Assembly (NCBI GenBank): GCA_963759275.1
Contig: CAVWYZ010000014.1
Location: forward strand, 865,201-929,200
DNA length: 64,000 nt
Reading direction: 5' to 3'
From: Candidatus Acidiferrales bacterium
GTDB lineage: Bacteria > Acidobacteriota > Terriglobia > Acidiferrales > UBA7541
This document shows positions 1 through 64,000 of this stretch, piece by piece. Both the position numbers and the translations under genes were made by a program. Position 1 is the first letter of the stretch, and every line of letters begins with the position of its first letter. The notes beneath the pieces are model-generated. The model saw only the letters and a program-made list of their open reading frames with translations, did not search any database and was not told the DNA's origin.

Positions 1-2
1 TC

Positions 3-3000
3 AGCACGGCTGGGCCGACCACAGGATTGGCAACTGGAATTGGCGGCGGAGGACCGATCACGGTCTCCGCAACTTTCGGTTCCATCGTCAGCAGCACAAC
101 GGGCGGCGACGGAAATTTGACGGTTGTAGGAATCACGTCGTTGGTGCTCACGCCAGCCGCACCCACGGCTTATCTGGGGGACGCGAATCCTTTGAATCCT
201 GTGGGTACGCAAAACAATACCGTGGCATTCACGGCTACGGTCAACTATAGCGACGGCACTTCGACAAACGTGACGACGGCTGCCAACTGGAGCTCCGGCA
301 CTCCGGCGGTAGCAACGATCAGCAACACGGTGGGAACGCAGGGCCAAGCGACAATATTAATAGCGGGGACGAGCACGATCACTGCGACGTATGCGGGGGC
401 TTCGGGAAGCACCCTGTTGACAGTGTCGCCAGCGTTGCTAGAGTCGATCGCGCTGACCCCGACGAGCGTGTCGTTAAGCCTGATGGGCACGCAGCAATTC
501 ACAGCGACGGGCACGTTCAGTGACGGCACAAGTCAGGACGTTACCGCGCAAGTATCCTGGCTATCGGCGGACCCGTCGGTTGGAATCGCCCCGGGCGGGC
601 TGGCAACGGCACTCGGCTACAACGCGGGTGCGGCGATAACCGCGAGCGAGATTAACGCGGCAGGGACCACGATTATTTCTCCGTCAGCGACGGTGCTGGT
701 GCCAGCACCTACGCTGGTGATGATCACAGTCACACCTCCTTCGATATCCTTAGCTGCGGGATTCACGCAGCAGTTTGCCGCGACAGGAACGTATTCCGAC
801 GCGAGCGTGAAGGATGTGACTGCTCTAGTTACTTGGGGATCGAGCGATACGACGCTCGCAAGCATAACCAGCGGCGGCCTGGCTTCCGCGCTGAAGGTGG
901 GGATGGTTACGATATCGGCGACCTCCGGCAGTGTGGTAGGTTCCACGACGTTCACGGTGACAGCGCCGATCCTGCAGTCTGTTGCTGTTTGTCTTGGACC
1001 CTATCCCTCCTCGACCTGTGGCAGCAGTACGGTTTCGGTCGGCGTTACGTTGGGTCTGAATGCCACACAGCAATTTTCCGCGCTGGGGATTTACAGCGAC
1101 AGCAGTACGCAGGACCTTACCGCGACTGCAACATGGCAAGCGCACGATCCGATCGAAGTGAACATCAACAGCGCCGGGTTGGCGACGGTGATCGGAACGG
1201 ATAACGGTGCGCACGCGATTACCGCGAGTTACGGGACGATTGGGCCGTATCTCAACTCGAACACGGGATGGGTAACGGCGTCTTCGACACTGCCGATCTC
1301 GTGCCCGTCGCCGACCATCGATATGAGGATATTGGTGGTGAACAACACGGCGCAGGGTTATGCGGATTATCCGGCGATCCAACAGATTTTGAATTATGTG
1401 GGGACGCCATACGACGTGGTCGATGTTTCGAGTGCGGCCCCCACATTGTCCGATGGTGGCTGCCACGGTTATTACCAGGGTGTGATCTTTGCCTACGGCG
1501 GTGACTACTACAACATAGGCTCGTGGCAGGCGGCGTTGATTTCGTATGAGCAGACTTTTGGAGTGCGGCAGCTGAACTGGTATTCCGCGCCGGATCCCAA
1601 CTTTGGATTGGGTTACACCGGAACGCAACTAAACACGACCCCTCCACCGACCGGAACCGGAGCGTACACGGCGCCGTTCACGCTGGCAGCCGCGCCCGTT
1701 TTCTTTTATGCAAATACGACCACGCCGCTATCGATCACATATGCGGCGGTCGATTTGGCGACAGCCGCGCCCGCGGCGGGAGGTGCGTTAACCCCGCTAT
1801 TGCAAGATACCCAAGGCAATATTGTCTCTGCGATTTACACCCTCAACGGACAACAGTTCCTCACGCAGACGTTCGATAGCAACGCGTCTCTGACACACGA
1901 TCTGATCGTGGCGTACGGTTTGCTGAATTGGGTGACCAAGGGCGTGTTCTTGGGTGACTACCACGTGTACGCCACACAGTCGATCGACGACTTTTTCATC
2001 GACGATTCAGAATGGATACCGGGCACCGCGTGTCTTGCAAACCCATTGACGTTGGACCGCACAGCTCCGGACGCATCGAATCTGCCGGTGTTCCGGGTGA
2101 ACTCCGCCGACATGGCGCAGTTGGCGAAATGGCAGACAAACAAACAAGCAGATCCTCTCCTGGCGCAGTTTGAATTGACGATAGCGATGAACGGAGTAGG
2201 GACCACAGGGAACGGCGACTGGAGCGGTCTGATAGCGCCGATCATCTCTTCGTCCGCAGGCAGCGGAGCGGCGACCTTCACGGCACAAGACTTCGCGGCA
2301 TTAGCGGGCCAGACGGTTACCGTAACAAATACAACAAACGGTGGCGGGGTGCTCAACGGGACTTGGACGATCACTGCGGTGACCTCCAGCTCGGCGACCA
2401 CTCCCGGCACAACTACGTTTGTGGTAAGCATGCCGGGTGCACCAACTCTTATTACAACGGCGGAGAGAGGAGTAGCCGACAACCCGGGGAGCGCGACCGC
2501 GAGCATTGCTGACGATCTGACCGCGAATCTGCAAAGTTATCAACAGTCCTTTCATTGGATGAGTCACACCTATGATCATCCATCCACTTTGAACGGCCTG
2601 TGCCAGAGCACGCCCACCGGTACGGGTTGCGGTGATACGGATAATCCGGCGGTCGACGACATCGACCTGGAGATTCTGACGAACCGCTATGTGGCCTCGG
2701 ACCCGAGCGCCACGGCGGCGTGGATGCTAGACAGCGATCCAAGTGACGCGGTGAAGCAGCTCACGTTCAACGATTTCAACGCAGCCAACATCGTGACGCC
2801 GGGGGTAACCGGACTGAATGACCCGAATGTGCCCGCGTACCTATATAACGATGGGATTCGCTATGCGGTGAGCGATACATCGGTGGCAACGACGATCACT
2901 CCTCCGAACAACAACGGACCGAATCCTTCGCCGAATGTGGGGATCGTCAACAGCTACGCGCCCGGAATTTACGAGATTCCGCGGAAACCCAATGACATCT

Positions 3001-3659
3001 TCTATAACGTGGCGAATTGGGCCGACGATCAGGCCGAATTTGACTGCATTTATTCGTATTATGTACCGCCAGGATCACCGGTGGGCACCGTACCGGTGCC
3101 AGATCCACCGTTCAATACTTACAATGCCGCGCAAGTGCTGGACTTCACGAGCTCGGCGTTCCTGACCAACATGCTGATGGGCGACATGGATCCGGAAATG
3201 TTCCACCAGCCGGATCTGCACTTCTCGGACAATTATGTGGCGTTGAACAACGCGGCGCCGAGCGGCACCATTCCGGCGAGCGTGTCCAATTTTGTGGGCA
3301 CCAGCGGGACGCACGTGTCGTCGCTGCTATCGGACACCTACGATCTGACGTTCAGCAAGTACGAAGCGGTGTACAAGCTGCCAGTGCTGACGCCAACGCA
3401 GGATCAGTTGGGCGTGCTGATGCAGAATCGCAACTCGTTCAACTTATCAAATGTAACCGCGAGCATAGTCGGGGCCAACACCTCAAGCGCGACAATTACA
3501 ATTACGATGCCGACATCGGCAACAGTTCCGACGGCGATCATCCCAATTACTGGACTTGCTCTGCCACCCTTGACCCCTGGCTCAGAAATATATGGTGGGC
3601 AGAACATCGCGCACATCACCCTGACGCCGGGGCAGACCATCACGTTTTCCCTGAAATGA
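3..3659 (+). CDS. Large secreted protein, 5'-partial: several Big_2 Ig-like domains followed by an Agd3/CE18-like polysaccharide deacetylase module
   Basis: The frame is open to the window edge. Ig repeats of type SIALTPTSVSL..TQQFTATGTFSDGTSQDVT..V.W.S. C-terminal half has Agd3-like motifs: YEQTFGVRQL..Y..P, TQSIDDFFI (DD), MSHTYDH (HxxxH), EIPRKPNDIFYN, MFHQ. Confidence 0.8.
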   Translation, partial: STAGPTTGLATGIGGGGPITVSATFGSIVSSTTGGDGNLTVVGITSLVLTPAAPTAYLGDANPLNPVGTQNNTVAFTATVNYSDGTSTNVTTAANWSSGTPAVATISNTVGTQGQATILIAGTSTITATYAGASGSTLLTVSPALLESIALTPTSVSLSLMGTQQFTATGTFSDGTSQDVTAQVSWLSADPSVGIAPGGLATALGYNAGAAITASEINAAGTTIISPSATVLVPAPTLVMITVTPPSISLAAGFTQQFAATGTYSDASVKDVTALVTWGSSDTTLASITSGGLASALKVGMVTISATSGSVVGSTTFTVTAPILQSVAVCLGPYPSSTCGSSTVSVGVTLGLNATQQFSALGIYSDSSTQDLTATATWQAHDPIEVNINSAGLATVIGTDNGAHAITASYGTIGPYLNSNTGWVTASSTLPISCPSPTIDMRILVVNNTAQGYADYPAIQQILNYVGTPYDVVDVSSAAPTLSDGGCHGYYQGVIFAYGGDYYNIGSWQAALISYEQTFGVRQLNWYSAPDPNFGLGYTGTQLNTTPPPTGTGAYTAPFTLAAAPVFFYANTTTPLSITYAAVDLATAAPAAGGALTPLLQDTQGNIVSAIYTLNGQQFLTQTFDSNASLTHDLIVAYGLLNWVTKGVFLGDYHVYATQSIDDFFIDDSEWIPGTACLANPLTLDRTAPDASNLPVFRVNSADMAQLAKWQTNKQADPLLAQFELTIAMNGVGTTGNGDWSGLIAPIISSSAGSGAATFTAQDFAALAGQTVTVTNTTNGGGVLNGTWTITAVTSSSATTPGTTTFVVSMPGAPTLITTAERGVADNPGSATASIADDLTANLQSYQQSFHWMSHTYDHPSTLNGLCQSTPTGTGCGDTDNPAVDDIDLEILTNRYVASDPSATAAWMLDSDPSDAVKQLTFNDFNAANIVTPGVTGLNDPNVPAYLYNDGIRYAVSDTSVATTITPPNNNGPNPSPNVGIVNSYAPGIYEIPRKPNDIFYNVANWADDQAEFDCIYSYYVPPGSPVGTVPVPDPPFNTYNAAQVLDFTSSAFLTNMLMGDMDPEMFHQPDLHFSDNYVALNNAAPSGTIPASVSNFVGTSGTHVSSLLSDTYDLTFSKYEAVYKLPVLTPTQDQLGVLMQNRNSFNLSNVTASIVGANTSSATITITMPTSATVPTAIIPITGLALPPLTPGSEIYGGQNIAHITLTPGQTITFSLK

Positions 3660-3746
3660 CAGATTTTGGGGCCGGGTTTGAGTTTTTGACAAATACCCGG
3701 GGTGCAGTCGTTCGACCTAAGTAAAGGACAGAGACGGAGGAACAGT

Positions 3747-4910
3747 GTGAGCCAGATTTTCGAAGCACTGACCATCGCGCATGATCGAGCTGTTGAGAAG
3801 CTCGTGGACCGGCAAGTCGATGCCGATGAAACGATCACCGTTGCACCGGAGCGTTTCGTTTTCACCCATCAGAAGATCAGAAATGGTTTGATCGTCGCCT
3901 TTTTTGTCGTGGGGTTGACCCTGCTGGCAACCAACTATGCTTTTAAAGGGAACGCTCTGGTTGCCAAAAGCCAGCCGATTTATGGAGTGGCGTTTGAAAG
4001 CACGGTGCATCCGGCAAGCGAATTCGGGATCACCGCGGACCTGAGCGGCACGGTGTCGAGCATTTCGGTAAAGGTGGGGGACAAGGTGCAACAGGGTCAG
4101 TCACTCTTGCACATGGATGGACGCGAAGCGGAACTAGCGCTAAAACAGGCCGGGGGAGAGCTGCGTGCGGCCGAAGCAAACCTGGAGGAATTTAATGCAC
4201 ATGCGGATGCGGACGCGCGTGTGGCGGAATCGCAAAGACGAGAACAACGCATTCCTTCACGGCAATTTCGAGATTCGCCGGAACGGGCAAAGGCCGCGTA
4301 TGACCTCGCACTGAGCAACTACAACCGTGCCAAGGCGTTAAACGATGCGGGAGTGATGTCAAAACAGGAGCTAGACGGGAAAGAGACGGAACTGCGCATC
4401 GCGCAAGATGATTTAGAGAATGCCAAGAAGCTCGCGGCGGCTTCCTCTACGCTAGAACAGGAGCAGGCGACCCAAGTTGATTCGCAGGCCGCCGTTGCCC
4501 GCGAACGATTGGAGCAGCAATTGAATCAGGCGCGGTTGACGTACGAGCGCGCCAAGGAACAAGCGGAAGCAAGAATGGTGCGGACCACGCAAGCAGGGGT
4601 AGTGTCTGAAATTCCGGTGCATCTTGGCGATCGCGTGACGGCGGGAACGATCTTAGTGCGCCTTGCAGAACTCGATCACATGATCGCAGAGGTCCCAGTT
4701 GCCGCACGGATGATTGCGGAACTAAAGGTCGGCCAGCCGGCACAAGTGATACTGCCGTCGTCGCCGCCGCAGCAGGTGGAGGGGAAGGTCAGACTTATTA
4801 ATCCACTGCCATCGGCGAACATGACGCATATCGTCGAAGTCGAATTCGACAATCCAACTCTCCTGCTGCTGGCGGGACAGAGCGCAGAGGTCCGGTTCTC
4901 CAAGCGATGA
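3747..4910 (+). CDS. HlyD-family membrane-fusion/periplasmic adaptor protein with an ExeB-like N-terminal helix
   Basis: GGAGG precedes GTG at 3747. One TM helix, biotinyl-lipoyl-like halves (SGTVSSISVKVGDKVQQGQSLL; AGVVSEIPVHLGDRVTAGTIL), long coiled coil and beta-barrel end. N-terminus reads MSQIFEALTIAHDR. Confidence 0.8.
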   Translation: MSQIFEALTIAHDRAVEKLVDRQVDADETITVAPERFVFTHQKIRNGLIVAFFVVGLTLLATNYAFKGNALVAKSQPIYGVAFESTVHPASEFGITADLSGTVSSISVKVGDKVQQGQSLLHMDGREAELALKQAGGELRAAEANLEEFNAHADADARVAESQRREQRIPSRQFRDSPERAKAAYDLALSNYNRAKALNDAGVMSKQELDGKETELRIAQDDLENAKKLAAASSTLEQEQATQVDSQAAVARERLEQQLNQARLTYERAKEQAEARMVRTTQAGVVSEIPVHLGDRVTAGTILVRLAELDHMIAEVPVAARMIAELKVGQPAQVILPSSPPQQVEGKVRLINPLPSANMTHIVEVEFDNPTLLLLAGQSAEVRFSKR

Positions 4911-6415
4911 CTGCAAAAAGACGGATATCTGTACTGTTAACGACAGAAGGCACCTATCCCTTCTACACCGGAGGTGTGAGCAAGTGGTGCGATCGACTGA
5001 CCCAGGGTTTGCCGGACGTGGATTTTGACGTGCTCGCCGTCGTCACGAACCCGTATCCGGAGGCCAAGTACGAACTCGCGGATAACGTGCGGACGGTGAC
5101 TAAAGTTCCGCAATGGGGCCTACTGCAGCCTGCAGAATTCTCGCGCCACCAACCGACATCACTGGTTCTGCGCAACATGTGGGACACAACAAGACAAGTG
5201 ATCGAGGATCGCTTCCGGCCGATCTTTGAGCGATTCCTTTCCCTGGTGTTTTCGTCGTCCTGCGACAAAGAGGAACTGGGCGAAGCGCTACTTGATCTGC
5301 AACGTTATTTTCAACACTACGATTATGCGCGCACGATGAACTCGCTGGACGCGTGGGACGTGCTTCAGCATGCGGTGCATGCCTCATGGGAATGCCGCCC
5401 GGCGGCCGCAGAGGATCCGACTTTGGCCGAGGTGAAAGAAGCGTACCGGTTGCTGTATCACCTTCTGATGGTCCTGCACTTTCCGATCCCGGAGGCGGAT
5501 ATTACACATTCTTCGTCCGCCGGCTTCTGTGGGCTGCCTTGCATCTTGGCGAAGCTGGTACACGGTACGCCTTACCTGCTGACCGAGCACGGGGTTTATT
5601 TGCGGGAACAGTATCTGAATCTGCGTCGTCAACTGAAATCGGTCTTCGTACGATGGTTCCTGTGCCGGTTGGTTGAAAACGTGGTCGAGCTGAACTATTT
5701 CTTTGCCGACCAAATTTCCCCGGTATGCGCTTTCAATTCCCGCTGGGAAGAACATTTAGGCGTACCGCGAGACAGAATCAAGGTGGTGTTTAACGGCGTC
5801 GATCCCGAGCGATTCCAGCCTAGCGAACGGGAGCACAATGACAGGCCGTTAGTTTCCACCGTAGGGCTTATTTACCCACTGAAAGGCCAACTCGATTTGA
5901 TTCACGCGGCGGCCATCGTCAAGGAGAGCTACCGGGACCTGGAAATACGCTTTTATGGCGCGTCCAACGACCCCGTCTATTACGGGGAGTGCGAGCGCAG
6001 GGTCGCCGAACTGCACCTGGAAAACAATGTCACTTTCGCGGGAACCACAAAGGAGCCCTGGAAGGCCTACAGCAACGCGGATGTTGTGGCGATTCCGAGT
6101 ATCTCCGAGGGGTTTCCATTCGCGGCGTTGGAGGCCATGTTGTGCGGGTCAGCAATTGTGGCGACGGACGTGGGCGGCGTAGCAGAGGCCATCGGCGATT
6201 GCGGACTGCTGGTCCCCGCGAAGACGCCGCAAGCGATGGCCGAGGCGATCACCTTTTTGCTGAGTGACCCAGCGACGCGCGAACGACTGGGCCGGAATGC
6301 GCGTGCGAGAGCTTTGGCACACTTTACAGAGCAACAATTTCTAGATTCCTACGAAAACACCTACCAGCAGTTGCGAGACTACCGTCCGCAGGGACTTACC
6401 AGGCGTCGCGCGTAA
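4907..6415 (+). CDS. pelF: PelF-type GT4 glycosyltransferase (DUF3492 + Glycos_transf_1)
   Basis: N-terminal VLLTTEGTYPFYTGGVSKWC, LLTEHGVYLRE, and the GT4 signature SISEGFPFAALEAM. ATGA overlap with the upstream gene. Confidence 0.85.
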   Translation: MTAKRRISVLLTTEGTYPFYTGGVSKWCDRLTQGLPDVDFDVLAVVTNPYPEAKYELADNVRTVTKVPQWGLLQPAEFSRHQPTSLVLRNMWDTTRQVIEDRFRPIFERFLSLVFSSSCDKEELGEALLDLQRYFQHYDYARTMNSLDAWDVLQHAVHASWECRPAAAEDPTLAEVKEAYRLLYHLLMVLHFPIPEADITHSSSAGFCGLPCILAKLVHGTPYLLTEHGVYLREQYLNLRRQLKSVFVRWFLCRLVENVVELNYFFADQISPVCAFNSRWEEHLGVPRDRIKVVFNGVDPERFQPSEREHNDRPLVSTVGLIYPLKGQLDLIHAAAIVKESYRDLEIRFYGASNDPVYYGECERRVAELHLENNVTFAGTTKEPWKAYSNADVVAIPSISEGFPFAALEAMLCGSAIVATDVGGVAEAIGDCGLLVPAKTPQAMAEAITFLLSDPATRERLGRNARARALAHFTEQQFLDSYENTYQQLRDYRPQGLTRRRA

Positions 6416-6429
6416 ATCGGAGAACGAAT

Positions 6430-7566
6430 GTGCGGTCTGTTTGGATCGTGTTGGCTATGATGACCATCGCAGCGACTAACCTGTCGTTCGGGCAAAACGC
6501 GCAGGCAGGGAACGCGGTATCGGTCCGGCTGGCGATTTACTATGGCTATCCAAGCCTGGTCAACGAGGCCCGTGGAGATGTGGCGAAGGCCGCGAGCGTG
6601 TTCAGTGCTTATGATGTGGTGGTGCTGGGAGACGGGTTGGAGTTTGCAGACGTGAAGCAGGGCCGTTATCCGGAAGGCGATCCCGGAGAACATCTGAAAT
6701 CGATGCAGATTATTGCTGCCGTACAGAAGCGCAGCCCTACTACCCGCTTTTACGGATATATATGCCTCGGAGAAATTCCGTGGCCGAAAGGTCAACAAAC
6801 AGTACTCTCTCTTCAACTGCTTCAAGAGCGGATAGAGCTTTGGAAACAGATGGGCGTGTCCGGGATTTTTCTAGATGAGGCAGGTTACGACTATGCGGCG
6901 GTGACCCGGGAGCGACAGAACTTCGCGGTGCGGACGATCCACGAATTGGGACTGAGCGCGTTCATGAATGCTTATTTTATCGACCACTTGTTTAGTCCTG
7001 ACGACAATTTACCCCACTCAGCGGGAACGGGGAAGAATCCAAAACATCTCGCCGCCCTATTAGATAGGCGCGATCTTTTCCTGCTTGAGTCGTTCCAAGT
7101 GAAGAGCGGCGCATACGAAAGCATCGATGCGGCGCAGTCGCGGATAGACCGCGCGCTCGGTTATAGGCGTCAATTCGGGTCTAAGGTTTTCGCGACAACG
7201 ACGACTACAGTCCAAGAACCATTTAACGGCGAAAAATTCAACTATGCCTGGTGGACCGCACGATTGTACGGCCTGGACGGATTCAGTTGGGGAGAGCCTG
7301 AGTTTTCGGCGCTGAACAACTTACTCCCCGATCGTCGGTGCGCCACGACCACAGTGCCGCCGTTCGAGCCTCGGTCCGCCGTTCAGTCCGACGGCGAACA
7401 TCTCTGGAGGAAAGCAGGGCCTTACCTGGTAGTCGTCGACACGGAGAAGCACACGGTTCGCCGGATCCTGCAGGTTGATCGCGTCGTCGAAGCAAAATCG
7501 ATTCCCGCGCTGCTGAGTCCGTCGCCAAAGAACTCTCCATTGACATGTGAGGGAGCCGCGGAATGA
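6430..7566 (+). CDS. Secreted TIM-barrel glycoside hydrolase, PelA-hydrolase/Ega3/Sph3-like (alpha-1,4-galactosaminidase candidate)
   Basis: Signal peptide. Motifs IYYGYP, YDVVVLG, FYGYICLG, GVSGIFLDEAGYD and FLLESF give two candidate catalytic acids. Context is next to pelF. Confidence 0.6.
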   Translation: MRSVWIVLAMMTIAATNLSFGQNAQAGNAVSVRLAIYYGYPSLVNEARGDVAKAASVFSAYDVVVLGDGLEFADVKQGRYPEGDPGEHLKSMQIIAAVQKRSPTTRFYGYICLGEIPWPKGQQTVLSLQLLQERIELWKQMGVSGIFLDEAGYDYAAVTRERQNFAVRTIHELGLSAFMNAYFIDHLFSPDDNLPHSAGTGKNPKHLAALLDRRDLFLLESFQVKSGAYESIDAAQSRIDRALGYRRQFGSKVFATTTTTVQEPFNGEKFNYAWWTARLYGLDGFSWGEPEFSALNNLLPDRRCATTTVPPFEPRSAVQSDGEHLWRKAGPYLVVVDTEKHTVRRILQVDRVVEAKSIPALLSPSPKNSPLTCEGAAE

Positions 7567-9104
7567 GCCTGAATCCAAGCGAGATCGAAGAACAACTGCG
7601 CAACGACGGGAATAGTAAAGCGCGATTTCTTAGTCACGGCGAGGTCGCGGCCTTGCTCGAATCGCTCGGTTACAACGATCGTTTGTCCAAGCATCTCGGC
7701 TACTCGAACATCTTCACGTTCGCAGAACATCTCTTTTTAAATCTTCAACGGGATCCGGCGGTAGCAAACCGGCCGGCACAAATATCCGGCGAGCGGTCAC
7801 TCTTAACGGAGTTGCAGTACGCGTTGCGCAAGTTCTCGCTCAGCCTTGCCTATGTCATTCCCTGGATGGCTCTGCTGGTCATGGAGTATCTGCGGCCGAA
7901 TGCGCTCAACGTCCCTCCGGAATTGGGCGGCGCCTTAAGCCTTGCGTTGATCGGGAGCCTGATCGCGACGGGTGGATTCATTCAGGTAATCTCCCGTGGC
8001 GGCAACTTCTATTTTGGTCTGAAAGAGCCTTCCCTGGCGCGACACACGTGCATGAAATTTTTGAACCTGGGATTGACTACCAGCCTACTGCTGGGGTTGC
8101 TGGGTATGATTGTGGGAGCGTACTTCCACCTTTTCGCTGGGCACTATCTCTTGCTGGCGGCGATAAACTTTGTGGCCCTTAGTGCGCTTTGGATGTACTG
8201 CGCCGTCTTATCGGTGCAAGGCCTTGGTTGGTGTGTGCTGCTGGTGTTCTTACTGAGCGCAATGATATGCGGATGCGCGAAGGTTCTGGCCGGCGCGGGA
8301 AATACTCTGCTGTTAACCCTCTGGCCGGTAACGGCTGCCTTGTGCGCCTTTGCCGCAATGCACATGGGTTTCCGCCGTGCTGAAGCTAAAATGTCTGGCG
8401 CTCGTAATAGTGCGAGACCCCGGTTCGGGGTGCAGTCCATCTCCTTGCTGTCGTTTTTCCTGTACGGCACTTTTTATTTCAGCTTTTTATTCGCAGACCG
8501 ACTCGCGGCCGGCAGCGCTGTGCCTTGGGTTTCCGGCCTGAGTTTTGGGATCGACCCGGCTTATAAGAAAGGGATGGACCTGGTTCTGCTGGCCTTCCTG
8601 ATCACCGCGGCAGTGGTGGAGTATCTCAGCGACTCATTCTTGCGATTCTGGCGGGGATTAGCAGCAGAGTTGGAGCAGTCTCGCAATGAAGAATTGGTCC
8701 TAAAACTACGGAAGCGGCACTGGAAAATGATCGGAATCATCCTGTTGATGTTTGTGGTTGTTGCCACGGGTGCGTGGTTCGCATTTTCCCGCGCGAGCGG
8801 AGCGCTACTTTCACCCCGGTTGTTGGAAACGGCGGCGATTGGGGGACTTGGTTATCTAATGTTGAGTATTGCGCTGCTGGAAATCGTTATCTTGTCGAGC
8901 ATCAATTCCACTTCTTTGGCAATGGTCGCCACTGCATTAGGACTTGCCGTGAATCTGGTCACAGGCTACGGGCTGAGTCACTTTGGAGGAGTGCAGTATG
9001 CCGCTGGTGGATTACTTGCCGGGGCGGCAGTGCTGTTATGGACCTGTAACGCGGCGGTAAGGCAAGTACTGCGCCGACCGGATTATCACTATTCCATTTC
9101 CTGA
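7563..9104 (+). CDS. PelG-like multi-pass exporter/flippase
   Basis: About 12 hydrophobic segments after a soluble N-terminal region, FYFSFLFADR motif, position in a pelF operon, ATGA overlap. Confidence 0.55.
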   Translation: MSLNPSEIEEQLRNDGNSKARFLSHGEVAALLESLGYNDRLSKHLGYSNIFTFAEHLFLNLQRDPAVANRPAQISGERSLLTELQYALRKFSLSLAYVIPWMALLVMEYLRPNALNVPPELGGALSLALIGSLIATGGFIQVISRGGNFYFGLKEPSLARHTCMKFLNLGLTTSLLLGLLGMIVGAYFHLFAGHYLLLAAINFVALSALWMYCAVLSVQGLGWCVLLVFLLSAMICGCAKVLAGAGNTLLLTLWPVTAALCAFAAMHMGFRRAEAKMSGARNSARPRFGVQSISLLSFFLYGTFYFSFLFADRLAAGSAVPWVSGLSFGIDPAYKKGMDLVLLAFLITAAVVEYLSDSFLRFWRGLAAELEQSRNEELVLKLRKRHWKMIGIILLMFVVVATGAWFAFSRASGALLSPRLLETAAIGGLGYLMLSIALLEIVILSSINSTSLAMVATALGLAVNLVTGYGLSHFGGVQYAAGGLLAGAAVLLWTCNAAVRQVLRRPDYHYSIS

Positions 9105-9113
9105 GCTCTCCCA

Positions 9114-10874
9114 GTGCCGCCAATCGATCTAGTGCGAGCCGTTTGGATCTTATTCATTTTTACCACGGTGTTTTTCTTCGCGCCGATCTATCTCACCCCA
9201 ACTCGAGAGAGCCCCATGCAACTCCTCCGAGTAGTCGGCAACTTTGTCCGCGCACTACTCGCGGTGGCGATCGTGAGTGTAGTGCTGTCGCGTCTGAAGA
9301 TTTTCAACGCCACCACAATGCTTTTGCTTTTGCTACTTACACTGGTGATCGCCTGGGTGCGCAAGCGCGCGGCAACTTCCCGCGATTGGCTTACAGGCTT
9401 GCAAGAAGCGGTAATCGGAATCGTACGCTTCAGCGAAGGTCAATCGCGCAGTCGTCTCAGGAATGCACCTGCTCCGACCGAACAACGCGAAACGACGTCA
9501 CTTTTGACGGCTCTGCGAGGGAAAGAAATGCTGGCCGTAGCCCTCGTTGTGGTGGTGATCACGACGGGCGTCCTGTTCTTTGCACATTCTTTCCGTGAAC
9601 TGCGTCTCGACCAACCCGAGCAATATGAAGAGTTACTTCGGGGGCGAGAACTGATGCTTAACCTGCCTGTCCACGATCGTCCAGTAGTGTTCCCGTCTGT
9701 GGTGGCGACGATTGCGTTCCTTAGCAGTGCGGATCCAATGGACGTTACGCGCTTCCTAACGCCGGTGTTTGAATTATTCCTGGTTTTTGCGGCTGGCCTC
9801 TTGATTTTCGTATGCACCCGTGGCGCTGTGACCGCCATCGCGGCTGTCTATTGTTTAGGAACAGCCGCTTTCCAGTTCAGCGGAGGTGACGGAGCCGTAC
9901 CGATTTCCGCCGCGGAAAAGATCGAAAGCCTCCTCCGGAGCTCGTTGACAAGAACGCGAGGAAGTCCCGAGTTCGAAATTGGGCTGTTGTGCGTGGTGTT
10001 GACCCTGGCATTTCTGACGACCTGGCTCGAAGACGGCCGGGACTGGGATTCGCTGGTGGACGCAGCGTGCTGCGTGGTGATAGTCGCGGTGGCGTCTCCG
10101 TTTTTGCTTCTCGTTTGTATGATAGCGGCGGGATCGGTGCTGCTTCGACCGGTGGCGGGAATTGCAGCGTTTGTCCTCGTTTCGTACGGCTTGGCCACCT
10201 ACGGCGTGCTGTCTGGCGATCTGAGCGTTCCGCACGGGGGGTATCTGATTCTTGCGCTCGCCGCGGTATTGGGCGTGGGCTGCCTTCTGGGAATAATCGA
10301 ATCGAGATTGCTGGTGCCCATGGGAAAGACCGCCGAGCGAACACTTTTATTTGCTTACGTAGCCGTCGCCGTTCTGGTATTCCGTCCGCACCCGGTTGCT
10401 GCCCAATACCTTGAATACGAAAAAGCGGCTCGTGAAACGCAAGTGATTGCCGATCGATTCCCGCGTCAAACATGGGCCGTTGTGGCTCCCATAGAGCAAT
10501 TGGCGGAAACCCTGGGGTTGGGAGGATACGAGGATTTAGCGAACTTTGTTGAGAAGTATAAGGATCAAGCCGCGAATCCTGAGTTTCGTATTCCTGACGT
10601 GCCGGAGGATTTGTTCATCTATGTCGAAAAGACGCCGTTCCAGTTTTTCTCGCGCGAACCCCAAGTCGTCCCGATGAGTGTACTGGCCGACAGCACCTAC
10701 CGCAGTTACCGTTCACCCGCAGGGCGGGCCAGCCTGGAGTCGGCTGCACTACGGCTCTGTGAAAGCTATCAGCAATCGCACGGCAGCTCGACGGACATAT
10801 TTTATGAGGACCAAGCTCTGCGCATCTATCATTTGCGCCGGGAACCCAATTCGAAAACGGGAACAGGAGGCTGA
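9114..10874 (+). CDS. Unknown multi-pass membrane protein with a C-terminal extracytoplasmic domain (possible GT-C-like or polysaccharide-modifying enzyme)
   Basis: Many TM segments, then a soluble C-terminal domain (EYEKAARET..WAVVAPIEQL..LFIYVEKTPF..YED..LRIY). Tightly linked to the operon. Confidence 0.55.
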   Translation: MPPIDLVRAVWILFIFTTVFFFAPIYLTPTRESPMQLLRVVGNFVRALLAVAIVSVVLSRLKIFNATTMLLLLLLTLVIAWVRKRAATSRDWLTGLQEAVIGIVRFSEGQSRSRLRNAPAPTEQRETTSLLTALRGKEMLAVALVVVVITTGVLFFAHSFRELRLDQPEQYEELLRGRELMLNLPVHDRPVVFPSVVATIAFLSSADPMDVTRFLTPVFELFLVFAAGLLIFVCTRGAVTAIAAVYCLGTAAFQFSGGDGAVPISAAEKIESLLRSSLTRTRGSPEFEIGLLCVVLTLAFLTTWLEDGRDWDSLVDAACCVVIVAVASPFLLLVCMIAAGSVLLRPVAGIAAFVLVSYGLATYGVLSGDLSVPHGGYLILALAAVLGVGCLLGIIESRLLVPMGKTAERTLLFAYVAVAVLVFRPHPVAAQYLEYEKAARETQVIADRFPRQTWAVVAPIEQLAETLGLGGYEDLANFVEKYKDQAANPEFRIPDVPEDLFIYVEKTPFQFFSREPQVVPMSVLADSTYRSYRSPAGRASLESAALRLCESYQQSHGSSTDIFYEDQALRIYHLRREPNSKTGTGG

Positions 10875-10965
10875 GCGGTCGATTCGCAGTTACCGGGTGC
10901 ATGCCGCGCATTGCTGTTGAGATAAATCCACAGATCGAAGGAAGACATTTCAAACACTAAAGACA

Positions 10966-11886
10966 ATGTACACCGACTTTTACAAGCTGACGCGCAATCC
11001 ATTTGAAATAACGCCCGATCCTTACTTTCTGTATTCCACGAAAAGGCATAAAGAGGCGCTGGCCGCGCTTTATTACGGAGTTCGCCAGCGCAAAGGGTTT
11101 GTGGTGCTGACCGGTGAAGTGGGCACGGGAAAGACGCTGCTGATCCGTTGTCTCTTGCAGCTATGCAAAGGCACGGACATCGCTACCGCGTACGTCTTCA
11201 ATAGCCGGTTGTCGACTCTAGAATTTCTGCAATACGCAGCAACTGATTTGGGCCTCGCCGCCAGTAACAAACCAAAAGGCGACATCCTGGTCGATTTGAA
11301 CCGGTTTCTCCTCAGTCGTTACCATAAAAAATTAACGACTATGATGGTCGTGGACGAGGCGCACCATCTCTCGACCGAAATTTTGGAAGAGATCCGCCTT
11401 CTTACGAATTTGGAGACAGCGGATGAAAAGCTGATCCAAATTGTTCTGGTGGGACAATCGGAACTGAGCGACAAGCTGGACTCCTACGAGTTGCGGCAGC
11501 TGAAACAGCGCATTGCACTGCGCGCTTATCTGGAGCCGCTGGATCTAGAGAACACCAAAGGGTACGTGCGCTGCAGACTTCAGCTCGCCGGAGCCAATTC
11601 CGTTGCGGCCGCTTTGCTTCCAGATGAAACGGTCGCGAGAATCCACCACTTCTCGCGGGGCATCCCGCGTTTGATCAACACCATCTGCGACAATGCGTTA
11701 CTTACAGCATTTGCAAGGCAATTAACGAGTGTGCCCGCCAGCGTCATCGACGAAGTCGCTGAAGAACTGCGATTGCATGTCGGACGGCTGCGCAGTTTGT
11801 CGCTGTTCGAGATGGCTAAGGATCCGGATCAAACGCTGTCCGCTGGACAGAGGCTGCTGGAACTGCGGCAACACCAAAGTCTGTAG
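10966..11886 (+). CDS. ExeA/GspA-like AAA ATPase lacking the C-terminal peptidoglycan-binding part
   Basis: MY..FYKL..NPFEITPDP.FLY, Walker A GEVGTGKT, Walker B MVVDEAHHL, IVLVGQSEL, GIPRLINTICDNALL. Confidence 0.9.
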   Translation: MYTDFYKLTRNPFEITPDPYFLYSTKRHKEALAALYYGVRQRKGFVVLTGEVGTGKTLLIRCLLQLCKGTDIATAYVFNSRLSTLEFLQYAATDLGLAASNKPKGDILVDLNRFLLSRYHKKLTTMMVVDEAHHLSTEILEEIRLLTNLETADEKLIQIVLVGQSELSDKLDSYELRQLKQRIALRAYLEPLDLENTKGYVRCRLQLAGANSVAAALLPDETVARIHHFSRGIPRLINTICDNALLTAFARQLTSVPASVIDEVAEELRLHVGRLRSLSLFEMAKDPDQTLSAGQRLLELRQHQSL

Positions 11887-12086
11887 GAACAACCCTGCCA
11901 TCCTAAGGGAGTTCGTAAAGTGCTTCCGACTTTGGCTCGCGACGACCAAGGACCTGCCTGTACTTCAGAACAGTTTGAGTGACACATGCCGTGTGCTACG
12001 GTGGTGCCACCTAAGCTCTCTAACCCCACGGCGTTCTCCATTCCCGGAATCTATTCTCTGTTGGCTTTCGCTCGAAGGAATTCGCT

Positions 12087-15000
12087 ATGACGTTTTGTGG
12101 CAAACGAGTGGGTAGTTGCTGCCCAACTTTATGGGCGATGCTAACGTTTTTTGTTGTCCTGACAATGACACTGCAAGGTTGCGCGACGACGAGTAAAACC
12201 AACGTTCAGACGATTCCTCCCCTCAGCGTTTCCGTTTCTTCGCTGCCGAATGGACAGGTTGGAACGGCGTACACCGCCATGCTCACCGCAACCGGCGGAG
12301 CTACCCCGTATTCGTGGACGCTGGCCAGTGGGACACTGCCGGCAGGGCTTGCGTTGAATGCTGCTACCGGCGCCATTACGGGGACACCCACGCAGGCAGT
12401 GTCGAATGCTGCGCTTAGCTTTAAGGTGACGGATTCCAGTGTTCCGCCACAGACACAAACAGCCAGCCTCACGCTAACCGTAGACGCCGCGGTGATTCCA
12501 GTGAGTATCACCACAACATCGCTACCAACTGCGACGGTGAACGTGGCATATTCGCAGCAACTGGCGGCGACGGGTGGCAGTGGAAGCTGCACGTGGACAC
12601 TGACTACGCCGGTAGCCGGCTTCTCACTGAGTGCTTCCGGGCTGTTGACTGGCACACCGACGAGCACGACGACTCTCTCGTTGCAAGTAAAAGCGACCGA
12701 CAGCAAGAGCAGCAGTAATTCCGCAACAGCGACGCTCTCGCTGCAGGTCAGCGCAGCAGTTACGCCTGTGAGTATCAGCACGACTACTCTACCAGTTGCC
12801 ACGGAGAGCACCGCCTATTCACAGCAACTCGCGGCCACCGGTGGCAGTGGCAGCTATACGTGGACGCTGACCGCGCCGGTGACTGGCTTTTCGCTGAGTG
12901 CCTCCGGACTGCTGACCGGCACACCGGCGAGCACGGCAACACTTTCGTTCCAAGTGAAGGTAACCGACAGCACGAACAGCAGTAACTTCGCGACGGCGAC
13001 GCTTTCGCTGACGGTCAATGCCACGGTGACCCCGGTGAAGATCACGACAACCACGTTGCCCGCGGCGACCGTGAACGTGGCGTACTCACAGCAACTGGCT
13101 GCGAGTGGTGGCAGTGGCAGCTACACGTGGACCTTGACCACTCCGGTGAGCGGCTTTTCGCTGAGCAGTTCTGGGTTACTGACCGGCACACCAACAAGCA
13201 CGACAACGCTTTCGTTCCAGGTGAAAGCGACGGACGCCACTAGCAGCAGCAACTTCGGGACCACTACGCTCTCGCTAACGGTCAATGCCACCGTGACTCC
13301 TGTAAGCGTTACTACAACGACGTTGCCTGCGGCCACGGTGAACACTGCCTACTCACAGCAACTGGCCGCGAGTGGTGGCAGTGGCAGCTACACGTGGACG
13401 TTGACCACTCCGGTGACGGGCTTCTCGCTGAGTAGTTCTGGGCTGTTGACCGGCACGCCGACAAGCACGACGACGCTTTCTTTCCAGGTGAAGGCCACAG
13501 ACACCAAAACCACGAGCAATTCCGGGACCGCGACCCTGTCGTTGACCGTTCATGCGGCCGCGACTCCTGTAAGCGTGACTACGACCACGTTGCCCGCGGC
13601 GACGGTGAACGTGGCGTACTCACAGCAACTGGCTGCGAGTGGTGGCAGTGGAACGTATAACTGGACGCTGACGACTCCGGTGACGGGCTTCGCATTGAGC
13701 AGCGCTGGGCTGCTGACCGGTACGCCCACAAGTACGACGACGCTTTCTTTTCAGGTGAAAGCGACGGACACCACCAGCGGCAGCAACTTCGGGACGGCGA
13801 CGTTATCCCTGAAGGTGAACGCGGCGGTGGTCCCTGTAAGCGTGACCACAACGACGTTGCCCGCGGCGACGGTGAACGTGGCGTACTCACAGCAACTGGC
13901 CGCGAGTGGTGGAAGTGGAACGTATAACTGGACGCTGACCACTCCGGTGACGGGCTTTTCGTTGAGCAGTTCAGGGCTGCTGACCGGCACACCAACAAGC
14001 ACGACGACGCTTTCGTTCCAGGTGAAAGCGACGGACTCCACCAATAGCAGCGACTCTGGAACCGCCACACTGACGTTATCGGTCAACGCTGCTATTAGCG
14101 GGTCAGCCTTCTACGTTTCTCCTTCCGGAAGCGATTCGAATACCGGCACGCAGTTATCACCGTGGAAGACCATTCAGCACGCGGCCAATTCCGTGCACGC
14201 GGGAGACACCATTTACGTGCGCGCGGGGACCTACAACGAGTCCGTGACCATTGCGGTTTCGGGATCAGCAGCGGCCGGTCCGGTAATTTTCCAGAGCTAC
14301 CCCGGAGAGACGGCGATTGTGGACGGCACCGGGTTGACGCCATCCACTTCTGACGTGCAAGGGCTGTTTAACATCGAGGATGAGAGTTACGTCACGATTC
14401 AGGGATTCGAGATCCGTAACTACCAGACCTCGAGTTCCTCAGCCACGCCGGCGGGTATTTGGATCACCGGAGCAGGGAGCAACATCCAGATCCTGAACAA
14501 CGTGATTCACAACATCGTCACCACGTCGGAGGCCAGCGGCAACGCTTTTGGTATTGCGGTCTATGGGTCGGAAGCGCCCGCTGCGCTGGACAGTGTGACC
14601 ATCAGCGGCAACCAGGTGTACAGCTTGAAGACCGGCAACAGCGAGACGGTGAACGTGGATGGGAACGTGACGAACTTCGTGATCAACAACAACATCATCC
14701 ACGACAACGACAACATCGGCATCGATGTGATCGGATTCGAGGGAGTATCGCCGAATTCCGCGTACGACTATGCGCGGAACGGGGAAGTGAGCGGGAACAC
14801 GGTATACAACATATCGGCGATCAACAATCCGGGAGAAGGGAATGAGTACGATGCCGACGGGATCTACGTAGACGGGGGATCGCAAGTGGTGATCGAGCGC
14901 AACCTGGTGCACAACTGCGATCTGAACATCGAGGTGGCCAGCGAGCACAAAGGGCACGTCAGCAGCTACGTGACGGTGCGAAACAACCTGGTGTATGCGG

Positions 15001-15530
15001 GCAATTCCGTGGGCATTTCGATTGGCGGGTATGCCAGCAATGTGGGCGGCACGGACCACTGCACCATCGTGAACAACACGCTGTACGGCAACGACACGAA
15101 GAATACCGGCAGCGGGGAACTGCAAGTGCAGTACTACGCCACCAACAACATCTTCGAGAACAACATTGTGTACGCCACGTCGCAGGGTCTGCTGATCAAC
15201 AACTACACGAACAGCGAAGCGAATCCGGTGGTGGTGGATTACAACCTGTACTTCTCTTCGGTGAACTCGGGGTCGGCCGATTTTATCTGGAACGGCACAG
15301 ATCACACGGGATTTTCCGGCTACCAGTCGGCGACGGGGAACGACAGCCATTCCCAGTATGCCGATCCGCAGTTCCTGAGCCTGACAACACCGAACTTGCA
15401 GGTGCAAGCGACATCCCCGGCCGTGAATGGTGGGACGAACCTGGGGGCCGCGGTGGTGGGCACGGTGGACTATGCGGGTAATGCTCGCGTGCAAGGCAGC
15501 ACCATCGATATCGGCGCTTACGAACAGTAG
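12087..15530 (+). CDS. Predicted lipoprotein with 7 He_PIG (putative Ig) repeats and a C-terminal right-handed beta-helix (DUF1565/PL9-like) domain
   Basis: Lipobox LQGC at residue 32; seven ~89-aa repeats (TTTLP.ATVNVAYSQQLAASGGSG.Y.W); FYVSPSGSDSN.GT..SPWKTIQHA..GDTIYVRAGTYNE followed by beta-helix repeats. Confidence 0.85.
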   Translation: MTFCGKRVGSCCPTLWAMLTFFVVLTMTLQGCATTSKTNVQTIPPLSVSVSSLPNGQVGTAYTAMLTATGGATPYSWTLASGTLPAGLALNAATGAITGTPTQAVSNAALSFKVTDSSVPPQTQTASLTLTVDAAVIPVSITTTSLPTATVNVAYSQQLAATGGSGSCTWTLTTPVAGFSLSASGLLTGTPTSTTTLSLQVKATDSKSSSNSATATLSLQVSAAVTPVSISTTTLPVATESTAYSQQLAATGGSGSYTWTLTAPVTGFSLSASGLLTGTPASTATLSFQVKVTDSTNSSNFATATLSLTVNATVTPVKITTTTLPAATVNVAYSQQLAASGGSGSYTWTLTTPVSGFSLSSSGLLTGTPTSTTTLSFQVKATDATSSSNFGTTTLSLTVNATVTPVSVTTTTLPAATVNTAYSQQLAASGGSGSYTWTLTTPVTGFSLSSSGLLTGTPTSTTTLSFQVKATDTKTTSNSGTATLSLTVHAAATPVSVTTTTLPAATVNVAYSQQLAASGGSGTYNWTLTTPVTGFALSSAGLLTGTPTSTTTLSFQVKATDTTSGSNFGTATLSLKVNAAVVPVSVTTTTLPAATVNVAYSQQLAASGGSGTYNWTLTTPVTGFSLSSSGLLTGTPTSTTTLSFQVKATDSTNSSDSGTATLTLSVNAAISGSAFYVSPSGSDSNTGTQLSPWKTIQHAANSVHAGDTIYVRAGTYNESVTIAVSGSAAAGPVIFQSYPGETAIVDGTGLTPSTSDVQGLFNIEDESYVTIQGFEIRNYQTSSSSATPAGIWITGAGSNIQILNNVIHNIVTTSEASGNAFGIAVYGSEAPAALDSVTISGNQVYSLKTGNSETVNVDGNVTNFVINNNIIHDNDNIGIDVIGFEGVSPNSAYDYARNGEVSGNTVYNISAINNPGEGNEYDADGIYVDGGSQVVIERNLVHNCDLNIEVASEHKGHVSSYVTVRNNLVYAGNSVGISIGGYASNVGGTDHCTIVNNTLYGNDTKNTGSGELQVQYYATNNIFENNIVYATSQGLLINNYTNSEANPVVVDYNLYFSSVNSGSADFIWNGTDHTGFSGYQSATGNDSHSQYADPQFLSLTTPNLQVQATSPAVNGGTNLGAAVVGTVDYAGNARVQGSTIDIGAYEQ
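12501..14090 (+). repeat. Intragenic tandem repeat, 267-bp period (He_PIG repeats 2-7)
   Basis: gtgagtatca recurs at 12501 and 12768 (267 bp apart); later units are progressively more similar to each other. Confidence 0.85.
13570..15529 (+). repeat. Direct repeat copy 1 (~1.96 kb), partner at 17063-19022
   Basis: Constant offset of 3493 bp. About a dozen mismatches by eye, all in the first ~600 bp; the rest appears identical. Confidence 0.9.
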
Positions 15531-15641
15531 CTTGGAGCGATGTAGGCTGCATGGTTTTGGCTTCGTGGACCTTCGTGGTTGTCTTGGATTCATTGGAACA
15601 AGGGTATCCGTGCGGACCAGACTGACTGCTCTCCATAACCT

Positions 15642-16367
15642 ATGACTGCAATATCGGTACAACTGCCCTCCCATTGGACCGATGAATTGCTAGCCGCCGC
15701 CCGGACGGGCGACAAAGACGCCTTCAGTGCTTTGGTGGCCGGGCTGTCTCCGCGTCTTCACCGACTAGCGCGCCGCTTGACGCGAAACATAGAAGACGCC
15801 GAAGACGTGTGTCAGGAATCGATCTTAAAAGCGTTTACCAAGCTGGACCAATTTGCGGAGACACAAGAAGCGGCAAGTGATGATTTCCGCAATTGGCTTA
15901 CGACCATCACGGTGAACTCCGCGATCGATTGTAACCGGCGGAAACGGGCTTTCCAGATTGTCGACCTGGACGAACGCTCTTGCCCACACCGCGCGTCCTA
16001 CCAGACATCATGTGGATGGTATAGCGAGAATCCAGAAGGGTTCTACGCGCGGAAAGAACAAGCTCGGATCGTTGTGGATGCCATAACGAAACTGCCGAGG
16101 CGACTGCGAAATGTGTGCCTTCTCCGGAATGTGATGGATTTTTCCACTAAGGAAGTCGCCGCTCAATTGGGGATTTCGACGAATGCCGTGAGATTACGTT
16201 TATTTCGTGCGCACGGACAATTAAGAAAGAGTCTTGGGGTGATGGCGGTGGAACGCCGGCGGAAATATCGTCGCACGACACAATCCGGCGCCGCGAATCC
16301 GAGGTGGCAGCGCAATCGTAAGATCACGAGTAGAAATGATGCGCCTCCAGTAATTCTGCCTAATTGA
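15642..16367 (+). CDS. ECF (sigma-24 type) RNA polymerase sigma factor
   Basis: Region 2 (DAEDVCQESILKAF..L..F; WLTTITVNSAID) and region 4 (LP..LR.V.LLR....STKEVAAQLGISTNAVRLRLFRA). Confidence 0.88.
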   Translation: MTAISVQLPSHWTDELLAAARTGDKDAFSALVAGLSPRLHRLARRLTRNIEDAEDVCQESILKAFTKLDQFAETQEAASDDFRNWLTTITVNSAIDCNRRKRAFQIVDLDERSCPHRASYQTSCGWYSENPEGFYARKEQARIVVDAITKLPRRLRNVCLLRNVMDFSTKEVAAQLGISTNAVRLRLFRAHGQLRKSLGVMAVERRRKYRRTTQSGAANPRWQRNRKITSRNDAPPVILPN

Positions 16368-16608
16368 TTTCAGGCAGCTCGGCTCTCATCAATTCAGTAA
16401 GCGAGTCTTTCCTTCCTGTGCGGCCGCGCGTGCAGCTACGCGCGCGAGTACTGGTATAACCAGAAGTACTCCGCTCCTGTACCCCCCTCGAAAATCGCAT
16501 TGTACTTTAATCGTACCTTTGTACAGGTATCTTCCCGCACTTCCTCACTGCTAGAGTGAAATTCCCGGTTCTCGACCCCCATACACAGTCACCCGAACCG
16601 AATCTGAA

Positions 16609-19023
16609 TTGATTTCTGGAACGCTCTCCTTGGGGGAAACGATGATAATTATGCAACATATACGGCCCAGGGCCTCCCGCTCTTTTCTGTCGATTCTATT
16701 CGCTCTTCTAATCACTGTTGTTGGAGCGACTCAAGGACTTGCCCAGAACCACCATGGTGGCGGAGGAAAGAACGCAACTCCCCTCAAGATCTCGAATACC
16801 CCTTTGCCAGGGGGACAAGTCGGCGTGGCATATAGTGCCGCACTTACAGCAAGCGGGGGAACGGAGCCCTATACGTGGAGCCTCACCAGGGGCGCGTTGC
16901 CTGGCGGTGTCAGTTTGAATTCGTCCACGGGCGTGGTTAGCGGCACTCCTACTGCGGCCGTAACCGGCAATCTGGTTTCCTTTCGGGTTAAGGACTCCAG
17001 TCATCCAGCAGAGAAAAAATCGGTCAGCCTGTCGTTGACGATAAATTCAGTGCCGCCGGCGTTAAGCGTGACCACAACGACGTTGCCCGCGGCGACGGTG
17101 AACGTGGCGTACTCACAGCAACTGGCTGCGAGTGGTGGCAGTGGAACGTATAACTGGACGCTGACGACTCCGGTGACGGGCTTCGCATTGAGCAGCGCTG
17201 GGCTGCTGACCGGTACGCCCACAAGTACGACGACGCTTTCTTTTCAGGTGAAAGCGACGGACACCACCAGCAGCAGCAACTTCGGGACGGCGACGTTAAC
17301 TCTGAAGGTGAACGCGGCGGTGGTCCCTGTAAGCGTGACCACAACGACGTTGCCCGCGGCGACGGTGAACGTGGCGTACTCACAGCAACTGGCCGCGAGT
17401 GGTGGAAGTGGAACGTATAACTGGACGCTGACGACTCCGGTGACGGGCTTTTCGTTGAGCAGTTCAGGGCTGCTGACCGGCACACCAACAAGCACGACGA
17501 CGCTTTCGTTCCAGGTGAAAGCGACGGACTCCACCAATAGCAGCGACTCTGGAACCGCCACACTGACGTTATCGGTCAACGCTGCTATTAGCGGGTCAGC
17601 CTTCTACGTTTCACCTTCTGGCAGCGATTCGAATACCGGTACGCAGTTATCACCGTGGAAGACCATTCAGCACGCGGCCAATTCCGTGCACGCGGGAGAC
17701 ACCATTTACGTGCGCGCGGGGACCTACAACGAGTCCGTGACCATTGCGGTTTCGGGATCAGCAGCGGCCGGTCCGGTAATTTTCCAGAGCTACCCCGGAG
17801 AGACGGCGATTGTGGACGGCACCGGGTTGACGCCATCCACTTCTGACGTGCAAGGGCTGTTTAACATCGAGGATGAGAGTTACGTCACGATTCAGGGATT
17901 CGAGATCCGTAACTACCAGACCTCGAGTTCCTCAGCCACGCCGGCGGGTATTTGGATCACCGGAGCAGGGAGCAACATCCAGATCCTGAACAACGTGATT
18001 CACAACATCGTCACCACGTCGGAGGCCAGCGGCAACGCTTTTGGTATTGCGGTCTATGGGTCGGAAGCGCCCGCTGCGCTGGACAGTGTGACCATCAGCG
18101 GCAACCAGGTGTACAGCTTGAAGACCGGCAACAGCGAGACGGTGAACGTGGATGGGAACGTGACGAACTTCGTGATCAACAACAACATCATCCACGACAA
18201 CGACAACATCGGCATCGATGTGATCGGATTCGAGGGAGTATCGCCGAATTCCGCGTACGACTATGCGCGGAACGGGGAAGTGAGCGGGAACACGGTATAC
18301 AACATATCGGCGATCAACAATCCGGGAGAAGGGAATGAGTACGATGCCGACGGGATCTACGTAGACGGGGGATCGCAAGTGGTGATCGAGCGCAACCTGG
18401 TGCACAACTGCGATCTGAACATCGAGGTGGCCAGCGAGCACAAAGGGCACGTCAGCAGCTACGTGACGGTGCGAAACAACCTGGTGTATGCGGGCAATTC
18501 CGTGGGCATTTCGATTGGCGGGTATGCCAGCAATGTGGGCGGCACGGACCACTGCACCATCGTGAACAACACGCTGTACGGCAACGACACGAAGAATACC
18601 GGCAGCGGGGAACTGCAAGTGCAGTACTACGCCACCAACAACATCTTCGAGAACAACATTGTGTACGCCACGTCGCAGGGTCTGCTGATCAACAACTACA
18701 CGAACAGCGAAGCGAATCCGGTGGTGGTGGATTACAACCTGTACTTCTCTTCGGTGAACTCGGGGTCGGCCGATTTTATCTGGAACGGCACAGATCACAC
18801 GGGATTTTCCGGCTACCAGTCGGCGACGGGGAACGACAGCCATTCCCAGTATGCCGATCCGCAGTTCCTGAGCCTGACAACACCGAACTTGCAGGTGCAA
18901 GCGACATCCCCGGCCGTGAATGGTGGGACGAACCTGGGGGCCGCGGTGGTGGGCACGGTGGACTATGCGGGTAATGCTCGCGTGCAAGGCAGCACCATCG
19001 ATATCGGCGCTTACGAACAGTAA
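16609..19023 (+). CDS. Secreted protein with 3 He_PIG repeats and the same beta-helix domain as 12087-15530 (start probably ATG 16651)
   Basis: Sec/SPI-type signal (..LLITVVGATQGLA-Q), no lipobox; C-terminal ~650 aa nearly identical to the upstream paralog. Confidence 0.85.
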   Translation: MISGTLSLGETMIIMQHIRPRASRSFLSILFALLITVVGATQGLAQNHHGGGGKNATPLKISNTPLPGGQVGVAYSAALTASGGTEPYTWSLTRGALPGGVSLNSSTGVVSGTPTAAVTGNLVSFRVKDSSHPAEKKSVSLSLTINSVPPALSVTTTTLPAATVNVAYSQQLAASGGSGTYNWTLTTPVTGFALSSAGLLTGTPTSTTTLSFQVKATDTTSSSNFGTATLTLKVNAAVVPVSVTTTTLPAATVNVAYSQQLAASGGSGTYNWTLTTPVTGFSLSSSGLLTGTPTSTTTLSFQVKATDSTNSSDSGTATLTLSVNAAISGSAFYVSPSGSDSNTGTQLSPWKTIQHAANSVHAGDTIYVRAGTYNESVTIAVSGSAAAGPVIFQSYPGETAIVDGTGLTPSTSDVQGLFNIEDESYVTIQGFEIRNYQTSSSSATPAGIWITGAGSNIQILNNVIHNIVTTSEASGNAFGIAVYGSEAPAALDSVTISGNQVYSLKTGNSETVNVDGNVTNFVINNNIIHDNDNIGIDVIGFEGVSPNSAYDYARNGEVSGNTVYNISAINNPGEGNEYDADGIYVDGGSQVVIERNLVHNCDLNIEVASEHKGHVSSYVTVRNNLVYAGNSVGISIGGYASNVGGTDHCTIVNNTLYGNDTKNTGSGELQVQYYATNNIFENNIVYATSQGLLINNYTNSEANPVVVDYNLYFSSVNSGSADFIWNGTDHTGFSGYQSATGNDSHSQYADPQFLSLTTPNLQVQATSPAVNGGTNLGAAVVGTVDYAGNARVQGSTIDIGAYEQ
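17063..19022 (+). repeat. Direct repeat copy 2 (~1.96 kb)
   Basis: Matches 13570-15529; the two copies diverge at the last base of the stop codon (TAG vs TAA). Confidence 0.9.
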
Positions 19024-19186
19024 ATCCGAGGTTCGCTCGGGGTTACTTGTTTTTCACGACGAAGTGATCCCGGCCCGGCGATTGACAACCGATTGGTCAA
19101 GCGGCGTTCGGTGCCCGAAGATTATCACCTGGGCGCCGCTATCGACCCGATAGGCCGTAAGACGATCATATAACCGGCTACCAACA

Positions 19187-20836
19187 CTATTTTTTTTGAA
19201 GAAGGACGGCCCACTCTTTGGAGTCCGGGGGAGCAGGTGAGGACCATGAGGGTCCTGACGCGTCCGAAGTTGAAATTCGTTCGCCCGTGAGCGGGCTGAA
19301 CCATTCGACCGAGTAGGTTCCTGGCTGGAGTTGGAGTGTGAACCGGCCGCCTTGGGGAAGATAGACGGCGTAGATATGACCGGGATCGGCGAGGCAATAG
19401 TTGCCGTGGTCGACGAGTTCGTCGTGAGGATTCGTCTTCCACCAGTCAAAGCCCGTCATGAAGTCGACGATGTGGCCGTAGCCGAAGAACATGGTCATGG
19501 AATCGTCGCCACGACCGTTGACCCAGCCGCCGCCAGTATCCGGCCAAACGTTGGTGCCGCGACGGGCGGACTCGCCGGCAGTTTGATAGGCGCCAGCCAT
19601 GACAATGTCCCAGGCGACGCGACGGAGGGAATCAGCAGACTCCTGATTCGGAAAGGCCCAGAGCGGGTAATGGTCTTCGTAACCATACTCCTCGTTGGTC
19701 TGCGGAATGATGCGGTCCGCCTGCTCCTGGAATTTGCGGGACTGGAGCATAAGGGCATGTTGATTGCGAGACCATTCCTGGTAGGAGGTGAAACCGAACC
19801 AGGCGGAAGCACGATCCTGGTGAACGGATTTGGCGTCGACGACCACATCGACGGGATGACTGGTGGCGAGGTGATGGTAAGGATCGAGTTGCACGAGGAA
19901 GGTGCCAGTGTCGTGGGTCCAGGCATCGTCGCGAAAACGTTCGAGGTCGTCGCCGAGGTCCCAGGTAATGTTGGAGAAGGAGGCGAAGCGAGCGACGGCG
20001 TAGCGGAGGAAACGGCGCTCATCCTCACTGGCGGCGACGGGGTGAATGCGCGAATCATTCATGTCGAGAACGATGGAGATGATGACGTCACGGTCGCGGG
20101 CAAAACGAAGCATGGATTCGAAGCGGCGCCAGTGGGGAATGTTGAAGCGCGAGTAATCGAAGTCGGGATGGAGAAAATCATGCGTATCGCGCGCGGGCCA
20201 AGCGGCAAGGTCCATGGTGAAGTTGTCGGACTGCATGATGGGCTCGCCGTAATAAACGTTGGTGCGGCCGGCGAGAGTGACGCGAAGCCGATTGACTTTG
20301 AGACGGTGTAGCCGTTCGATCGAATACTGCACGATGCGATCGTCCTTCCAACCAAGCAACCAATACGCCGTAGTGCCATTAAAGAAGTAGTGCTCGCCGG
20401 TGCCTTCCCATAGGAAATGCCAGGGATATTGCGGGTCGACGCGGAGAGGACCGCGTCGATGAGATGGCGTCGCTTGAAACTCACCTCGGAGGGTCTTGGT
20501 GAAGGCGCCTTGTGAAAACACGACGGCGAAGCTGTAGTTGCCGGACGCGGGAGGCATGAAGCGAATGCGAAAGACAGAACCATCGGGCGAATCGCAAAAG
20601 CCGGAGACGTGCCAGGACTGGCTTGAGGCCGTCAGATTGAAGTCACCCTCGAATGACGCGTCTGTGAAGGGATTAGCGGCGTCGGGAGACGAAAGGGAAG
20701 CGGAAAGTTCGAAAATATCAAAGACCTCAACGGTTGGAGAGGGAATGGAAAAGGAAACGTCTCGAGGTGCGGCCAGGAGAAAAGGAGAAAACAGAACGAC
20801 GACGAAGAGAGAGGCGCCGAATCGCAAGGATTTCAT
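19187..20836 (-). CDS. Secreted DUF5060 + DUF4038 (apiosidase-like GH) + putative collagen-binding domain protein
   Basis: Signal peptide; NPFTD..F...GF.D..DG..FRIRFMP..G; YAVARFASFSNITWDL; ATSHP; TNEEYGYE; C-terminal YCLADPG..YAVYLP.GG..W.SP.TG. Confidence 0.7.
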   Translation of the reverse strand: MKSLRFGASLFVVVLFSPFLLAAPRDVSFSIPSPTVEVFDIFELSASLSSPDAANPFTDASFEGDFNLTASSQSWHVSGFCDSPDGSVFRIRFMPPASGNYSFAVVFSQGAFTKTLRGEFQATPSHRRGPLRVDPQYPWHFLWEGTGEHYFFNGTTAYWLLGWKDDRIVQYSIERLHRLKVNRLRVTLAGRTNVYYGEPIMQSDNFTMDLAAWPARDTHDFLHPDFDYSRFNIPHWRRFESMLRFARDRDVIISIVLDMNDSRIHPVAASEDERRFLRYAVARFASFSNITWDLGDDLERFRDDAWTHDTGTFLVQLDPYHHLATSHPVDVVVDAKSVHQDRASAWFGFTSYQEWSRNQHALMLQSRKFQEQADRIIPQTNEEYGYEDHYPLWAFPNQESADSLRRVAWDIVMAGAYQTAGESARRGTNVWPDTGGGWVNGRGDDSMTMFFGYGHIVDFMTGFDWWKTNPHDELVDHGNYCLADPGHIYAVYLPQGGRFTLQLQPGTYSVEWFSPLTGERISTSDASGPSWSSPAPPDSKEWAVLLQKK

Positions 20837-21014
20837 GGTTGACCTCTGCGGATGGGACTGATGGACCTTGAGAGACTTTAACGCAAATTAAAATAAAAAG
20901 GGAAAAGAGGTAGAGTCGACTTAGGTAGTGCTATTTGTTGGTGTTGATGGAACGCAGTGGCATGGTCCGTCTCTTGTTGAGCGCTAAACGGGGCACACGC
21001 GCGTTTGTCCTTGC

Positions 21015-21581
21015 CTACAGGGGAGCACTGCTGACGACGTCATTCTTAAAATCTTTAAAAAGAACCAACTTTGGGGCGCTTAGTCCGTCCTTCAGATTCT
21101 TCTGCCAGAGAAGGCCGGATAGTTTCCCTTGCGGATTCTGGGAGTAGACGCAGATCATGTCCACGTTTGGACTGGAATCCGCGACAGGTACGAAGCCGGC
21201 CTCGGGCTTTTGCGAGGGCGATAGCGGGCGGGATGACGGAATCCCATTGCCTGCACTATTCGCGCTGCGAATATTCACCACGCGGCCCTTCCGAACGAAT
21301 ACGACCAAGTCCGCCTCACTGCGGCGAATCGTTAGTATGTAATAACCCCAATTCTGCACGGCGTTCTGGACGTTGGCCACCGCCTCCCGGTCCTCAGGAG
21401 TGACACGGGGATCGCGGACAGCGCCTGGACTGTCTGGCCCGTCAAAGGCTTCGACGAAAATGAACTTTGCGGACGCAAGAATCGCGAGCGGCTCAGGCTT
21501 CTTGGACTGTTGGCCAGATTGGGCGCCGGAAAGCGAGAGGCAAATCAACATCACGAGACCCGGAAACACGAAATAGCGCAT
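21015..21581 (-). CDS. Hypothetical exported protein
   Basis: GAGGAGGG RBS before ATG 21581; signal peptide MRYFVFPGLVMLICLSLSGAQ. Confidence 0.6.
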   Translation of the reverse strand: MRYFVFPGLVMLICLSLSGAQSGQQSKKPEPLAILASAKFIFVEAFDGPDSPGAVRDPRVTPEDREAVANVQNAVQNWGYYILTIRRSEADLVVFVRKGRVVNIRSANSAGNGIPSSRPLSPSQKPEAGFVPVADSSPNVDMICVYSQNPQGKLSGLLWQKNLKDGLSAPKLVLFKDFKNDVVSSAPL

Positions 21582-22128
21582 GTTCCCTCCTCGACGAAAA
21601 AGGGTAACCGGATATCTGGGTGTGCGGGGATGACCACCAGAGTTGCGGGGGACTGAGAGAATATGGCAATGGGGTCCAGTCCGCAACATTATTATTAAGC
21701 AGGAGACGCCAGGCGATGGCTCAGTCGACCTCGAACGCGACCCTGGGAACTATTGGGTACTCGTGCGCAGTTCTCGGTGTCACAAAGTTTAGCCGAGCTT
21801 CCCGGGTGCACCCCGTTACGATGAAGACGGTCACGAACATCGAGACCGGGGGCCAATCTTAGAAATCGCTACAAAGAGTTCGCCCCGAAGACCCTGGAAA
21901 CACTTGTGACGCACGTACTATCCCTCGTCCTGCCGCTGGAGGATAAGTACTCCTGGTGCCACTAATGAGCGAGGACGTGGCTAGGCGAACGCTTCCGCCT
22001 TGCGGAGCTAGCAAACTGTCTCGCTTCGTTTCGCGGCAGATGCAACGGGCGAGAACGTCCTGTTGGTCTTTGTGACATGAGTTCTGATTGTGGCGGTGGC
22101 GGGTGCGAAAGGAACGGAGGAGACCGTT

Positions 22129-22629
22129 GTGACGAGCGAGAAAAGCATCGAGTTACTCAACAAGTCCGTAGCAGATGAACTGGCGGCAGTCCACCAGTAC
22201 ATGTACTTCCACTTTCACTTGGAGGATCTGGGCTTCGCGCCGTTAGCGAAACTGTTCCAGCGCACAGCGATAATGGAGATGGGCCACGTGGAATCGTTGG
22301 CGGAGCGGATTCTATTCCTGAAAGGCGAAGTCAGGATGGCGGTAGCCGAGCCGGTCGAGACGGTCACCGACCCTGCAAAGATGCTGTCCAAGGCGATCGA
22401 CATGGAACAGGGAAGTGCGCGCGATTACAACGGTGCCGCGCAGATCTGCGGGGCCAACGCCGACGCCGTGTCGAAGCAACTTTTTGAACATTTAGTAGCC
22501 GATGAAGAAGGACACCAGAACGAATTTGAGCGGCAACGGGAAAACATTCAACGCTTTGGTCCAAGTTACCTCGCGCTCCAGTCGTTCGGCACCGTCGCGG
22601 CGCCAGAACCGGAGCGGAAGAAAGAATAG
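22129..22629 (+). CDS. bfr: Bacterioferritin
   Basis: GGAGG + GTG start; ELAAVHQY, EMGH (heme Met), ERILFLKG and EEGH ferroxidase-centre motifs. Confidence 0.88.
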   Translation: MTSEKSIELLNKSVADELAAVHQYMYFHFHLEDLGFAPLAKLFQRTAIMEMGHVESLAERILFLKGEVRMAVAEPVETVTDPAKMLSKAIDMEQGSARDYNGAAQICGANADAVSKQLFEHLVADEEGHQNEFERQRENIQRFGPSYLALQSFGTVAAPEPERKKE

Positions 22630-22686
22630 TCTGAGCATTGGGCCCCGGGAGCCTTGCTGAAGACTCGTGAAGAGCCGGAGGATCAG

Positions 22687-23820
22687 GTGGCTCAACGATC
22701 GGAGCACATCCTAGGCGCAGATCAGTTGGACAAACTGATTGAGGTGTTGGTGCGTAAGGGCTTCGAGGTCATCGGACCGACCCTGCGTGACGGAGCGATC
22801 GTCTATGACCATGTTGCGTCCGCCAGAGATCTGCCTAGTGGGTGGACTGACGAACAGGAGCCGGGGCGTTACCAGCTGAAGCGTCGCGAAGATGAGGCTC
22901 TGTTCGGATACGCGGTGGGACCACAGAGCTGGAAGAAATACACGCACCCAGCGGAAGTGCGGCTCTGGTCGGCCGCGCGTGACGATGGGACGTTCCGAAT
23001 CCTGAAGAATGAAGTGAAACCAGAACGTTCATATGCGTTTCTGGGGGCGCGAGCATGCGAGCTGGCAGCAATCGCGATTCAAGACCGCGTGCTGATCGAG
23101 GACCAATACCCTGATGCGACGTACGGCAAACATCGCAGAGGAGCGTTCATCATTGCCGTGCAATGCACTCAGGCCGCGGCAACATGTTTTTGTGCGTCAA
23201 TGGGAACAGGGCCGCAGGTGTCCGCTGGGTTAGACCTTGTGCTCACCGAGTTGCTTGGGTCCAAAGGGCATCGGTTCCTGGTAGCCACAGGCAGCGATCG
23301 CGGCGCCGAGGTACTCACCGAACTGGAATCGGTTCCCGCCACTGGAGAAGACCGTCAAGAGGCTGAAACGAGGGTCGCAGCGGCGGGTCGCGAGCAGGTG
23401 CGCAGCATCGACACGATAGGCATCAAAGAGCTCCTCTACGAAAACTTTGAGCATTCGCGCTGGGACAACGTGGCCAGCCGCTGCCTGACGTGTGCCAACT
23501 GCACGATGGTTTGCCCCACGTGCTTTTGCACGTCGGTGGAGGATGTGACCGACATTACCGGGGAGTACGCGGAACGGTGGCGCCGCTGGGATTCCTGCTT
23601 CACGCAGAGCTTTTCTTACATCCACGGAGGGAGTGTCCGAACCTCAGCCAAATCACGTTACCGCCAGTGGATGACGCACAAGCTGGCCTCGTGGATCGAC
23701 CAGTTTGGCAGTTCCGGATGTGTTGGCTGCGGGCGTTGCATTACCTGGTGCCCGGTGGGCATCGACATTACGGAAGAGGTCCGGGCGATTCGGGAGGGAG
23801 TGAAGAATGGAAACCCTTGA
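22687..23820 (+). CDS. hyhB: Group 3b [NiFe]-hydrogenase (sulfhydrogenase) beta subunit, 4Fe-4S dicluster
   Basis: [32 protein letters not shown] and [12 protein letters not shown] motifs. Confidence 0.9.
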
Positions 23821-24268
23821 GCGCATCATCACGGAGCACCCATTTTTCGTGGGGCTGGACGACGCCTTCACAAATCTGATGGTGGGTTGCGCGTCTAACG
23901 TACGCTTCCAAGCCGGCACCTACATCCTTAAGGAAGGAGACCCGGCAAACACGTTTTACCTGATTCGAGAAGGGAAGGTGGCCGTAGAGGTGCTCGCGCC
24001 GCAGCGCCCGCCGATCATCATTTCGACTCTAAGCAACGGAGAAATCCTAGGGTGGTCGTGGCTGTTGCCACCCTTTCAATGGAAATTCCACGCGCGGGCT
24101 GTCGAGGACGTGCGCGCCATCGCCCTCGATGGAAAGTGTCTGCGCACAAAGTGCGAGGAGAACCACGATCTCGGCTACGAAATTTTGAAGCGATTTGCCC
24201 GGATCATCGAATTGCGGCTCGATGCCACGCGCTTACAGTTGCTCGACGTATACGCAGTCCGGCGATAG
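23807..24268 (+). CDS. Stand-alone cyclic-nucleotide-binding domain protein (no HTH)
   Basis: [33 protein letters not shown]; ends without a Crp HTH. Confidence 0.85.
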
Positions 24269-24270
24269 TC

Positions 24271-25116
24271 ATGATGGCAACAAGAATCATCACCGACCCA
24301 ATGCTTCCGGAGCCTTTTGCGGTGCGAGAGGTAGCCAAGGAGACACCGGACACATTTACCCTAAGTCTCGAGCCCGAGAGGACTGTTAATAGAACTTTGT
24401 TCCAGCCCGGACAGTTCAGCATGCTGTGGGTTTTTGGAGTCGGTGAGTTGCCGATCTCGATTAGCGGCGATCCTGCATTGCACGATCGCGCGGTGTACAC
24501 GGTGCGATCCGTTGGTCGGGCCACGCACGCGCTGGTAAACCGGCGAGTGGGTGACAGCGTGGGCGTGCGAGGTCCATTCGGCGCGGGCTGGCCGTTAGAG
24601 GCCGCTCGGGGACGGGACGTCATCGTGGTCGCTGGCGGGATCGGCCTGGCGCCTCTGCGACCGTTGGTCTACGAGGTCTTGCAGAATCGGAAAGACTATG
24701 GGCGTTTGGTGATTCTATACGGAGCGCGCAGCCCGCATGACCTGCTCTATCGCAAGGAACTCGCGGCATGGGCGCGCAACCATGAGACGCAAGTGCTGGT
24801 CACGGTCGATTATGGTGGCCTGAACTGGCGGGGTCACGTGGGTGTGGTGACGACGTTGTTCAAGTACTCTCGGCTGCAACCTGGTCGTTCAGTTGCGATG
24901 GTGTGCGGGCCAGAGATTATGATGCGCTTCGTTACACGCGAACTCGAAACACACGGGCTCAGCCGCGGAGATATCTACGTTTCAATGGAACGCAATATGA
25001 AGTGTGCCGTTGGTTCTTGCGGGCATTGCCAGTATGGGCCACATTTCATTTGCAAAAACGGACCGGTGTTCTGCTACGAACAGCTACGGCCGCTATTGGA
25101 GAAGTATGAGCTCTGA
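24271..25116 (+). CDS. hyhG: Group 3b hydrogenase gamma subunit (FAD/NAD(P)-binding, 2Fe-2S)
   Basis: [52 protein letters not shown]. Confidence 0.9.
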
Positions 25117-25906
25117 ATCCAAGCGCAAGTCGGCGCATAAACCACGAATCGGCGTCTTCAAGTTCGCTTCCTGCGATGGCTGCCAGTTAAGCCTGCTTGA
25201 TGCCGAGGATGAATTACTCGGCGTTGTCGGAGCGGTGGACATCGCCTATTTTCCGGAAGCATCGCGCGCCATGTCGAAAGGTCCATACGACATCGGCCTC
25301 GTGGAAGGATCGATCACTACACATCAAGATGCCCAGCGCATCCAGGAAGTGCGGAGGCAATGCAAGACACTGATCACTATTGGGGCGTGCGCCACGGCCG
25401 GCGGCATTCAGGCTTTGCGTAATTGGAAGGATGTCGACGAGTTCATCCGAGTGGTGTACGCCACGCCGCAGTTCATCAGCACCCTGAAGCTCTCGACTCC
25501 GATAGCCGAGCACGTCCCTGTCGATTTCGAACTGCGCGGCTGTCCGATCAACAAATATCAACTTATAGAATTAATTACGGCGACGTTGGTCGGGCGCAAA
25601 CCGAATATTCCTTTATATAGCGTGTGCATCGAGTGTAAGCGAAAGGCGAATGTGTGTATCGCGGTGGCGCGCGGGATCCCTTGCCTGGGCCCGGTGACGC
25701 AGGCCGGGTGCGGAGCGCTGTGTCCCAGCTACGACCGTGGCTGCTATGGATGTTACGGACCGATGGAAACTCCCAATACACCGTCGCTGACGAGCCAGCT
25801 TCGGATTCTAGGGCAGTCGGATAGTCAGGTCGCACGGGCATTCCGTGGATTCAATGCCTGGTCGTGGCAGTTCCGCAAAGCCAGTGAGGAGTGCGAACGG
25901 ACATGA
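25106..25906 (+). CDS. hyhS: Group 3b hydrogenase small (delta) subunit
   Basis: [43 protein letters not shown]...GCYGCYG. Confidence 0.9.
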
Positions 25907-27213
25907 GCGTACACGGAGCGAGAACGATTCGTGTTGATACATTGGCTCGCGTGGAAGGCGAAGGTTCTCTCTACATCAAAATCGTGGGCGAACGCGTAGC
26001 CGATGTGAAATTCAAGATCTACGAACCTCCACGGTTTTTTGAGGCTCTTCTCCGCGGTCGTCACTTTTCCGAAGCACCGGATATCACGGCGCGGATCTGT
26101 GGCATCTGTCCTGTCGCTTACCAGATGAGCGCCGTGCACGCGATCGAACGGGCGCTCGGAGTCCGGATCGAACCCGCGGTTCGCACGCTTCGTCGTCTGT
26201 TTTACTGTGGCGAATGGATTGAAAGTCATACCCTTCACGTCTACATGTTGCACGCGCCGGATTTTCTCGGCTACCCGGACGCGATCGCCATGGCGAGAGA
26301 TCACCGAGCGGTGGTCGAAAAGGCGCTTCGGCTGAAAAAGATTGGCAACCGGATTGTGCAATTGCTCGGAGGACGCGAGATCCATCCCATTTCCGCCGCA
26401 GTTGGTGGCTTTTACAGGACGCCCACCAAGCAACAGTTGTCGGCTTTAATCAGCGATTTGGAATGGGCGCTCGAGGCCTCCCTGGAAACCGTGCGCTGGA
26501 CGGCCGGTTTAGAATTTCCCAACTTCGAGCAAGACTACGAGTTCGTCGCGCTTCGTCATGCGGACGAATATCCGTTCAATGAAGGGCGCCTGGTCTCAAA
26601 TCGTGGGCTAGATATTGACGCGGCGGAATACGAAGATCACTTCGTCGAGTCGCATGTGAAACATTCGAACGCCTTGCACTCCGTGGTGCGAGGTCGTGGT
26701 TCGTATTTGGTTGGGCCATTGGCGCGATTCAACTTGAATTTCGATAGATTGCCGGAGGTCGCACGCAAGGCGGCGCTCGAGGTGGGCCTACGACCGCCGG
26801 TAAAGAACATTTTTCGGAGCATCGTGGTCCGCGCAGTCGAAATCGTCTTCGCATGTGCGGAGGCATTGCGGGCTATCGACGAATACGAACCACCAGCCCT
26901 ACCGCGGATCGATGCGCCTAATCGGATGGGCGTTGGCCAGGCAATCACGGAGGCGCCGCGAGGTATTCTCTACCACCGTTATGCCCTGGATGACAACGGA
27001 CTGATTGTCGCCGCCAAGATCGTGCCGCCCACCTCGCAAAATCAGAAGCGGATCGAGGACGATCTCCGCGAGTACGCGGCCCAGTTGGTGGCTTGGCCCA
27101 TCGACGACGCGACCTGGAAATGCGAGCAGGCGGTGCGAAGTTATGACCCGTGCATCTCTTGCGCCACCCACTTTCTGAAAGTCGTGCTGGACCGGGAATC
27201 CGTTGGGGAGTGA
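25903..27213 (+). CDS. hyhL: Group 3b [NiFe]-hydrogenase large subunit
   Basis: LARVEGEG, L1 motif [11 protein letters not shown]2 motif [10 protein letters not shown], followed by a cleavable C-terminal extension. Confidence 0.95.
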
Positions 27214-27216
27214 AAC

Positions 27217-27654
27217 ATGCGGATCATTGGTTGCGGGAATCGGGAGCGAGGCGACGATGGGGTTGGAATTCTGGTCGCAGAGCGACTACGGGAGTGTGGC
27301 CTAAAGGCGGACATGCGTATCGGCGAGACGGCGAGCCTCATCGAGGATTGGAACGGCGCCGACGACGTGATCGTGATCGACACCGTAATAACCGGTGCGC
27401 CAGTCGGCACTGTGCAGGCCTGGGACGGCCAGCAGCCATTGGCTCTCACCACTGCAACTGCTTCGACCCATGGCCTCGGCGTGGCCGAAGCGATTGCACT
27501 GGCTCGCGTGCTTAATCGTCTTCCAACCCGGTTACGGGTTTACGGAGTGGAGGGGCGGCGATTCCAACGCGGGGCTGAGATGTCTCCTGAAGTACAGCGT
27601 GGCGTCGAAGAAGTGGTGCGACGAATTATCAGCGACCTGAGCACCAACCGGTAG
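27217..27654 (+). CDS. Hydrogenase maturation endopeptidase
   Basis: IIGCGN..RGDDGVG, VIVIDTV and STHGLG motifs; directly after the large subunit. Confidence 0.9.
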   Translation: MRIIGCGNRERGDDGVGILVAERLRECGLKADMRIGETASLIEDWNGADDVIVIDTVITGAPVGTVQAWDGQQPLALTTATASTHGLGVAEAIALARVLNRLPTRLRVYGVEGRRFQRGAEMSPEVQRGVEEVVRRIISDLSTNR

Positions 27655-27925
27655 CCTGAACTGCGGGGTCTGCGAAACAGTGTCTCGGAGCGAACCTTAT
27701 TTTTGGCCTCTGGTTCAGGAGAGAGTTCGATATGCGCGGAGGAACCATGGCCTTGTCACAGAGAGCCACCGCTGATAAGTGCAGCGAGCAAGCCAGTGCG
27801 TGACGCAGGTCACCGGAATCGGCTGCCGTCCAGCTCAAGTACTGACGCGTCGTCGATCGGATTCTGCTGTCCCCGATTCTTCAGCGTGCTAATATGCACA
27901 CGGGTTTACGATTTGGAGGTGCTCT

Positions 27926-28282
27926 ATGCCATTCAACTTCATGACCCTATCAAGAGTGGATTTGCCGGTAAGCCAAACTGAAGGCCGGAAGATTCTGGAA
28001 CGCGATCAATTCTGCTGCAGGTACTGCGGATTGGACGGCAAGACCAGCTTTGAAAATGCGCTGGTCATGTCCGTTGATTTCGTTGTGCCAAGGGCTCGCA
28101 AGGGAAAGAAAGATCCTGCCAACTTGGTGGCGTGCTGCCGTCCGTGCAACATCATCAAGGGCAAGCGGGTCTACAAGAGCTTCGAGGATGCCAAGAAATA
28201 TGTGCTCGCGCGGCGCGAAGAGATTCGCAAGTCTTGGGAGGCCGAGCACTCTCAGCCGATGGCGAAGGCGGCTTCCGCTTAA
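27926..28282 (+). CDS. Small HNH-fold protein (CxxC...CxxC zinc sites), catalytic His position occupied by Phe
   Basis: RDQFCCRYCG...SVDFVVPRARKGK...NLVACCRPCN..KG. Confidence 0.75.
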   Translation: MPFNFMTLSRVDLPVSQTEGRKILERDQFCCRYCGLDGKTSFENALVMSVDFVVPRARKGKKDPANLVACCRPCNIIKGKRVYKSFEDAKKYVLARREEIRKSWEAEHSQPMAKAASA

Positions 28283-28602
28283 TCGGTTTCGAATGGGCGC
28301 GGACACCACGGACCGAAAAAACGATTCGTGATTTGCGAATTTGGTAGCCTTGGTGCCCGGGCCACCTCGTTGGTCTCGGCATTTGCCGAGATGAGAGTTC
28401 ATTGGGCGTTGGTGATCGTTCCGATAACTCATTGTCGACCTTGCCCTGAACTCTTTGTGGATGCCTGCGCCGGTTGTTCCTAAAATTCAAAGACAGTGGG
28501 ATCACGCGGCCGCCGGTCGCCCCTGAACATGCGGTTTAATTCTTGACAGGCTGTCTGTCTCGCCGATCCTACAATTTAGTGCAAGCGGGAGGTGATTCAG
28601 GG

Positions 28603-29316
28603 ATGCGGGTGACCAGATTCATTCTCGCTTGTTTCATCATTGTCTCGGTCGCGCTCCCTCTCCGTGCTAGGCCTAATGGCGGCACAGTTATCGGTATCGT
28701 CAGGTTTCAGGGGACCCCACATAAGAGGGCACCGCTCGACCTAGCCAAGGAACCCGCCTGCGTGAAAATGCACGCAGCCGATCCGCTATTGAACGAAACG
28801 GTCGTAACCGGTCGCGGAAATGGGTTAGCCAATGTGGTCGTGTATATTTCCGCTGGCGAGGCAAATACCGATATGAGCCCGGCCGGCACTGCGGTCTTCG
28901 ATCAAAAAGGCTGCCGCTGCAAGATGCATGTTCTCGCGGTCCGAGTCGGTCAGGAGATCAAGATCGGGAATAGCGACCCAGTAGCTCACGACATCCATCC
29001 GCTCGCCAAGGTGAATCGCGAATGGAGCCGCATTCAGCCTCCGAAAACGCCGCCTTTTTCCTACTCCTACGAAAACGAAGAGTTCATTCCCGTTAAATGC
29101 AATATTCATCCTTGGATGCAAGGTTATTTTGTGGTCTTGAAGACCAGCCATTTGGCCGTGACCGCTGAGGACGGGGTATTCCGCTTGCCGGATCTTCCGG
29201 CGGGTAAGTACACGGTTGCCGCCTGGCATGAATCGCTGGGAACCCAGAGCCAGGAGATTTCAGTCACCGACGGGGAGACCACCACCATCTACTTCACCTT
29301 TCCCGCAAGGCCCTGA
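28603..29316 (+). CDS. Secreted carboxypeptidase-regulatory-like / cupredoxin-like protein
   Basis: Signal peptide; G.ANVVVYI, FDQKGC, CNIHPWM (type-1 Cu-like C-x-x-H-x-x-M), DG.F.LPDLPAGKYTV.AWHESLG. Confidence 0.75.
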   Translation: MRVTRFILACFIIVSVALPLRARPNGGTVIGIVRFQGTPHKRAPLDLAKEPACVKMHAADPLLNETVVTGRGNGLANVVVYISAGEANTDMSPAGTAVFDQKGCRCKMHVLAVRVGQEIKIGNSDPVAHDIHPLAKVNREWSRIQPPKTPPFSYSYENEEFIPVKCNIHPWMQGYFVVLKTSHLAVTAEDGVFRLPDLPAGKYTVAAWHESLGTQSQEISVTDGETTTIYFTFPARP

Positions 29317-29546
29317 AGGTGAAGAACCCATTCCCTACGGACCGATATTCCCAGTTCCAACCCTCCAGCTAGGAGCAATTGGTACCGGGAGTTCCGTATC
29401 TTGACTTTCCCTTCAATGAGAAACAAGATTCGCAAACCTCTGGAGGTACCCGCGCCCTCTGGGAAGTGGAGCAGGGTATGTCCGTCATCCGCAGAATTGC
29501 TCCAAGTGTATTCGTAGTTTTGCATCTGCAGTGACAGGAGCCCGCC

Positions 29547-29780
29547 ATGACCAGTCATCTACAGCCAAGTACAACGGAATGGAAAGTAGAAGGAATAGGG
29601 TCGGCAGCGAAGATCATAGCTACCTGCCAGCTGTGTCACACGTCACGGACGTTTCAGGGTGTACCCGTTAAGGTCGTTAAACAATTATTGAAACACAATC
29701 TCTGCGATGGACTTGTTGAATCTATCCCGACTGAGATCCGAAACTTGTATTGGGACCGTACGGTTGTTTCACAGTGTTGA
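29547..29780 (+). CDS. Small hypothetical protein with a CxxC motif
   Basis: AGGAG RBS 7 nt before ATG; CQLCH motif. Confidence 0.4.
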   Translation: MTSHLQPSTTEWKVEGIGSAAKIIATCQLCHTSRTFQGVPVKVVKQLLKHNLCDGLVESIPTEIRNLYWDRTVVSQC

Positions 29781-29918
29781 GTTAACGGATTGGGGCAGTA
29801 GTGCTGCTCTAGCCAGTAACACGTGGCCCAAGTCGCGAGTTTCGAGTGCGGACCGACCTCCGCACAAAAGATGGAAAAGTCACGTCACTGGAAATATGCC
29901 TTCGATCGGAGGGGATAG

Positions 29919-30713
29919 TTGAGCGAACGACTTAAGGGAAAAGTCGTTATCGTCACGGGCGCGGCACAGGGCCTCGGGTTCGGCTGTGCAAGCCTGATCG
30001 CATTTGAAGGTGCAACGGTAGTGCTGGGGGATTTGCAGGTGGAGCGAGGGAAGCTCGCCGCCGCGAAGATTCTAGCGGCCGGGGGCAAAGCGCAATTTTG
30101 CGAAGCAGACGTAAAGAGTGAAAAAGCATGTTCCTTGCTCGTAGAGAAAACGGTGAAAACTTTTGGAAAGCTCGATGGCCTGGTGAACAACACCGGTTGG
30201 TTTCCACGCGCCACCCTAGAGGCAACGACCACTGAACTTTGGGACGAGGTTATAAACGTCAACCTTCGTGGATCGTTCTATTGCTGCAAATATGCCATGC
30301 CTGTGATGCGAAAAGGTGGGGGCGGAAGCATCATAAATATGGGATCGATCTGTGGGATCCAGGGCTTGCCAAACCTTGTGGCGTATGGCGCAGCCAAAGG
30401 TGGGCTGCTGTCGCTGACTCGCACCCTGGCCGGTGCACTCGCCGAGCATCGAATCCGAGTGAATTACGTTATTCCCGGCTGGGTACTGACCGAGGGAGAA
30501 CTGGCACTACACGAGGCGCAAGGCCGAACGGAAGAAGCTCTAAGAGAGGAAGGAAAAAAGCTGGCGTTGGGGCGCCAACAGACACCGCTCGATACGGCCT
30601 TTGCCGTTGTGTATTTGTTAAGCGACGAAAGCTCGCAGGTTACCGGGTCTGCTTTGCACGTTGATGCCGGAGCTTCCAGTTTGCCCATCGCACCCGGCAC
30701 ATATCCGGGATAG
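29919..30713 (+). CDS. Short-chain dehydrogenase/reductase (SDR)
   Basis: TGAAQGLG, LDGLVNNTG, NMGS, YGAAK and VNYVIPG motifs. Confidence 0.92.
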   Translation: MSERLKGKVVIVTGAAQGLGFGCASLIAFEGATVVLGDLQVERGKLAAAKILAAGGKAQFCEADVKSEKACSLLVEKTVKTFGKLDGLVNNTGWFPRATLEATTTELWDEVINVNLRGSFYCCKYAMPVMRKGGGGSIINMGSICGIQGLPNLVAYGAAKGGLLSLTRTLAGALAEHRIRVNYVIPGWVLTEGELALHEAQGRTEEALREEGKKLALGRQQTPLDTAFAVVYLLSDESSQVTGSALHVDAGASSLPIAPGTYPG

Positions 30714-30899
30714 AAGCCAGCAATTCATGGAAGTCAGCTAAACGGGCCGACAAGTTCGAACTAGAACGGCCGTGTCAATCCAAGGGATCTTGCCGTTTAG
30801 CCATGTCACCTACCTCTGCGGTGAAAACGTTCCGCTTAGACTGGCAACTCCGCTAGTCTTTGGCTGATCACGAAGCGGATTACTCCTGGATTCTCTCTG

Positions 30900-31620
30900 G
30901 CGGGATCAGGCAAAGTTCGGGCTGGCTCATTTGACCGGGACCGTGCAAACGCGTGGTGACGCAGAAGTGGTCAACCTCAAGTTGAACGCTCCAGGTATGC
31001 CCATCGAAGAACTGGAGGCGATGTTGCCAGCACTGGGCATCGCGCTTCCCAGCGGGTCACAACTGAAGGGCGGCACGCTCTCACTGAAGCTCGATGTGGC
31101 CGGGCCTGTAGATAAACTCGTCATCACAGGTCCGGTGCAACTATCCGGCAGCAGCCTCGCCGGCTTCAACCTGGGAGAAAAAATGGGTGCAATGGCGGCT
31201 TTTGCAGGTAAGGCAGCGTCCAAGCCCGACACAGAGATCAAAAATTTCAGCCTCAATGCTCGCGTCGCACCGGAAGGTACAAAAGCGGACAACATCAACC
31301 TCGATGTACCTGCCATCGGCGTGATCACTGGAGCCGGCACTGTAAGCTCAGCGGGAGCTCTTGATTACAAGATGCTGGCGAACCTGAGCGGCGGAGCCGT
31401 AGGTGGCGTGACAAAGGTGGCAACCGCAGGCAGCGGCAAAGGTGGAGTTCCTTTCGCTATAACTGGCACAACCTCGGACCCGAAATTTGTTCCTGATGTT
31501 GGAGGAGTCGTGGGAGGTGTGGCCACCGGCGCAGTCAAAGAGGCTGCTAAAGCCCCGGGAACCGCCGTATCAGCGCCGACCAAGGCAGTCGGTGGCCTGG
31601 TCAGCAAGAAAAGCAATTAG
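30900..31620 (+). pseudogene. 5'-truncated AsmA-family gene (C-terminal ~230 aa only)
   Basis: AHLTGTVQTRG..VNLKL....MP..EL.AMLPALG..LPSGSQLKGG is typical of the AsmA C-terminus; no N-terminal domain or good start upstream. Confidence 0.6.
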
Positions 31621-32047
31621 TACAATTCACCGGGCATTCGCAGACAAGGCATTATCACGCTGCTCAGCAGTCTGACTATCCAGAGAATCGACGTCCAGAC
31701 ATTTGCCCTCAGACCATGTTTGTGGGCCAACCGCGCCGCCGGTCTCGTGCTGCTCGTCTGGCGTCCCAGTACCGGGAAGGGAAGCCGGTACCAAGTTCCC
31801 AAGAATCGCACGCGCGTGCCATCTACGAATTCATCGGTTGGTACTGTTCCGAGCCGCGCTTGGGCTTCAACAGTAGTGTTGTCCTTCGACATCGATTCTT
31901 TCTCGAACAGAAGAACTCCGCGCCTTTGACAATAAACGCAACTTGGGACTGGAAGACGCCTGACAGAGCATCTACGTCTCCGAACCGGACCCCGGGACCG
32001 TCTCGGTGAATTCGCGCCAAACGCAGAGCGAGGACGAAGAAATCTAG

Positions 32048-32344
32048 TCACACCAACTCAATCATCACCCTGCGTCCGACCATCGCCGCCGCACGTTGAA
32101 GGCTAGAAAGCGTGATGTCATTTTTCGGATTGAGGAGCCGGTCAACCTGGGTACGGCTCGTCTTGAGCAGTGTGGCCATCTTGTTTTTGGATATCTTCTG
32201 CTTCCTCATGGCTTCGTCGAGCTGCCACGCGACCACCTCCTTGATTGCTTGCGCTTGCGATTCCTCAAAGATGCCCTCTTCCTTCAGGAAGTCATCAATG
32301 CTCGAACCCATGTATTTCTTGCGATTCTTGTGCTTTTTGCTCAT
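32048..32344 (-). CDS. XRE/HTH antitoxin (HigA-like)
   Basis: GSSIDDFLKEEGI.EE..A.AIK.V.AWQL..AM....ISK..MA..LKTSR.QVDRLL.P...TL.SL.RAA. Confidence 0.85.
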   Translation of the reverse strand: MSKKHKNRKKYMGSSIDDFLKEEGIFEESQAQAIKEVVAWQLDEAMRKQKISKNKMATLLKTSRTQVDRLLNPKNDITLSSLQRAAAMVGRRVMIELV

Positions 32345-32703
32345 CCTCGTAACTCCTTCCGGCGCTTCCGCGCCAAGGCCAAATCATCATCCAGCGTCGT
32401 ACGTGTTTTCTTGATAAACCCGTGCAGTGCGACAAGGTGCTCCTCGTGAAGGCAGCGCAGCACACGTGATGTCCGTTTCGTGGGGAGGTCCGTCCGGACT
32501 TCCCACAAACCGTTCCCCATCGGCCGGCAGAGCGGCATCCCGACGGGCCACCTCCATTGCGCACGCAAGAGGTCTTTCCCTATGGCGTGGCGCTCGATTT
32601 CAGGCAACCCTTTCAACCACTCTCGCACGGGCTCAGTTCCCGATTGCAGCCGGCAAAAAATCAGTGGGATCTTTCGCGGCCGCTGCTCTTCTTCTGCCAT
32701 CAT
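32341..32703 (-). CDS. RelE/ParE-family (Gp49/DUF891-like) toxin
   Basis: SGTEPVREWLK.L...ER..IG.DL..Q..WP.GMPLCR.MG.GLWEVR..L..LHGFIKKT; ATGA coupling to the antitoxin. Confidence 0.85.
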   Translation of the reverse strand: MMAEEEQRPRKIPLIFCRLQSGTEPVREWLKGLPEIERHAIGKDLLRAQWRWPVGMPLCRPMGNGLWEVRTDLPTKRTSRVLRCLHEEHLVALHGFIKKTRTTLDDDLALARKRRKELRG

Positions 32704-32999
32704 GCACCTTATGTAGTACAACTGTACCATAACAAGTACAACCATGCAAACATTTTGGCGAGAAAGGATTTTGTGGTCGATTGATGGTCCGACAACTGTT
32801 CTCGAGGTTATCCAAAAGGGGTTCTCTTACACGAGGGCAAGGGCTCGCAGCACGGCTACTACAATAACGTCCACACTGATAACGGCTGGGAAGGGAAGTA
32901 CACGCTCGCCAAGGCGCAGTCCCGCTGACCAATGAGAAAACTACTCTACTAAGGTTGCACTCGGTCGGGTTGTGATCTGTCCGGGATTCCCTTGCCACT

Positions 33000-33153
33000 G
33001 GCTCGCAAGGGGAAGAAAGATCCTGCCAACCTGGTGGCTTGCCGTCCGTGCAACATCATCAAGGGCAAGCGGGTCTACAAGAACTACGAGGATGCCAAAA
33101 AATACGTGCTTGCGCGGCGCGAAGAGATGCGCATGGCTTGGGAAGCCGAGCAC
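33000..33153 (+). pseudogene. 3' fragment duplicating 28093-28249 of the HNH-fold gene
   Basis: ARKGKKDPANLVAC-RPCNIIKGKRVYK..EDAKKYVLARREE.R..WEAEH; a 3-nt deletion removes one Cys. Confidence 0.8.
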
Positions 33154-33662
33154 GCAACGCTGCCGCTTCGCCATACGCGACTAGAACAACTCCAAGTGGA
33201 CGAAATCCGCCGCCACGTTGGTCCCCCCTATTGGCACGTTTCGTTCAATACGTCGCGGCACTGACCGTTAATCTCAGTTCCAGCACTTTGGTACCACTAA
33301 CAAGATGGAATCGGCCACTTTTTTGCGGGTACCGTCTCACCATGGGTTTTGCGGAATAGTCCATCTAACCTTTCCCATGCATCAGGAAGTCTGAGTGCCA
33401 GAGGTAAAGGCCGTGGACTCCTATTTCGGTTTCATAAAGAAGACAAATTAAAAGAGGAATCGATTCATGGAATCAATATATCTTGTAATCTGGCTCGCTG
33501 GCGGAGGTCTTGTGACCTACGTCAGCTTCTGTTTGCTCAAGTCTGCTGAGCGTCGCGATGATGCCGAGAATGAAAGATTGTGGCAATATTTGCTCCACCC
33601 CGGCACGCCTTGATATCGGCATAAAATCCCTAGAACCCGACGCGACGCCCGAATTCTAACGG

Positions 33663-33810
33663 CTATGGCAGCTTGGCGTACTTCGCCTTTGCACCAATCA
33701 GAATGGGGATGTCGGGGTCAGGCCACGGCATCTTTCCAGACTGTGAGAAAATCCTGATACGCCGCCTTGGCTTTTGCGGTGTCGCCCTGCATCGCATAAG
33801 CACGGGCGAG
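33663..33810 (-). pseudogene. 3' tail remnant of an acidobacterial Ser/Thr kinase-TPR gene
   Basis: LARAYAMQGDTAKAKAAYQDFLTVWKDA, a 7-nt insertion, then DPDIPILIGAKAKYAKLP*. Confidence 0.75.
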
Positions 33811-33912
33811 ACCTCACCGCGCAAGTGGTTTCCACGGAAAGTTCACACCAGTCCTCGATGGTCGGTGGACTTCTGAAATTCTGCTGCGGCGCTGCCGTCA
33901 CACTACCCTGCT

Positions 33913-34071
33913 CTACCGCTTGACCGCGTAATAGATGACGTACAGCCAACTGAGGATGCCGTGGAGAATCATCCAAAGAATGGAATGTTTGACGCTCCAA
34001 GAAATTGTGATTGCGAGCATGCTTCCGAAGCCCCAAAAACCGACGCCCGCCGACCCGCCTCTATTTTCCAT
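33913..34071 (-). CDS. 52-aa small membrane protein (absent from the ORF track)
   Basis: MENRGGSAGVGFWGFGSMLAITISWSVKHSILWMILHGILSWLYVIYYAVKR*; GGAG RBS; two hydrophobic helices. Confidence 0.7.
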   Translation of the reverse strand: MENRGGSAGVGFWGFGSMLAITISWSVKHSILWMILHGILSWLYVIYYAVKR

Positions 34072-34580
34072 GTCATCTCCGCCACGATTGCTGCTCTGAC
34101 TACCTTAGCAAGGGATATTCTACTCCGACGTACGACCTTTCACTTTGGGCCAGATTACCAAGACACGTGAAGGCCACTATTCCGGATGGTTCTACCGTGA
34201 ATTTGGCGATGCCAAGGCGGGGCGACGGCTTACTTCGTCGGTCGATAGTCGTGGCACTTGCACCCGGGGAAGTTGCAGGGACTGCGGACTGTGTCCTTTT
34301 TATTAATCGTCACTCGCCGGGCGTGGTGAATGGCTTTGCCATGGCCACAGCGGCACGGCTGCTTCGTGGGTCCTCTTGCCATCGGCAGAGTCTACCACGA
34401 CGGAAAGACACCTTAACGCAGGAGATACGGATTCGGGGGTGGTACTAACGGCGATTTGGGGTGTTAGGTAGGTTTTGGACTCCGTCAGCACCACCGTCCG
34501 TTGGCCTGAGCGTAGTCTTTAGTTTTGTGGGCTACAAGCGATTAACGCGGGCTGCCGGAAAAGTAGCTCCGTCCTTGGGG

Positions 34581-34814
34581 CTAGGTGCTGCGATTGGCGG
34601 ACGCGGGACAAAGTGAACACATGAATTCGTAGCCGATATGGTCCGACCGTCCTTGCGTGGTCGTCACCCAATGACGATTAGTCCACGGTGGGTTTAGGCG
34701 AACGTGCTGTTGATGTCCGCACTCGAGGTCAGCAACCCAGTCGAAGCGTTCATCCAAGTGGAAACCCACGATTTTTCGGAGGGAACCAGCAACTGGTGCA
34801 CGCATGGGCTTCAT
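34581..34814 (-). CDS. DUF3565-like small protein (start uncertain)
   Basis: IVGFHLD...WVADLECGH.QHVR.NPPW.NR.WV...GR...G....C..C pattern. Confidence 0.7.
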   Translation of the reverse strand: MKPMRAPVAGSLRKIVGFHLDERFDWVADLECGHQQHVRLNPPWTNRHWVTTTQGRSDHIGYEFMCSLCPASANRST

Positions 34815-34873
34815 TCTATTCCATTCCCTTTATGTTCTGCGGAAGGAGAACTTGTTCCGCTATGAGCGCGTAA

Positions 34874-35122
34874 CTACTGGAGGCGTGAATATTCAGCTAT
34901 GAATCGAACCTCCGGCGCATGGTGTCCATTCATGCCTGTCCTGAGTGTTTCTAATTCAGTCGCGGGAACAACAGACTCGCTAAACCCGCAACTCAGGCAC
35001 ACGAGCATCTCCTGACAGACATAGACCGGCGACAGTCTGAATCTTTGAATACCGGGAAAGGCGACGGCTAATTCTACTGGGAACTTCTGGAGGTTCTCCG
35101 AAGAGCAGGCTTTACAGGCCAC
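34874..35122 (-). CDS. Small Cys-motif hypothetical protein (CxxC...CxxC)
   Basis: GGAGG + GTG start; MACKACSSENLQKFPVELAVAFPG...LVCLSCGFSE..VP..EL..L. Confidence 0.65.
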   Translation of the reverse strand: MACKACSSENLQKFPVELAVAFPGIQRFRLSPVYVCQEMLVCLSCGFSESVVPATELETLRTGMNGHHAPEVRFIAEYSRLQ

Positions 35123-35382
35123 ATTTCCTCCAAGCCGAAGGTGTAGTTGTGAGGTAGGCGGCCTTGCAACTGCAGGAAGTCTAGCACAGCAAGCATTTCT
35201 GCTGTAATTCACCGGAGTTATTTTCGCGTGACACATGACAACCAAGTTGTGTAATCCGGGAGAAGGAGCGACCGTCAATCGCCATCTACGGTGATGAACG
35301 GACAAAAACCCAGTGGCCCCTTTTCGTGCTGCTTGTAGATGTCGATTTGTGAAGTTGCTCGTACGCTAGCCACGGATGTGCA

Positions 35383-37461
35383 TTAGGGTGCTTTATTCGA
35401 CGACGTTTTGGCCGCGGCGGCAGCCTGTGACAAGACATAGGCTTGAATCGCGTGCACTTGATCAGGCTTAAGCGCGTCATGGAACGAAGGCATGCCGCGT
35501 GATTCGCGAGCGCCTTCCAGCACGATGGATTCGAATTGATCTTGCGTCTCTGGAGTGGCATAGCGCAGGTCAGGAACGCTGGAGCCAGAGATTACGCCTA
35601 CTCCGTGGCAGTAGAAGCAGTAGCGCATATATAGGACATTGCCTTCGTGGATGGTGGCTGGTGCGGCATTCTTGTGAACCGCAACCGTCGGAAGCCCCTT
35701 GCGTCCGAATGGCGGAACTTCGAGGCTTGCGTTGGCACCAAGGGAAAAGGTCAGGACGCGGCCAAAGCCCCGCTTGACCGGGCCGCTGCCCGGGAGATTG
35801 ACTAGTCCGGCGGCGCCTCCCCAGCCAACCATGAGGGTCACATACTGAACTCCGTCCTGAAGATAAGTGACGGGCGGAGCCATGATGCCGGTGCCAGCGT
35901 CGAACTCCCAGAGTTTTTTCCCGTCGGTCGCGCGATAGGCGCACAGTATTCCGTCGGAGCGGCCTTGAAACACCAGGTTGCCTCCAGTCGCCAGGACTCC
36001 GCCGCTCTCGACCAATGGTAGGTCAGCACGCCACACTTCACGTTGCTCCACGGGATTCCACGCGATCAAATGGCCCGTCATGGGTGGAGCGGCCCGCAAT
36101 TTTGCCATCATGGGTCCGTCGTAGGATGCATCTTCACCGCGGTTCCAAAGCGTTGGGTTCGACTTCCAATTTCTGTCTGGAGCACTCAAGAAAGCTGAGC
36201 CTTCTCGTGCCGGTACATAAACCAGGCCTGTGGTGGGATGAAACGCCATGGGATACCAGTTATGTCCACCACCTGGCGATGGGGAAACGATGACGGCCTG
36301 CCAGCCATCGTGCGCGCTTGCCGATTCCTCTGGGCGCCCAGTTTTAGGGTCGATTCCATTGGCCCATGTGATCCCGTTTATGAACGCTTTTGCTGAGATG
36401 AACTGGCCGGTCTGGCGATCGAGCACGTAGAAAAATCCATTCTTCGACGCCTGCATAATGACCTTGTGCGTAACGCCGCCAATCGGCAAATCCGCGAGCA
36501 TCAGCGGTTGCGTGGCGTCATAGTCCCAGTTGTCTCCCGGCGTTACCTGATAGTGCCAAACCAGCTCGCCGTCGCTCGCTCGCAGCGCCAATATCGACGC
36601 CAGGTACAGATTGTCGCCCCCGCCTGGGCTACGCAGATCTCGGAACCATGAGATTCCGTTGCCCGTACCGGTGTAAACCAGATCGAGGTCGGGGTCGTAG
36701 ACTATGGAGTCCCATGGCGTGCCTCCGCCGCCTGCAACCCACCACTGTCCGTTCCAGGTTTTCGCTGCGGCTTCCAGTGCTTTGGACTCGAAGCCGCGGG
36801 CCGGATCGCCCGGCACTGTGAACGTACGCCAAATGAGTTTTCCGGTTTCCGCATCGTACGCGGAAATAAAACCCCGGACACCAAACTCTGAGCCAGCGTT
36901 CCCGATGAGAACTTTTCCTTTGGCGATTCGCGGAGCGCCAGTAATCGCATATGGTTTGGATTGGTCAACTGTGATTACATCCCACACGGGTTTACCGATC
37001 TTGGCATCCAGTGCGATCAGCCGTCCATCCAGCGTGCCGAGATAGACTTTGCCGTTGTAGAGTGCAACTCCTCGATTCACAACGTCGCAGCAAATCGTCC
37101 GGGCACGTGCACGAGGTACTTTGGGATCGAAGGTCCAGAGAATTTCGCCAGTCTTTGCCTCCAGCGCATACGCAACGCTCCACTCGCCCGTTGTGTAGAT
37201 CACCCCATTCGAGACAAGTGGTGTTGCTTCCAGCCCTCGCGTGGTGCCGAGTTCGCGATCCCACAACAGGCCGAGTTGGCCGATGTTTTGTTCGTTGATC
37301 TGGCTCAATGGGCTAAATCGTTGCTCGTCATTGGTCCTTCCGTGCATTGTCCAATCGACTCCCGCCGCGACTGCCGCTGTGGGAGAGGATTTCTTGCAAG
37401 CTCCCATGGTGAGGACCAGTGCGCCAACAAATAGCAGCGACATTTTGAGGTGCATCCTCAT
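35383..37461 (-). CDS. PQQ-dependent quinohemoprotein (type II) alcohol dehydrogenase, lipoprotein, with C-terminal cytochrome c
   Basis: Lipobox MGAC; GLEATP, vicinal CC (CCDVVNRG), GSEFGVRG, GTGNG, TPGDNWDYDATQP; heme motif CFYCH...VPDLRY. Confidence 0.92.
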   Translation of the reverse strand: MRMHLKMSLLFVGALVLTMGACKKSSPTAAVAAGVDWTMHGRTNDEQRFSPLSQINEQNIGQLGLLWDRELGTTRGLEATPLVSNGVIYTTGEWSVAYALEAKTGEILWTFDPKVPRARARTICCDVVNRGVALYNGKVYLGTLDGRLIALDAKIGKPVWDVITVDQSKPYAITGAPRIAKGKVLIGNAGSEFGVRGFISAYDAETGKLIWRTFTVPGDPARGFESKALEAAAKTWNGQWWVAGGGGTPWDSIVYDPDLDLVYTGTGNGISWFRDLRSPGGGDNLYLASILALRASDGELVWHYQVTPGDNWDYDATQPLMLADLPIGGVTHKVIMQASKNGFFYVLDRQTGQFISAKAFINGITWANGIDPKTGRPEESASAHDGWQAVIVSPSPGGGHNWYPMAFHPTTGLVYVPAREGSAFLSAPDRNWKSNPTLWNRGEDASYDGPMMAKLRAAPPMTGHLIAWNPVEQREVWRADLPLVESGGVLATGGNLVFQGRSDGILCAYRATDGKKLWEFDAGTGIMAPPVTYLQDGVQYVTLMVGWGGAAGLVNLPGSGPVKRGFGRVLTFSLGANASLEVPPFGRKGLPTVAVHKNAAPATIHEGNVLYMRYCFYCHGVGVISGSSVPDLRYATPETQDQFESIVLEGARESRGMPSFHDALKPDQVHAIQAYVLSQAAAAAKTSSNKAP

Positions 37462-37643
37462 GGGATCTCCCGAAAAGCCCGATTCAATTTCTCTTGGTTT
37501 CCACCTGACCGAATTGCGCACGCTGGCGAAGAGGATATGGGTGATTAGAAACTGAGATCAGTAGCGTGTCAAGAAGCGGAGCGGTCGCCAACGATGCAGG
37601 CTCTAGTTCAATCACCGAGCATGGTGCCTGATTGACGCTGCCA

Positions 37644-37762
37644 GCTCAGACGGTCGAAAGCTATTAACTAGACTTCGGATAGATCCAGCTGACAGAGCGG
37701 TCCTCTAAGAAGAGGTACTGTCGGATCGACTGATTCAATGGTGTTGCATCGACCGTCTGAGC
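37644..37762. other. 119-nt element with a perfect 14-bp terminal inverted repeat and nested internal stems (candidate structured RNA or MITE)
   Basis: gctcagacggtcga at 37644-37657 pairs with tcgaccgtctgagc at 37749-37762; internal gatcc/ggatc, gacag/ctgtc and cctct-aaga-agagg stems. Confidence 0.6.
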
Positions 37763-37806
37763 GCGCACGACTAGCCAGGCGCTTGGAATGTGAGCCTGTC
37801 CTGAAG

Positions 37807-38754
37807 TCAGGTGTTTATCAGGCGGCAGGAGTCCGACTCTTCGTCGAAAGGGATATCTGGCGCTGGGGGATTGGTTTCAGCGATCGTTGTTAAGGGCCGC
37901 CCCTCCGCAGCTGGCTCGGGCGTTGGGGACTCTGGTAGAGCCGGACTTCTTGCGTTGATGAGGGGCGTGAGCCAGGGACTCTGCAGTGCGGCTAAAGCAA
38001 GCTCTTCTTCGAGGTCGTTGTAGAGCGAATCTGCCAACTCCTCTCGTGCTCTGTCCACGCAGTTTTCCCCATGCGTTCTTCGGAGTGACTCAAAGATGCA
38101 CCGTGCCGTGGTTGCACCGACCTTTGATTCGACGAGGTTTCGGGGTTTGCCGGTCTTGTAGGTCCGGAGTGCATTGCGGAACGTGACTAGCGAATCGCCT
38201 TGGCGCTCATCGAAGACTTCGGCAAGTGCCTGCACAAACTGCATTTGAAAATCGGATCGATCTTTGAGGTTCTGCTCGAGTTCCGTGAACTGTACAGTCA
38301 GTGTTTCTCTCAGCTTCTTGGCATCGGCCACATTGGAATCCCACAGTTTCTGGACTTCCTTGGCTAAAGCCCGTGCGTATTCGTTGCGCATTTGAACAGT
38401 GGCTCCGGCCGTAGCTGTTTTCGTCTGTTCGTCGATCATTTTCAGGCTGAATCTGGCGACAAGGACAAACACGCCTGTCAGGATCAGTCCCATGATTCCC
38501 AGTGTCCACATTTGCGTGTTGAGGACTTTTTGGTAGTAAGACTCGTACTGCTTCTGCGTACGCGTGATGTAGTCCTTTTCCATCACTGCGCTGCTTGCGG
38601 CTTTTTCGGCGGCATCGGCGCGCTCCTCGAGCTTCTTGAGGCGGTCCTCCTGGGTGGCGCGCGGGGCTCTTGGTGGCTGCTCAGAACAAAGAGCAGGGCT
38701 GAAAAAAGCCAGAACTGCAGCCAGAACCAGTAGGCGTTGGCGTATGGTGGTCAC
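37807..38754 (-). CDS. Hypothetical protein: signal peptide, coiled coil, one TM helix, cytoplasmic coiled coil
   Basis: Long ORF with a signal peptide and a TM segment ([19 protein letters not shown]). Confidence 0.65.
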
Positions 38755-38873
38755 GGGTCCGACTCCTGGCTGGGCCTCCCAATCTAGTTGCTGGAGGGTG
38801 TGTTGTCACCGTTTGGAGCCGGGAGCGGTGTCCGAAGGGATACCGGCCGAAAGGGCTAGGCGTTTCGGTTGGC

Positions 38874-38997
38874 GGCTGGCTGGCGCAGTGGCAGGAGATG
38901 CTGGAAGACCCGGAACAGAAGATTGCCCGGCCGCGTCAAATTTACACCGGTTCCGCGGAACGGAACCTCGTGCCGATTCGAGAAGCGTACGGCATAG
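38874..38997 (+). pseudogene. gltA: 3' tail fragment of citrate synthase
   Basis: [30 protein letters not shown], then EKRTA* after a +1 shift; this matches the conserved GltA C-terminus. Confidence 0.75.
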
Positions 38998-39029
38998 AAA
39001 TTGGCAGCAGGACGATAAGCGTGAGCGTC

Positions 39030-39086
39030 TCACTGCAGTTTCGCGTACTCCGCTTTGGCTCGTTTCAGGATGGGGATGTCGGGGTC
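39030..39086 (-). pseudogene. Second kinase-TPR 3' tail remnant
   Basis: [18 protein letters not shown], same family as 33663-33810. Confidence 0.7.
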
Positions 39087-39087
39087 A

Positions 39088-39243
39088 TCATTGAGGCAGC
39101 CCGATCCGGCGCAGCAGGTCGGCGTAGCGGAGGTCGGAGCGGAGATTGTCAATTTCCGGGTCAGTTTTGATTAAATCGACACTTTGGCCAAGGGCCGCGG
39201 CTTTCTCCAGAGCCGCGAACGCAGCATCCCTTCCGCCGAAACC
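39088..39243 (-). pseudogene. 3' tail remnant of a TolB-N/TPR-family gene
   Basis: RDAAFAALEKAA....[28 protein letters not shown], same family as the C-terminus of 41902-43821. Confidence 0.7.
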
Positions 39244-39325
39244 ATTCTGTCCGTTTCGAAGCTATTCCAGGCTCGGCCAGTTGGATGAGCCGAGCTCCTT
39301 CGGGCGCGCCACAACGGGCTTGTAT

Positions 39326-39348
39326 TGATATATATCATTGGTATATAT
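39326..39348 (+). promoter_or_regulatory. Likely vapBC autoregulatory operator
   Basis: Perfect palindrome tgatatatatca (39326-39337) plus a second gtatatat half-site just upstream of vapB. Confidence 0.55.
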
Positions 39349-39368
39349 TATGTAGCGAGGTCTGCTGA

Positions 39369-39614
39369 ATGGCTAAAATCCGGGTCGCCAAACTATTCCG
39401 TAATGGACGCAGTCAAGCTGTCCGACTGCCGCAGGAGTTTCGCTTCGAAGGTGATCGTGTGCGTATTCGGCGTATTGATCAAGGTGTTCTGCTAGAACCC
39501 CTGATCCCCGATGCTGAGAGTTGGTTTGATGTACTGGATCGATTCAATACGGAACCGTTCATGGCCAAACGTCGCAGTCAACCAGTCACACCGCGCCGCG
39601 AGATCTTCAAGTGA
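39369..39614 (+). CDS. vapB: VapB (AbrB/MazE-type) antitoxin
   Basis: AKLFRNGRSQAVRLP.EFRF.GD.V.IRR...GV.LEP. Confidence 0.9.
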   Translation: MAKIRVAKLFRNGRSQAVRLPQEFRFEGDRVRIRRIDQGVLLEPLIPDAESWFDVLDRFNTEPFMAKRRSQPVTPRREIFK

Positions 39615-40042
39615 ATTACTTGCTGGATACCAACGCGTGTATCGCGCTCATCAACGGGAAGCCACCTTCTGTCCGCGCCAAATTTCAAAAGGCGACAGAA
39701 GCGGGAGCTCAAGTCTTCGTGTCTTCCGTGACCTTGTTTGAACTTTGGTACGGTGTTGCAAAGAGTTCACGCCGAGAATTCAATCGCAAGCGCCTTGAGG
39801 CCTTTTTTGCAGGCCCCGTCGATCCGCTCTCATTCGAGGATGGGGACGCCGAAATCGCTGGTTCCATTCGAGCTGACCTGGAGGTCGTGGGAAAGCCAAT
39901 CGGCGCTTACGATCTCCTGATCGCCGCACAGGCGATGCGCAACAAGCTCACGCTGATTACCGCAAATATCTCAGAATTTGCTCGAATTGAAGATTTAGTC
40001 TGGTCAGACTGGGGGGAATCCTTGACATCCCGAGCGCGGTGA
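39611..40042 (+). CDS. vapC: VapC PIN-domain toxin
   Basis: YLLDTNACI, SSVTLFELWYG, IGAYDLLIAAQA, LITAN..EF.RI; GTGA overlap with vapB. Confidence 0.92.
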   Translation: MNYLLDTNACIALINGKPPSVRAKFQKATEAGAQVFVSSVTLFELWYGVAKSSRREFNRKRLEAFFAGPVDPLSFEDGDAEIAGSIRADLEVVGKPIGAYDLLIAAQAMRNKLTLITANISEFARIEDLVWSDWGESLTSRAR

Positions 40043-40173
40043 CCTCATTTTCGCTCCGCCACGGAACTGTCCTTCCTTGGAAGGCGAAGCGCGAGGCCCC
40101 AAGGGAGGCGGTGGGTGTATCCTGTCTGTGGGCGAAGAGGCAAAATCGGAATCGTAGATCATGGGAGTGGATC

Positions 40174-41166
40174 ATGCGCAGTTTTAGCTCGTGTCGGAGA
40201 TCTAGCTGCCCCAAGGGGGCGCTACTCGCCCTCGTTCTGAGTGCTCCGATTTCCCTGCTTGCGCACAGCGCATCCCCACCGCAATCGCAGCCGGCACAAT
40301 CGCCCTCTCCGCCGCCGCCCGCAACCCAATCGCAATCCCAGGACACGCCTGCTTGCTCCGACGCTCCTCCCATCTTGAAACGAGGGAAACAGCCGGATCT
40401 GCCTCCCTGTCCTGACCCGCCGCCGGCCGCGTCGGCCCCCGCGAACTCCGCACACGCGCGTTCGCAGAATCCCTCGGCGCCCTTAATCGAAAGGGCCAGA
40501 GAAGCGGCATTCGAGTTTTCACAGAATCTTCCCAACTTTATTTGTAAAGAGGTCATGGCCCGCTACATGCAGCGCGGCCGCGACGAAACGCCCCTGGACG
40601 TTGTTTCGGCCGAAATTATTTACGATCATGCCAAGGAAACTTATCGCAACGTAAAGATCGATGACCGCCTCACCGACAAGAACCTGGAGGAAATCAGTGG
40701 TTCCTGGTCCACGGGAGAATTTGCATCCACACTCCTGGGCCTTTTTTCCCCCGATACGAACGCCCGCTTCCGGTCCGGCGGGGCCACTTCCATTTCAGGT
40801 TTCCCCGCCCAGGTTTACGACTTCGACGTGCCAAGGGCAAATTCGCGCTGGACGGTGCACGCTGAGTCCCAGACTCTGGTTCCCGCTTACAAAGGCTCGG
40901 TATGGGTCGATCCCAGCACCGCGCGTGTCCTGCGCATTGAGATGCAGGCCCGCAACCTACCATCAGACTTCCCGATGGATACCATCGAATCCGCGGTCGA
41001 TTATTCCTACGTGATGATTAGCGGCAAGTCGTTTCTGCTTCCCGTCCATGCGGAAAGCTTAGGATGTCCCCGAGGCGCCGGTAGCTGCAGCCACAACATC
41101 ATCGACTTCCGCAACTACCACGAATTCAGAGTCGACGTGAAGATTGGTAATGTGCAACGTCCCTGA
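40174..41166 (+). CDS. Hypothetical secreted protein with a Pro/Gln-rich N-terminus and a beta-rich domain
   Basis: Signal-like segment; FSQNLPNFIC.E, SWSTGEF, YKGSVWVDP.T.RVLRI and N.IDFRNY..F motifs. Confidence 0.7.
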   Translation: MRSFSSCRRSSCPKGALLALVLSAPISLLAHSASPPQSQPAQSPSPPPPATQSQSQDTPACSDAPPILKRGKQPDLPPCPDPPPAASAPANSAHARSQNPSAPLIERAREAAFEFSQNLPNFICKEVMARYMQRGRDETPLDVVSAEIIYDHAKETYRNVKIDDRLTDKNLEEISGSWSTGEFASTLLGLFSPDTNARFRSGGATSISGFPAQVYDFDVPRANSRWTVHAESQTLVPAYKGSVWVDPSTARVLRIEMQARNLPSDFPMDTIESAVDYSYVMISGKSFLLPVHAESLGCPRGAGSCSHNIIDFRNYHEFRVDVKIGNVQRP

Positions 41167-41171
41167 AGGAA

Positions 41172-41203
41172 CTGTCACGGCAGAGGCCGCGGGTTCGAGT
41201 CCC
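41172..41203 (+). other. 3' half of tRNA-Asp(GTC), probable att-site scar
   Basis: CTGTCAC (anticodon loop)-GGCAG-AGGCC-GCGGG-TTCGAGT-CCC; no D-arm or 5' acceptor strand upstream. Confidence 0.7.
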
Positions 41204-41312
41204 AGTCGCAAACGCCTGACCATCAACTCCTCCGGAAATCGGAAAAGTTCCTGCTAGTACTCACTTTAGCGTGGCCGCTCTCAGGCCCGGAATTTCCTTG
41301 GCCGACTTATTT

Positions 41313-41564
41313 TTAGCGGTGAGGACAGCCTGGCCAGCAACAAGGTCGCCGCATTCCTTCCTTGATTTCCGTGCGTACCCGCTTAATGTGCTGCCTTCTC
41401 GTTTTCGGTTTCTTGACGGAGATAACCCAGCAGATCCACTCATTGCGCGCGAGTGGTGTAATGTCCTCCCATTTTGCCCGAGCAACGGGGTCGGAAATGA
41501 GAACCTCTCGTAAATCCGATGGTACATTGTGTACCGCTCCAGGTGAGATCGCTTTCTTGCTCAT
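41313..41564 (-). CDS. YdeI/OmpD-associated (bacteriocin-protection) family small protein
   Basis: VP.DLR..L......W..ITPLARNEWICWV.S.KK..TR...I.R...G.RRPCCW.GC.HR. Confidence 0.8.
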   Translation of the reverse strand: MSKKAISPGAVHNVPSDLREVLISDPVARAKWEDITPLARNEWICWVISVKKPKTRRQHIKRVRTEIKEGMRRPCCWPGCPHR

Positions 41565-41662
41565 GGATTTCATTTTACGCAGTCGATCTAGGAGTCCTCG
41601 GATGCTTTGAACGTTAAGCCGGCAGCAAACTCCTTCCATGAGAAGGCCGGCCCCAGTCAAGA

Positions 41663-41873
41663 GTGTTTTCGCGAAACCAGCCCTTTCCAGTCTGCCGATA
41701 AGGGCGGTGGTGGCAGCCCCGGTCAGACCGATCCTCTCGCTGAGTTCCCCGGCAGACATAGCCTCATCCCTCAACGGACGCAGACAGTTCACATCGGTCG
41801 CGTTCAGGCGTAGCCGGGCTGCTACGGCAGACCGGAACAGCAAGACCCGTCCCGCAAATCCCCGCTCCTGCAT
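41663..41873 (-). pseudogene. Internal MarR-family HTH fragment
   Basis: LF..AVA.RL.LNATDVNCL..L...MSAGEL....GLTGAATT.LI.RLERAGF; the wing and C-terminal helix are missing. Confidence 0.65.
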
Positions 41874-41901
41874 CCGAAACGGTCGCCTCGGGTTTTGAGT
41901 G

Positions 41902-43821
41902 CTAAGGCGTCAGACCGATTTTCTTTACGAGTGCACGATAACGTTCGTCGGAATGCAGGAAGTCGAAGACGGGCTCGTCTTGCAGAAACACGAGGTACTC
42001 TGAATGCTCGAGATAAGCTTCTTCCAGTTGTTGGAGCGTTTCGTCCTTCATTCCAAGGGCCGCGTAAGCTTCCGCCAAGTCCCAGCGTGAGACCTGCTGT
42101 TTGCGGTTGCGCGTCTTAAGGTTGTTTAGCTGCCATTGCAGGACTGCTCGTCTCCCCCCGCGCTCATAGGCACTTTGGATCACTGCTGCGGCTTCCTCTC
42201 CACGATTAATTCGAGTGTCCTCTTCAAGTTCATGCTCTGATTCCTTCTCCATGCCCTTGAACCCGTAGACCGTGGAAAGGAAAGAGTGGACCCACAACGC
42301 AGCCGTCCCGGCTTTGGCGCGCATGCGAAACTCTTCAAGCGCAGCGTCATACTGCCGCACGTAGTAATAAGCCCTGCCCAGGGCCCAGGGCCTCTCAAAA
42401 GGATCAATCTCAGTGGCCAGTTTTTGTTCCTGCAGCGCCTCCTCCGGGCGGTTCATGGCGAGAAGAATGTAGGAACGGATGTGGTGGGCTTCGGAGAAGT
42501 TTGGATCCAGTTCCAGCGAGCGGCGCGATTCCGCGTCCGCACGGCCCCAATCCCATTTACCAAACAGGTACACAAATGCCATGGCGTGGTGCCCCTCAGC
42601 GAAGGTGTCGTCCAGTTCAATCGCCTTACGGCCGGCGGCTTCCGCTTTATCGACGACTTCGCGCATGGGAGTGCGGCCGGTCTCGGCGAGCATGACGCTC
42701 ATGCAAAGACCTCCCCACGCCGGTGCGTAGTCACTTTGCAATTGGATCGCCTTCTCAAAATACTTCTGGCTTTCCAGCCAATTACCGGCCATCCACAAAT
42801 AGCGCCCCCGTAAATAGGCGTCGTGCGCTTCAGGATTGACGTGGCGCTGCGGCTGCGCCGGAACGGCAGAAACCTTAGCTTCCCGGGCGATGGTTGCAGA
42901 GAGTTCCTCGGGCAGTGACAGGGCGTTGTTCAGATCACGGTCATAGCTCTGTGCCCAGATGTGGGTGTCAGTGGGCGCATAGATCAACTGAAGATTTATG
43001 TGCACCTGCTTTGCGCCACGATTCACCGAACCTTCCAGAATTCCGTCGACTCCAAGCGCCTGCGCGATCTCCCGCAGCGGCCGGCTGACGCCTTTGTACT
43101 GCATGGCGGAAGTCCGTGAAACTACCCGCAGAGAACGGTTTTCCGCCAGCGCGGTGATTAGTTCGTCAGTCATGCCATCGGCGTAGTAATCCTGGGAGGC
43201 ATCGCCGGAAAGATTCGCCAGAGGAAGCACAGCAATAGAGTGAATCGGGCCGATGCTGTTTTTCGTAAAAACGTTTTTCGCAAAAACCCGGTCGCGCAGC
43301 CCCGCAACATTAAGTGCCCACGTCGCCCCTGCCGCCACGAGCAAAGCAACCGCCGCCCAGAGCCACTTTCGTGATGCTAAACCTTCGCCAGCACTGATCG
43401 GGCCAGCTTCCACGCTCGCTGGCGTTGAGACTTCATTCTCGGGAACCGGATTTGCGGAAGGGAGGATTTTCGCGGACGCTGCCGTTCCGTTCGCGTTCGT
43501 ACTCACGGCGTCAGATGCAAACCTGTAACCCTTGCCTGAAACCGTCTGTATGAACCGCGGCCGCTCTACGTCTTCCCGCAACGCGGTCCGAATCTTGCGA
43601 ATGGCAGTATTGATGCCGTGCTCGGTATCAAGGAAAACATCTTTGCCCCAAAGTCGCTCGATAATCTCCTGCCGGCACACCACCTGCCCATTTTTTTCCA
43701 GCAACAGGATGAGCAATTCCATGGGAATGCGTTCGAGCTTCAGAGGGCGATCATGGCATCGCAATTCGAAGCGGGAGCTGAGCAGTTCAAAATCGCCAAA
43801 GTTGTAGGTGGGCTCGGGCAT
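41902..43821 (-). CDS. Winged-helix (OmpR/CadC-type) + TM + TolB-N-like + TPR regulatory protein
   Basis: KLERIPMELLILL..RQEIIERLW..GINTAIRKIR.AL..RFIQTV.GKGYRF; SIAVLPLANLSGD.SQDYYADGMT; TPR tail. Confidence 0.88.
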   Translation of the reverse strand: MPEPTYNFGDFELLSSRFELRCHDRPLKLERIPMELLILLLEKNGQVVCRQEIIERLWGKDVFLDTEHGINTAIRKIRTALREDVERPRFIQTVSGKGYRFASDAVSTNANGTAASAKILPSANPVPENEVSTPASVEAGPISAGEGLASRKWLWAAVALLVAAGATWALNVAGLRDRVFAKNVFTKNSIGPIHSIAVLPLANLSGDASQDYYADGMTDELITALAENRSLRVVSRTSAMQYKGVSRPLREIAQALGVDGILEGSVNRGAKQVHINLQLIYAPTDTHIWAQSYDRDLNNALSLPEELSATIAREAKVSAVPAQPQRHVNPEAHDAYLRGRYLWMAGNWLESQKYFEKAIQLQSDYAPAWGGLCMSVMLAETGRTPMREVVDKAEAAGRKAIELDDTFAEGHHAMAFVYLFGKWDWGRADAESRRSLELDPNFSEAHHIRSYILLAMNRPEEALQEQKLATEIDPFERPWALGRAYYYVRQYDAALEEFRMRAKAGTAALWVHSFLSTVYGFKGMEKESEHELEEDTRINRGEEAAAVIQSAYERGGRRAVLQWQLNNLKTRNRKQQVSRWDLAEAYAALGMKDETLQQLEEAYLEHSEYLVFLQDEPVFDFLHSDERYRALVKKIGLTP

Positions 43822-44018
43822 GACACTCCACCAATTGGGGCAGCAACTATACCATCGATTGGAAGCAAGAAGTAAACAACCTGCCAAATCAGCAACTTAC
43901 AGCTTCACCTTTCTTCACCTCAATTCATTCGCCAGTCCTTGCCTTGTTGCGCCCTTCAGCTCACGATTCGCTCCCGCAGCCGCCAGCGTTTAGCGCGGCT
44001 CGATACAAAGGAGACATC

Positions 44019-44705
44019 ATGAAATCCAATACATCGATGCGAACTCTTGGGAAGTCCACATGCGTTGCGGCATTGCTCGCCGTTGGAATTACCGGGGCCA
44101 TAGGAGCTGCCCGTGCCGGCGGCTCGGGAGACGATGAAGAGCGGCTAGCCCAGGTGGCTGAACTGGAGCACCAGATTCATGCAACCTTTCACGCGGCAGT
44201 CAGCGTGCACGATCCGATAAATGGCGATTCACCGGAAGTGATTACCCAGCGAATCCGCGACGTACTCTCGATCTGGACTAAAGACGCCGAACTCACGGTT
44301 GTCAACACTACTGCCACGGCAGGAAACTATATCGGCAACGGGGATCCGGATGATCCCGCAAGTTGCCCTCTACCCTCGGGCGACACGTCCGCCAGTGGTC
44401 AACAGGGCACGCTGTGCACGTTCTTCAAGTATGTTTCCGGCGGGTTGCAGCCAACCAATAAGTTTGTGTCGCTTTCCCCGGCGTACAAAACGAAGTATGT
44501 CCCTGTAAGGGATGATGACGGCCAATGGAAATCATCGGTGTATTTCGAATGCCATTACTTCGACGTGTCATTGAATCCAGCCACCGGCCAGCCGTTTTGG
44601 ACAGCCAAGAGCCACGTAGACCTTGACGGTGAAGCCAAAAAGATCAACGGGCGGTGGTTGTTGACGAAGGTCAGCTCATCCGCCGTTCCAGTTCCGGTTC
44701 CGTAA
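44019..44705 (+). CDS. Hypothetical secreted protein (possibly NTF2/SnoaL-like)
   Basis: AAGGAG RBS, signal peptide, followed by a terminator. Confidence 0.65.
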   Translation: MKSNTSMRTLGKSTCVAALLAVGITGAIGAARAGGSGDDEERLAQVAELEHQIHATFHAAVSVHDPINGDSPEVITQRIRDVLSIWTKDAELTVVNTTATAGNYIGNGDPDDPASCPLPSGDTSASGQQGTLCTFFKYVSGGLQPTNKFVSLSPAYKTKYVPVRDDDGQWKSSVYFECHYFDVSLNPATGQPFWTAKSHVDLDGEAKKINGRWLLTKVSSSAVPVPVP

Positions 44706-44787
44706 AGCGGCACACTCGGTGCGATAAGACAGGTCCGCTATAGCAACTACAAGCCGTAACGCAAAGGAATACCCATCATCAGAATGG

Positions 44788-44817
44788 AGGCAGCTCGAAT
44801 AGGGCTGCCTTTTTTTT
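44788..44817 (+). terminator. Rho-independent terminator
   Basis: aggcagc/gctgcct stem followed by a T run. Confidence 0.7.
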
Positions 44818-44935
44818 GTGTGCCGAGCATGTTCGTTGTTGTTGGAGTACGCACGGGGAAGCCAAGAAGCTGCCGACAAGCTGATTCCAGATTTCCGTGA
44901 TGGTCTCTCTCTAGGCCTTTGCGACTTTGTTTACC

Positions 44936-45028
44936 TTGCGCGAGTATCGTCCCGACGTCGTTTTGCTTGACGTGCGAATGCAGAAGATGAGTGGCATTGA
45001 CGTCTTGCGGGTTCTGCACGACTGCAAG
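44936..45028 (+). pseudogene. Internal response-regulator receiver fragment
   Basis: LREYRPDVVLLDVRMQKMSGIDVLR; no start and no output domain. Confidence 0.6.
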
Positions 45029-45218
45029 GACACCCTCGCAAACCTCGGCCCCCATTCGACCCGAAAATGTTCGGATTAGTACCCGGAGGTCCCGATGTAG
45101 GAAGCGAGGTCTCGGCGAGAATCTTTGAATCTCTTGCGTTCTCATCTCCTCGAACGCCGTTACCAGAACTTGACCCGTTAATTCGTGACTTTCAGGATTG
45201 TTTCCGGGTTGGCGGCGG

Positions 45219-46691
45219 TCAATATTGGCCGTAGCGTCCGTTCGCGGAGTCGATGAGCTTTTGCGAGTCATAGCCGACACCGTCCTTAAAGACGATCTCC
45301 ACTTTTTCAATATCTGAAATCGTTGTGCCTGGATCGCCTTTGATGATCACGAGGTCCGCATTCTTCCCGGCGGCAATGGATCCAATCTGATCCTGCTTGC
45401 CCAGGTAAATGGCCCCGTTTAGGGGCGCAATTCTAATGGCCTGGACGGGCGAGAACCCGGCCTCGACCAGGAGTTCGATCTCGCGCTGATCGCCTAATCC
45501 GGGTACGACGCCCCCGCTGCCTGTGGGATCTGGCCCCGCCAACAGCAACCCTCCAGCTGCGGCGAACGCATATTCCATCTGCAAGTCGTGCTTGAACAGC
45601 ATGGCCCGGTCGGTTTTTGGCGGTTTCATTGTCGCAGGCCGCTCGCGGCTGTAAAGGTAGGCCTCGCGCGCTTCTGGCGCCATTGCTTCAACAACCTGCT
45701 GTCGGAGCGGAGGACGACCCGGCATTTCTTCCTCAAACACCGGAAGCGTCGAGGTGATCGCGACATGATGTTTCACCAGCGTATTGATCAGGTCCTTCGC
45801 CTCTGGAGTATTGGGATCCATATGCTCAAGGGTGTAGTCGCCCATGCTTGAGCTGCACTCGTCCGGCTTCTTGTCAGGATCGAGTTGCGTATTCACAAAA
45901 AAACCATGTTCCAAGTCGTCGATGCCAAGCTCCGCCGCTTCCTTGTATGTCACCGAGCACAGGTGCCCTGTAATCTTGATCCCGCGCTTATGAGCTGCTT
46001 CAATCGCAGCCTTCAGTTCCGCGCGGGTGATATTCATGTATGCCTTGAACGAGGTCACACCACGGTCTGCCCAATAATCGACCATCTGCCTCGCCTCGTC
46101 AGGACTACTCAGCTCATGCATCTGAATGAAATAGCTGTGCGGTCCTTCCAAATAAGGTCCTGTCACGTCGATGTGGGGACCAGGCAACTTGCCCTCGTCG
46201 ATCGCACGTTTCAGATTCAGGTCTGCATAGGTCTCGACGCTTCCCGTAGTGCGCATCGTGGTCACGCCCCCAGCCAAATAGAGACGAGGCGCGGAGAATG
46301 TCATCTGCGGCAACAGCATCGGCGGCTCGAAGTTCCACTGGCTGTCTTCATTCGGCTCGGCGATGTAAAAAAGGTGGTTGTGCATGCCGACGATTCCCGG
46401 CATCACCGTATATCCGCGCAGGTTGAGGACCGTCGTTCCGTCGGCGGCCGGAGTTTCCGAACTCGCTTGCACCGAGGAGATCTTGCCCTGTTCGATGATC
46501 AAGTTCTGGTCCTCGACTGGCGGTCGTCCCGTACCATCAATTACACGCACGTGCTGGAGCACCACTCTCGGCGTGTTCACCCGCACATACTTCTGCACCG
46601 GCGGGGATAGCGATGCGGCCTGTTGGGCGTAAATGTCAGGAAGGATAAAGAGCTGAAACGCGCACAAGATCAGGAACCGACTAACACGCAT
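45219..46691 (-). CDS. Secreted metal-dependent amidohydrolase (imidazolonepropionase-like)
   Basis: VIDGTG, PGIVGMHNH, GVTTMRT.G, FKAY, GHLCS, LEHG, GPDPTG, GKNADLV. Confidence 0.88.
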   Translation of the reverse strand: MRVSRFLILCAFQLFILPDIYAQQAASLSPPVQKYVRVNTPRVVLQHVRVIDGTGRPPVEDQNLIIEQGKISSVQASSETPAADGTTVLNLRGYTVMPGIVGMHNHLFYIAEPNEDSQWNFEPPMLLPQMTFSAPRLYLAGGVTTMRTTGSVETYADLNLKRAIDEGKLPGPHIDVTGPYLEGPHSYFIQMHELSSPDEARQMVDYWADRGVTSFKAYMNITRAELKAAIEAAHKRGIKITGHLCSVTYKEAAELGIDDLEHGFFVNTQLDPDKKPDECSSSMGDYTLEHMDPNTPEAKDLINTLVKHHVAITSTLPVFEEEMPGRPPLRQQVVEAMAPEAREAYLYSRERPATMKPPKTDRAMLFKHDLQMEYAFAAAGGLLLAGPDPTGSGGVVPGLGDQREIELLVEAGFSPVQAIRIAPLNGAIYLGKQDQIGSIAAGKNADLVIIKGDPGTTISDIEKVEIVFKDGVGYDSQKLIDSANGRYGQY

Positions 46692-46859
46692 GGAATCCCC
46701 CAAGTCTCGTAATTGTAGCCCATAAGCGCAAGCTGACTGAGAGGAGGCTGAAACTAAAGCCCACCGTTGCGCAGTTCAGTCGGTACCGCCGGAGATGTGA
46801 CTGTTCGAGATACCTAGCGATGGCGATTGCAGCTTGGTTGGTTTGACAGCAGCTCCGAT

Positions 46860-47075
46860 GCACTGCAGTTGTTGCTCAATGGGTCCGCCCTCTTCTTTCG
46901 GCTAAGGTCACCGGGCCTGCCCTTCGCCGAAATTGTCATGTTGTGGTTCGCCATCGTGGCAACATCGACCGAATTCTGGAATGCAGTTCCGGCCGCAGGC
47001 TGGTTGCTGTTGCCAAACTTGGTATGGGTTAACTGTGCGGCGACGCTCAATTTTTCAATATGGCGGTTGAACCCT
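46860..47075 (+). pseudogene. tspO: C-terminal half of TspO/MBR
   Basis: ALQLLLN...FF.LRSPGL.FAEIV.LW.AI.AT...FW.....AGWLLLP.L.WV..AA.LNF.IWRLN; N-terminal helices absent. Confidence 0.7.
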
Positions 47076-47550
47076 AAATTATGTTCGCAGGGACAGAGTC
47101 GGCCAGGTATTGAACGTTGGTCCTTAATATTTCCGTTCACGCGGACGCGGAGAATGTTTTCGAGTTCTCTGAAGTGACGTTCCCCTCAGTTCCGCTGAAG
47201 GCTTACCCTCCTTCGCCACTCTGTGGAACCTCTTTGAGGTGTGATGCCCAGGTTCTCCATTCGGTTTCGGCTTCTTTCCAATTGCGTCCGCCGGTTCGGC
47301 TAGCTATAGCTAGACGATACCGTCTAGAGAAGGGACCGAGCCGTACCCCTTGTGACGATTTATCTTGACACTACCATCGGATGCGTACATGAATCGTTTT
47401 AACATGTGCCTCGGAGACTGCCCGCAACAACTCCCTCTGGAGTGCGCGACTTCAGTCCCACAAGCTCGGATGTGTTGGTCCATGCGGAGGCGCGACGCGC
47501 AAATTTTTTGTGAGCGACAGTCCACGACTTCCACGCGCAAGGAGCTAATC

Positions 47551-50500
47551 ATGACTGGGAATTGTTTCACGAAGCTTTCGAAACGGCTGGGCAGAATTTT
47601 CTTCGGGGGGTTCTTCCTTTTCCTGCTAGGTTTCCCCTCGATACTACTGGCACAGGGGTATTTCGGGACAGTGAGCGGCGAACTCACCGATCCGAGCGGC
47701 GCAGTGGTACCCGGTGCCAAGGTAGTCATCACCGACGTGGCCAAAGGTTTCACGTTTGCGGCTACGTCCGATAGCGCGGGACGTTATCTGCTGACTTCGG
47801 TTCCTCCCGGCGTGTACACCTTGACGGTAACCGTCGAAGGGTTTCAACGGGAAGTACGCACGGAGGTGAAGATCACCGTCAGCGAGAATGCCACGGCAAA
47901 CTTCCGCCTGAAGGTGGCGACTGCCACGCAGAGTGTGGAAGTGCAGGCGCAGACGCAGGCGCTGGCAACCGAGGACGCAGTGACGGGACAGGTGGTCAAC
48001 CGCAAGTTCATCAACGACCTGCCACTGGTTGACCGATATGTACTGGACTTTGTCATGCTGGCTCCCGGCATGAACGCCATGAGCGACCAGAACTCCGTGG
48101 GCGATACCGGAACAAACTTCGTCTCGAATGGTAGCCGCGGCGCTAGCGCGGACATTCTGATGGACGGCGCCTCCATCACCAACTTCGAACCCAATGGCGG
48201 CATCACGGCAGTGACCTATACTCCGTCCGCAGAAGCAGTCGAAGAGTTCAAAGTCGAGCAGACCAATTTCAGCGCGGAGTATGGGTTCACGGGTTCCTCG
48301 GTGGTCAACATGATCACGCGCTCGGGCGGTAATTCGTTCCATGGCGGAGTCTACGACTTTATTCGCAACAGCATGACTGACGCCAACAATTGGTTCGCCA
48401 ACGCGGCGGAGCAACCCATTTCTCCGCTGCACCGGCATAATTATGGCGGCACCCTTGGCGGGCCGATCAAGAAGGACAAGCTCTTCTTCTTCTTCGACTG
48501 GGATGGCACGCGCGACACGAGCATGGCCACCGCACAGGCTGGCGTTCCCACCGACGCGGAACGCCAAGGAAATTTTGGCGGACTTTGCGCGGCGGCCGGC
48601 GGCACCTTTAATTCCGCGGGAGAGTGCATGTCCGGCCAGCAAGTTGATCCCGCGGGACAGCTTTGGGATCCTTATTCGGGCGTTTATTACTCTAATGTTC
48701 CAAACGCGCCCGCGAATTACCCTACCTATTCCAGCGATCTGGGTTCTGGCGCATACCGCAGCACCTTTATCCCGTTTAACAACCTTGCTACCTACACAAG
48801 TCCGGGCAATCCCAACCTTAACGGCACGAGTTATCAGTTGCCCCAAGTCCGTGGCAATTTGATCGATCCGGTCGCCCAGAAGATGATGTCCTATTTCCCG
48901 GAGCCGAATTACGCGGGTAACGGCATCTATGACAATTGGGTTGGCGCCGGTTCCAATCGCGGCGCGAACGACCAGTTCGACCTGAAGATCGATTACCGCA
49001 TCAGCGAAAAGAACCTGCTTAGCGGGAAATACTCGCAACAGTGGTGGAATAACACTCCGTACAACTGCTTCAAGAATTTCACCGACCCCTGCGGCAGCGG
49101 CACCAATTCTGGTACGGCCCACTTGTTCGCCCTCAACGATACGTACACGTTCAGCCCCACGCTGATCCTCACCAGCACTCTTGGGTTTACCCGCGGCACG
49201 TGGAACATTGATGCCTACAACTCGAGCCTAAATTCGAATCCCCTTAGCACACTGGGCTTCCCGTCCTATTTAAATAGCAACGGGTTTATGGGGGTTCCGT
49301 CGATGTTTATCGGCGACTACTATTCCGCTGGCTATACCAGCATCGGCCAGGATCCCTATGGCAATTACCGGCAAGGCCAGGACACTGGGCAGTTGAGCGA
49401 GCTGCTAACGAAGATCAAGGGAAAGCACGAACTGAAATTCGGTTTCGAAGGACGCATCCACCAGATGAACTACATTCAGACCAACGCACCGAACGGCACC
49501 TTCGGTTTTAACAACCAAGGCAGTTCACAATGCCCGCTCGGCGATATCAGCCAGTGCGGCGGCGATTCCATGGCCAGCTTTATGATGGGGCAGATGGGTG
49601 GTAGCCAAGGCTATGAAATCCAGTTCCGGCCCGCCACCCAAAATTACCAGTTTGCGGGATTTGGCCAAGACAACTGGAAAGTGACACCCAAGCTGACTTT
49701 GAATATCGGGCTGCGCTATGACGTTAACCTGCCACGCACGGAACGCTATAACCGGCTGAACTCGTTCGATCCGGACGTCGTTAGCCCGCTAAATGGCGGC
49801 AAGATCTCCTACACCGACCCGCTTACGGGAAAAGCCGTGACGCGCACGCTGTACGGTGGTGAGGTCTTCGCAAATTCCAGCCAACGCACCAACTTCGACA
49901 CCGACTGGAAGGATATCCAACCTCGTTTTGGCTTTTCATATCTACTGACACCGAAGACCGTGATGCGTGGTGGATACGGGATCTACTTCGGCCAGTCGCG
50001 GTCGGGCGCCAGCGGCGTGTTGCCTTACGGTTCAGAGGGATTTAATCAGTGGACCGGGGCAATCGGCACCTACAACAACGATGGCGCCACGCCCTATTTG
50101 CATTTTGGGAACCCCTTCCCTAATGGCTTGATCCAGCCGCCGGGAAACACACTGGGCTTGCTGAATGACGTAAGTTACGGAGCCGTGGGTCCGATCCTGA
50201 CGCCGTTCTGGGCAAGAACACCTTATGAACAAGGATGGAGCTTCGGGTTCCAGCGTCAACTGCCGGGCGAAATAGTGGTTACGGCGGATTACGTAGGAAA
50301 GAAGGGAACGCGATTGCCGTACAACGGTGGCAACATCCTTGACATTTTGGGCCCCTCGGTCGAGAAGCTGTCTACCACGCAGATCGCCAGCCTTACCAAC
50401 TATGTGAACAATCCCTTTGCTTCGATCCTGACCACTGGCTCGATGGCCTCCTACTATGCCAACAGCTCCCTTACGGCATCGCAAGTTCAGGCCTATCAAC

Positions 50501-51330
50501 TGGAGTTGCCCTATCCGCAATACACCAGCGTCACGAGCGACGTGCCACCCATTGCCAACTCGATCTACAACGCCCTGCAACTGACGATCGAAAAGCACTA
50601 CTCCAACGGCTTGCAACTCTCCGCCAATTACACATGGTCCAAGTCCATTGACGATTCTTCCATGTACGACACCAACGTGGCATGGCTCGCGGGCACTACC
50701 GGTGGTCTCTGGGAACCTCAGGATCCCAACAAGCCTTGGCTCGACCGCAGCCTCTCAACCTTTGATGTACCGCAGATGCTCAAAATCAACTACACCTACG
50801 ATCTGCCAATCGGCCACGGGCGCCCTTATCTTAACGACATGCCTCGTGTGCTCGAGCTCATCGTGGGCGGGTGGAAAACTGCCGGTGTCTGGACCTTCCA
50901 GAAGGGATTTCCACTTAACTTTGAAACTTACGGAGCCTCGATACCGACCTACGGACCCCAGCGCCCCAATCTGGTCTGCGCACCGAAGCGTACGGGCGGT
51001 GGCGACGGCAATTGGGTGTACAACTACTTCGCGAACCCCAACTGCTTCCAGACACCGGATGCCTACACCCTGGGCAATGCGGCTCGGGCCCTCAGCTCGA
51101 TCCGGAGTCCGTTCTTCTTCACCACCAACCTGTCCATTTCTAAGGATTTTGGACTTGTGCCCAGCCACGAGAACGTGAAGCTGGAACTGCGCCTGGAGGC
51201 ACAGAATGCCTTCAACCACCCGGTTTTTGGCACACCGGACACGACTGTGGGCGATGCGAACTTTGGAGTCATCAGCTACACAACGGTCGGGCCCCGGCAA
51301 TGTCAATTGGCGCTGAAACTATCGTTCTAA
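47551..51330 (+). CDS. Oar-like TonB-dependent receptor (carboxypeptidase-regulatory-like N-domain + barrel)
   Basis: AAGGAG RBS; G..SG..TDPSGAVVPGAKV, EAVEEFKVEQTNFSAEYG, TRSGGNSFHG..YDF.RN, QDNWKVTPKLTLNIGLRY; C-terminal PRQ.QLALKLSF. Confidence 0.92.
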   Translation: MTGNCFTKLSKRLGRIFFGGFFLFLLGFPSILLAQGYFGTVSGELTDPSGAVVPGAKVVITDVAKGFTFAATSDSAGRYLLTSVPPGVYTLTVTVEGFQREVRTEVKITVSENATANFRLKVATATQSVEVQAQTQALATEDAVTGQVVNRKFINDLPLVDRYVLDFVMLAPGMNAMSDQNSVGDTGTNFVSNGSRGASADILMDGASITNFEPNGGITAVTYTPSAEAVEEFKVEQTNFSAEYGFTGSSVVNMITRSGGNSFHGGVYDFIRNSMTDANNWFANAAEQPISPLHRHNYGGTLGGPIKKDKLFFFFDWDGTRDTSMATAQAGVPTDAERQGNFGGLCAAAGGTFNSAGECMSGQQVDPAGQLWDPYSGVYYSNVPNAPANYPTYSSDLGSGAYRSTFIPFNNLATYTSPGNPNLNGTSYQLPQVRGNLIDPVAQKMMSYFPEPNYAGNGIYDNWVGAGSNRGANDQFDLKIDYRISEKNLLSGKYSQQWWNNTPYNCFKNFTDPCGSGTNSGTAHLFALNDTYTFSPTLILTSTLGFTRGTWNIDAYNSSLNSNPLSTLGFPSYLNSNGFMGVPSMFIGDYYSAGYTSIGQDPYGNYRQGQDTGQLSELLTKIKGKHELKFGFEGRIHQMNYIQTNAPNGTFGFNNQGSSQCPLGDISQCGGDSMASFMMGQMGGSQGYEIQFRPATQNYQFAGFGQDNWKVTPKLTLNIGLRYDVNLPRTERYNRLNSFDPDVVSPLNGGKISYTDPLTGKAVTRTLYGGEVFANSSQRTNFDTDWKDIQPRFGFSYLLTPKTVMRGGYGIYFGQSRSGASGVLPYGSEGFNQWTGAIGTYNNDGATPYLHFGNPFPNGLIQPPGNTLGLLNDVSYGAVGPILTPFWARTPYEQGWSFGFQRQLPGEIVVTADYVGKKGTRLPYNGGNILDILGPSVEKLSTTQIASLTNYVNNPFASILTTGSMASYYANSSLTASQVQAYQLELPYPQYTSVTSDVPPIANSIYNALQLTIEKHYSNGLQLSANYTWSKSIDDSSMYDTNVAWLAGTTGGLWEPQDPNKPWLDRSLSTFDVPQMLKINYTYDLPIGHGRPYLNDMPRVLELIVGGWKTAGVWTFQKGFPLNFETYGASIPTYGPQRPNLVCAPKRTGGGDGNWVYNYFANPNCFQTPDAYTLGNAARALSSIRSPFFFTTNLSISKDFGLVPSHENVKLELRLEAQNAFNHPVFGTPDTTVGDANFGVISYTTVGPRQCQLALKLSF

Positions 51331-51610
51331 GTCCAGCAGCCTTACCAGGCGTGGGCTGGAGAGGTTGAAACCAACAGAGTATGGATTGAGGTAGGTGGTC
51401 GAACTCACTGAGGTTCAGCGAGTTGGTTTGGAATTAGCAACTAAATTCCGGGGAAGCCGGATTACCGAAAAGGTTTATTTTAATAGCTGTCCGCCGGTTT
51501 GAAATTCCCAATCCGAGCTATTGCTTCGACTTCAATCGAAGATTAATTTCAATTGGGACCTTCGTGGGGACTTGCCTCGTTGCGCTATATTTGAGCCTCG
51601 AGTTCCATCA

Positions 51611-51751
51611 ATGATCAAGATACTGATTGCAGATGACCACGCCATTGTCCGCGCTGGTCTGCGGAAACTCCTGGACCCGGACCGCGCTGTTACCGTGGTT
51701 GGCGAAGCCACCAACGGCGCCGAGTGTGTCGAGATGCTCGGCCGTCTCAAA
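51611..51751 (+). pseudogene. N-terminal fragment of a NarL/LuxR-type receiver domain
   Basis: MIKILIADDHAIVRAGLRKLL....TVVGEA.NG.E...M...LK; truncated before the phospho-Asp strand. Confidence 0.7.
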
Positions 51752-51820
51752 ACCTTCCATAAACCTGTAACGGAAGGTTTGCCGACCACTCGTCCGGAAC
51801 CCGGACTCGCGGATAAGTCA

Positions 51821-52366
51821 CTATTTGATGCGTTCCCATAGAAGCTTAAACGTCGCATTCTTTCGATCAATTACTCCTCCTTTCCCATCCTCGCGGGGGA
51901 TAAGGAGAAGGCGATCATCGCCTTGAAATTCGAACCATCGGACATTATTGACGCCGCGCCAATTTGGCGGGCTTGCGTCTTCCAAGTGGTGAGTGACCGT
52001 TTGCGCCTTCAAATCCAGCGTGTATGTGCCGTAATACGAAATGTAATTATCGAAGGCAGCCACCTTCTCTTCGCCAGTACCGCCGGCGGGCCCGTTAACG
52101 AAGGGCTTGCGAATACCCTTAATGTCGATCTGGACAGCCATCCAGCCGGACCGATCGTAGATGATGAGGCCCGTAGGGTGATCATAAGCAAAGTGAAAAG
52201 TGGCGTCTGTGCCCTCTACCGAAACCAATCGCCAAGCTGCGATCAATTTTTGGGCGACCTTGTCCTGTTGCGACTCGGCGTGTATTCCGAACCACGCACC
52301 ACTGAGGACGCAGAGACCGATTACGCATAAGGATAGAACGCGGTGCTTTGCCAGTTGGGGCTTCAT
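51821..52366 (-). CDS. Secreted lipocalin-like domain protein (Lipocalin_5 type)
   Basis: KLI.AWRLVS, P.GLIIYD.SG.MAVQI, YISYYGTY, VTHH, and L.WER at the end. Confidence 0.8.
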   Translation of the reverse strand: MKPQLAKHRVLSLCVIGLCVLSGAWFGIHAESQQDKVAQKLIAAWRLVSVEGTDATFHFAYDHPTGLIIYDRSGWMAVQIDIKGIRKPFVNGPAGGTGEEKVAAFDNYISYYGTYTLDLKAQTVTHHLEDASPPNWRGVNNVRWFEFQGDDRLLLIPREDGKGGVIDRKNATFKLLWERIK

Positions 52367-52517
52367 CTTCAGTCTCCCTATCAATCTCAAGTAACTCCAA
52401 AGAAGACGCCGCGGCAAACCGGGATTTCAGCGCTGCCGCCTTAGGAGCTAAGGCGTACCGAGTCGTGAGATTGTACAGTATTGAAAAGCGCGGGATATGG
52501 ATTGTGCATGGATGACG

Positions 52518-52751
52518 CTAGTGCTTAATCGGACGCGCGTTTTGGCGGGGCAGTGGAGCTGGTCTCTGCGCGCGTTCGATTAAGCCGTTAGCAGGGAGCC
52601 GCCCGTGGTTGCGGCGGACGCGGGCCCTAACTACGGCAGCGGTTGGCACAGGGTTCGTGGACGCTTTCCTCGTCTTCACTGGTTTTATCGTGACCTTACT
52701 CCGCTTCGAATTCTTCGTTGTCTTCTCGGACCGCATCGATTTCTTTGCCAT
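52518..52751 (-). CDS. Small, very basic hypothetical protein
   Basis: GGAGGG RBS; K/R-rich sequence MAKKSMRSEKTTKNSKRSK... Confidence 0.35.
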   Translation of the reverse strand: MAKKSMRSEKTTKNSKRSKVTIKPVKTRKASTNPVPTAAVVRARVRRNHGRLPANGLIERAQRPAPLPRQNARPIKH

Positions 52752-52923
52752 TTCGTTCCCTCCATGGAACTCGCGAACCATACGCGTGTTTAGAGACAAG
52801 TAAAGCGAAAATAATGGGATGCTCCAGAATTGTGCGGAGCCGCACCCGGCACTCCACCAACAATTTATTGACTTCCCTTCCACCCCCTCTCTAACATCGC
52901 AGCGCGGAGTTGCGCTCCCAACC

Positions 52924-54916
52924 ATGATCGGCAAAACCATCTCTCACTACTGCATCCTTGAAAGACTCGGCGGCGGTGGTATGGGCGTTGTTTATAAAGC
53001 AGAGGACACCAAGCTCCATCGCTTCGTTGCCCTGAAGTTCCTTCCTGACGGTTTTGCGACTGCGCTATCAGCACGCCTCGGAAATGCGTTCCGAACTGAT
53101 GCGCCTGAAGCGCGATTCCGATTCCGGCCGGACCTCTTCATCCGCGAGCCGTGCCGCTAACGAACTCCCTGCGGAACCTTTCGCTCGTTCGGTTACGGCA
53201 GTTGCCCCGTCAACGAGGATTGCGCTGAGCCGATTCATGGTTTTGGGAGTTTGCGTCGCTCTACTCGCTTCAGCTTTTGCGGCGTATCACTTCTGGCCCC
53301 GCCCTAACACGCCGAGCGGCACCCTGAGCGTTAGGCGAATCAGCCAGTGGAACAAACCCATCAACAACGCGCGGCTCTCTCCCGATGGCCACGCCTTGGC
53401 ATTCGATTCACCTGTTGGCGGCATTCCACAAATCTTCCTCATGCTCGCCTCCGGTGGCGAGCCCCTTCAACTCACGAATGACGAAGGCGACAAATTCGTG
53501 AATACCTTTTCCCCGGACGGCAAGGAGATCTATTACGGAAGGATGCTGGGTCGCGAGGAGGTTTGGGCGGTGCCTACGCTCGGTGGTACACCTCGACATG
53601 CGGCGTCTGCCGGCTACGTGGTTCCGTCGTTGGATGGCAGCTCCATTTTTTATGGCAAATATGGAAGCTCGGGAATCTATCGTTCCGAGAAGTCTGGACT
53701 GAACGAAGAATTGGTGTACGACTCCGAAAATACCGGCTTGGTCTTTAGGCCGCTTCTACTGTTTCCCGGCGGCGACGACCTCCTAGCTTATGCTACTCGC
53801 GATTTCTCGGCCACCGTCAGCTTTTACAAAATCAAATTGACCAGCCGCGCAGCCGTTGAATTGGGTGAAGTGTCCGGCAACCCCGTCGATGCGGTTTGGG
53901 CCGAACCGGGTAAAACCCTTCTCTTCAGCCGCAACATTAATGGTCTGACCAACATTTGGAGCTACAATCTGAACGATCGGAGGCTCACGCAGATTACCTT
54001 CGGAACTGGCCCTGACTACTCACCGATGGTGGATTTGTCCGGCAAGGGAATTTACTTTGTTAACGGCAGATCCTCTGGCTCCTTGACCGTATACCACGTC
54101 CAATCAAAGGAATCGACGGACATCGTGCCGGAGGAGGCCACGCAGCCATCCATTTCGCCGGATAACAAACGCGTCATGTATATTACGTCCCGCGGACACG
54201 ATAGAAGCGAACTTTGGGTGGCAGATATCGACGGAGCCAACAAAGTGAAGGTCGCGGGCGGAGATACGCTTGGGACTGGTGCCTGGGCACCCGATAATCT
54301 TCATCTGTCCTTTAGCGAGGCGCCAGCCGCCGGAGGCGGCAATGAGTACCTGGTCGCAAGCGATGGCAGTGGTCTTCTGAAGATGCCTCAACTCGGCGGT
54401 ATCCCCTACGATGCGGTGTGGAGTCCTGAACAGAAATCCGTTTTTGCAAGTGTGTTAGGAAAAGCGAATACCATTACCGTGTGGAGATTAAACGCCGACG
54501 GTTCGAGTCCAGAAATGCTCGTCGACAACTGCGGCTATGTTTCCGACGCTGACCCCAGCGGCCAGTACTTGCTCGGCGTCGAACGCTATGGAGAAAAGAA
54601 CGGAATCTATCAAATCTCTGTTTCCGACCGGAGGTGTACCAAGCTGCTGCCAGACATTGCAACGGAATCCGCGCGCTTTGCTCGCGATGGCAAATCCTTC
54701 TTGTACGCCGTTGCCGCTCGCGGGGAGGTCACGATTTATCGCCAACCCTGGAAAGACGGGAAAACCATCGGAGCTCCCCAAATTGCATTGAAGATTCCAT
54801 TCACGTTCCCCCTGGATTACGGCGGCAATGCTTACGATTTTTCCCGGGACCTCTCCACGCTGGTGTATGCGCGACCCGGCGGTCACGCCGACCTCTACCT
54901 TCTGAGTCAGAAATGA
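52924..54916 (+). pseudogene. Ser/Thr kinase + TolB/PD40 beta-propeller gene with most of the kinase domain deleted and a frameshift
   Basis: [39 protein letters not shown] is joined out of frame at ~53058 to [18 protein letters not shown] (kinase end); TM and propeller follow intact. Confidence 0.85.
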
Positions 54917-54980
54917 CGGCCCTAATTCCGATGCGCTGTGGAATTTCTTCACCTGTAATTTCACCTGTAAGAGCTGCGGT

Positions 54981-55382
54981 TTAGCTGTACTTCCACGTAC
55001 TTAGGCAGTCCTCCCACATCCTTCTAAGTTGATGATCTTTGAAGGACAAGTGAAAAGTAGTCGGAAAGAATCCAAGGAAATGAACCGAGCTGAGAAATGG
55101 GAGTGACGTTGGAATCTGAAATACAGCAAGACCGAAGCATGGCACTGGTATTGACGGACGAGACCAAGACCGATCCTCGGGCGTCACCGTTTCTTCAACG
55201 CCGCTGAAGGCATAGAGAACCAGCTTCACATGGCTCGAGATGCCCAGTTTGTCGAAAACAAGGAGCAGATAGTTCCGTACCGTGTGTTCGCTCAGGTTGA
55301 GCTGAATGGCAATCTCCTGATTCCTCATGCTGTGCGCGACCCGCCGCACGACATCTCGTTCGCGCGGCGTAAGACGGGCCAT
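54981..55382 (-). CDS. LuxR-type HTH protein, probably the C-terminal remnant of a response regulator
   Basis: LTPRERDVV..VA..MRNQEIA.QLNLSEHTVRNYL..VFDKLGISS.V.LVLYA. Confidence 0.6.
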   Translation of the reverse strand: MARLTPRERDVVRRVAHSMRNQEIAIQLNLSEHTVRNYLLLVFDKLGISSHVKLVLYAFSGVEETVTPEDRSWSRPSIPVPCFGLAVFQIPTSLPFLSSVHFLGFFPTTFHLSFKDHQLRRMWEDCLSTWKYS

Positions 55383-55995
55383 CCCACCTCCTTTGTTGCG
55401 TGACCCGAAGGGCCACAAATTTGCCGTTACTGAGGTCACCGATACACCCGCGAAAGGAGCATGGACCCGTTTACGAAACCAGACAGTTCGCATTCCAGTG
55501 CCCCGCATCAGCCGCTACCGCGTTCACTAGAACTCGGCAAATTTCTGCTGTGTCTTGGTCGGCCAGGAACCACGGTTTATTCGGGTTGACGCAGAAGCTG
55601 CTGTTCCGAGGCACAATCAGGCAGGAAGGGGCTCCGCCAGGCCGGTCAATATCGCTCTGTCCCACCGTCCCGTGTGCATGTTAGAAACCGCCGCCGATGT
55701 GCGCTGTTCACTTTTGCACAGTCATGCGGAACGCTTCATGCAAAGTCCGCGGCCCGGACTGGCCTCGATTTGGCTCAGCACCCGCGGCGCGCAATTCCTT
55801 GGAGGCTCTCCGAAGGGCTCAAGATGTGGATCGTGGTTGAAGAAGATGGGTGCGTACTCGCATCGAAGTGTCCCGTCAAAAGGCAGAAGATCGAGAGCTA
55901 CTCCGCCTGCGGGCCTTGTTGCGGCACCGTCATCAGTGGGTATGCGTCATGCCGAAGCAGAATAAGCTCTGGTAGGCGGGAGAGCTATGTTTTCC

Positions 55996-56099
55996 TCAAC
56001 GCCGCTGAAGGCGTAGAGGACCAGCTCTACGCGGCTCGAGATACCCAGCTTGTCGAAAATGCGAATCAGATAATTCCGAACCGTGTGTTCCGTCAGGTT
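55996..56099 (-). pseudogene. Second LuxR HTH 3' fragment, degenerate direct repeat of 55195-55298
   Basis: EHTVRNYLIRIFDKLGISSRVELVLYAFSGVE; offset 801 bp. Confidence 0.7.
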
Positions 56100-56442
56100 T
56101 GGCCCGTCTATGCCGACTTCAAAAAAGAAGGCTTAATCGCCGATTACAAAATGTGGTTGAACGACACGACTGATCACCCGGGGAATTGGGACGTCGCTGT
56201 GGGAATCCTGTTCCCGAACCGTAGTAGTAAAAATCTAAATGCTTTCCCTGGTCTCGCTTATGGGACCCAGAGCATCATTTTTCCTCTCTCAGTTGTACGG
56301 AGGCTGTACTTAGAAATATCCGACCTCCCTATGTCTCAGGCTGAATGATTATAAGAGTTTGCGCATCGACTCTGACGATGTCTCCCATCTCACGGATGAC
56401 ACTCGGCTCTTCCCGCAGTTGGTAACTATTCTTCCCGAGACA

Positions 56443-58506
56443 TCATTCCATGTAAGGGTCGCGCAGGGGGCTGACCCCTGTGAGAGCTTCGCGGGATACC
56501 CGCTGAATTTGATTCTCGAGCGCAGAGCGAAGCTCCAGCTCTTCGGGCGCGTACCTGAGTGCATCCGAATAAGCGCGCACGCAATCCTGGCGGGAGCCGC
56601 GCTTCAGATAGAGATTTCCCAGCTGAATATAAACGAAGTAGGCTGTCGGATCAATTTCCACGGAGCGGCGAAACGCTTTTTCCGCCTCCGCATCATCAGG
56701 TTTCTCGCCATAAATCTTGTTGATTCCGAGCCAGTAAGAATCAGAGGCCGCCTGGCCGGGCAAGTAAAAGTTGCCTCGAAAGATGAAGAGATTCCCCAGT
56801 CGCTTTACGGGAGTTGCTTCCCGCAAGGCGGCACTATCCCAAAAACTATTTCTAATAAAGTCGGCCGGGCCGGCAAAGATCGCGCCCGACCTATTCGGGA
56901 GCTCCATGAGCCCACGGTCCCGTTTCTCATCGCTACCAAGACAGTCGATGCCTCTTGCGGCCTTTTCCTCGTCCCAAACCCAATAGAGACAGACAGGCCG
57001 TAGACCATTTGGTTTCAGCTCCTGCCTGTAGTATTCCACGAGCTCTTTCGACCTTTGCAGAAGATCCACGCCTTCATCGCTAAAGTACTTGTAAGCATTC
57101 GCGGAGCCACCCACGAATTCATTGAAATACTCCCAGGGCCGCAGCTGCGGCAGCGCTGACGCGGCCGCTGCGACGAGACCGAGCGCCACGAAAGCCTTGA
57201 GTTGCGGAGGTGTGGAAGATAGCGCCGCCTCAAAGCCGACACCCGCAAAAACGGCGAGCAAAACAACGGCAGGTAAAGCGTGTCGGATTCCTGCGTAGGT
57301 CGCTCCTTGAGAAAGAACCAGCAGAAACAACACCACGACTGCAAACACGACTCCACAAGGAAGGAACCAGTCTGGCGGAATGCGACGAGTGAAAAAGAGA
57401 AACAACCCGAGCAGCACCAGTGCGATCAGGCCGATTGGCACTTTCACGGCAATCATTGCGGGGAAGAAATATTTGGGGCCCTTGAAGTGATATAGCCTGC
57501 CAAAAAACAACTTAGGACTCTCCCGGCCCTCCATTCCCGCACGGATGGTGTCTGCAAAACCCCAGAGATAGGCTCGGGGCACCACATGAGTCGCGGCCAT
57601 TGTTGCTAACACGGCGTGATAACGGGGTGAAGCTACGTCGTTGATTTTTTGTACCAGCGGGCGGTTGAACGACTCCAGCCCAGAAGGAGACTCGGAATAG
57701 CGGAACAGATAGGAAGCCCATAGGACAACCACTGCTCCGCCTAGCACCATGCCAAGCTTTACAAATCTTGGCCATCGAGAGTCCTCTGGCGAGGAAAGCG
57801 GTTGAAGAATGGCAAGCGCGGTACCAATGAGGGCTACGCTCAAGAGCACCACGGGGGCAGAATGTTTGGCGGTCAGAGCAAGCCCGAGAAATGCCGAGCA
57901 AGCCGCAAGGTCGGTCCAGATCCATTCGCGAAAGGCTCTTGCGGCGAGAACGACGGCGGTTGTTGAGAGCAGCGCCACCGGTAGATCGGTCATAACGACG
58001 GGCAGGTGCGCCGCAACCGTCGGGTCAATAGCAAGGAACAGAAGTGTGCCGAGGGAAACGCCCGGATTGAATACACGTTCCAGCGCAAATGCCAGGGCAA
58101 GCAACAAAACGCCATTCAAGGCGTACATCGCTGCCCTCGCACGCCTCTGCACGGAATCAGGGTCGTTCTCCCTAAAAACTGTACGTTGTGTGAACTTCCG
58201 TTCACCCGGCTTATCGTTGAATCGCTGAAGGGAATCCAAACGAAATCCCGACGCCGCAATGATACTGCCCACCCAAAGTTTTACGAGTGGAGGATGCTCC
58301 GGATTGATTCGGAAATCGTGAAACTTCACGTAAGAGACGCCTGCTGTGATGTGATAGGCCTCGTCGATGGTAAAACCGTCGAGTCGCGTCGCGATTGCCG
58401 AACGCAAGATCGCCAGAGCAATCAGGAGCAACGCAAGCCACACAAAACCTTTTCGGCTCAGATTCAATCGCTTCACCAACCGCACTACAAACCCTCGATA
58501 GTTCAC
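56443..58506 (-). CDS. GT-C fold (PMT_2/ArnT, GT39/83-like) membrane glycosyltransferase with a C-terminal TPR
   Basis: T.DE.YHI.AG.SY....DFRINPEHPPL.K, V.TDLP, LAL.AKHS, YAGIRH.LP, YFNE.VGG; TPR at the C-terminus. Confidence 0.8.
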   Translation of the reverse strand: MNYRGFVVRLVKRLNLSRKGFVWLALLLIALAILRSAIATRLDGFTIDEAYHITAGVSYVKFHDFRINPEHPPLVKLWVGSIIAASGFRLDSLQRFNDKPGERKFTQRTVFRENDPDSVQRRARAAMYALNGVLLLALAFALERVFNPGVSLGTLLFLAIDPTVAAHLPVVMTDLPVALLSTTAVVLAARAFREWIWTDLAACSAFLGLALTAKHSAPVVLLSVALIGTALAILQPLSSPEDSRWPRFVKLGMVLGGAVVVLWASYLFRYSESPSGLESFNRPLVQKINDVASPRYHAVLATMAATHVVPRAYLWGFADTIRAGMEGRESPKLFFGRLYHFKGPKYFFPAMIAVKVPIGLIALVLLGLFLFFTRRIPPDWFLPCGVVFAVVVLFLLVLSQGATYAGIRHALPAVVLLAVFAGVGFEAALSSTPPQLKAFVALGLVAAAASALPQLRPWEYFNEFVGGSANAYKYFSDEGVDLLQRSKELVEYYRQELKPNGLRPVCLYWVWDEEKAARGIDCLGSDEKRDRGLMELPNRSGAIFAGPADFIRNSFWDSAALREATPVKRLGNLFIFRGNFYLPGQAASDSYWLGINKIYGEKPDDAEAEKAFRRSVEIDPTAYFVYIQLGNLYLKRGSRQDCVRAYSDALRYAPEELELRSALENQIQRVSREALTGVSPLRDPYME

Positions 58507-58841
58507 TATATTCCCCGTTGTTCACTGGTATAAGGCTTGCCTCTTGGTCCCAATCGACTTTTCATTCTCTTGCAACCAGCGTCCCTCCGGGACAATTTGC
58601 GCCTTCATGCGGATCGACTTCAGGCTTTGCAGCCCACTAGCAAGTTGGCCACATCACTCCATGCAAAGGCGTTTGTCGGTACTAACCCAACGGGCGAGTC
58701 GATAACTTCCGGGTTGCCCGTGATCCGCCCGCAATCGGCGAAATGCAAAAACCCGGGGAGGGGAATTCCCGGTCTACTCGATAGACTATCAGCCCGCGCC
58801 GTACCCGCCCCCGGTCCGCTGAGCATCGTTACCGCGCCGTA

Positions 58842-60416
58842 CTATTCGAAACCGGATGGCGCCACAAATCCGCCCTGTACCCGTGCCAGCAGCTTCGCAA
58901 AGACAATTGGCGTGGCGTCTTCCCAATACGGTCCCATGATTTGCAGCCCGATCGGCAAGCCGCCCTCGCCTCGTCCGACCGGCGCTACCGTCGCCGGACA
59001 TCCGGTCAGTGTCGCAGGTGCGATCCACCGCAACATATCGTTGTACGCGCGCGGCCCGTGTACCGTTGCGATCGTGCGCTTACTGTGCGGTTCGCTGTGG
59101 TCATGAACAAACGCGCTGGTAAATGCTACGGGCGATAGGAACACGTCGACCTCGTCGAAATAGCTCTGCCACTCCGCGCGATATCCCAGCCGCCGGAAGT
59201 TTTGCTGTTGCCAGTCGGCAAAGCTCGCCAGACCCGGCACTACTTTGCCGCTCGCTGCGGCCTCTTTCCGCTCCACCTCTTGCTGCTCTGCTGGCGCAAC
59301 GCTGAACATGAACGCATTCAGATGAAAATTATAATTCTGGCATAGCTCATCAATCTTGAATCCTGCGGGCCAGCCGCTTTTCAGCTTGGCACCCGCTTTC
59401 TCAAGTTTCTGGATCGTATTCTCCAGCACTGCTTTGGTTTCCGAAGTCACTGGACAATAGGGATCGTCCAGCACGTAGCCGACCCGAAACTCCCGCAAGC
59501 TTTCGTGTCGCGCCGCGGGCAGTTCCCATTTCCACGCTTTCGCGGAGTAGTCCGCAGGACCGCCCAGAAAACGCAATGCTGCCAGCAAATCCTCCGCGCT
59601 TCGCGCCAGCGGACCGCCTACTGCCAGCAGAGTCGAGAAACCCGGAGCTTGGCGCTGCCCGCCCGGGAAGTGTCCCTGCATGTCTATCAGATCCAGAGTC
59701 GGCTTGTGCCCGTAGACGCCGCAGAAATGCGCTGGCACGCGAATCGATCCCCCGATGTCGCTGCCCACGCTCAAGTAGCCGAGGCCTGCAGCCAGAGCTG
59801 CAGCGGTCCCGCCGGAGGATCCTCCCGGCGACCGCTTCACATCCCACGGATTGTTTGTTGTGCCGTAAATCTGGTTGTAGCTTTGCCAATCGTCCAGCCC
59901 GAGCGGAACATTCGTCGCCCCAATCAGCACCGCGCCCGCGCCCCGGAACCGCGCCACAACCTCCGAATCGCTTGACGCCCTGGAGTCTTTCAACGCCGGA
60001 ATTCCCCAGGTACAAGGATGCCCCGTCACTGCAAAACTTTCCTTTACGTGAACCGGCACGCCGTGAAGGACGCGGAGCGATTTCCCGCTTGCCTGCGTTT
60101 CATCCGCTCGCTTCGCCTGTGCGAACGCGTCTTCACGAAGTTGATATGCAAACGCATTCAGTTTCGGATTGTATTTGTCGATCCGCGCGAAGGTTTGTTG
60201 CGTCAGCTCGAACGAGGAAATGTGCTTTTTGCGAATCGCCTCAGCAGCTTCCAGCGCCGACGCGAATTCCAGCCGTCCGGCCGGACTGGCGGTCGGACCA
60301 ATAACATTCGCGTTGGCGCTACCCGCTTCGACATCGGATACGCCGTTTTCGGCAAAAACTGGAAGACCCGCCGCCAAACCCAGAGATACAGTGCTGACAA
60401 AATCTCGTCGATTCAT
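58842..60416 (-). CDS. Amidase-signature family amidase with a Tat signal peptide
   Basis: MNRRDFV Tat motif; GVP.HVKES, PGGSSGG, GSDIGGSIRVPA and GLPIG.Q motifs. Confidence 0.9.
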   Translation of the reverse strand: MNRRDFVSTVSLGLAAGLPVFAENGVSDVEAGSANANVIGPTASPAGRLEFASALEAAEAIRKKHISSFELTQQTFARIDKYNPKLNAFAYQLREDAFAQAKRADETQASGKSLRVLHGVPVHVKESFAVTGHPCTWGIPALKDSRASSDSEVVARFRGAGAVLIGATNVPLGLDDWQSYNQIYGTTNNPWDVKRSPGGSSGGTAAALAAGLGYLSVGSDIGGSIRVPAHFCGVYGHKPTLDLIDMQGHFPGGQRQAPGFSTLLAVGGPLARSAEDLLAALRFLGGPADYSAKAWKWELPAARHESLREFRVGYVLDDPYCPVTSETKAVLENTIQKLEKAGAKLKSGWPAGFKIDELCQNYNFHLNAFMFSVAPAEQQEVERKEAAASGKVVPGLASFADWQQQNFRRLGYRAEWQSYFDEVDVFLSPVAFTSAFVHDHSEPHSKRTIATVHGPRAYNDMLRWIAPATLTGCPATVAPVGRGEGGLPIGLQIMGPYWEDATPIVFAKLLARVQGGFVAPSGFE

Positions 60417-60427
60417 GTGTGGTCCTT

Positions 60428-60637
60428 TCATGTGTGAATGATAAGGCAGACGATCCCGCCCGGTTCAAAGTCATAGGTTGTGGACCACTTGCCCGCGAGC
60501 GCCTTTTCCAAGCTCTGCATCTCGGCCGGAGGTTGCGGAGCATTGCTGAGAGACTGGTCGAGTGCTTTTTCAAAGCAGGCCACCCACATGGTCAGAAGGC
60601 CGACCCAGATTAGCCCGATCCTGAGCATCGTCTTCAT
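60428..60637 (-). pseudogene. 5' fragment of a secreted protein gene
   Basis: Signal peptide + PQPP.EMQSLEKALAGKWSTTY.FEP, abruptly fused into the amidase upstream region. Confidence 0.4.
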
Positions 60638-60678
60638 AGAAACTTCCTTTTCAAAATGTTCCTTCTGGAATCTCCCGG

Positions 60679-62199
60679 TTAGTCCACCCCGACAAGGCCA
60701 CGGACAGCCTGAAACAATTTCGCCGAGCTGTAGCCGACGCCATTGCGGAAGACAATATTGACACTACGAATGTCGGAGACATTTTTTGAGGGATCGCCGG
60801 TTACGACGACTAGATCCGCTTGCTTTCCTTTCGCGATGGTGCCGATACGGTCATTTTGTCCGAGGTATTCCGCGCCGTTGGCCGTTGCGATGTGAATCGC
60901 TTCCACAGGAGTAAAACCTGCTTTGACGAGCAACTCAATTTCGCGCTGATCGGCATAGCCCGCGACCGTACCGCCGTCACCGGTAGGATCGGAGCCCGCG
61001 AGGAGAAGGCCTCCCGCAGCGACGAAGTCGCGCTCGAACTGCATTTCCTTGCCCATAAGGTGATGCATGACGATTCTCGGCAGGACGACCTTTCTTATGA
61101 TTCGGTAGATTAGCGCGCTCTTAAAGCAAAGCGCGCGCATCTCGCGATCCTCGAGGGCAGACATGGGCTGGAGGTTGTCGGTCGCATCCTCAAATACGGC
61201 CATGGTCGAGGTGATTGCCACGTGGCGCTCTACGAGGTGATGGATTAATCGCTGCACTTCCGGGCTTTCCACGTCAACGCGTGCGTCGAAGTCTTTTTCG
61301 GCGGCTCTGTCTGGAGGGCAAACGCCCGGTTGTTTCCCCGGGAAAAATTCCGTGTCAACTCCAAGTCCGTGCTCAAGACCGTCAATTCCCATGTCGGCCG
61401 CCTCTGTGAATCCCACCGAGCACAGGTGCCCTGTAATTTTCAGACCCTTGCTGTGCGCTTCGTCGATGGCGGCTTTGAGTTCTTCCGGCGTGAGATGTAT
61501 ATAGGCTTTGAAGGAAGTCATGCCCTCGGCGGCGCCATGGTCAACGGCGCGACGGACTTCGTCCGGGCTGGCGAGGGCGTGCATTTGCGAAAAAGTGAGC
61601 GGGTTGGATTCCAGATATGGCGCGGTGAGAAACATGTCTGGCCCGGGGTGTTGGCCGGAATCGATGGCGCGCTTGATGGCAAGGTCGGCCTGTGCATCGA
61701 TACTCCCGGCAGTGCGGAGAGTGGTTACGCCCGCTGCCAGATACAACAGCGGAAACGAAACAGGCTGCTCTACCAAGAGAATCTTGCTTGGCTTGCTGTC
61801 GGGTGAAATAGTAAAAAGATGCTCGTGAAGCATCACGAGGCCGGGGAATACGGTTTTGCCAGAAAGATCGAGAACGCGCGCGCCCGGAGGCACGGAGACC
61901 GATGACGACGGGCCGAGATCGGCGATCTTTCCGTTGTCGAGTATTACCGCTTGGTTTTCTAGCGCTGGTGATCCTGTGCCGTCTATCATCCGTGCATGGA
62001 TCAGCGCAATCACCGGCGCGTTCTCGACAATGAAGGCCGATGGCGGTCGCTGAGCGGCTCTCAAGTGGTAGGCGCGCGATATGCGCGTTCCCGCCCATAC
62101 CAGCACAAGGACTAAAATCACGAAAAGACTAGCGCGGAAAACCCACTTCCAAAATGAACGAAACGCACTCATCGGCCGCCCCTCCTTGTGGTGATGCAA
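60679..62199 (-). CDS. Metal-dependent amidohydrolase, paralog of 45219-46691, with an N-terminal TM anchor
   Basis: MIDGTG, PGLVMLHEH, GVTTLRTAG, FKAY, GHLCS, LEHG, GSDPTG, GKQADLV. Confidence 0.88.
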   Translation of the reverse strand: MHHHKEGRPMSAFRSFWKWVFRASLFVILVLVLVWAGTRISRAYHLRAAQRPPSAFIVENAPVIALIHARMIDGTGSPALENQAVILDNGKIADLGPSSSVSVPPGARVLDLSGKTVFPGLVMLHEHLFTISPDSKPSKILLVEQPVSFPLLYLAAGVTTLRTAGSIDAQADLAIKRAIDSGQHPGPDMFLTAPYLESNPLTFSQMHALASPDEVRRAVDHGAAEGMTSFKAYIHLTPEELKAAIDEAHSKGLKITGHLCSVGFTEAADMGIDGLEHGLGVDTEFFPGKQPGVCPPDRAAEKDFDARVDVESPEVQRLIHHLVERHVAITSTMAVFEDATDNLQPMSALEDREMRALCFKSALIYRIIRKVVLPRIVMHHLMGKEMQFERDFVAAGGLLLAGSDPTGDGGTVAGYADQREIELLVKAGFTPVEAIHIATANGAEYLGQNDRIGTIAKGKQADLVVVTGDPSKNVSDIRSVNIVFRNGVGYSSAKLFQAVRGLVGVD

Positions 62200-62271
62200 C
62201 TCTCAGTTTCATCTTCACTCACCATCGATATGTAGAACTCAGTGGAGCATTTTATTCGAGCGATTGAACTG

Positions 62272-63903
62272 CTAACGAACGGTCAACAATTTGGAGTCGT
62301 AGACAACGTAGCCACCGACCATTGTCAGAATGGATTCGGTTTTCGGCAGATCCTGTGGCGACACCTGGAAAATGTCTTGCGAGAGCACGGCGAGATCAGC
62401 GAGTTTGCCGGGCTCCAGGCTCCCTTTCTCTTTTTCAGCAAACTCGGCGTAGGCCGCAGTCAGCGTGTAGGCCACCACCGCTTGCTCGCGTGTTATCGCT
62501 TCTGATGGACGGTCTCCATGGATTGTCGCGAACATAATATTCAAAAACGGATTTGTGGGGCCGTCCGACCCAAGCGCCACGGGGATTCCCGCAGCCAGTA
62601 GCGATCTTAGCGGTTGGGCTTTGCTAAATGCGGCACCTCCAGAGCTGGCAACGCTGGATAAACCCATCAGGTGCGAGGGGTTTTGCACTACTACAATTCC
62701 GTACTCCTTCACCCTGCCCACAAGGTCCGGAAACAGGCTGTCACCGTGCTCAAATCTCACGCGCCGGCCCGCCCAGACGCTTTTTCCACCTGTCGCATCC
62801 ATCGCGTCAAGGACTGCCTTCGCGGCACGATAACCCGAAACATGCAGGATGAGCTGATCGTTGTCTTTAAGTGATTCCTTCAACATGGCCGCGATCTCTT
62901 TTTCCGGGAACGTCAGCGGCAAGTCCCCGAAAATATCATCGAAGGGCGGAGAAGTTGGCATTTTGATTGCCTCGCGCGGAGTAAACGTTCCTTCGATCGG
63001 CACTCCATCCGTCATCCACTTCGTTCCACTCACCGTGATCAACCCATTGGGATTCCGTGGCACTCCCTTACCTTCTTCAATGTCCCTTCCTGCGGCTGTC
63101 GTTCCCGGCATCCGAATTACGCGGATCCTAATACGTGTGGGAACTTCTTCAAGTAACGCCACGGCACGCGCGGGAGGAATTCCATTCGACATATCTTGAA
63201 TTGAAGTGATCCCGAATCTCTCCGCGTCGTCGAGCGTAGACCGGAGTTGAGCGACCGCATCTTTTTCCGGCACCGCATTCTCGACGGTTCGATCCATGTC
63301 TATGCCGGCGTACTCCCGCACCACGCCAGTTAGCCTACCCCTCGCATCGCGCTCAAAGCGTCCTCCCACGGGATCCGCTTGATTGTCCGCAATACCAAAA
63401 AACCTGAGCCCAGCGCTGTTTAGAATGAATCCATGGCCGGTTAAGGTAACCAAAAGGACCGGATTCTCGGGTGCTACCTTGTCGAGCGAATTCCTATTGA
63501 CGGAAACATCTTGAAAGATCGCGGACCCGATTGTGACCACAATCAATGACTTGTTGGGAGATTTACCTGACGTCGCGGCTATGGCATCTCTGACCTCATC
63601 CCATTTGGGGTTCATTGTTTTCAGGTGCACTTCCACTTCATTTACTGGCTGGAGCTCCAGGTGATTGTGCGCGTCGTTTATGCCGGGGATTACCGTGCGG
63701 CCGGCAAGATCAATTTGTTTTGTCTGCGGGCCAGCGAGAGATTTTATTTTTACAGAATCGCCGATACCGATGATCCGCTCGCCGCGTATGGCCAGTGCTT
63801 CGACGTATGGCTGGCCAGAATTGCTGGTAAATATTTTGCCGTTGAACAAGATCAGCTCCGGTGCAGATTGCTGGCCATGACCGGCGGAGCACAAGAACAG
63901 CAA
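62272..63903 (-). CDS. Amidohydrolase_3 (YtcJ-like) protein, start uncertain
   Basis: LILFNGKIFT, DLAGRTVIPGINDAHNH, KWMTDG, LHVSG, RFEHG, GSDGP, EKGSLEPGKLADLAVL. Confidence 0.85.
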   Translation of the reverse strand: MLFLCSAGHGQQSAPELILFNGKIFTSNSGQPYVEALAIRGERIIGIGDSVKIKSLAGPQTKQIDLAGRTVIPGINDAHNHLELQPVNEVEVHLKTMNPKWDEVRDAIAATSGKSPNKSLIVVTIGSAIFQDVSVNRNSLDKVAPENPVLLVTLTGHGFILNSAGLRFFGIADNQADPVGGRFERDARGRLTGVVREYAGIDMDRTVENAVPEKDAVAQLRSTLDDAERFGITSIQDMSNGIPPARAVALLEEVPTRIRIRVIRMPGTTAAGRDIEEGKGVPRNPNGLITVSGTKWMTDGVPIEGTFTPREAIKMPTSPPFDDIFGDLPLTFPEKEIAAMLKESLKDNDQLILHVSGYRAAKAVLDAMDATGGKSVWAGRRVRFEHGDSLFPDLVGRVKEYGIVVVQNPSHLMGLSSVASSGGAAFSKAQPLRSLLAAGIPVALGSDGPTNPFLNIMFATIHGDRPSEAITREQAVVAYTLTAAYAEFAEKEKGSLEPGKLADLAVLSQDIFQVSPQDLPKTESILTMVGGYVVYDSKLLTVR

Positions 63904-64000
63904 CGCGAAAATTGTGAGCCATTCTCAGTGTTGCCGTCGGCAAGCTCCGCGAAGCACTTGGCGATGATGCGGAGAACCCCCGATTCGTCGAAACCGTACC

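Follow-up and report, generated by a model that had tools for sequence, protein, structure and literature searches.

The characterised enzymes closest to the protein described here are the quinohemoprotein alcohol dehydrogenases (ADH) ADH-IIB (1KV9) and ADH-IIG (1YIQ) of P. putida HK5 and QH-EDH (1KB0) of C. testosteroni. In these proteins, as in the one analyzed here, a propeller with a Cys-Cys pair and the residues Glu, Asn and Asp is followed by a linker and a heme c domain with a CxxCH motif and a Met. The three solved soluble enzymes of PQQ-ADH type 4 all bind Ca2+ (Table S1, PMC11996626). A PQQ propeller and a heme c on one polypeptide are also found in AdhA (8GY2), the dehydrogenase subunit of the membrane-associated type III ADH of acetic acid bacteria, which matches the protein with an E-value of 1.6e-166. 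Unlike the protein of this study, AdhA carries WDYT (Ca type); its electron acceptor is ubiquinone, and it acts together with a triheme cytochrome subunit in one complex. Genes for such a subunit do not adjoin the gene analyzed here.

Lanthanide use has been biochemically proven only for the XoxF methanol dehydrogenases and the type 2b ethanol dehydrogenases ExaF/PedH (PMC11996626). XoxF1 and ExaF both need the Asp at position +2 from the catalytic Asp, as the Ln function was lost in the mutants XoxF1 D320A and ExaF D319S (preprint 10.1101/2020.02.25.964783), and PedH (Asp) requires Ln whereas PedE (Ser) requires Ca (PMC5487730). These experiments support an earlier reading of this DNA (the sequence-only reading), which had stated that XoxF, ExaF and PedH carry an Ln-linked Asp. 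ExaF/PedH resemble the present protein in their propeller family and in the E / N / D-x-D pattern; unlike it, they have no fused heme and depend on a separate cytochrome c550 (PedF/ExaB). The XoxF enzymes work with the separate proteins XoxG/XoxJ as partners, and their substrate specificity differs from that of the family analyzed here. In the literature searched, no biochemically tested Ln-dependent quinohemoprotein was found. Heterogeneity of metal motifs and metal cofactors within ADH type 4 was noted in a survey from 2025, in which Tara Oceans sequences of 'ADH type 4' with a D-x-D motif were counted (PMC11996626).

Gene, domain architecture and family

The window, by which the whole analyzed stretch of 64,000 nucleotides (64 kb) is meant, contains a CDS for a protein of 692 aa, with the ATG at 37461-37459 and the stop codon at 35385-35383 (Table 1). 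Its location on the minus strand was absent from the sequence-only reading. Translation probably does not begin at an in-frame GTG further upstream (37521), since the N-termini of the homologues lie at the MRMHLKM/MKMRL position and a Shine-Dalgarno-like site precedes the ATG. When the surroundings of the gene were scanned for sigma-70 promoters and terminators, no signal exceeded that expected from shuffled sequence, and the Rfam scan gave no match for the gene region.

Table 1. Features of the quinohemoprotein gene and its product. Positions refer to the window.
Feature	Position	Strand	Basis
CDS, 692-aa quinohemoprotein PQQ alcohol dehydrogenase	35383..37461	-	ORF and translation; stop codon included
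Shine-Dalgarno-like GGGAGA, 4 nt 5' of the ATG	37466..37471	-	Sequence reading; putative function
Signal peptide and lipobox (MRMHLKMSLLFVGALVLTMGA, then C22)	37396..37461	-	Fits the PS51257-type rule; lipidation predicted
PQQ beta-propeller domain, eight blades (residues about 30-553)	35803..37374	-	TIGR03075; alignments to 1KV9, 1YIQ and 1KB0
Vicinal Cys124-Cys125	37087..37092	-	120/120 homologues; aligns with CC of XoxF5 and 1KV9
Glu192 (GSEFG), predicted metal ligand	36886..36888	-	120/120 invariant; aligns with Glu of XoxF5 GGEFG
Asn268 (GTGNG), predicted metal ligand	36658..36660	-	120/120 invariant; aligns with XoxF5 GTGN
W312-D313-Y314-D315, catalytic Asp313 and Ln-type extra Asp315	36517..36528	-	Codons verified at 36528-36517
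Cytochrome c domain, C-terminal (residues 603-676)	35434..35655	-	PF13442; aligned to the heme domains of 1KV9, 1YIQ and 1KB0
Heme c attachment motif C615-F-Y-C618-H619	35605..35619	-	Read from the sequence; kept in 119-120/120 homologues
Met657 (GMPSF), predicted sixth heme ligand	35491..35493	-	120/120 invariant; aligns with the GMPSF/GMPDF Met of 1KV9, 1YIQ and 1KB0

The Pfam search identified PQQ (PF01011, 4e-75) and Cytochrome_CBB3 (PF13442, 1.5e-9, residues 603-676). The NCBIfam model TIGR03075 (PQQ-dependent dehydrogenase, methanol/ethanol family) matched residues 30-549 with 608.3 bits, the cutoff being 480. The best PDB matches, 1KV9, 1YIQ and 1KB0, extend over the full length including the heme domain, with E-values between 7.5e-217 (1KV9) and 9e-190 and identities of 54.5%, 50.7% and 49.0%, respectively. 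In a neighbor-joining tree, calculated without bootstrap support, the clade of the protein adjoins 1KV9. By these matches the 692-aa protein is a full-length type II quinohemoprotein ADH, corresponding to PQQ-ADH type 4 of Keltjens. The class and the CxxCH heme domain had been named in the sequence-only reading, with a phylogeny as a proposed check; the Pfam, TIGR03075 and PDB matches, the CFYCH motif and the position of the clade beside 1KV9 are all in agreement with it.

The structures of type 2b enzymes matched the propeller with E-values of about 1e-110 to 1e-111, which is far weaker than 1KV9 (1e-217), and 6ZCV/6ZCW and the XoxF structures ranked far below the quinohemoproteins in the PDB search. 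In an alignment with a PGAP-named XoxF5, each of the four metal ligands has its counterpart, and so does the Cys-Cys pair, known as the disulfide ring in quinoproteins of the methanol/ethanol family. The identity to XoxF5 is just 34%, however, and XoxF has no heme domain. Judged by sequence comparison, the protein is outside the ExaF/PedH (type 2b) and XoxF clades.

The protein differs from 1KV9, 1YIQ and 1KB0, which have a plain signal peptide and come from Proteobacteria instead of Acidobacteriota, in having a lipobox. Its N-terminus MRMHLKMSLLFVGALVLTMGAC matches the PROSITE PS51257-type lipobox rule, which is satisfied by 93 out of 113 homologues, and Cys22 is kept in 114 of the 116 homologues having the N-terminus. 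From the lipobox and the conserved Cys22, the quinohemoprotein is probably lipid-anchored. The lipobox part of the earlier lipoprotein claim was thus confirmed, lipidation itself being a prediction from it.

The W-D-Y-D site and its conservation

In an ungapped alignment, the second position after the catalytic Asp is occupied by Thr in the solved structures 1KV9 (WDFT), 1YIQ (WDYT), 1KB0 (WDYT) and 8GY2 (WDYT). The protein analyzed here has an Asp at this position, unlike 1KV9, 1YIQ and 1KB0, and its ligand set is thereby of the Ln type and not of the Ca type. Its WDYD aligns with the WDYD of the PGAP-named XoxF5 and the WDFD of the P. putida structure 6ZCV, and the complete Ln-type set Glu-Asn-Asp-x-Asp aligns with both residue for residue. 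Asp315 is read as a putative Ln ligand on account of the experiments with ExaF/PedH and XoxF. The WDYD codons, the Glu of GSEFG, the Asn of GTGNG and the difference from the Ca relatives had all been pointed out in the sequence-only reading and were verified. The chain showing D-x-D in the alignment is 6ZCV, whereas 6ZCW is named as PedH in PMC11996626.

An AlphaFold2 model based on 50 homologues (at least 73% identity) had a mean pLDDT of 62, with values below 50 at residues 307-317 and 267-288 (metal-site loops), and is too poor there for the orientation of Asp315 to be judged. Mutual information was calculated over 44 D-x-D or D-x-T sequences and revealed no outstanding column co-varying with the D/T switch; none of the top-ranked columns is a known ligand position. 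Since no second residue co-varies with the switch, these data give no independent corroboration of a remodelled site.

Glu192, Asn268, Asp313, Asp315, Cys124-Cys125 and Met657 were found to be invariant in 120 of 120 homologues (at least 73% identity). D-x-D is kept in all 75 genome orthologues with at least 54% identity, which come from MAGs of Terriglobia, Vicinamibacterales, Bryobacterales and Gemmatimonadales and thus from several orders in two phyla, and relatives near 50% identity have D-x-T instead. With Asp315 invariant in both sets, chance does not account for the T-to-D difference, and the sharp fixation of this residue throughout the clade points to selection acting on it.

For the wider family, 62 full-length heme-bearing cluster representatives (50% identity) were compared, with D-x-D in 18 and D-x-T in 21 of them. 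The D-x-D representatives fall in several separate groups of the tree, and Asn, Ala, Lys and Ser also occur at the +2 position across the wider family. In this sampling, D-x-D is not rare in heme-bearing PQQ-ADHs and is common in environmental sequences. The earlier statement that type II ADHs typically have WDYT/WDFT therefore holds for the characterised enzymes only, and the rarity of D-x-D implied by it was not confirmed, neither by the representatives counted here nor by the survey (PMC11996626). The Tara Oceans D-x-D sequences share with the protein the quinohemoprotein family and the lanthanide motif; they are marine and were identified by motif only, whereas the protein belongs to a soil clade centred on Terriglobia and carries a lipobox, both being known from sequence alone.

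Relatives, expression and genomic context

The best matches among genomes come from Candidatus Acidoferrales / Acidobacteriota MAGs, with up to 94% identity. On this basis the host is an Acidoferrales-like acidobacterium, which is consistent with the acidobacterial origin assumed earlier. The clade is widespread in Acidobacteriota of soil, rhizosphere and peat. Soil metatranscriptome contigs with identities of 85-99% span the gene body and end at the gene's ends, and the unit therefore looks monocistronic; the contigs are assembled sequences of relatives, in which DNA carry-over is possible.

Among the scanned ORFs of the window (all ORFs of at least 200 aa included), no match was found for PqqB/C/E, lanmodulin or lut-like genes, in line with the earlier observation that pqq and lut genes are missing from it. 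Nor were pqq, lanmodulin or lut-type genes found recurrently in the regions of +/-8 kb around 79 orthologues. Clustering of the ORFs in these regions yielded no conserved partner, and no neighbour was present in more than 13 of the 79 loci. Genes for MacB/FtsX, SDR, O-methyltransferase, Ser/Thr kinases, TonB-type receptors, 3-keto-disaccharide hydrolase and GNAT recur in subsets of the loci, none of them with an obvious link.

Proposed lanthanide use and alternative explanations

With moderate confidence, the gene product is proposed to be a periplasmic, probably lipid-anchored single-subunit quinohemoprotein ADH in which Asp315 would complete a lanthanide site, a light lanthanide being the predicted working metal. 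Lanthanide use by the 692-aa ADH is deduced from one residue and is plausible. The alcohol (or aldehyde hydrate) would dock above PQQ within the eight-bladed propeller, Asp313 would act as the catalytic base and the C5 of PQQ would receive the hydride. The metal, held by Glu192, Asn268, Asp313 and the extra carboxylate of Asp315, would polarise PQQ. As a fourth ligand with an extra negative charge, Asp315 would correspond to the residue which is present in the Ln3+ enzymes (XoxF, ExaF/PedH) and absent from the Ca2+ enzymes, which is the reason why a light lanthanide is predicted. From PQQH2, the electrons may then reach the heme c fused at the C-terminus (CFYCH, Met657), which would hand them to the presumed acceptor, a soluble cytochrome or cupredoxin of the periplasm, and thus to the respiratory chain. 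A dedicated partner would not be needed, which fits the stand-alone position of the gene (no conserved neighbours in 79 loci). By analogy with ADH-IIB, the substrates may be short- to medium-chain alcohols.

The W-D-Y-D quinohemoprotein is a plausible new variant. The idea is already in the literature at the level of the motif (PMC11996626); this study adds a conservation argument at the level of the clade and a single representative that is clean, full-length and open to testing. For the clade as a whole, centred on Terriglobia, also present in Vicinamibacterales, Bryobacterales and Gemmatimonadales, and expressed in soil, we lean slightly towards the view that its members are true lanthanide-dependent quinohemoproteins, with the first Ln3+-PQQ centre feeding a fused heme c at a lipid-anchored membrane site.

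If this is true, lanthanide biochemistry would not be confined to methylotrophs and pseudomonads but would include the way in which dominant soil heterotrophs metabolise multicarbon alcohols. Several Ca/Ln switches would have occurred within the family through a two-nucleotide Thr/Asp change, for which Asn or Ala are possible intermediates. The enzyme would also be a self-contained Ln-PQQ-heme electron-transfer module and a probe of how a trivalent metal affects PQQ redox and intramolecular electron transfer. Quinohemoproteins are able to pass electrons directly to electrodes, and a lanthanide-dependent one would for this reason be attractive for bioelectrocatalysis. Given how widespread the clade is in Acidobacteriota of soil, rhizosphere and peat and that relatives are transcribed in soil, a requirement for Ln would make the alcohol turnover of bacteria that are among the most abundant in soil dependent on the supply of rare earths.

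Alternatively, the protein could be an ordinary quinohemoprotein ADH using Ca2+ or any available divalent or trivalent ion, with Asp315 tolerated or having a tuning role and not acting as a lanthanide switch. This explanation is regarded as rather unlikely. It agrees with the Ca2+ bound by all characterised type 4 enzymes and with the E. coli mGDH, which works with Ca, Mg, Zn or Sr in spite of its D-x-D and makes this motif an imperfect predictor of Ln (PMC11996626). Likewise, La-free XoxF1 binds Ca2+, with little or no activity (10.1101/2020.02.25.964783), the +2 position is evolutionarily plastic, and genes for Ln handling were found neither in the 64-kb window nor recurrently near the 79 orthologues. 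Against it, a neutral Asp315 would not be expected to be fixed down to 54% identity, and every case with this Asp tested so far in the methanol/ethanol family has turned out to depend on Ln and to have lost the function with Ca (PMC5487730; 10.1101/2020.02.25.964783).

The metal prediction may also be right and the substrate different, so that 'alcohol dehydrogenase' would be a family label only. Candidates for the true substrate would then be polyols, alcohols derived from sugars or lignin, polymer alcohols and aldehydes. Dehydrogenases for PVA, PEG and tetrahydrofurfuryl alcohol are known among the type II ADHs, the identity to ADH-IIB is just 54.5%, and the neighbours are varied (SDRs, O-methyltransferase, 3-keto-disaccharide hydrolase, alpha/beta hydrolases and TonB-type receptors). 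ADH-IIB is nevertheless the nearest characterised protein, and with no neighbour in more than 13 of the 79 loci the context gives no real clue to the substrate; a substrate other than a simple alcohol is considered possible but doubtful.

That the protein is an 'empty' quinoprotein homologue, decaying or without catalytic function and of a kind known in Acidobacteria, is very improbable and effectively refuted at the sequence level. Such a reading would fit the degenerate paralogue without the catalytic Asp that adjoins the closest orthologue, the splitting of some MAG orthologues into two ORFs and a secondary match to the acidobacterial NCBIfam family TIGR04528 (group A). This match reaches 352.6 bits against a cutoff of 650, whereas TIGR03075 is above its cutoff; moreover, the ORF is intact, all cofactor residues are present and invariant, and transcripts of relatives were found in soil.

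Architecture and family assignment

On re-reading the sequence, each motif that the sequence-only reading had listed for the quinohemoprotein PQQ alcohol dehydrogenase (ADH) was found in place, and its observation as a whole was confirmed. Translation from a GTG further upstream, at 37521, is mechanically possible and would lengthen the ADH, but the N-termini of the homologues (MRMHLKM/MKMRL) speak against it.

Features of the ADH and further loci of the window
Feature	Position	Strand	Remarks
ADH coding sequence	35383–37461	minus	692 codons plus stop; bounds as in the sequence-only reading
Shine-Dalgarno-like GGGAGA	4 nt 5′ of ATG	minus	read from sequence
W312-D313-Y314-D315	36528–36517	minus	codons checked
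Glu192	in GSEFG of ADH		metal-ligand position; present
Asn268	in GTGNG of ADH		metal-ligand position; present
CFYCH	ADH residues 615–619		heme motif; present
Met657	in GMPSF of ADH		present
Cys124-Cys125	ADH		vicinal pair; present
Large surface or exopolysaccharide-type locus	27–19023	plus	includes Agd3-like deacetylase with Big_2 domain, HlyD-type protein, DUF3492/GT4 glycosyltransferase, AAA_22 ATPase, ECF-type sigma factor and two giant He_PIG/DUF1565/beta-helix proteins (1147 and 804 aa)
Ferritin/rubrerythrin-like gene, then four-gene [NiFe]-hydrogenase cluster	22090–27213	plus	Fer4_22; NAD-binding/DHODB Fe-S; Oxidored_q6 small; NiFeSe_Hases large subunit
Small ORFs only (3.7 kb)	31620–35383		no Rfam match
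Gp49/HigB-like toxin and HTH antitoxin	32048–32745	minus	
DUF3565 protein	34581–34814	minus	
315-aa protein	37807–38754	minus	directly upstream of ADH; signal peptide, coiled-coil-like region, hydrophobic segment; no Pfam/NCBIfam match
VapBC-type pair	39369–40042	plus	MazE/AbrB-like antitoxin, then PIN-domain toxin; stop and start codons overlap
CadC/OmpR-type winged-helix regulator	41902–43887	minus	TPR repeats
Outer-membrane protein, TonB-receptor type	47365–51330	plus	1321 aa; CarboxypepD_reg and OMP_b-brl_4

The protein consists of a PQQ propeller (Pfam, 4e-75) and a C-terminal Cytochrome_CBB3-type domain (residues 603–676). It scored 608 bits for the methanol/ethanol family PQQ dehydrogenases (TIGR03075, cutoff 480); with TIGR04528, the model of the acidobacterial 'empty quinoproteins', it reached only 353 bits (cutoff 650). 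Among solved structures, the three classical type II quinohemoprotein ADHs ranked first, each of them aligning from end to end with the heme domain included: ADH-IIB (1KV9; E 7.5e-217, 54.5% identity), ADH-IIG (1YIQ; E 2.4e-200, 50.7%) and the C. testosteroni QH-EDH (1KB0; E 9e-190, 49.0%). Next came the type III AdhA subunit (8GY2), and only after it heme-less quinoproteins and XoxF/MxaF. The three enzymes are 'PQQ-ADH type 4' in the Keltjens nomenclature and are all entered as calcium enzymes (PMC11996626).

The N-terminus MRMHLKMSLLFVGALVLTMGA followed by Cys conforms to the PROSITE-type lipobox rule, and this Cys is kept in 114 of the 116 homologues having an N-terminus. A lipid anchor is plausible and would not be unique to the query clade, since about one third of the full-length family representatives share a similar pattern.

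Metal site and its conservation

In ungapped alignments, the WDYD of the query is replaced by WDFT in 1KV9 and by WDYT in 1YIQ, 1KB0 and 8GY2. The XoxF5 comparator was a plasmid-borne protein named 'lanthanide-dependent methanol dehydrogenase XoxF5' by the NCBI pipeline. Its GGEFG, GTGN, MCCDTVNRG and TPHDEWDYDGVN align with GSEFG, GTGN, ICCDVVNRG and TPGDNWDYDATQ of the query, respectively, and the P. putida structure 6ZCV has WDFD at the position of WDYD. The full Glu/Asn/Asp-x-Asp lanthanide set is therefore present on a quinohemoprotein scaffold, and at the level of sequence the metal site differs genuinely from that of the solved type II relatives. An AlphaFold2 model was of low confidence (mean pLDDT 62), with values below 50 in the motif region (residues 307–317).

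Glu192, Asn268, Asp313, Asp315, Cys124, Cys125, Cys618, His619 and Met657 were unchanged in all 120 database homologues (73–100% identity), and Cys615 was kept in 119 of them. The scan of species-representative genomes resulted in 80 loci. Of the orthologues with at least 54% identity, all 75 have W-D-[YF]-D as well as the Glu and the Asn, and the four matches at 49–51% identity have W-D-Y-T (Chitinophagaceae, Spongiibacteraceae, a gammaproteobacterium and Parvularculaceae). As this fixation is sharp and clade-wide, it argues for selection on Asp315.

The MAG labels of the D-x-D orthologues include Candidatus Acidoferrales, Acidobacteriaceae, Terriglobales, Bryobacterales, Vicinamibacterales and Gemmatimonadales. 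One orthologue on a 2.7-kb contig (L017; 79% identity) is binned as 'Candidatus Dormiibacterota', which looks like a binning error and not a true presence, because the distribution is otherwise acidobacterial. The orthologue is truncated or lies in two ORFs at the MAG loci L062, L072 and L074 and also at L046, L075 and L079; this could be due to assembly frameshift errors or real pseudogenes.

Frequency of D-x-D and proposed metal preference

All 1.84 billion 50%-identity cluster representatives were searched with HMMER, and the best 150 matches were evaluated: 44 of them carry D-x-D and 55 D-x-T. When only the full-length representatives in which CxxCH aligns are counted (62), 18 have D-x-D, 21 D-x-T and 6 D-x-N. 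Hence, D-x-D is not very unusual in the heme-bearing family, and the rarity implied by the sequence-only reading was overstated. In a rough neighbour-joining tree without bootstrap, D-x-D sequences form at least five groups, with D-x-T groups between them, and the query clade adjoins 1KV9 and another D-x-D representative. Thr to Asp takes two nucleotide changes, and both residues that lie one change away, Asn and Ala, are used at this position within the family. Such intermediates would be compatible with repeated D/T switching.

In the survey that sorted PQQ dehydrogenases into 17 families, D-x-D serves as the diagnostic mark of lanthanide binding, which is biochemically confirmed only for XoxF and type 2b ADHs (PMC11996626). 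Lanthanide function is lost in XoxF1 D320A and ExaF D319S (preprint 10.1101/2020.02.25.964783), and PedE, with Ser at this position, needs Ca whereas PedH, with Asp, needs lanthanides (PMC5487730). Together with the ligand set, this makes lanthanide use by the ADH fairly probable. The main rival, a Ca-using or metal-promiscuous enzyme, is less probable; it finds a precedent in the E. coli mGDH, which carries D-x-D and is active with Ca, Mg, Zn or Sr (PMC11996626). The interpretation of the first reading is reasonable but unproven; the Glu/Asn/Asp-x-Asp set on a quinohemoprotein stands, the implied rarity does not.

The data show the architecture and the residues of the ADH; for metal choice, lipidation, substrate and electron acceptor we infer the following as the most likely working model. 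An alcohol would be oxidised in the periplasm at PQQ; Asp313 would serve as the base, and a light lanthanide, held by Glu192, Asn268, Asp313 and Asp315, as the Lewis acid. Electrons would pass from PQQ to the fused heme c and from there to a soluble periplasmic carrier.

No description of a lanthanide-dependent quinohemoprotein was found in the literature searched, and a late-2024 review on rare-earth biomolecules is silent on such enzymes; the variant is already flagged by motif surveys. With its lanthanide-type site, the ADH is a clean example of a widespread and uncharacterised quinohemoprotein ADH variant, and its gene would be a good choice for testing a lanthanide quinohemoprotein biochemically for the first time.

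Host and genomic surroundings

The ADH belongs to an Acidoferrales-like acidobacterium, and its best match among genomes lies in an Acidobacteriota MAG (94% identity). DNA runs holding the gene come from soil, rhizosphere, peat and wetland metagenomes. Soil metatranscriptome contigs (85–99% identity) cover the body of the gene between about 35379 and 37486, with neither flank represented; one difference within the motif, at 36520, alters the Tyr codon synonymously.

As noted from the sequence, no pqq or lut-like genes were found among the scanned ORFs of the 64-kb window, nor was lanmodulin. The nearest surroundings are small ORFs, toxin-antitoxin pairs and the 315-aa secreted protein. No neighbour recurs in more than 13 of 79 orthologue loci, and the gene therefore stands by itself, which is what an enzyme carrying its own first electron acceptor would lead one to expect. 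Four further metagenome contigs carry the identical protein between other flanks that are rich in transposases (IS110, DDE_3, rve), so that the region looks variable. The 315-aa protein lies beside the ADH in three of these contigs, and an IS110 transposase takes its place in the fourth.

The CadC/OmpR-type regulator and the 1321-aa receptor lie 4–10 kb from the ADH; TonB-type receptors like this one were seen close to the orthologue at 8 of 79 loci. The best NCBIfam matches of the hydrogenase large subunit are sulfhydrogenase alpha subunits, below cutoff, and the cluster points to a group 3b-like NAD(P)-linked hydrogenase.

At locus L023, the 94%-identical orthologue is followed 1.5 kb downstream by a heme-bearing PQQ-propeller paralogue (11624–13687, plus strand; 36% identical to the query), which has no counterpart in the window. 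The catalytic Asp motif is lost (GVHS for WDYD), Glu is replaced by Asp and Asn by Ala, and its TIGR03075 score is below the cutoff. This paralogue could be a quinoprotein homologue that is non-catalytic or has another function. The flanks of L056, L062 and L076 hold distant PQQ-propeller paralogues (26–36% identity to the query) at most 8 kb from the orthologue, some with D-x-D motifs, in line with the many predicted lanthanide-type PQQ dehydrogenases reported for Acidobacteria (PMC11996626).

Follow-up and report, generated by a model that had tools for sequence, protein, structure and literature searches.

How did the 3' ends of three unrelated genes come to lie end to end within 370 bp of one bacterial genome? 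The question is raised by a 64,000-nt stretch of DNA, positions 865201 to 929200 of contig C14 in the genome here called G000, which we refer to as the window and in whose numbering all positions without a contig prefix are given. A sequence-only reading of the window had noticed the tail of a citrate synthase gene followed by those of two TPR-encoding genes, with vapBC next to them, and had explained the row either by repeated integration events, each of which duplicated the 3' end of its target gene, or by recombination at the conserved 3' ends of highly expanded paralogue families. According to our analysis, all three dead tails are present where they had been placed, gltA' on the plus strand and K' and T' on the minus strand, within the 614 bp that separate the start of a 315-aa hypothetical gene from vapB (39369). 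The stretch is real and inert, and consists of gene-remnant debris of a well-known kind; it is probably non-functional filler, two pseudogene fragments that illegitimate recombination joined and that now occupy the space from the 315-aa gene's leader to the vapBC promoter. Its parts and neighbors are as follows.

37807-38754, minus strand: 315-aa hypothetical gene with a signal peptide and no Pfam match.
38755-38874, minus strand: 5' leader/promoter region of the 315-aa gene, conserved among genus genomes; its outer end is junction J0.
38873-39018, plus strand: gltA', a citrate synthase 3' fragment (about residues 442-488 plus the stop), matching the intact gltA on contig C6.
39019-39029, plus strand: 11-nt spacer, which by gapped alignment is probably leftover gltA 3' flank lacking about 9 nt; its right edge is junction J1.
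39030-39086, minus strand: K', the last 18 codons and stop (TGA 39030-39032) of the wHTH/kinase-TM-TPR sensor gene family, assigned from paralogue tails.
39087, no strand: lone base after the T' stop and before the first codon of K', the ancient junction J2, which recurs in G264, G064, and G009.
39088-39243, minus strand: T', the last 51 codons and stop (TGA 39088-39090) of a Ser/Thr-kinase-TM-TPR gene, 5'-truncated at junction J3 (about 39240-39243).
39244-39368, plus strand: vapBC upstream region, with an AT-rich palindromic stretch just 5' of vapB.
39369-39614, plus strand: vapB, of MazE/AbrB type (Pfam MazE_antitoxin PF04014, 1.9e-8).
39611-40042, plus strand: vapC, with a PIN domain (PF01850, 2e-18) and a 4-nt overlap with vapB.

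The adjacency of vapBC to the tails is supported by these Pfam matches, and vapB and vapC form a predicted pair in which an AbrB/MazE-type antitoxin gene overlaps a PIN-domain toxin gene, as in VapBC type II toxin-antitoxin (TA) modules. This putative module, whose coding region is 76% identical to one on contig C10 of G012, is a neighbor of the tail mosaic and no part of it; a homologue of its upstream region (39244-39368) was not found in 260 genus genomes. Two ORFs (38636-39094 and 38898-39170) run across the stretch and are made up of tail fragments. Scans of the window for tRNAs (ARAGORN) and Rfam families gave nothing at threshold or gathering score.

On the other side, the 315-aa gene with its leader (37798-38894) was detected in at least 12 species-level genomes (loci L002 to L004, L012, L016 to L019, L021, and L022), and one of its copies adjoins an IS110-type transposase. 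It looks like a repeatedly transferred or relocated single-gene unit; we considered a sharply bounded mobile cassette and rejected it, since the length of the left-end homology varies by genome. Between it and the PQQ-ADH gene lies a stretch of about 80 nt (within 37644-37769) which has matches in G000 (C18:303027, C18:504093, C1:8003, C12:227940, and others) and in many relatives (79 to 96% identity), often about 150 nt or less from contig starts, which suggests a small repeated element. The synteny around the 315-aa gene is not conserved in relatives, its neighbors differing in every genome. The comparison with empty sites that had been proposed as a check was therefore left with none to compare, the gene (84 to 94% identical) always standing beside unrelated DNA.

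The tail next to the leader, gltA' (38873-39020), matches G000:C6:16504-16650 at 137 of 148 positions (92.6%), this being the 3' end of an intact 488-codon frame, and has 79% identity with another citrate synthase gene, on contig C12. A citrate synthase C-terminus had been read here as such, and the identity of the fragment stands, but not its intactness: a 1-nt insertion near 38978 shifts the frame, and a CAG>TAG change creates an in-frame TAG at 38995-38997, with the terminal stop TAA at 39016-39018. The best explanation is a decayed partial copy of G000's own gltA 3' end. Its 7% divergence from the resident gene means that the debris has persisted for long without deletion, which we count as a point against decay. 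These differences also bear on the suspicion of an assembly artefact, that is, a chimeric join of gltA and kinase reads. Short fragments of repeated families are indeed spots where assemblers can err, but 10 substitutions and an indel set gltA' apart from gltA, which means that gltA reads cannot have produced it, and unique sequence lies on both sides within a 1.04-Mb contig; the junction between T' and K', moreover, recurs in the assemblies of three other species (see below). Of all the explanations weighed here, we give the artefact the least credence.

A rival reading makes each tail the att scar of an integrase-carrying element, the elements having landed one after another, with vapBC as surviving cargo. 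The intact gltA is on another contig, where the downstream DNA has no resemblance to the window, and no intact partner gene closes off an island on its far side. The gltA tail is no recurrent orphan either: a match was obtained in 238 of 260 genomes, and among the best 150 matches listed nearly all lie in full-length frames of 440 to 540 aa. Of four short frames that were fetched, contig ends truncate two, a third is nearly a full gene and reaches a contig end, and the fourth is an inverted tail; the gltA tail as a recurrent landing site was accordingly rejected. The inverted tail belongs to G243 (L052, G243:C58:31800-34600), in which 240 bp separate the gltA body (residues 105-403) from a tail (residues 423-488) encoded on the other strand, through either an inversion across the gltA 3' end or an assembly error; the boundary of this tail is other than that of gltA'.

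At J0 (38872/3), at least 12 genus genomes share the leader of the 315-aa gene at 84 to 94% identity, and in five of them the homology continues about 20 nt past 38874 (...GATTGGCGATGGCGTCGAGTGTTCTCA) before the flanks diverge; the window copy lacks these roughly 20 nt and passes directly into gltA' through a CG overlap, a microhomology of 2 nt. An overlap of only 2 nt also speaks against site-specific integration. At J1 (39029/30), BLAST homology extends 2 nt past the C6 stop, and a gapped alignment suggests that the gltA 3' flank, minus 9 nt, goes on for about 12 nt as far as 39029, next to the stop of K'. In this alignment, GCG-GAGCGTCT of C6 is set against GCGTGAGCGTCT of the window with 8/9 matches, a score equalled by 188 of 5,000 shuffles, so that it is no more than suggestive of 39019-39029 being leftover gltA 3' flank. 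The earlier claim that each piece runs exactly to its stop codon thus applies to K' and T' and probably not to gltA', for which some flank is indicated. The exact junction GTCGGGGTCATCATTGAGGCAGCC has no match in the species-representative genome collection.

K' is identical at 47 of 53 nt to the tail of an intact gene ending at C14:966445 and 84% identical to that of the gene ending at C14:1007956. Both are wHTH-TM-TPR genes, located 62 and 104 kb away, and they are the only intact K genes in G000. K' has neither an upstream body nor a start codon, and its frame is open for only 46 codons. In total, G000 holds five copies of the K tail, the two intact genes and three orphans, the other two orphans being the following.

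33663-33801, minus strand: orphan K tail #2, of which about 46 codons are clear and about 72 with a weaker extension, frameshifted (AYAMQGDTAKAKAAYQDFLTVWKDA / DPDIPILIGAKAKYAKLP, then a stop).
C18:773786-773881, in G000: orphan K tail #3, with an in-frame stop.

These two are degenerate (...ILIGAKAKYAKLP and ...AKAKYAKRK). The notion that the tails come from highly expanded families therefore fits the N-terminal kinase domain, with at least 43 paralogue matches in G000, and does not fit the K tail with its five copies. As to intact donors in G000, they exist for gltA (on C6) and for K (two genes), and there is none for T: the best full-length match to the T orthologue of G264 is 45% identical. 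The absence of a T orthologue from G000 is a further argument against serial integration.

Stranded K tails are common in the genus. Among the 150 best matches to the 18-residue K tail (121 genomes), 30 lie in open frames shorter than 150 aa, versus 0 of the 150 best matches to the internal K motif (ADFTNKTGD...). When 20 short-frame loci were fetched, six proved to be full-length genes with frameshifts and 14 true orphans of 16 to 92 codons. The lengths of the true orphan tails are 16, 18, 18, 18, 21, 27, 31, 33, 35, 35, 63, 66, 70, 73, 76, and 92 codons, a spread without the constant crossover point that an integrase would leave. Truncated K-family genes that keep the 5' part exist as well, as internal-motif frames of 300 to 700 aa; both 5' and 3' wrecks arise in the K family, and the 5' kind simply remains an ORF.

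Several of the orphans abut the stop of another kinase gene. In at least four apparently independent lineages, a K remnant starts 0 to 50 nt from the stop of a different sensor-kinase gene: besides the window's own lineage, T-type genes carry one in G266/G249 and in G234/G226 (where the T frame runs into K'), and beta-propeller kinases carry one behind the stop in G000:C18 and in G204. G266, G249, G226, and G234 have it at an orthologous locus, with one and the same downstream gene. Some genomes have two K tails within one locus (L029 and L034), which is among the observations that would suit serial integration.

T' is 77 to 79% identical at the nucleotide level to the 3' ends of intact 797- to 812-aa genes in G264, G247, G206, and G266, with homology reaching about 39239-39243; its frame is open for 57 codons and has no start codon, and the closest T paralogue tails in G000 share only 40 to 43% amino acid identity. 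When a 606-bp query was run against the 260 genus genomes, two matches, in G264 and G064, covered both K' and T' (77% over 206 nt). In G264, an intact 797-aa Ser/Thr kinase-TM-TPR gene (ending in DLLRRMGLPK) is followed, 4 nt after its stop and in another frame, by a 16-codon K remnant. The junction reads TAA CAAT GACATC in G264 and TAA TGACATCC- in G064, with small indels between the copies. G064 retains only the last 52 T codons plus K', 98% identical to G264 over 269 bp, in a place outside the native T locus where both flanks are unrelated to the G264 locus. In G009, the T stop is lost and the frame continues into about 20 codons of K remnant. The T orthologues of G206, G247, G266, and G105 have other DNA past the stop and no K'.

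Since the T'/K' junction is found behind an intact gene in G264 and as variants in G064 and G009, T' and K' are one old unit. The comparison shows the T/K' junction to be common to four genomes and T' plus K' to be a single inherited fragment, and the junction had formed before the copies in G000 and G264 diverged by roughly 23% of their nucleotides. The view of three separate events is not supported by this result, since two of the three tails belong to one inherited fragment. Serial integration is also contradicted by the G264 junction, which stands behind an intact gene with no element in between, and by the unrelated flanks of the G064 and G000 copies. One detail favors it: T' starts at nearly the same codon in both genomes, the breakpoint at J3 lying within about 2 codons of the independent one in G064 (L044, G064:C12, about 3668). 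Plain random decay does not predict this near-equality, and a breakpoint hotspot could be its cause. Shared ancestry of the G000 and G064 flanks upstream of T' was rejected, given that they have no homology and that their best local alignment score of 19 is within the shuffle range (mean 16.6, maximum 29).

About 55 nt 3' of the K' stop, both G264 and G064 (L020/L044) carry a hairpin element of about 70 nt (CTTACCGGACAAGTG...CACATGTCCGGTAAG), which a 20-kb span of G264 contains three times or more (L048 17133-17201, 17733-17804, and 19845-19901) and which looks like a REP/MITE-type repeat.

Another rival reading gives the stretch, or the K tail alone, a function, as a C-terminal extension recoded by frameshifting, as a small ORF, or as a conserved DNA or RNA element behind sensor genes. 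The sense-codon differences between K' of G000 and G264 fall in seven codons, in six of which only the third position differs; the last 18 codons of the G266 and G249 remnants are 92% identical beside an upstream part that is scrambled by indels; and K' is in the +1 frame relative to the upstream frame in both G000 and G264 (as in G249). Yet the offset is +2 in G266 and G234, a 1-nt deletion has hit the C-run of K' in both G064 and G009, and two of the three differences between the G234 and G226 copies are non-synonymous. The other orphan K tails of G000 are degenerate, as described above, the DNA 3' of the K stop is unrelated among loci, no Rfam family reaches its gathering score within the window, and the T orthologues of G206, G247, G266, and G105 do without K'. 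The inconsistent offsets and the indels within K' exclude a programmed frameshift or recoded extension, and because of the deletions and the varying offset, we regard K' as decaying and untranslated. The substitution patterns are mixed across a few pairs with small numbers, most differences of the G000/G264 and G266/G249 pairs being at third codon positions; gene conversion by intact paralogues is another possible source of these patterns and might keep stranded tails coding-like. A function of any of these kinds seems to us very improbable.

The order of events and the microhomology-level illegitimate joining at the junctions are inferred from these comparisons, as follows. One fragment would be a partial copy of the gltA 3' end, now decayed, to which a few bases of 3' flank are probably attached. 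The other would be the 3' end of the kinase-TPR gene T, already bearing a stranded K remnant behind its stop. The T/K' junction may have arisen when most of a K-type gene gave way to the sensor half of a T-type gene, complete with stop codon, with the left crossover in the shared N-terminal domain and an illegitimate join on the right, or else when a K gene located just 3' of T was deleted save for its tail. The junction would then have been inherited, still attached to intact T in a related species, and G000 would later have lost the T gene apart from its last 51 codons. The three tails agree with what is expected of pseudogenes, having homology to functional genes, with lesions in gltA' and with neither start nor gene body in K' and T'. 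Two junctions lie within 0 to 1 nt of a stop codon, namely, T stop/K' and K' stop/gltA flank; inheritance from a functional gene accounts for the first, and the second remains a coincidence.

The surroundings bear further on whether integrative elements were involved. No integrase, resolvase, or transposase domain was found by Pfam in 20 ORFs of the window between 26 and 51 kb, a scan that covers the surroundings out to about 12 kb from the stretch and includes small or degraded ORFs non-exhaustively. There is, about 2 kb from the stretch and directly 3' of the stop of a 375-aa ORF, the following feature, at which ARAGORN calls no tRNA.

41172-41208, plus strand: tRNA-Asp fragment spanning the anticodon loop to the T arm (positions 33-68), 34/37 identical to C18:884284-884360.

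This fragment is possibly a relic att site, the only classical att-like relic nearby, and it implies that integrative elements have passed through the region, which tells against the decay reading. Likewise in line with integration are the facts that every piece is a 3' end and that two TA modules of the window adjoin orphan K tails: vapBC adjoins K' and T', and a higBA-like pair (Gp49/HTH matches, 32048-32745) lies 1 kb from the orphan at 33663-33801. Set against scanned ORFs that include no recombinase, the missing partner genes, the variable breakpoints, and the non-recurrent gltA tail, these points do not rescue the proposal that the tails are att-like integration scars, which is not supported and which we consider largely refuted already; we would put little weight on it.

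The region itself is a recombination-scrambled accessory zone. From 27 to 48 kb the window is a patchwork of segments of 43 to 394 bp that are 76 to 98% identical to sequences elsewhere, mostly at C14:934-1024 kb. At C14:969669-970095, a copy of an SDR locus has lost the gene body, so that the upstream region runs straight into the final 224 nt of the gene (compare 29523-29736 and 30490-30713 of the window); this SDR relic is another tail relic, 3 kb from an intact K gene. A second junkyard zone, the 3.7 kb of 31620-35383, has no ORF of at least 150 aa and contains the Gp49/HTH (higBA-like) pair, an HNH-like fragment, an orphan K tail, and duplicated patches (e.g., 32993-33153 versus 28086-28249, 90% identical).

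A census of G000, in which intergenic DNA was compared with the proteins of the longest ORFs, so that its counts are approximate, gave 29 intergenic fragments reaching the C-terminus of the parent protein and 19 reaching its N-terminus (at least 60% identity), with symmetric histograms of starts and ends; the census missed the tail stretch itself, which was masked under a spurious 152-aa ORF. No genome-wide 3'-specific process operates in G000, where 5' and 3' gene ends are kept about equally. Fragments placed without regard to stop codons had been named beforehand as the sign of plain deletion decay, and this crude scan roughly finds that placement genome-wide.

The stretch has likenesses to several known systems. 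Like the gene remnants of bacterial accessory regions, it has homology to functional genes, no starts, a frameshift, and a premature stop, and it lies in a region without conserved synteny, with many short duplicated patches and one junction with a 2-nt overlap. What differs is that three tails fall within 370 bp, that two junctions are within a base of a stop, and that the T stop/K' junction is old, cross-species, and formed behind a gene that stayed functional. With att scars it shares the restriction to 3' ends, the partial tRNA-Asp copy 2 kb off, and the TA modules alongside, which are common island cargo; it differs in having no recombinase in the scanned ORFs, no intact partner, and no constant crossover, in that gltA is not recurrently targeted, and in that the key junction exists without an inserted element. 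A loose likeness connects it to the orphan C-terminal modules of Rhs and CdiA, which likewise combine a conserved N-terminal part with swappable C-terminal parts in mosaic evolution and leave a stranded C-terminal piece directly behind the stop of the current gene. There, what is left behind is a variable toxin tip with an immunity gene; here, it is the extreme, conserved end of the gene that was replaced, and the K tails are short (16 to 92 codons) and decaying, with no sign of reuse found.

The proposal that conserved paralogue 3' ends serve as recombination sites fares better than that of integration scars; it is possible and unproven, with some support from the excess of short frames at the K tail over the internal motif (30/150 versus 0/150), from the four or more lineages, and from the mosaicism of T. 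The T orthologues of G264 (L043) and G206 (L046) are 90.6% identical in residues 331-797 and 70.4% in residues 1-300, and the kinase domain of G264 shares 81.5% identity with its counterpart in a beta-propeller-type kinase of G206. Half-gene recombination thus demonstrably occurs in the sensor-kinase family, as judged from these alignments, and the two halves of T have discordant histories. A more specific proposal, which we regard as unlikely, is that the K tail (the last 16 to 35 codons) is a preferred right-hand breakpoint when paralogous kinases swap their sensor halves. The left crossover of such a module exchange would fall inside the conserved kinase domain, and its right end would come immediately after the stop of the incoming gene.

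Paralogue expansion of Ser/Thr kinases and winged-helix regulators has been described in Acidobacteria (Challacombe et al. 2011, PMC3174227), and the same protein families are concerned, in a large soil acidobacterial genome shaped by acquisition and duplication. A term search of the paper gave no occurrence of "pseudogene", and in the passages considered here neither stranded tails nor half-gene mosaicism is mentioned. A literature search found no paper on stranded kinase tails.

The striking row of three tails is explained by ordinary gene decay and the inheritance of an older junction and matters little in itself; the stretch should be annotated neither as an integration hotspot nor as genes. 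The sensor-kinase family of the genus, with about one-fifth of its best-scoring K tail copies stranded, is in rapid flux, which makes it suitable for work on the exchange of modules between multi-domain sensors. If the exchange proposed above is true, stranded K tails would be the footprints of a recurrent module exchange that diversifies the acidobacterial sensor-kinase repertoire.
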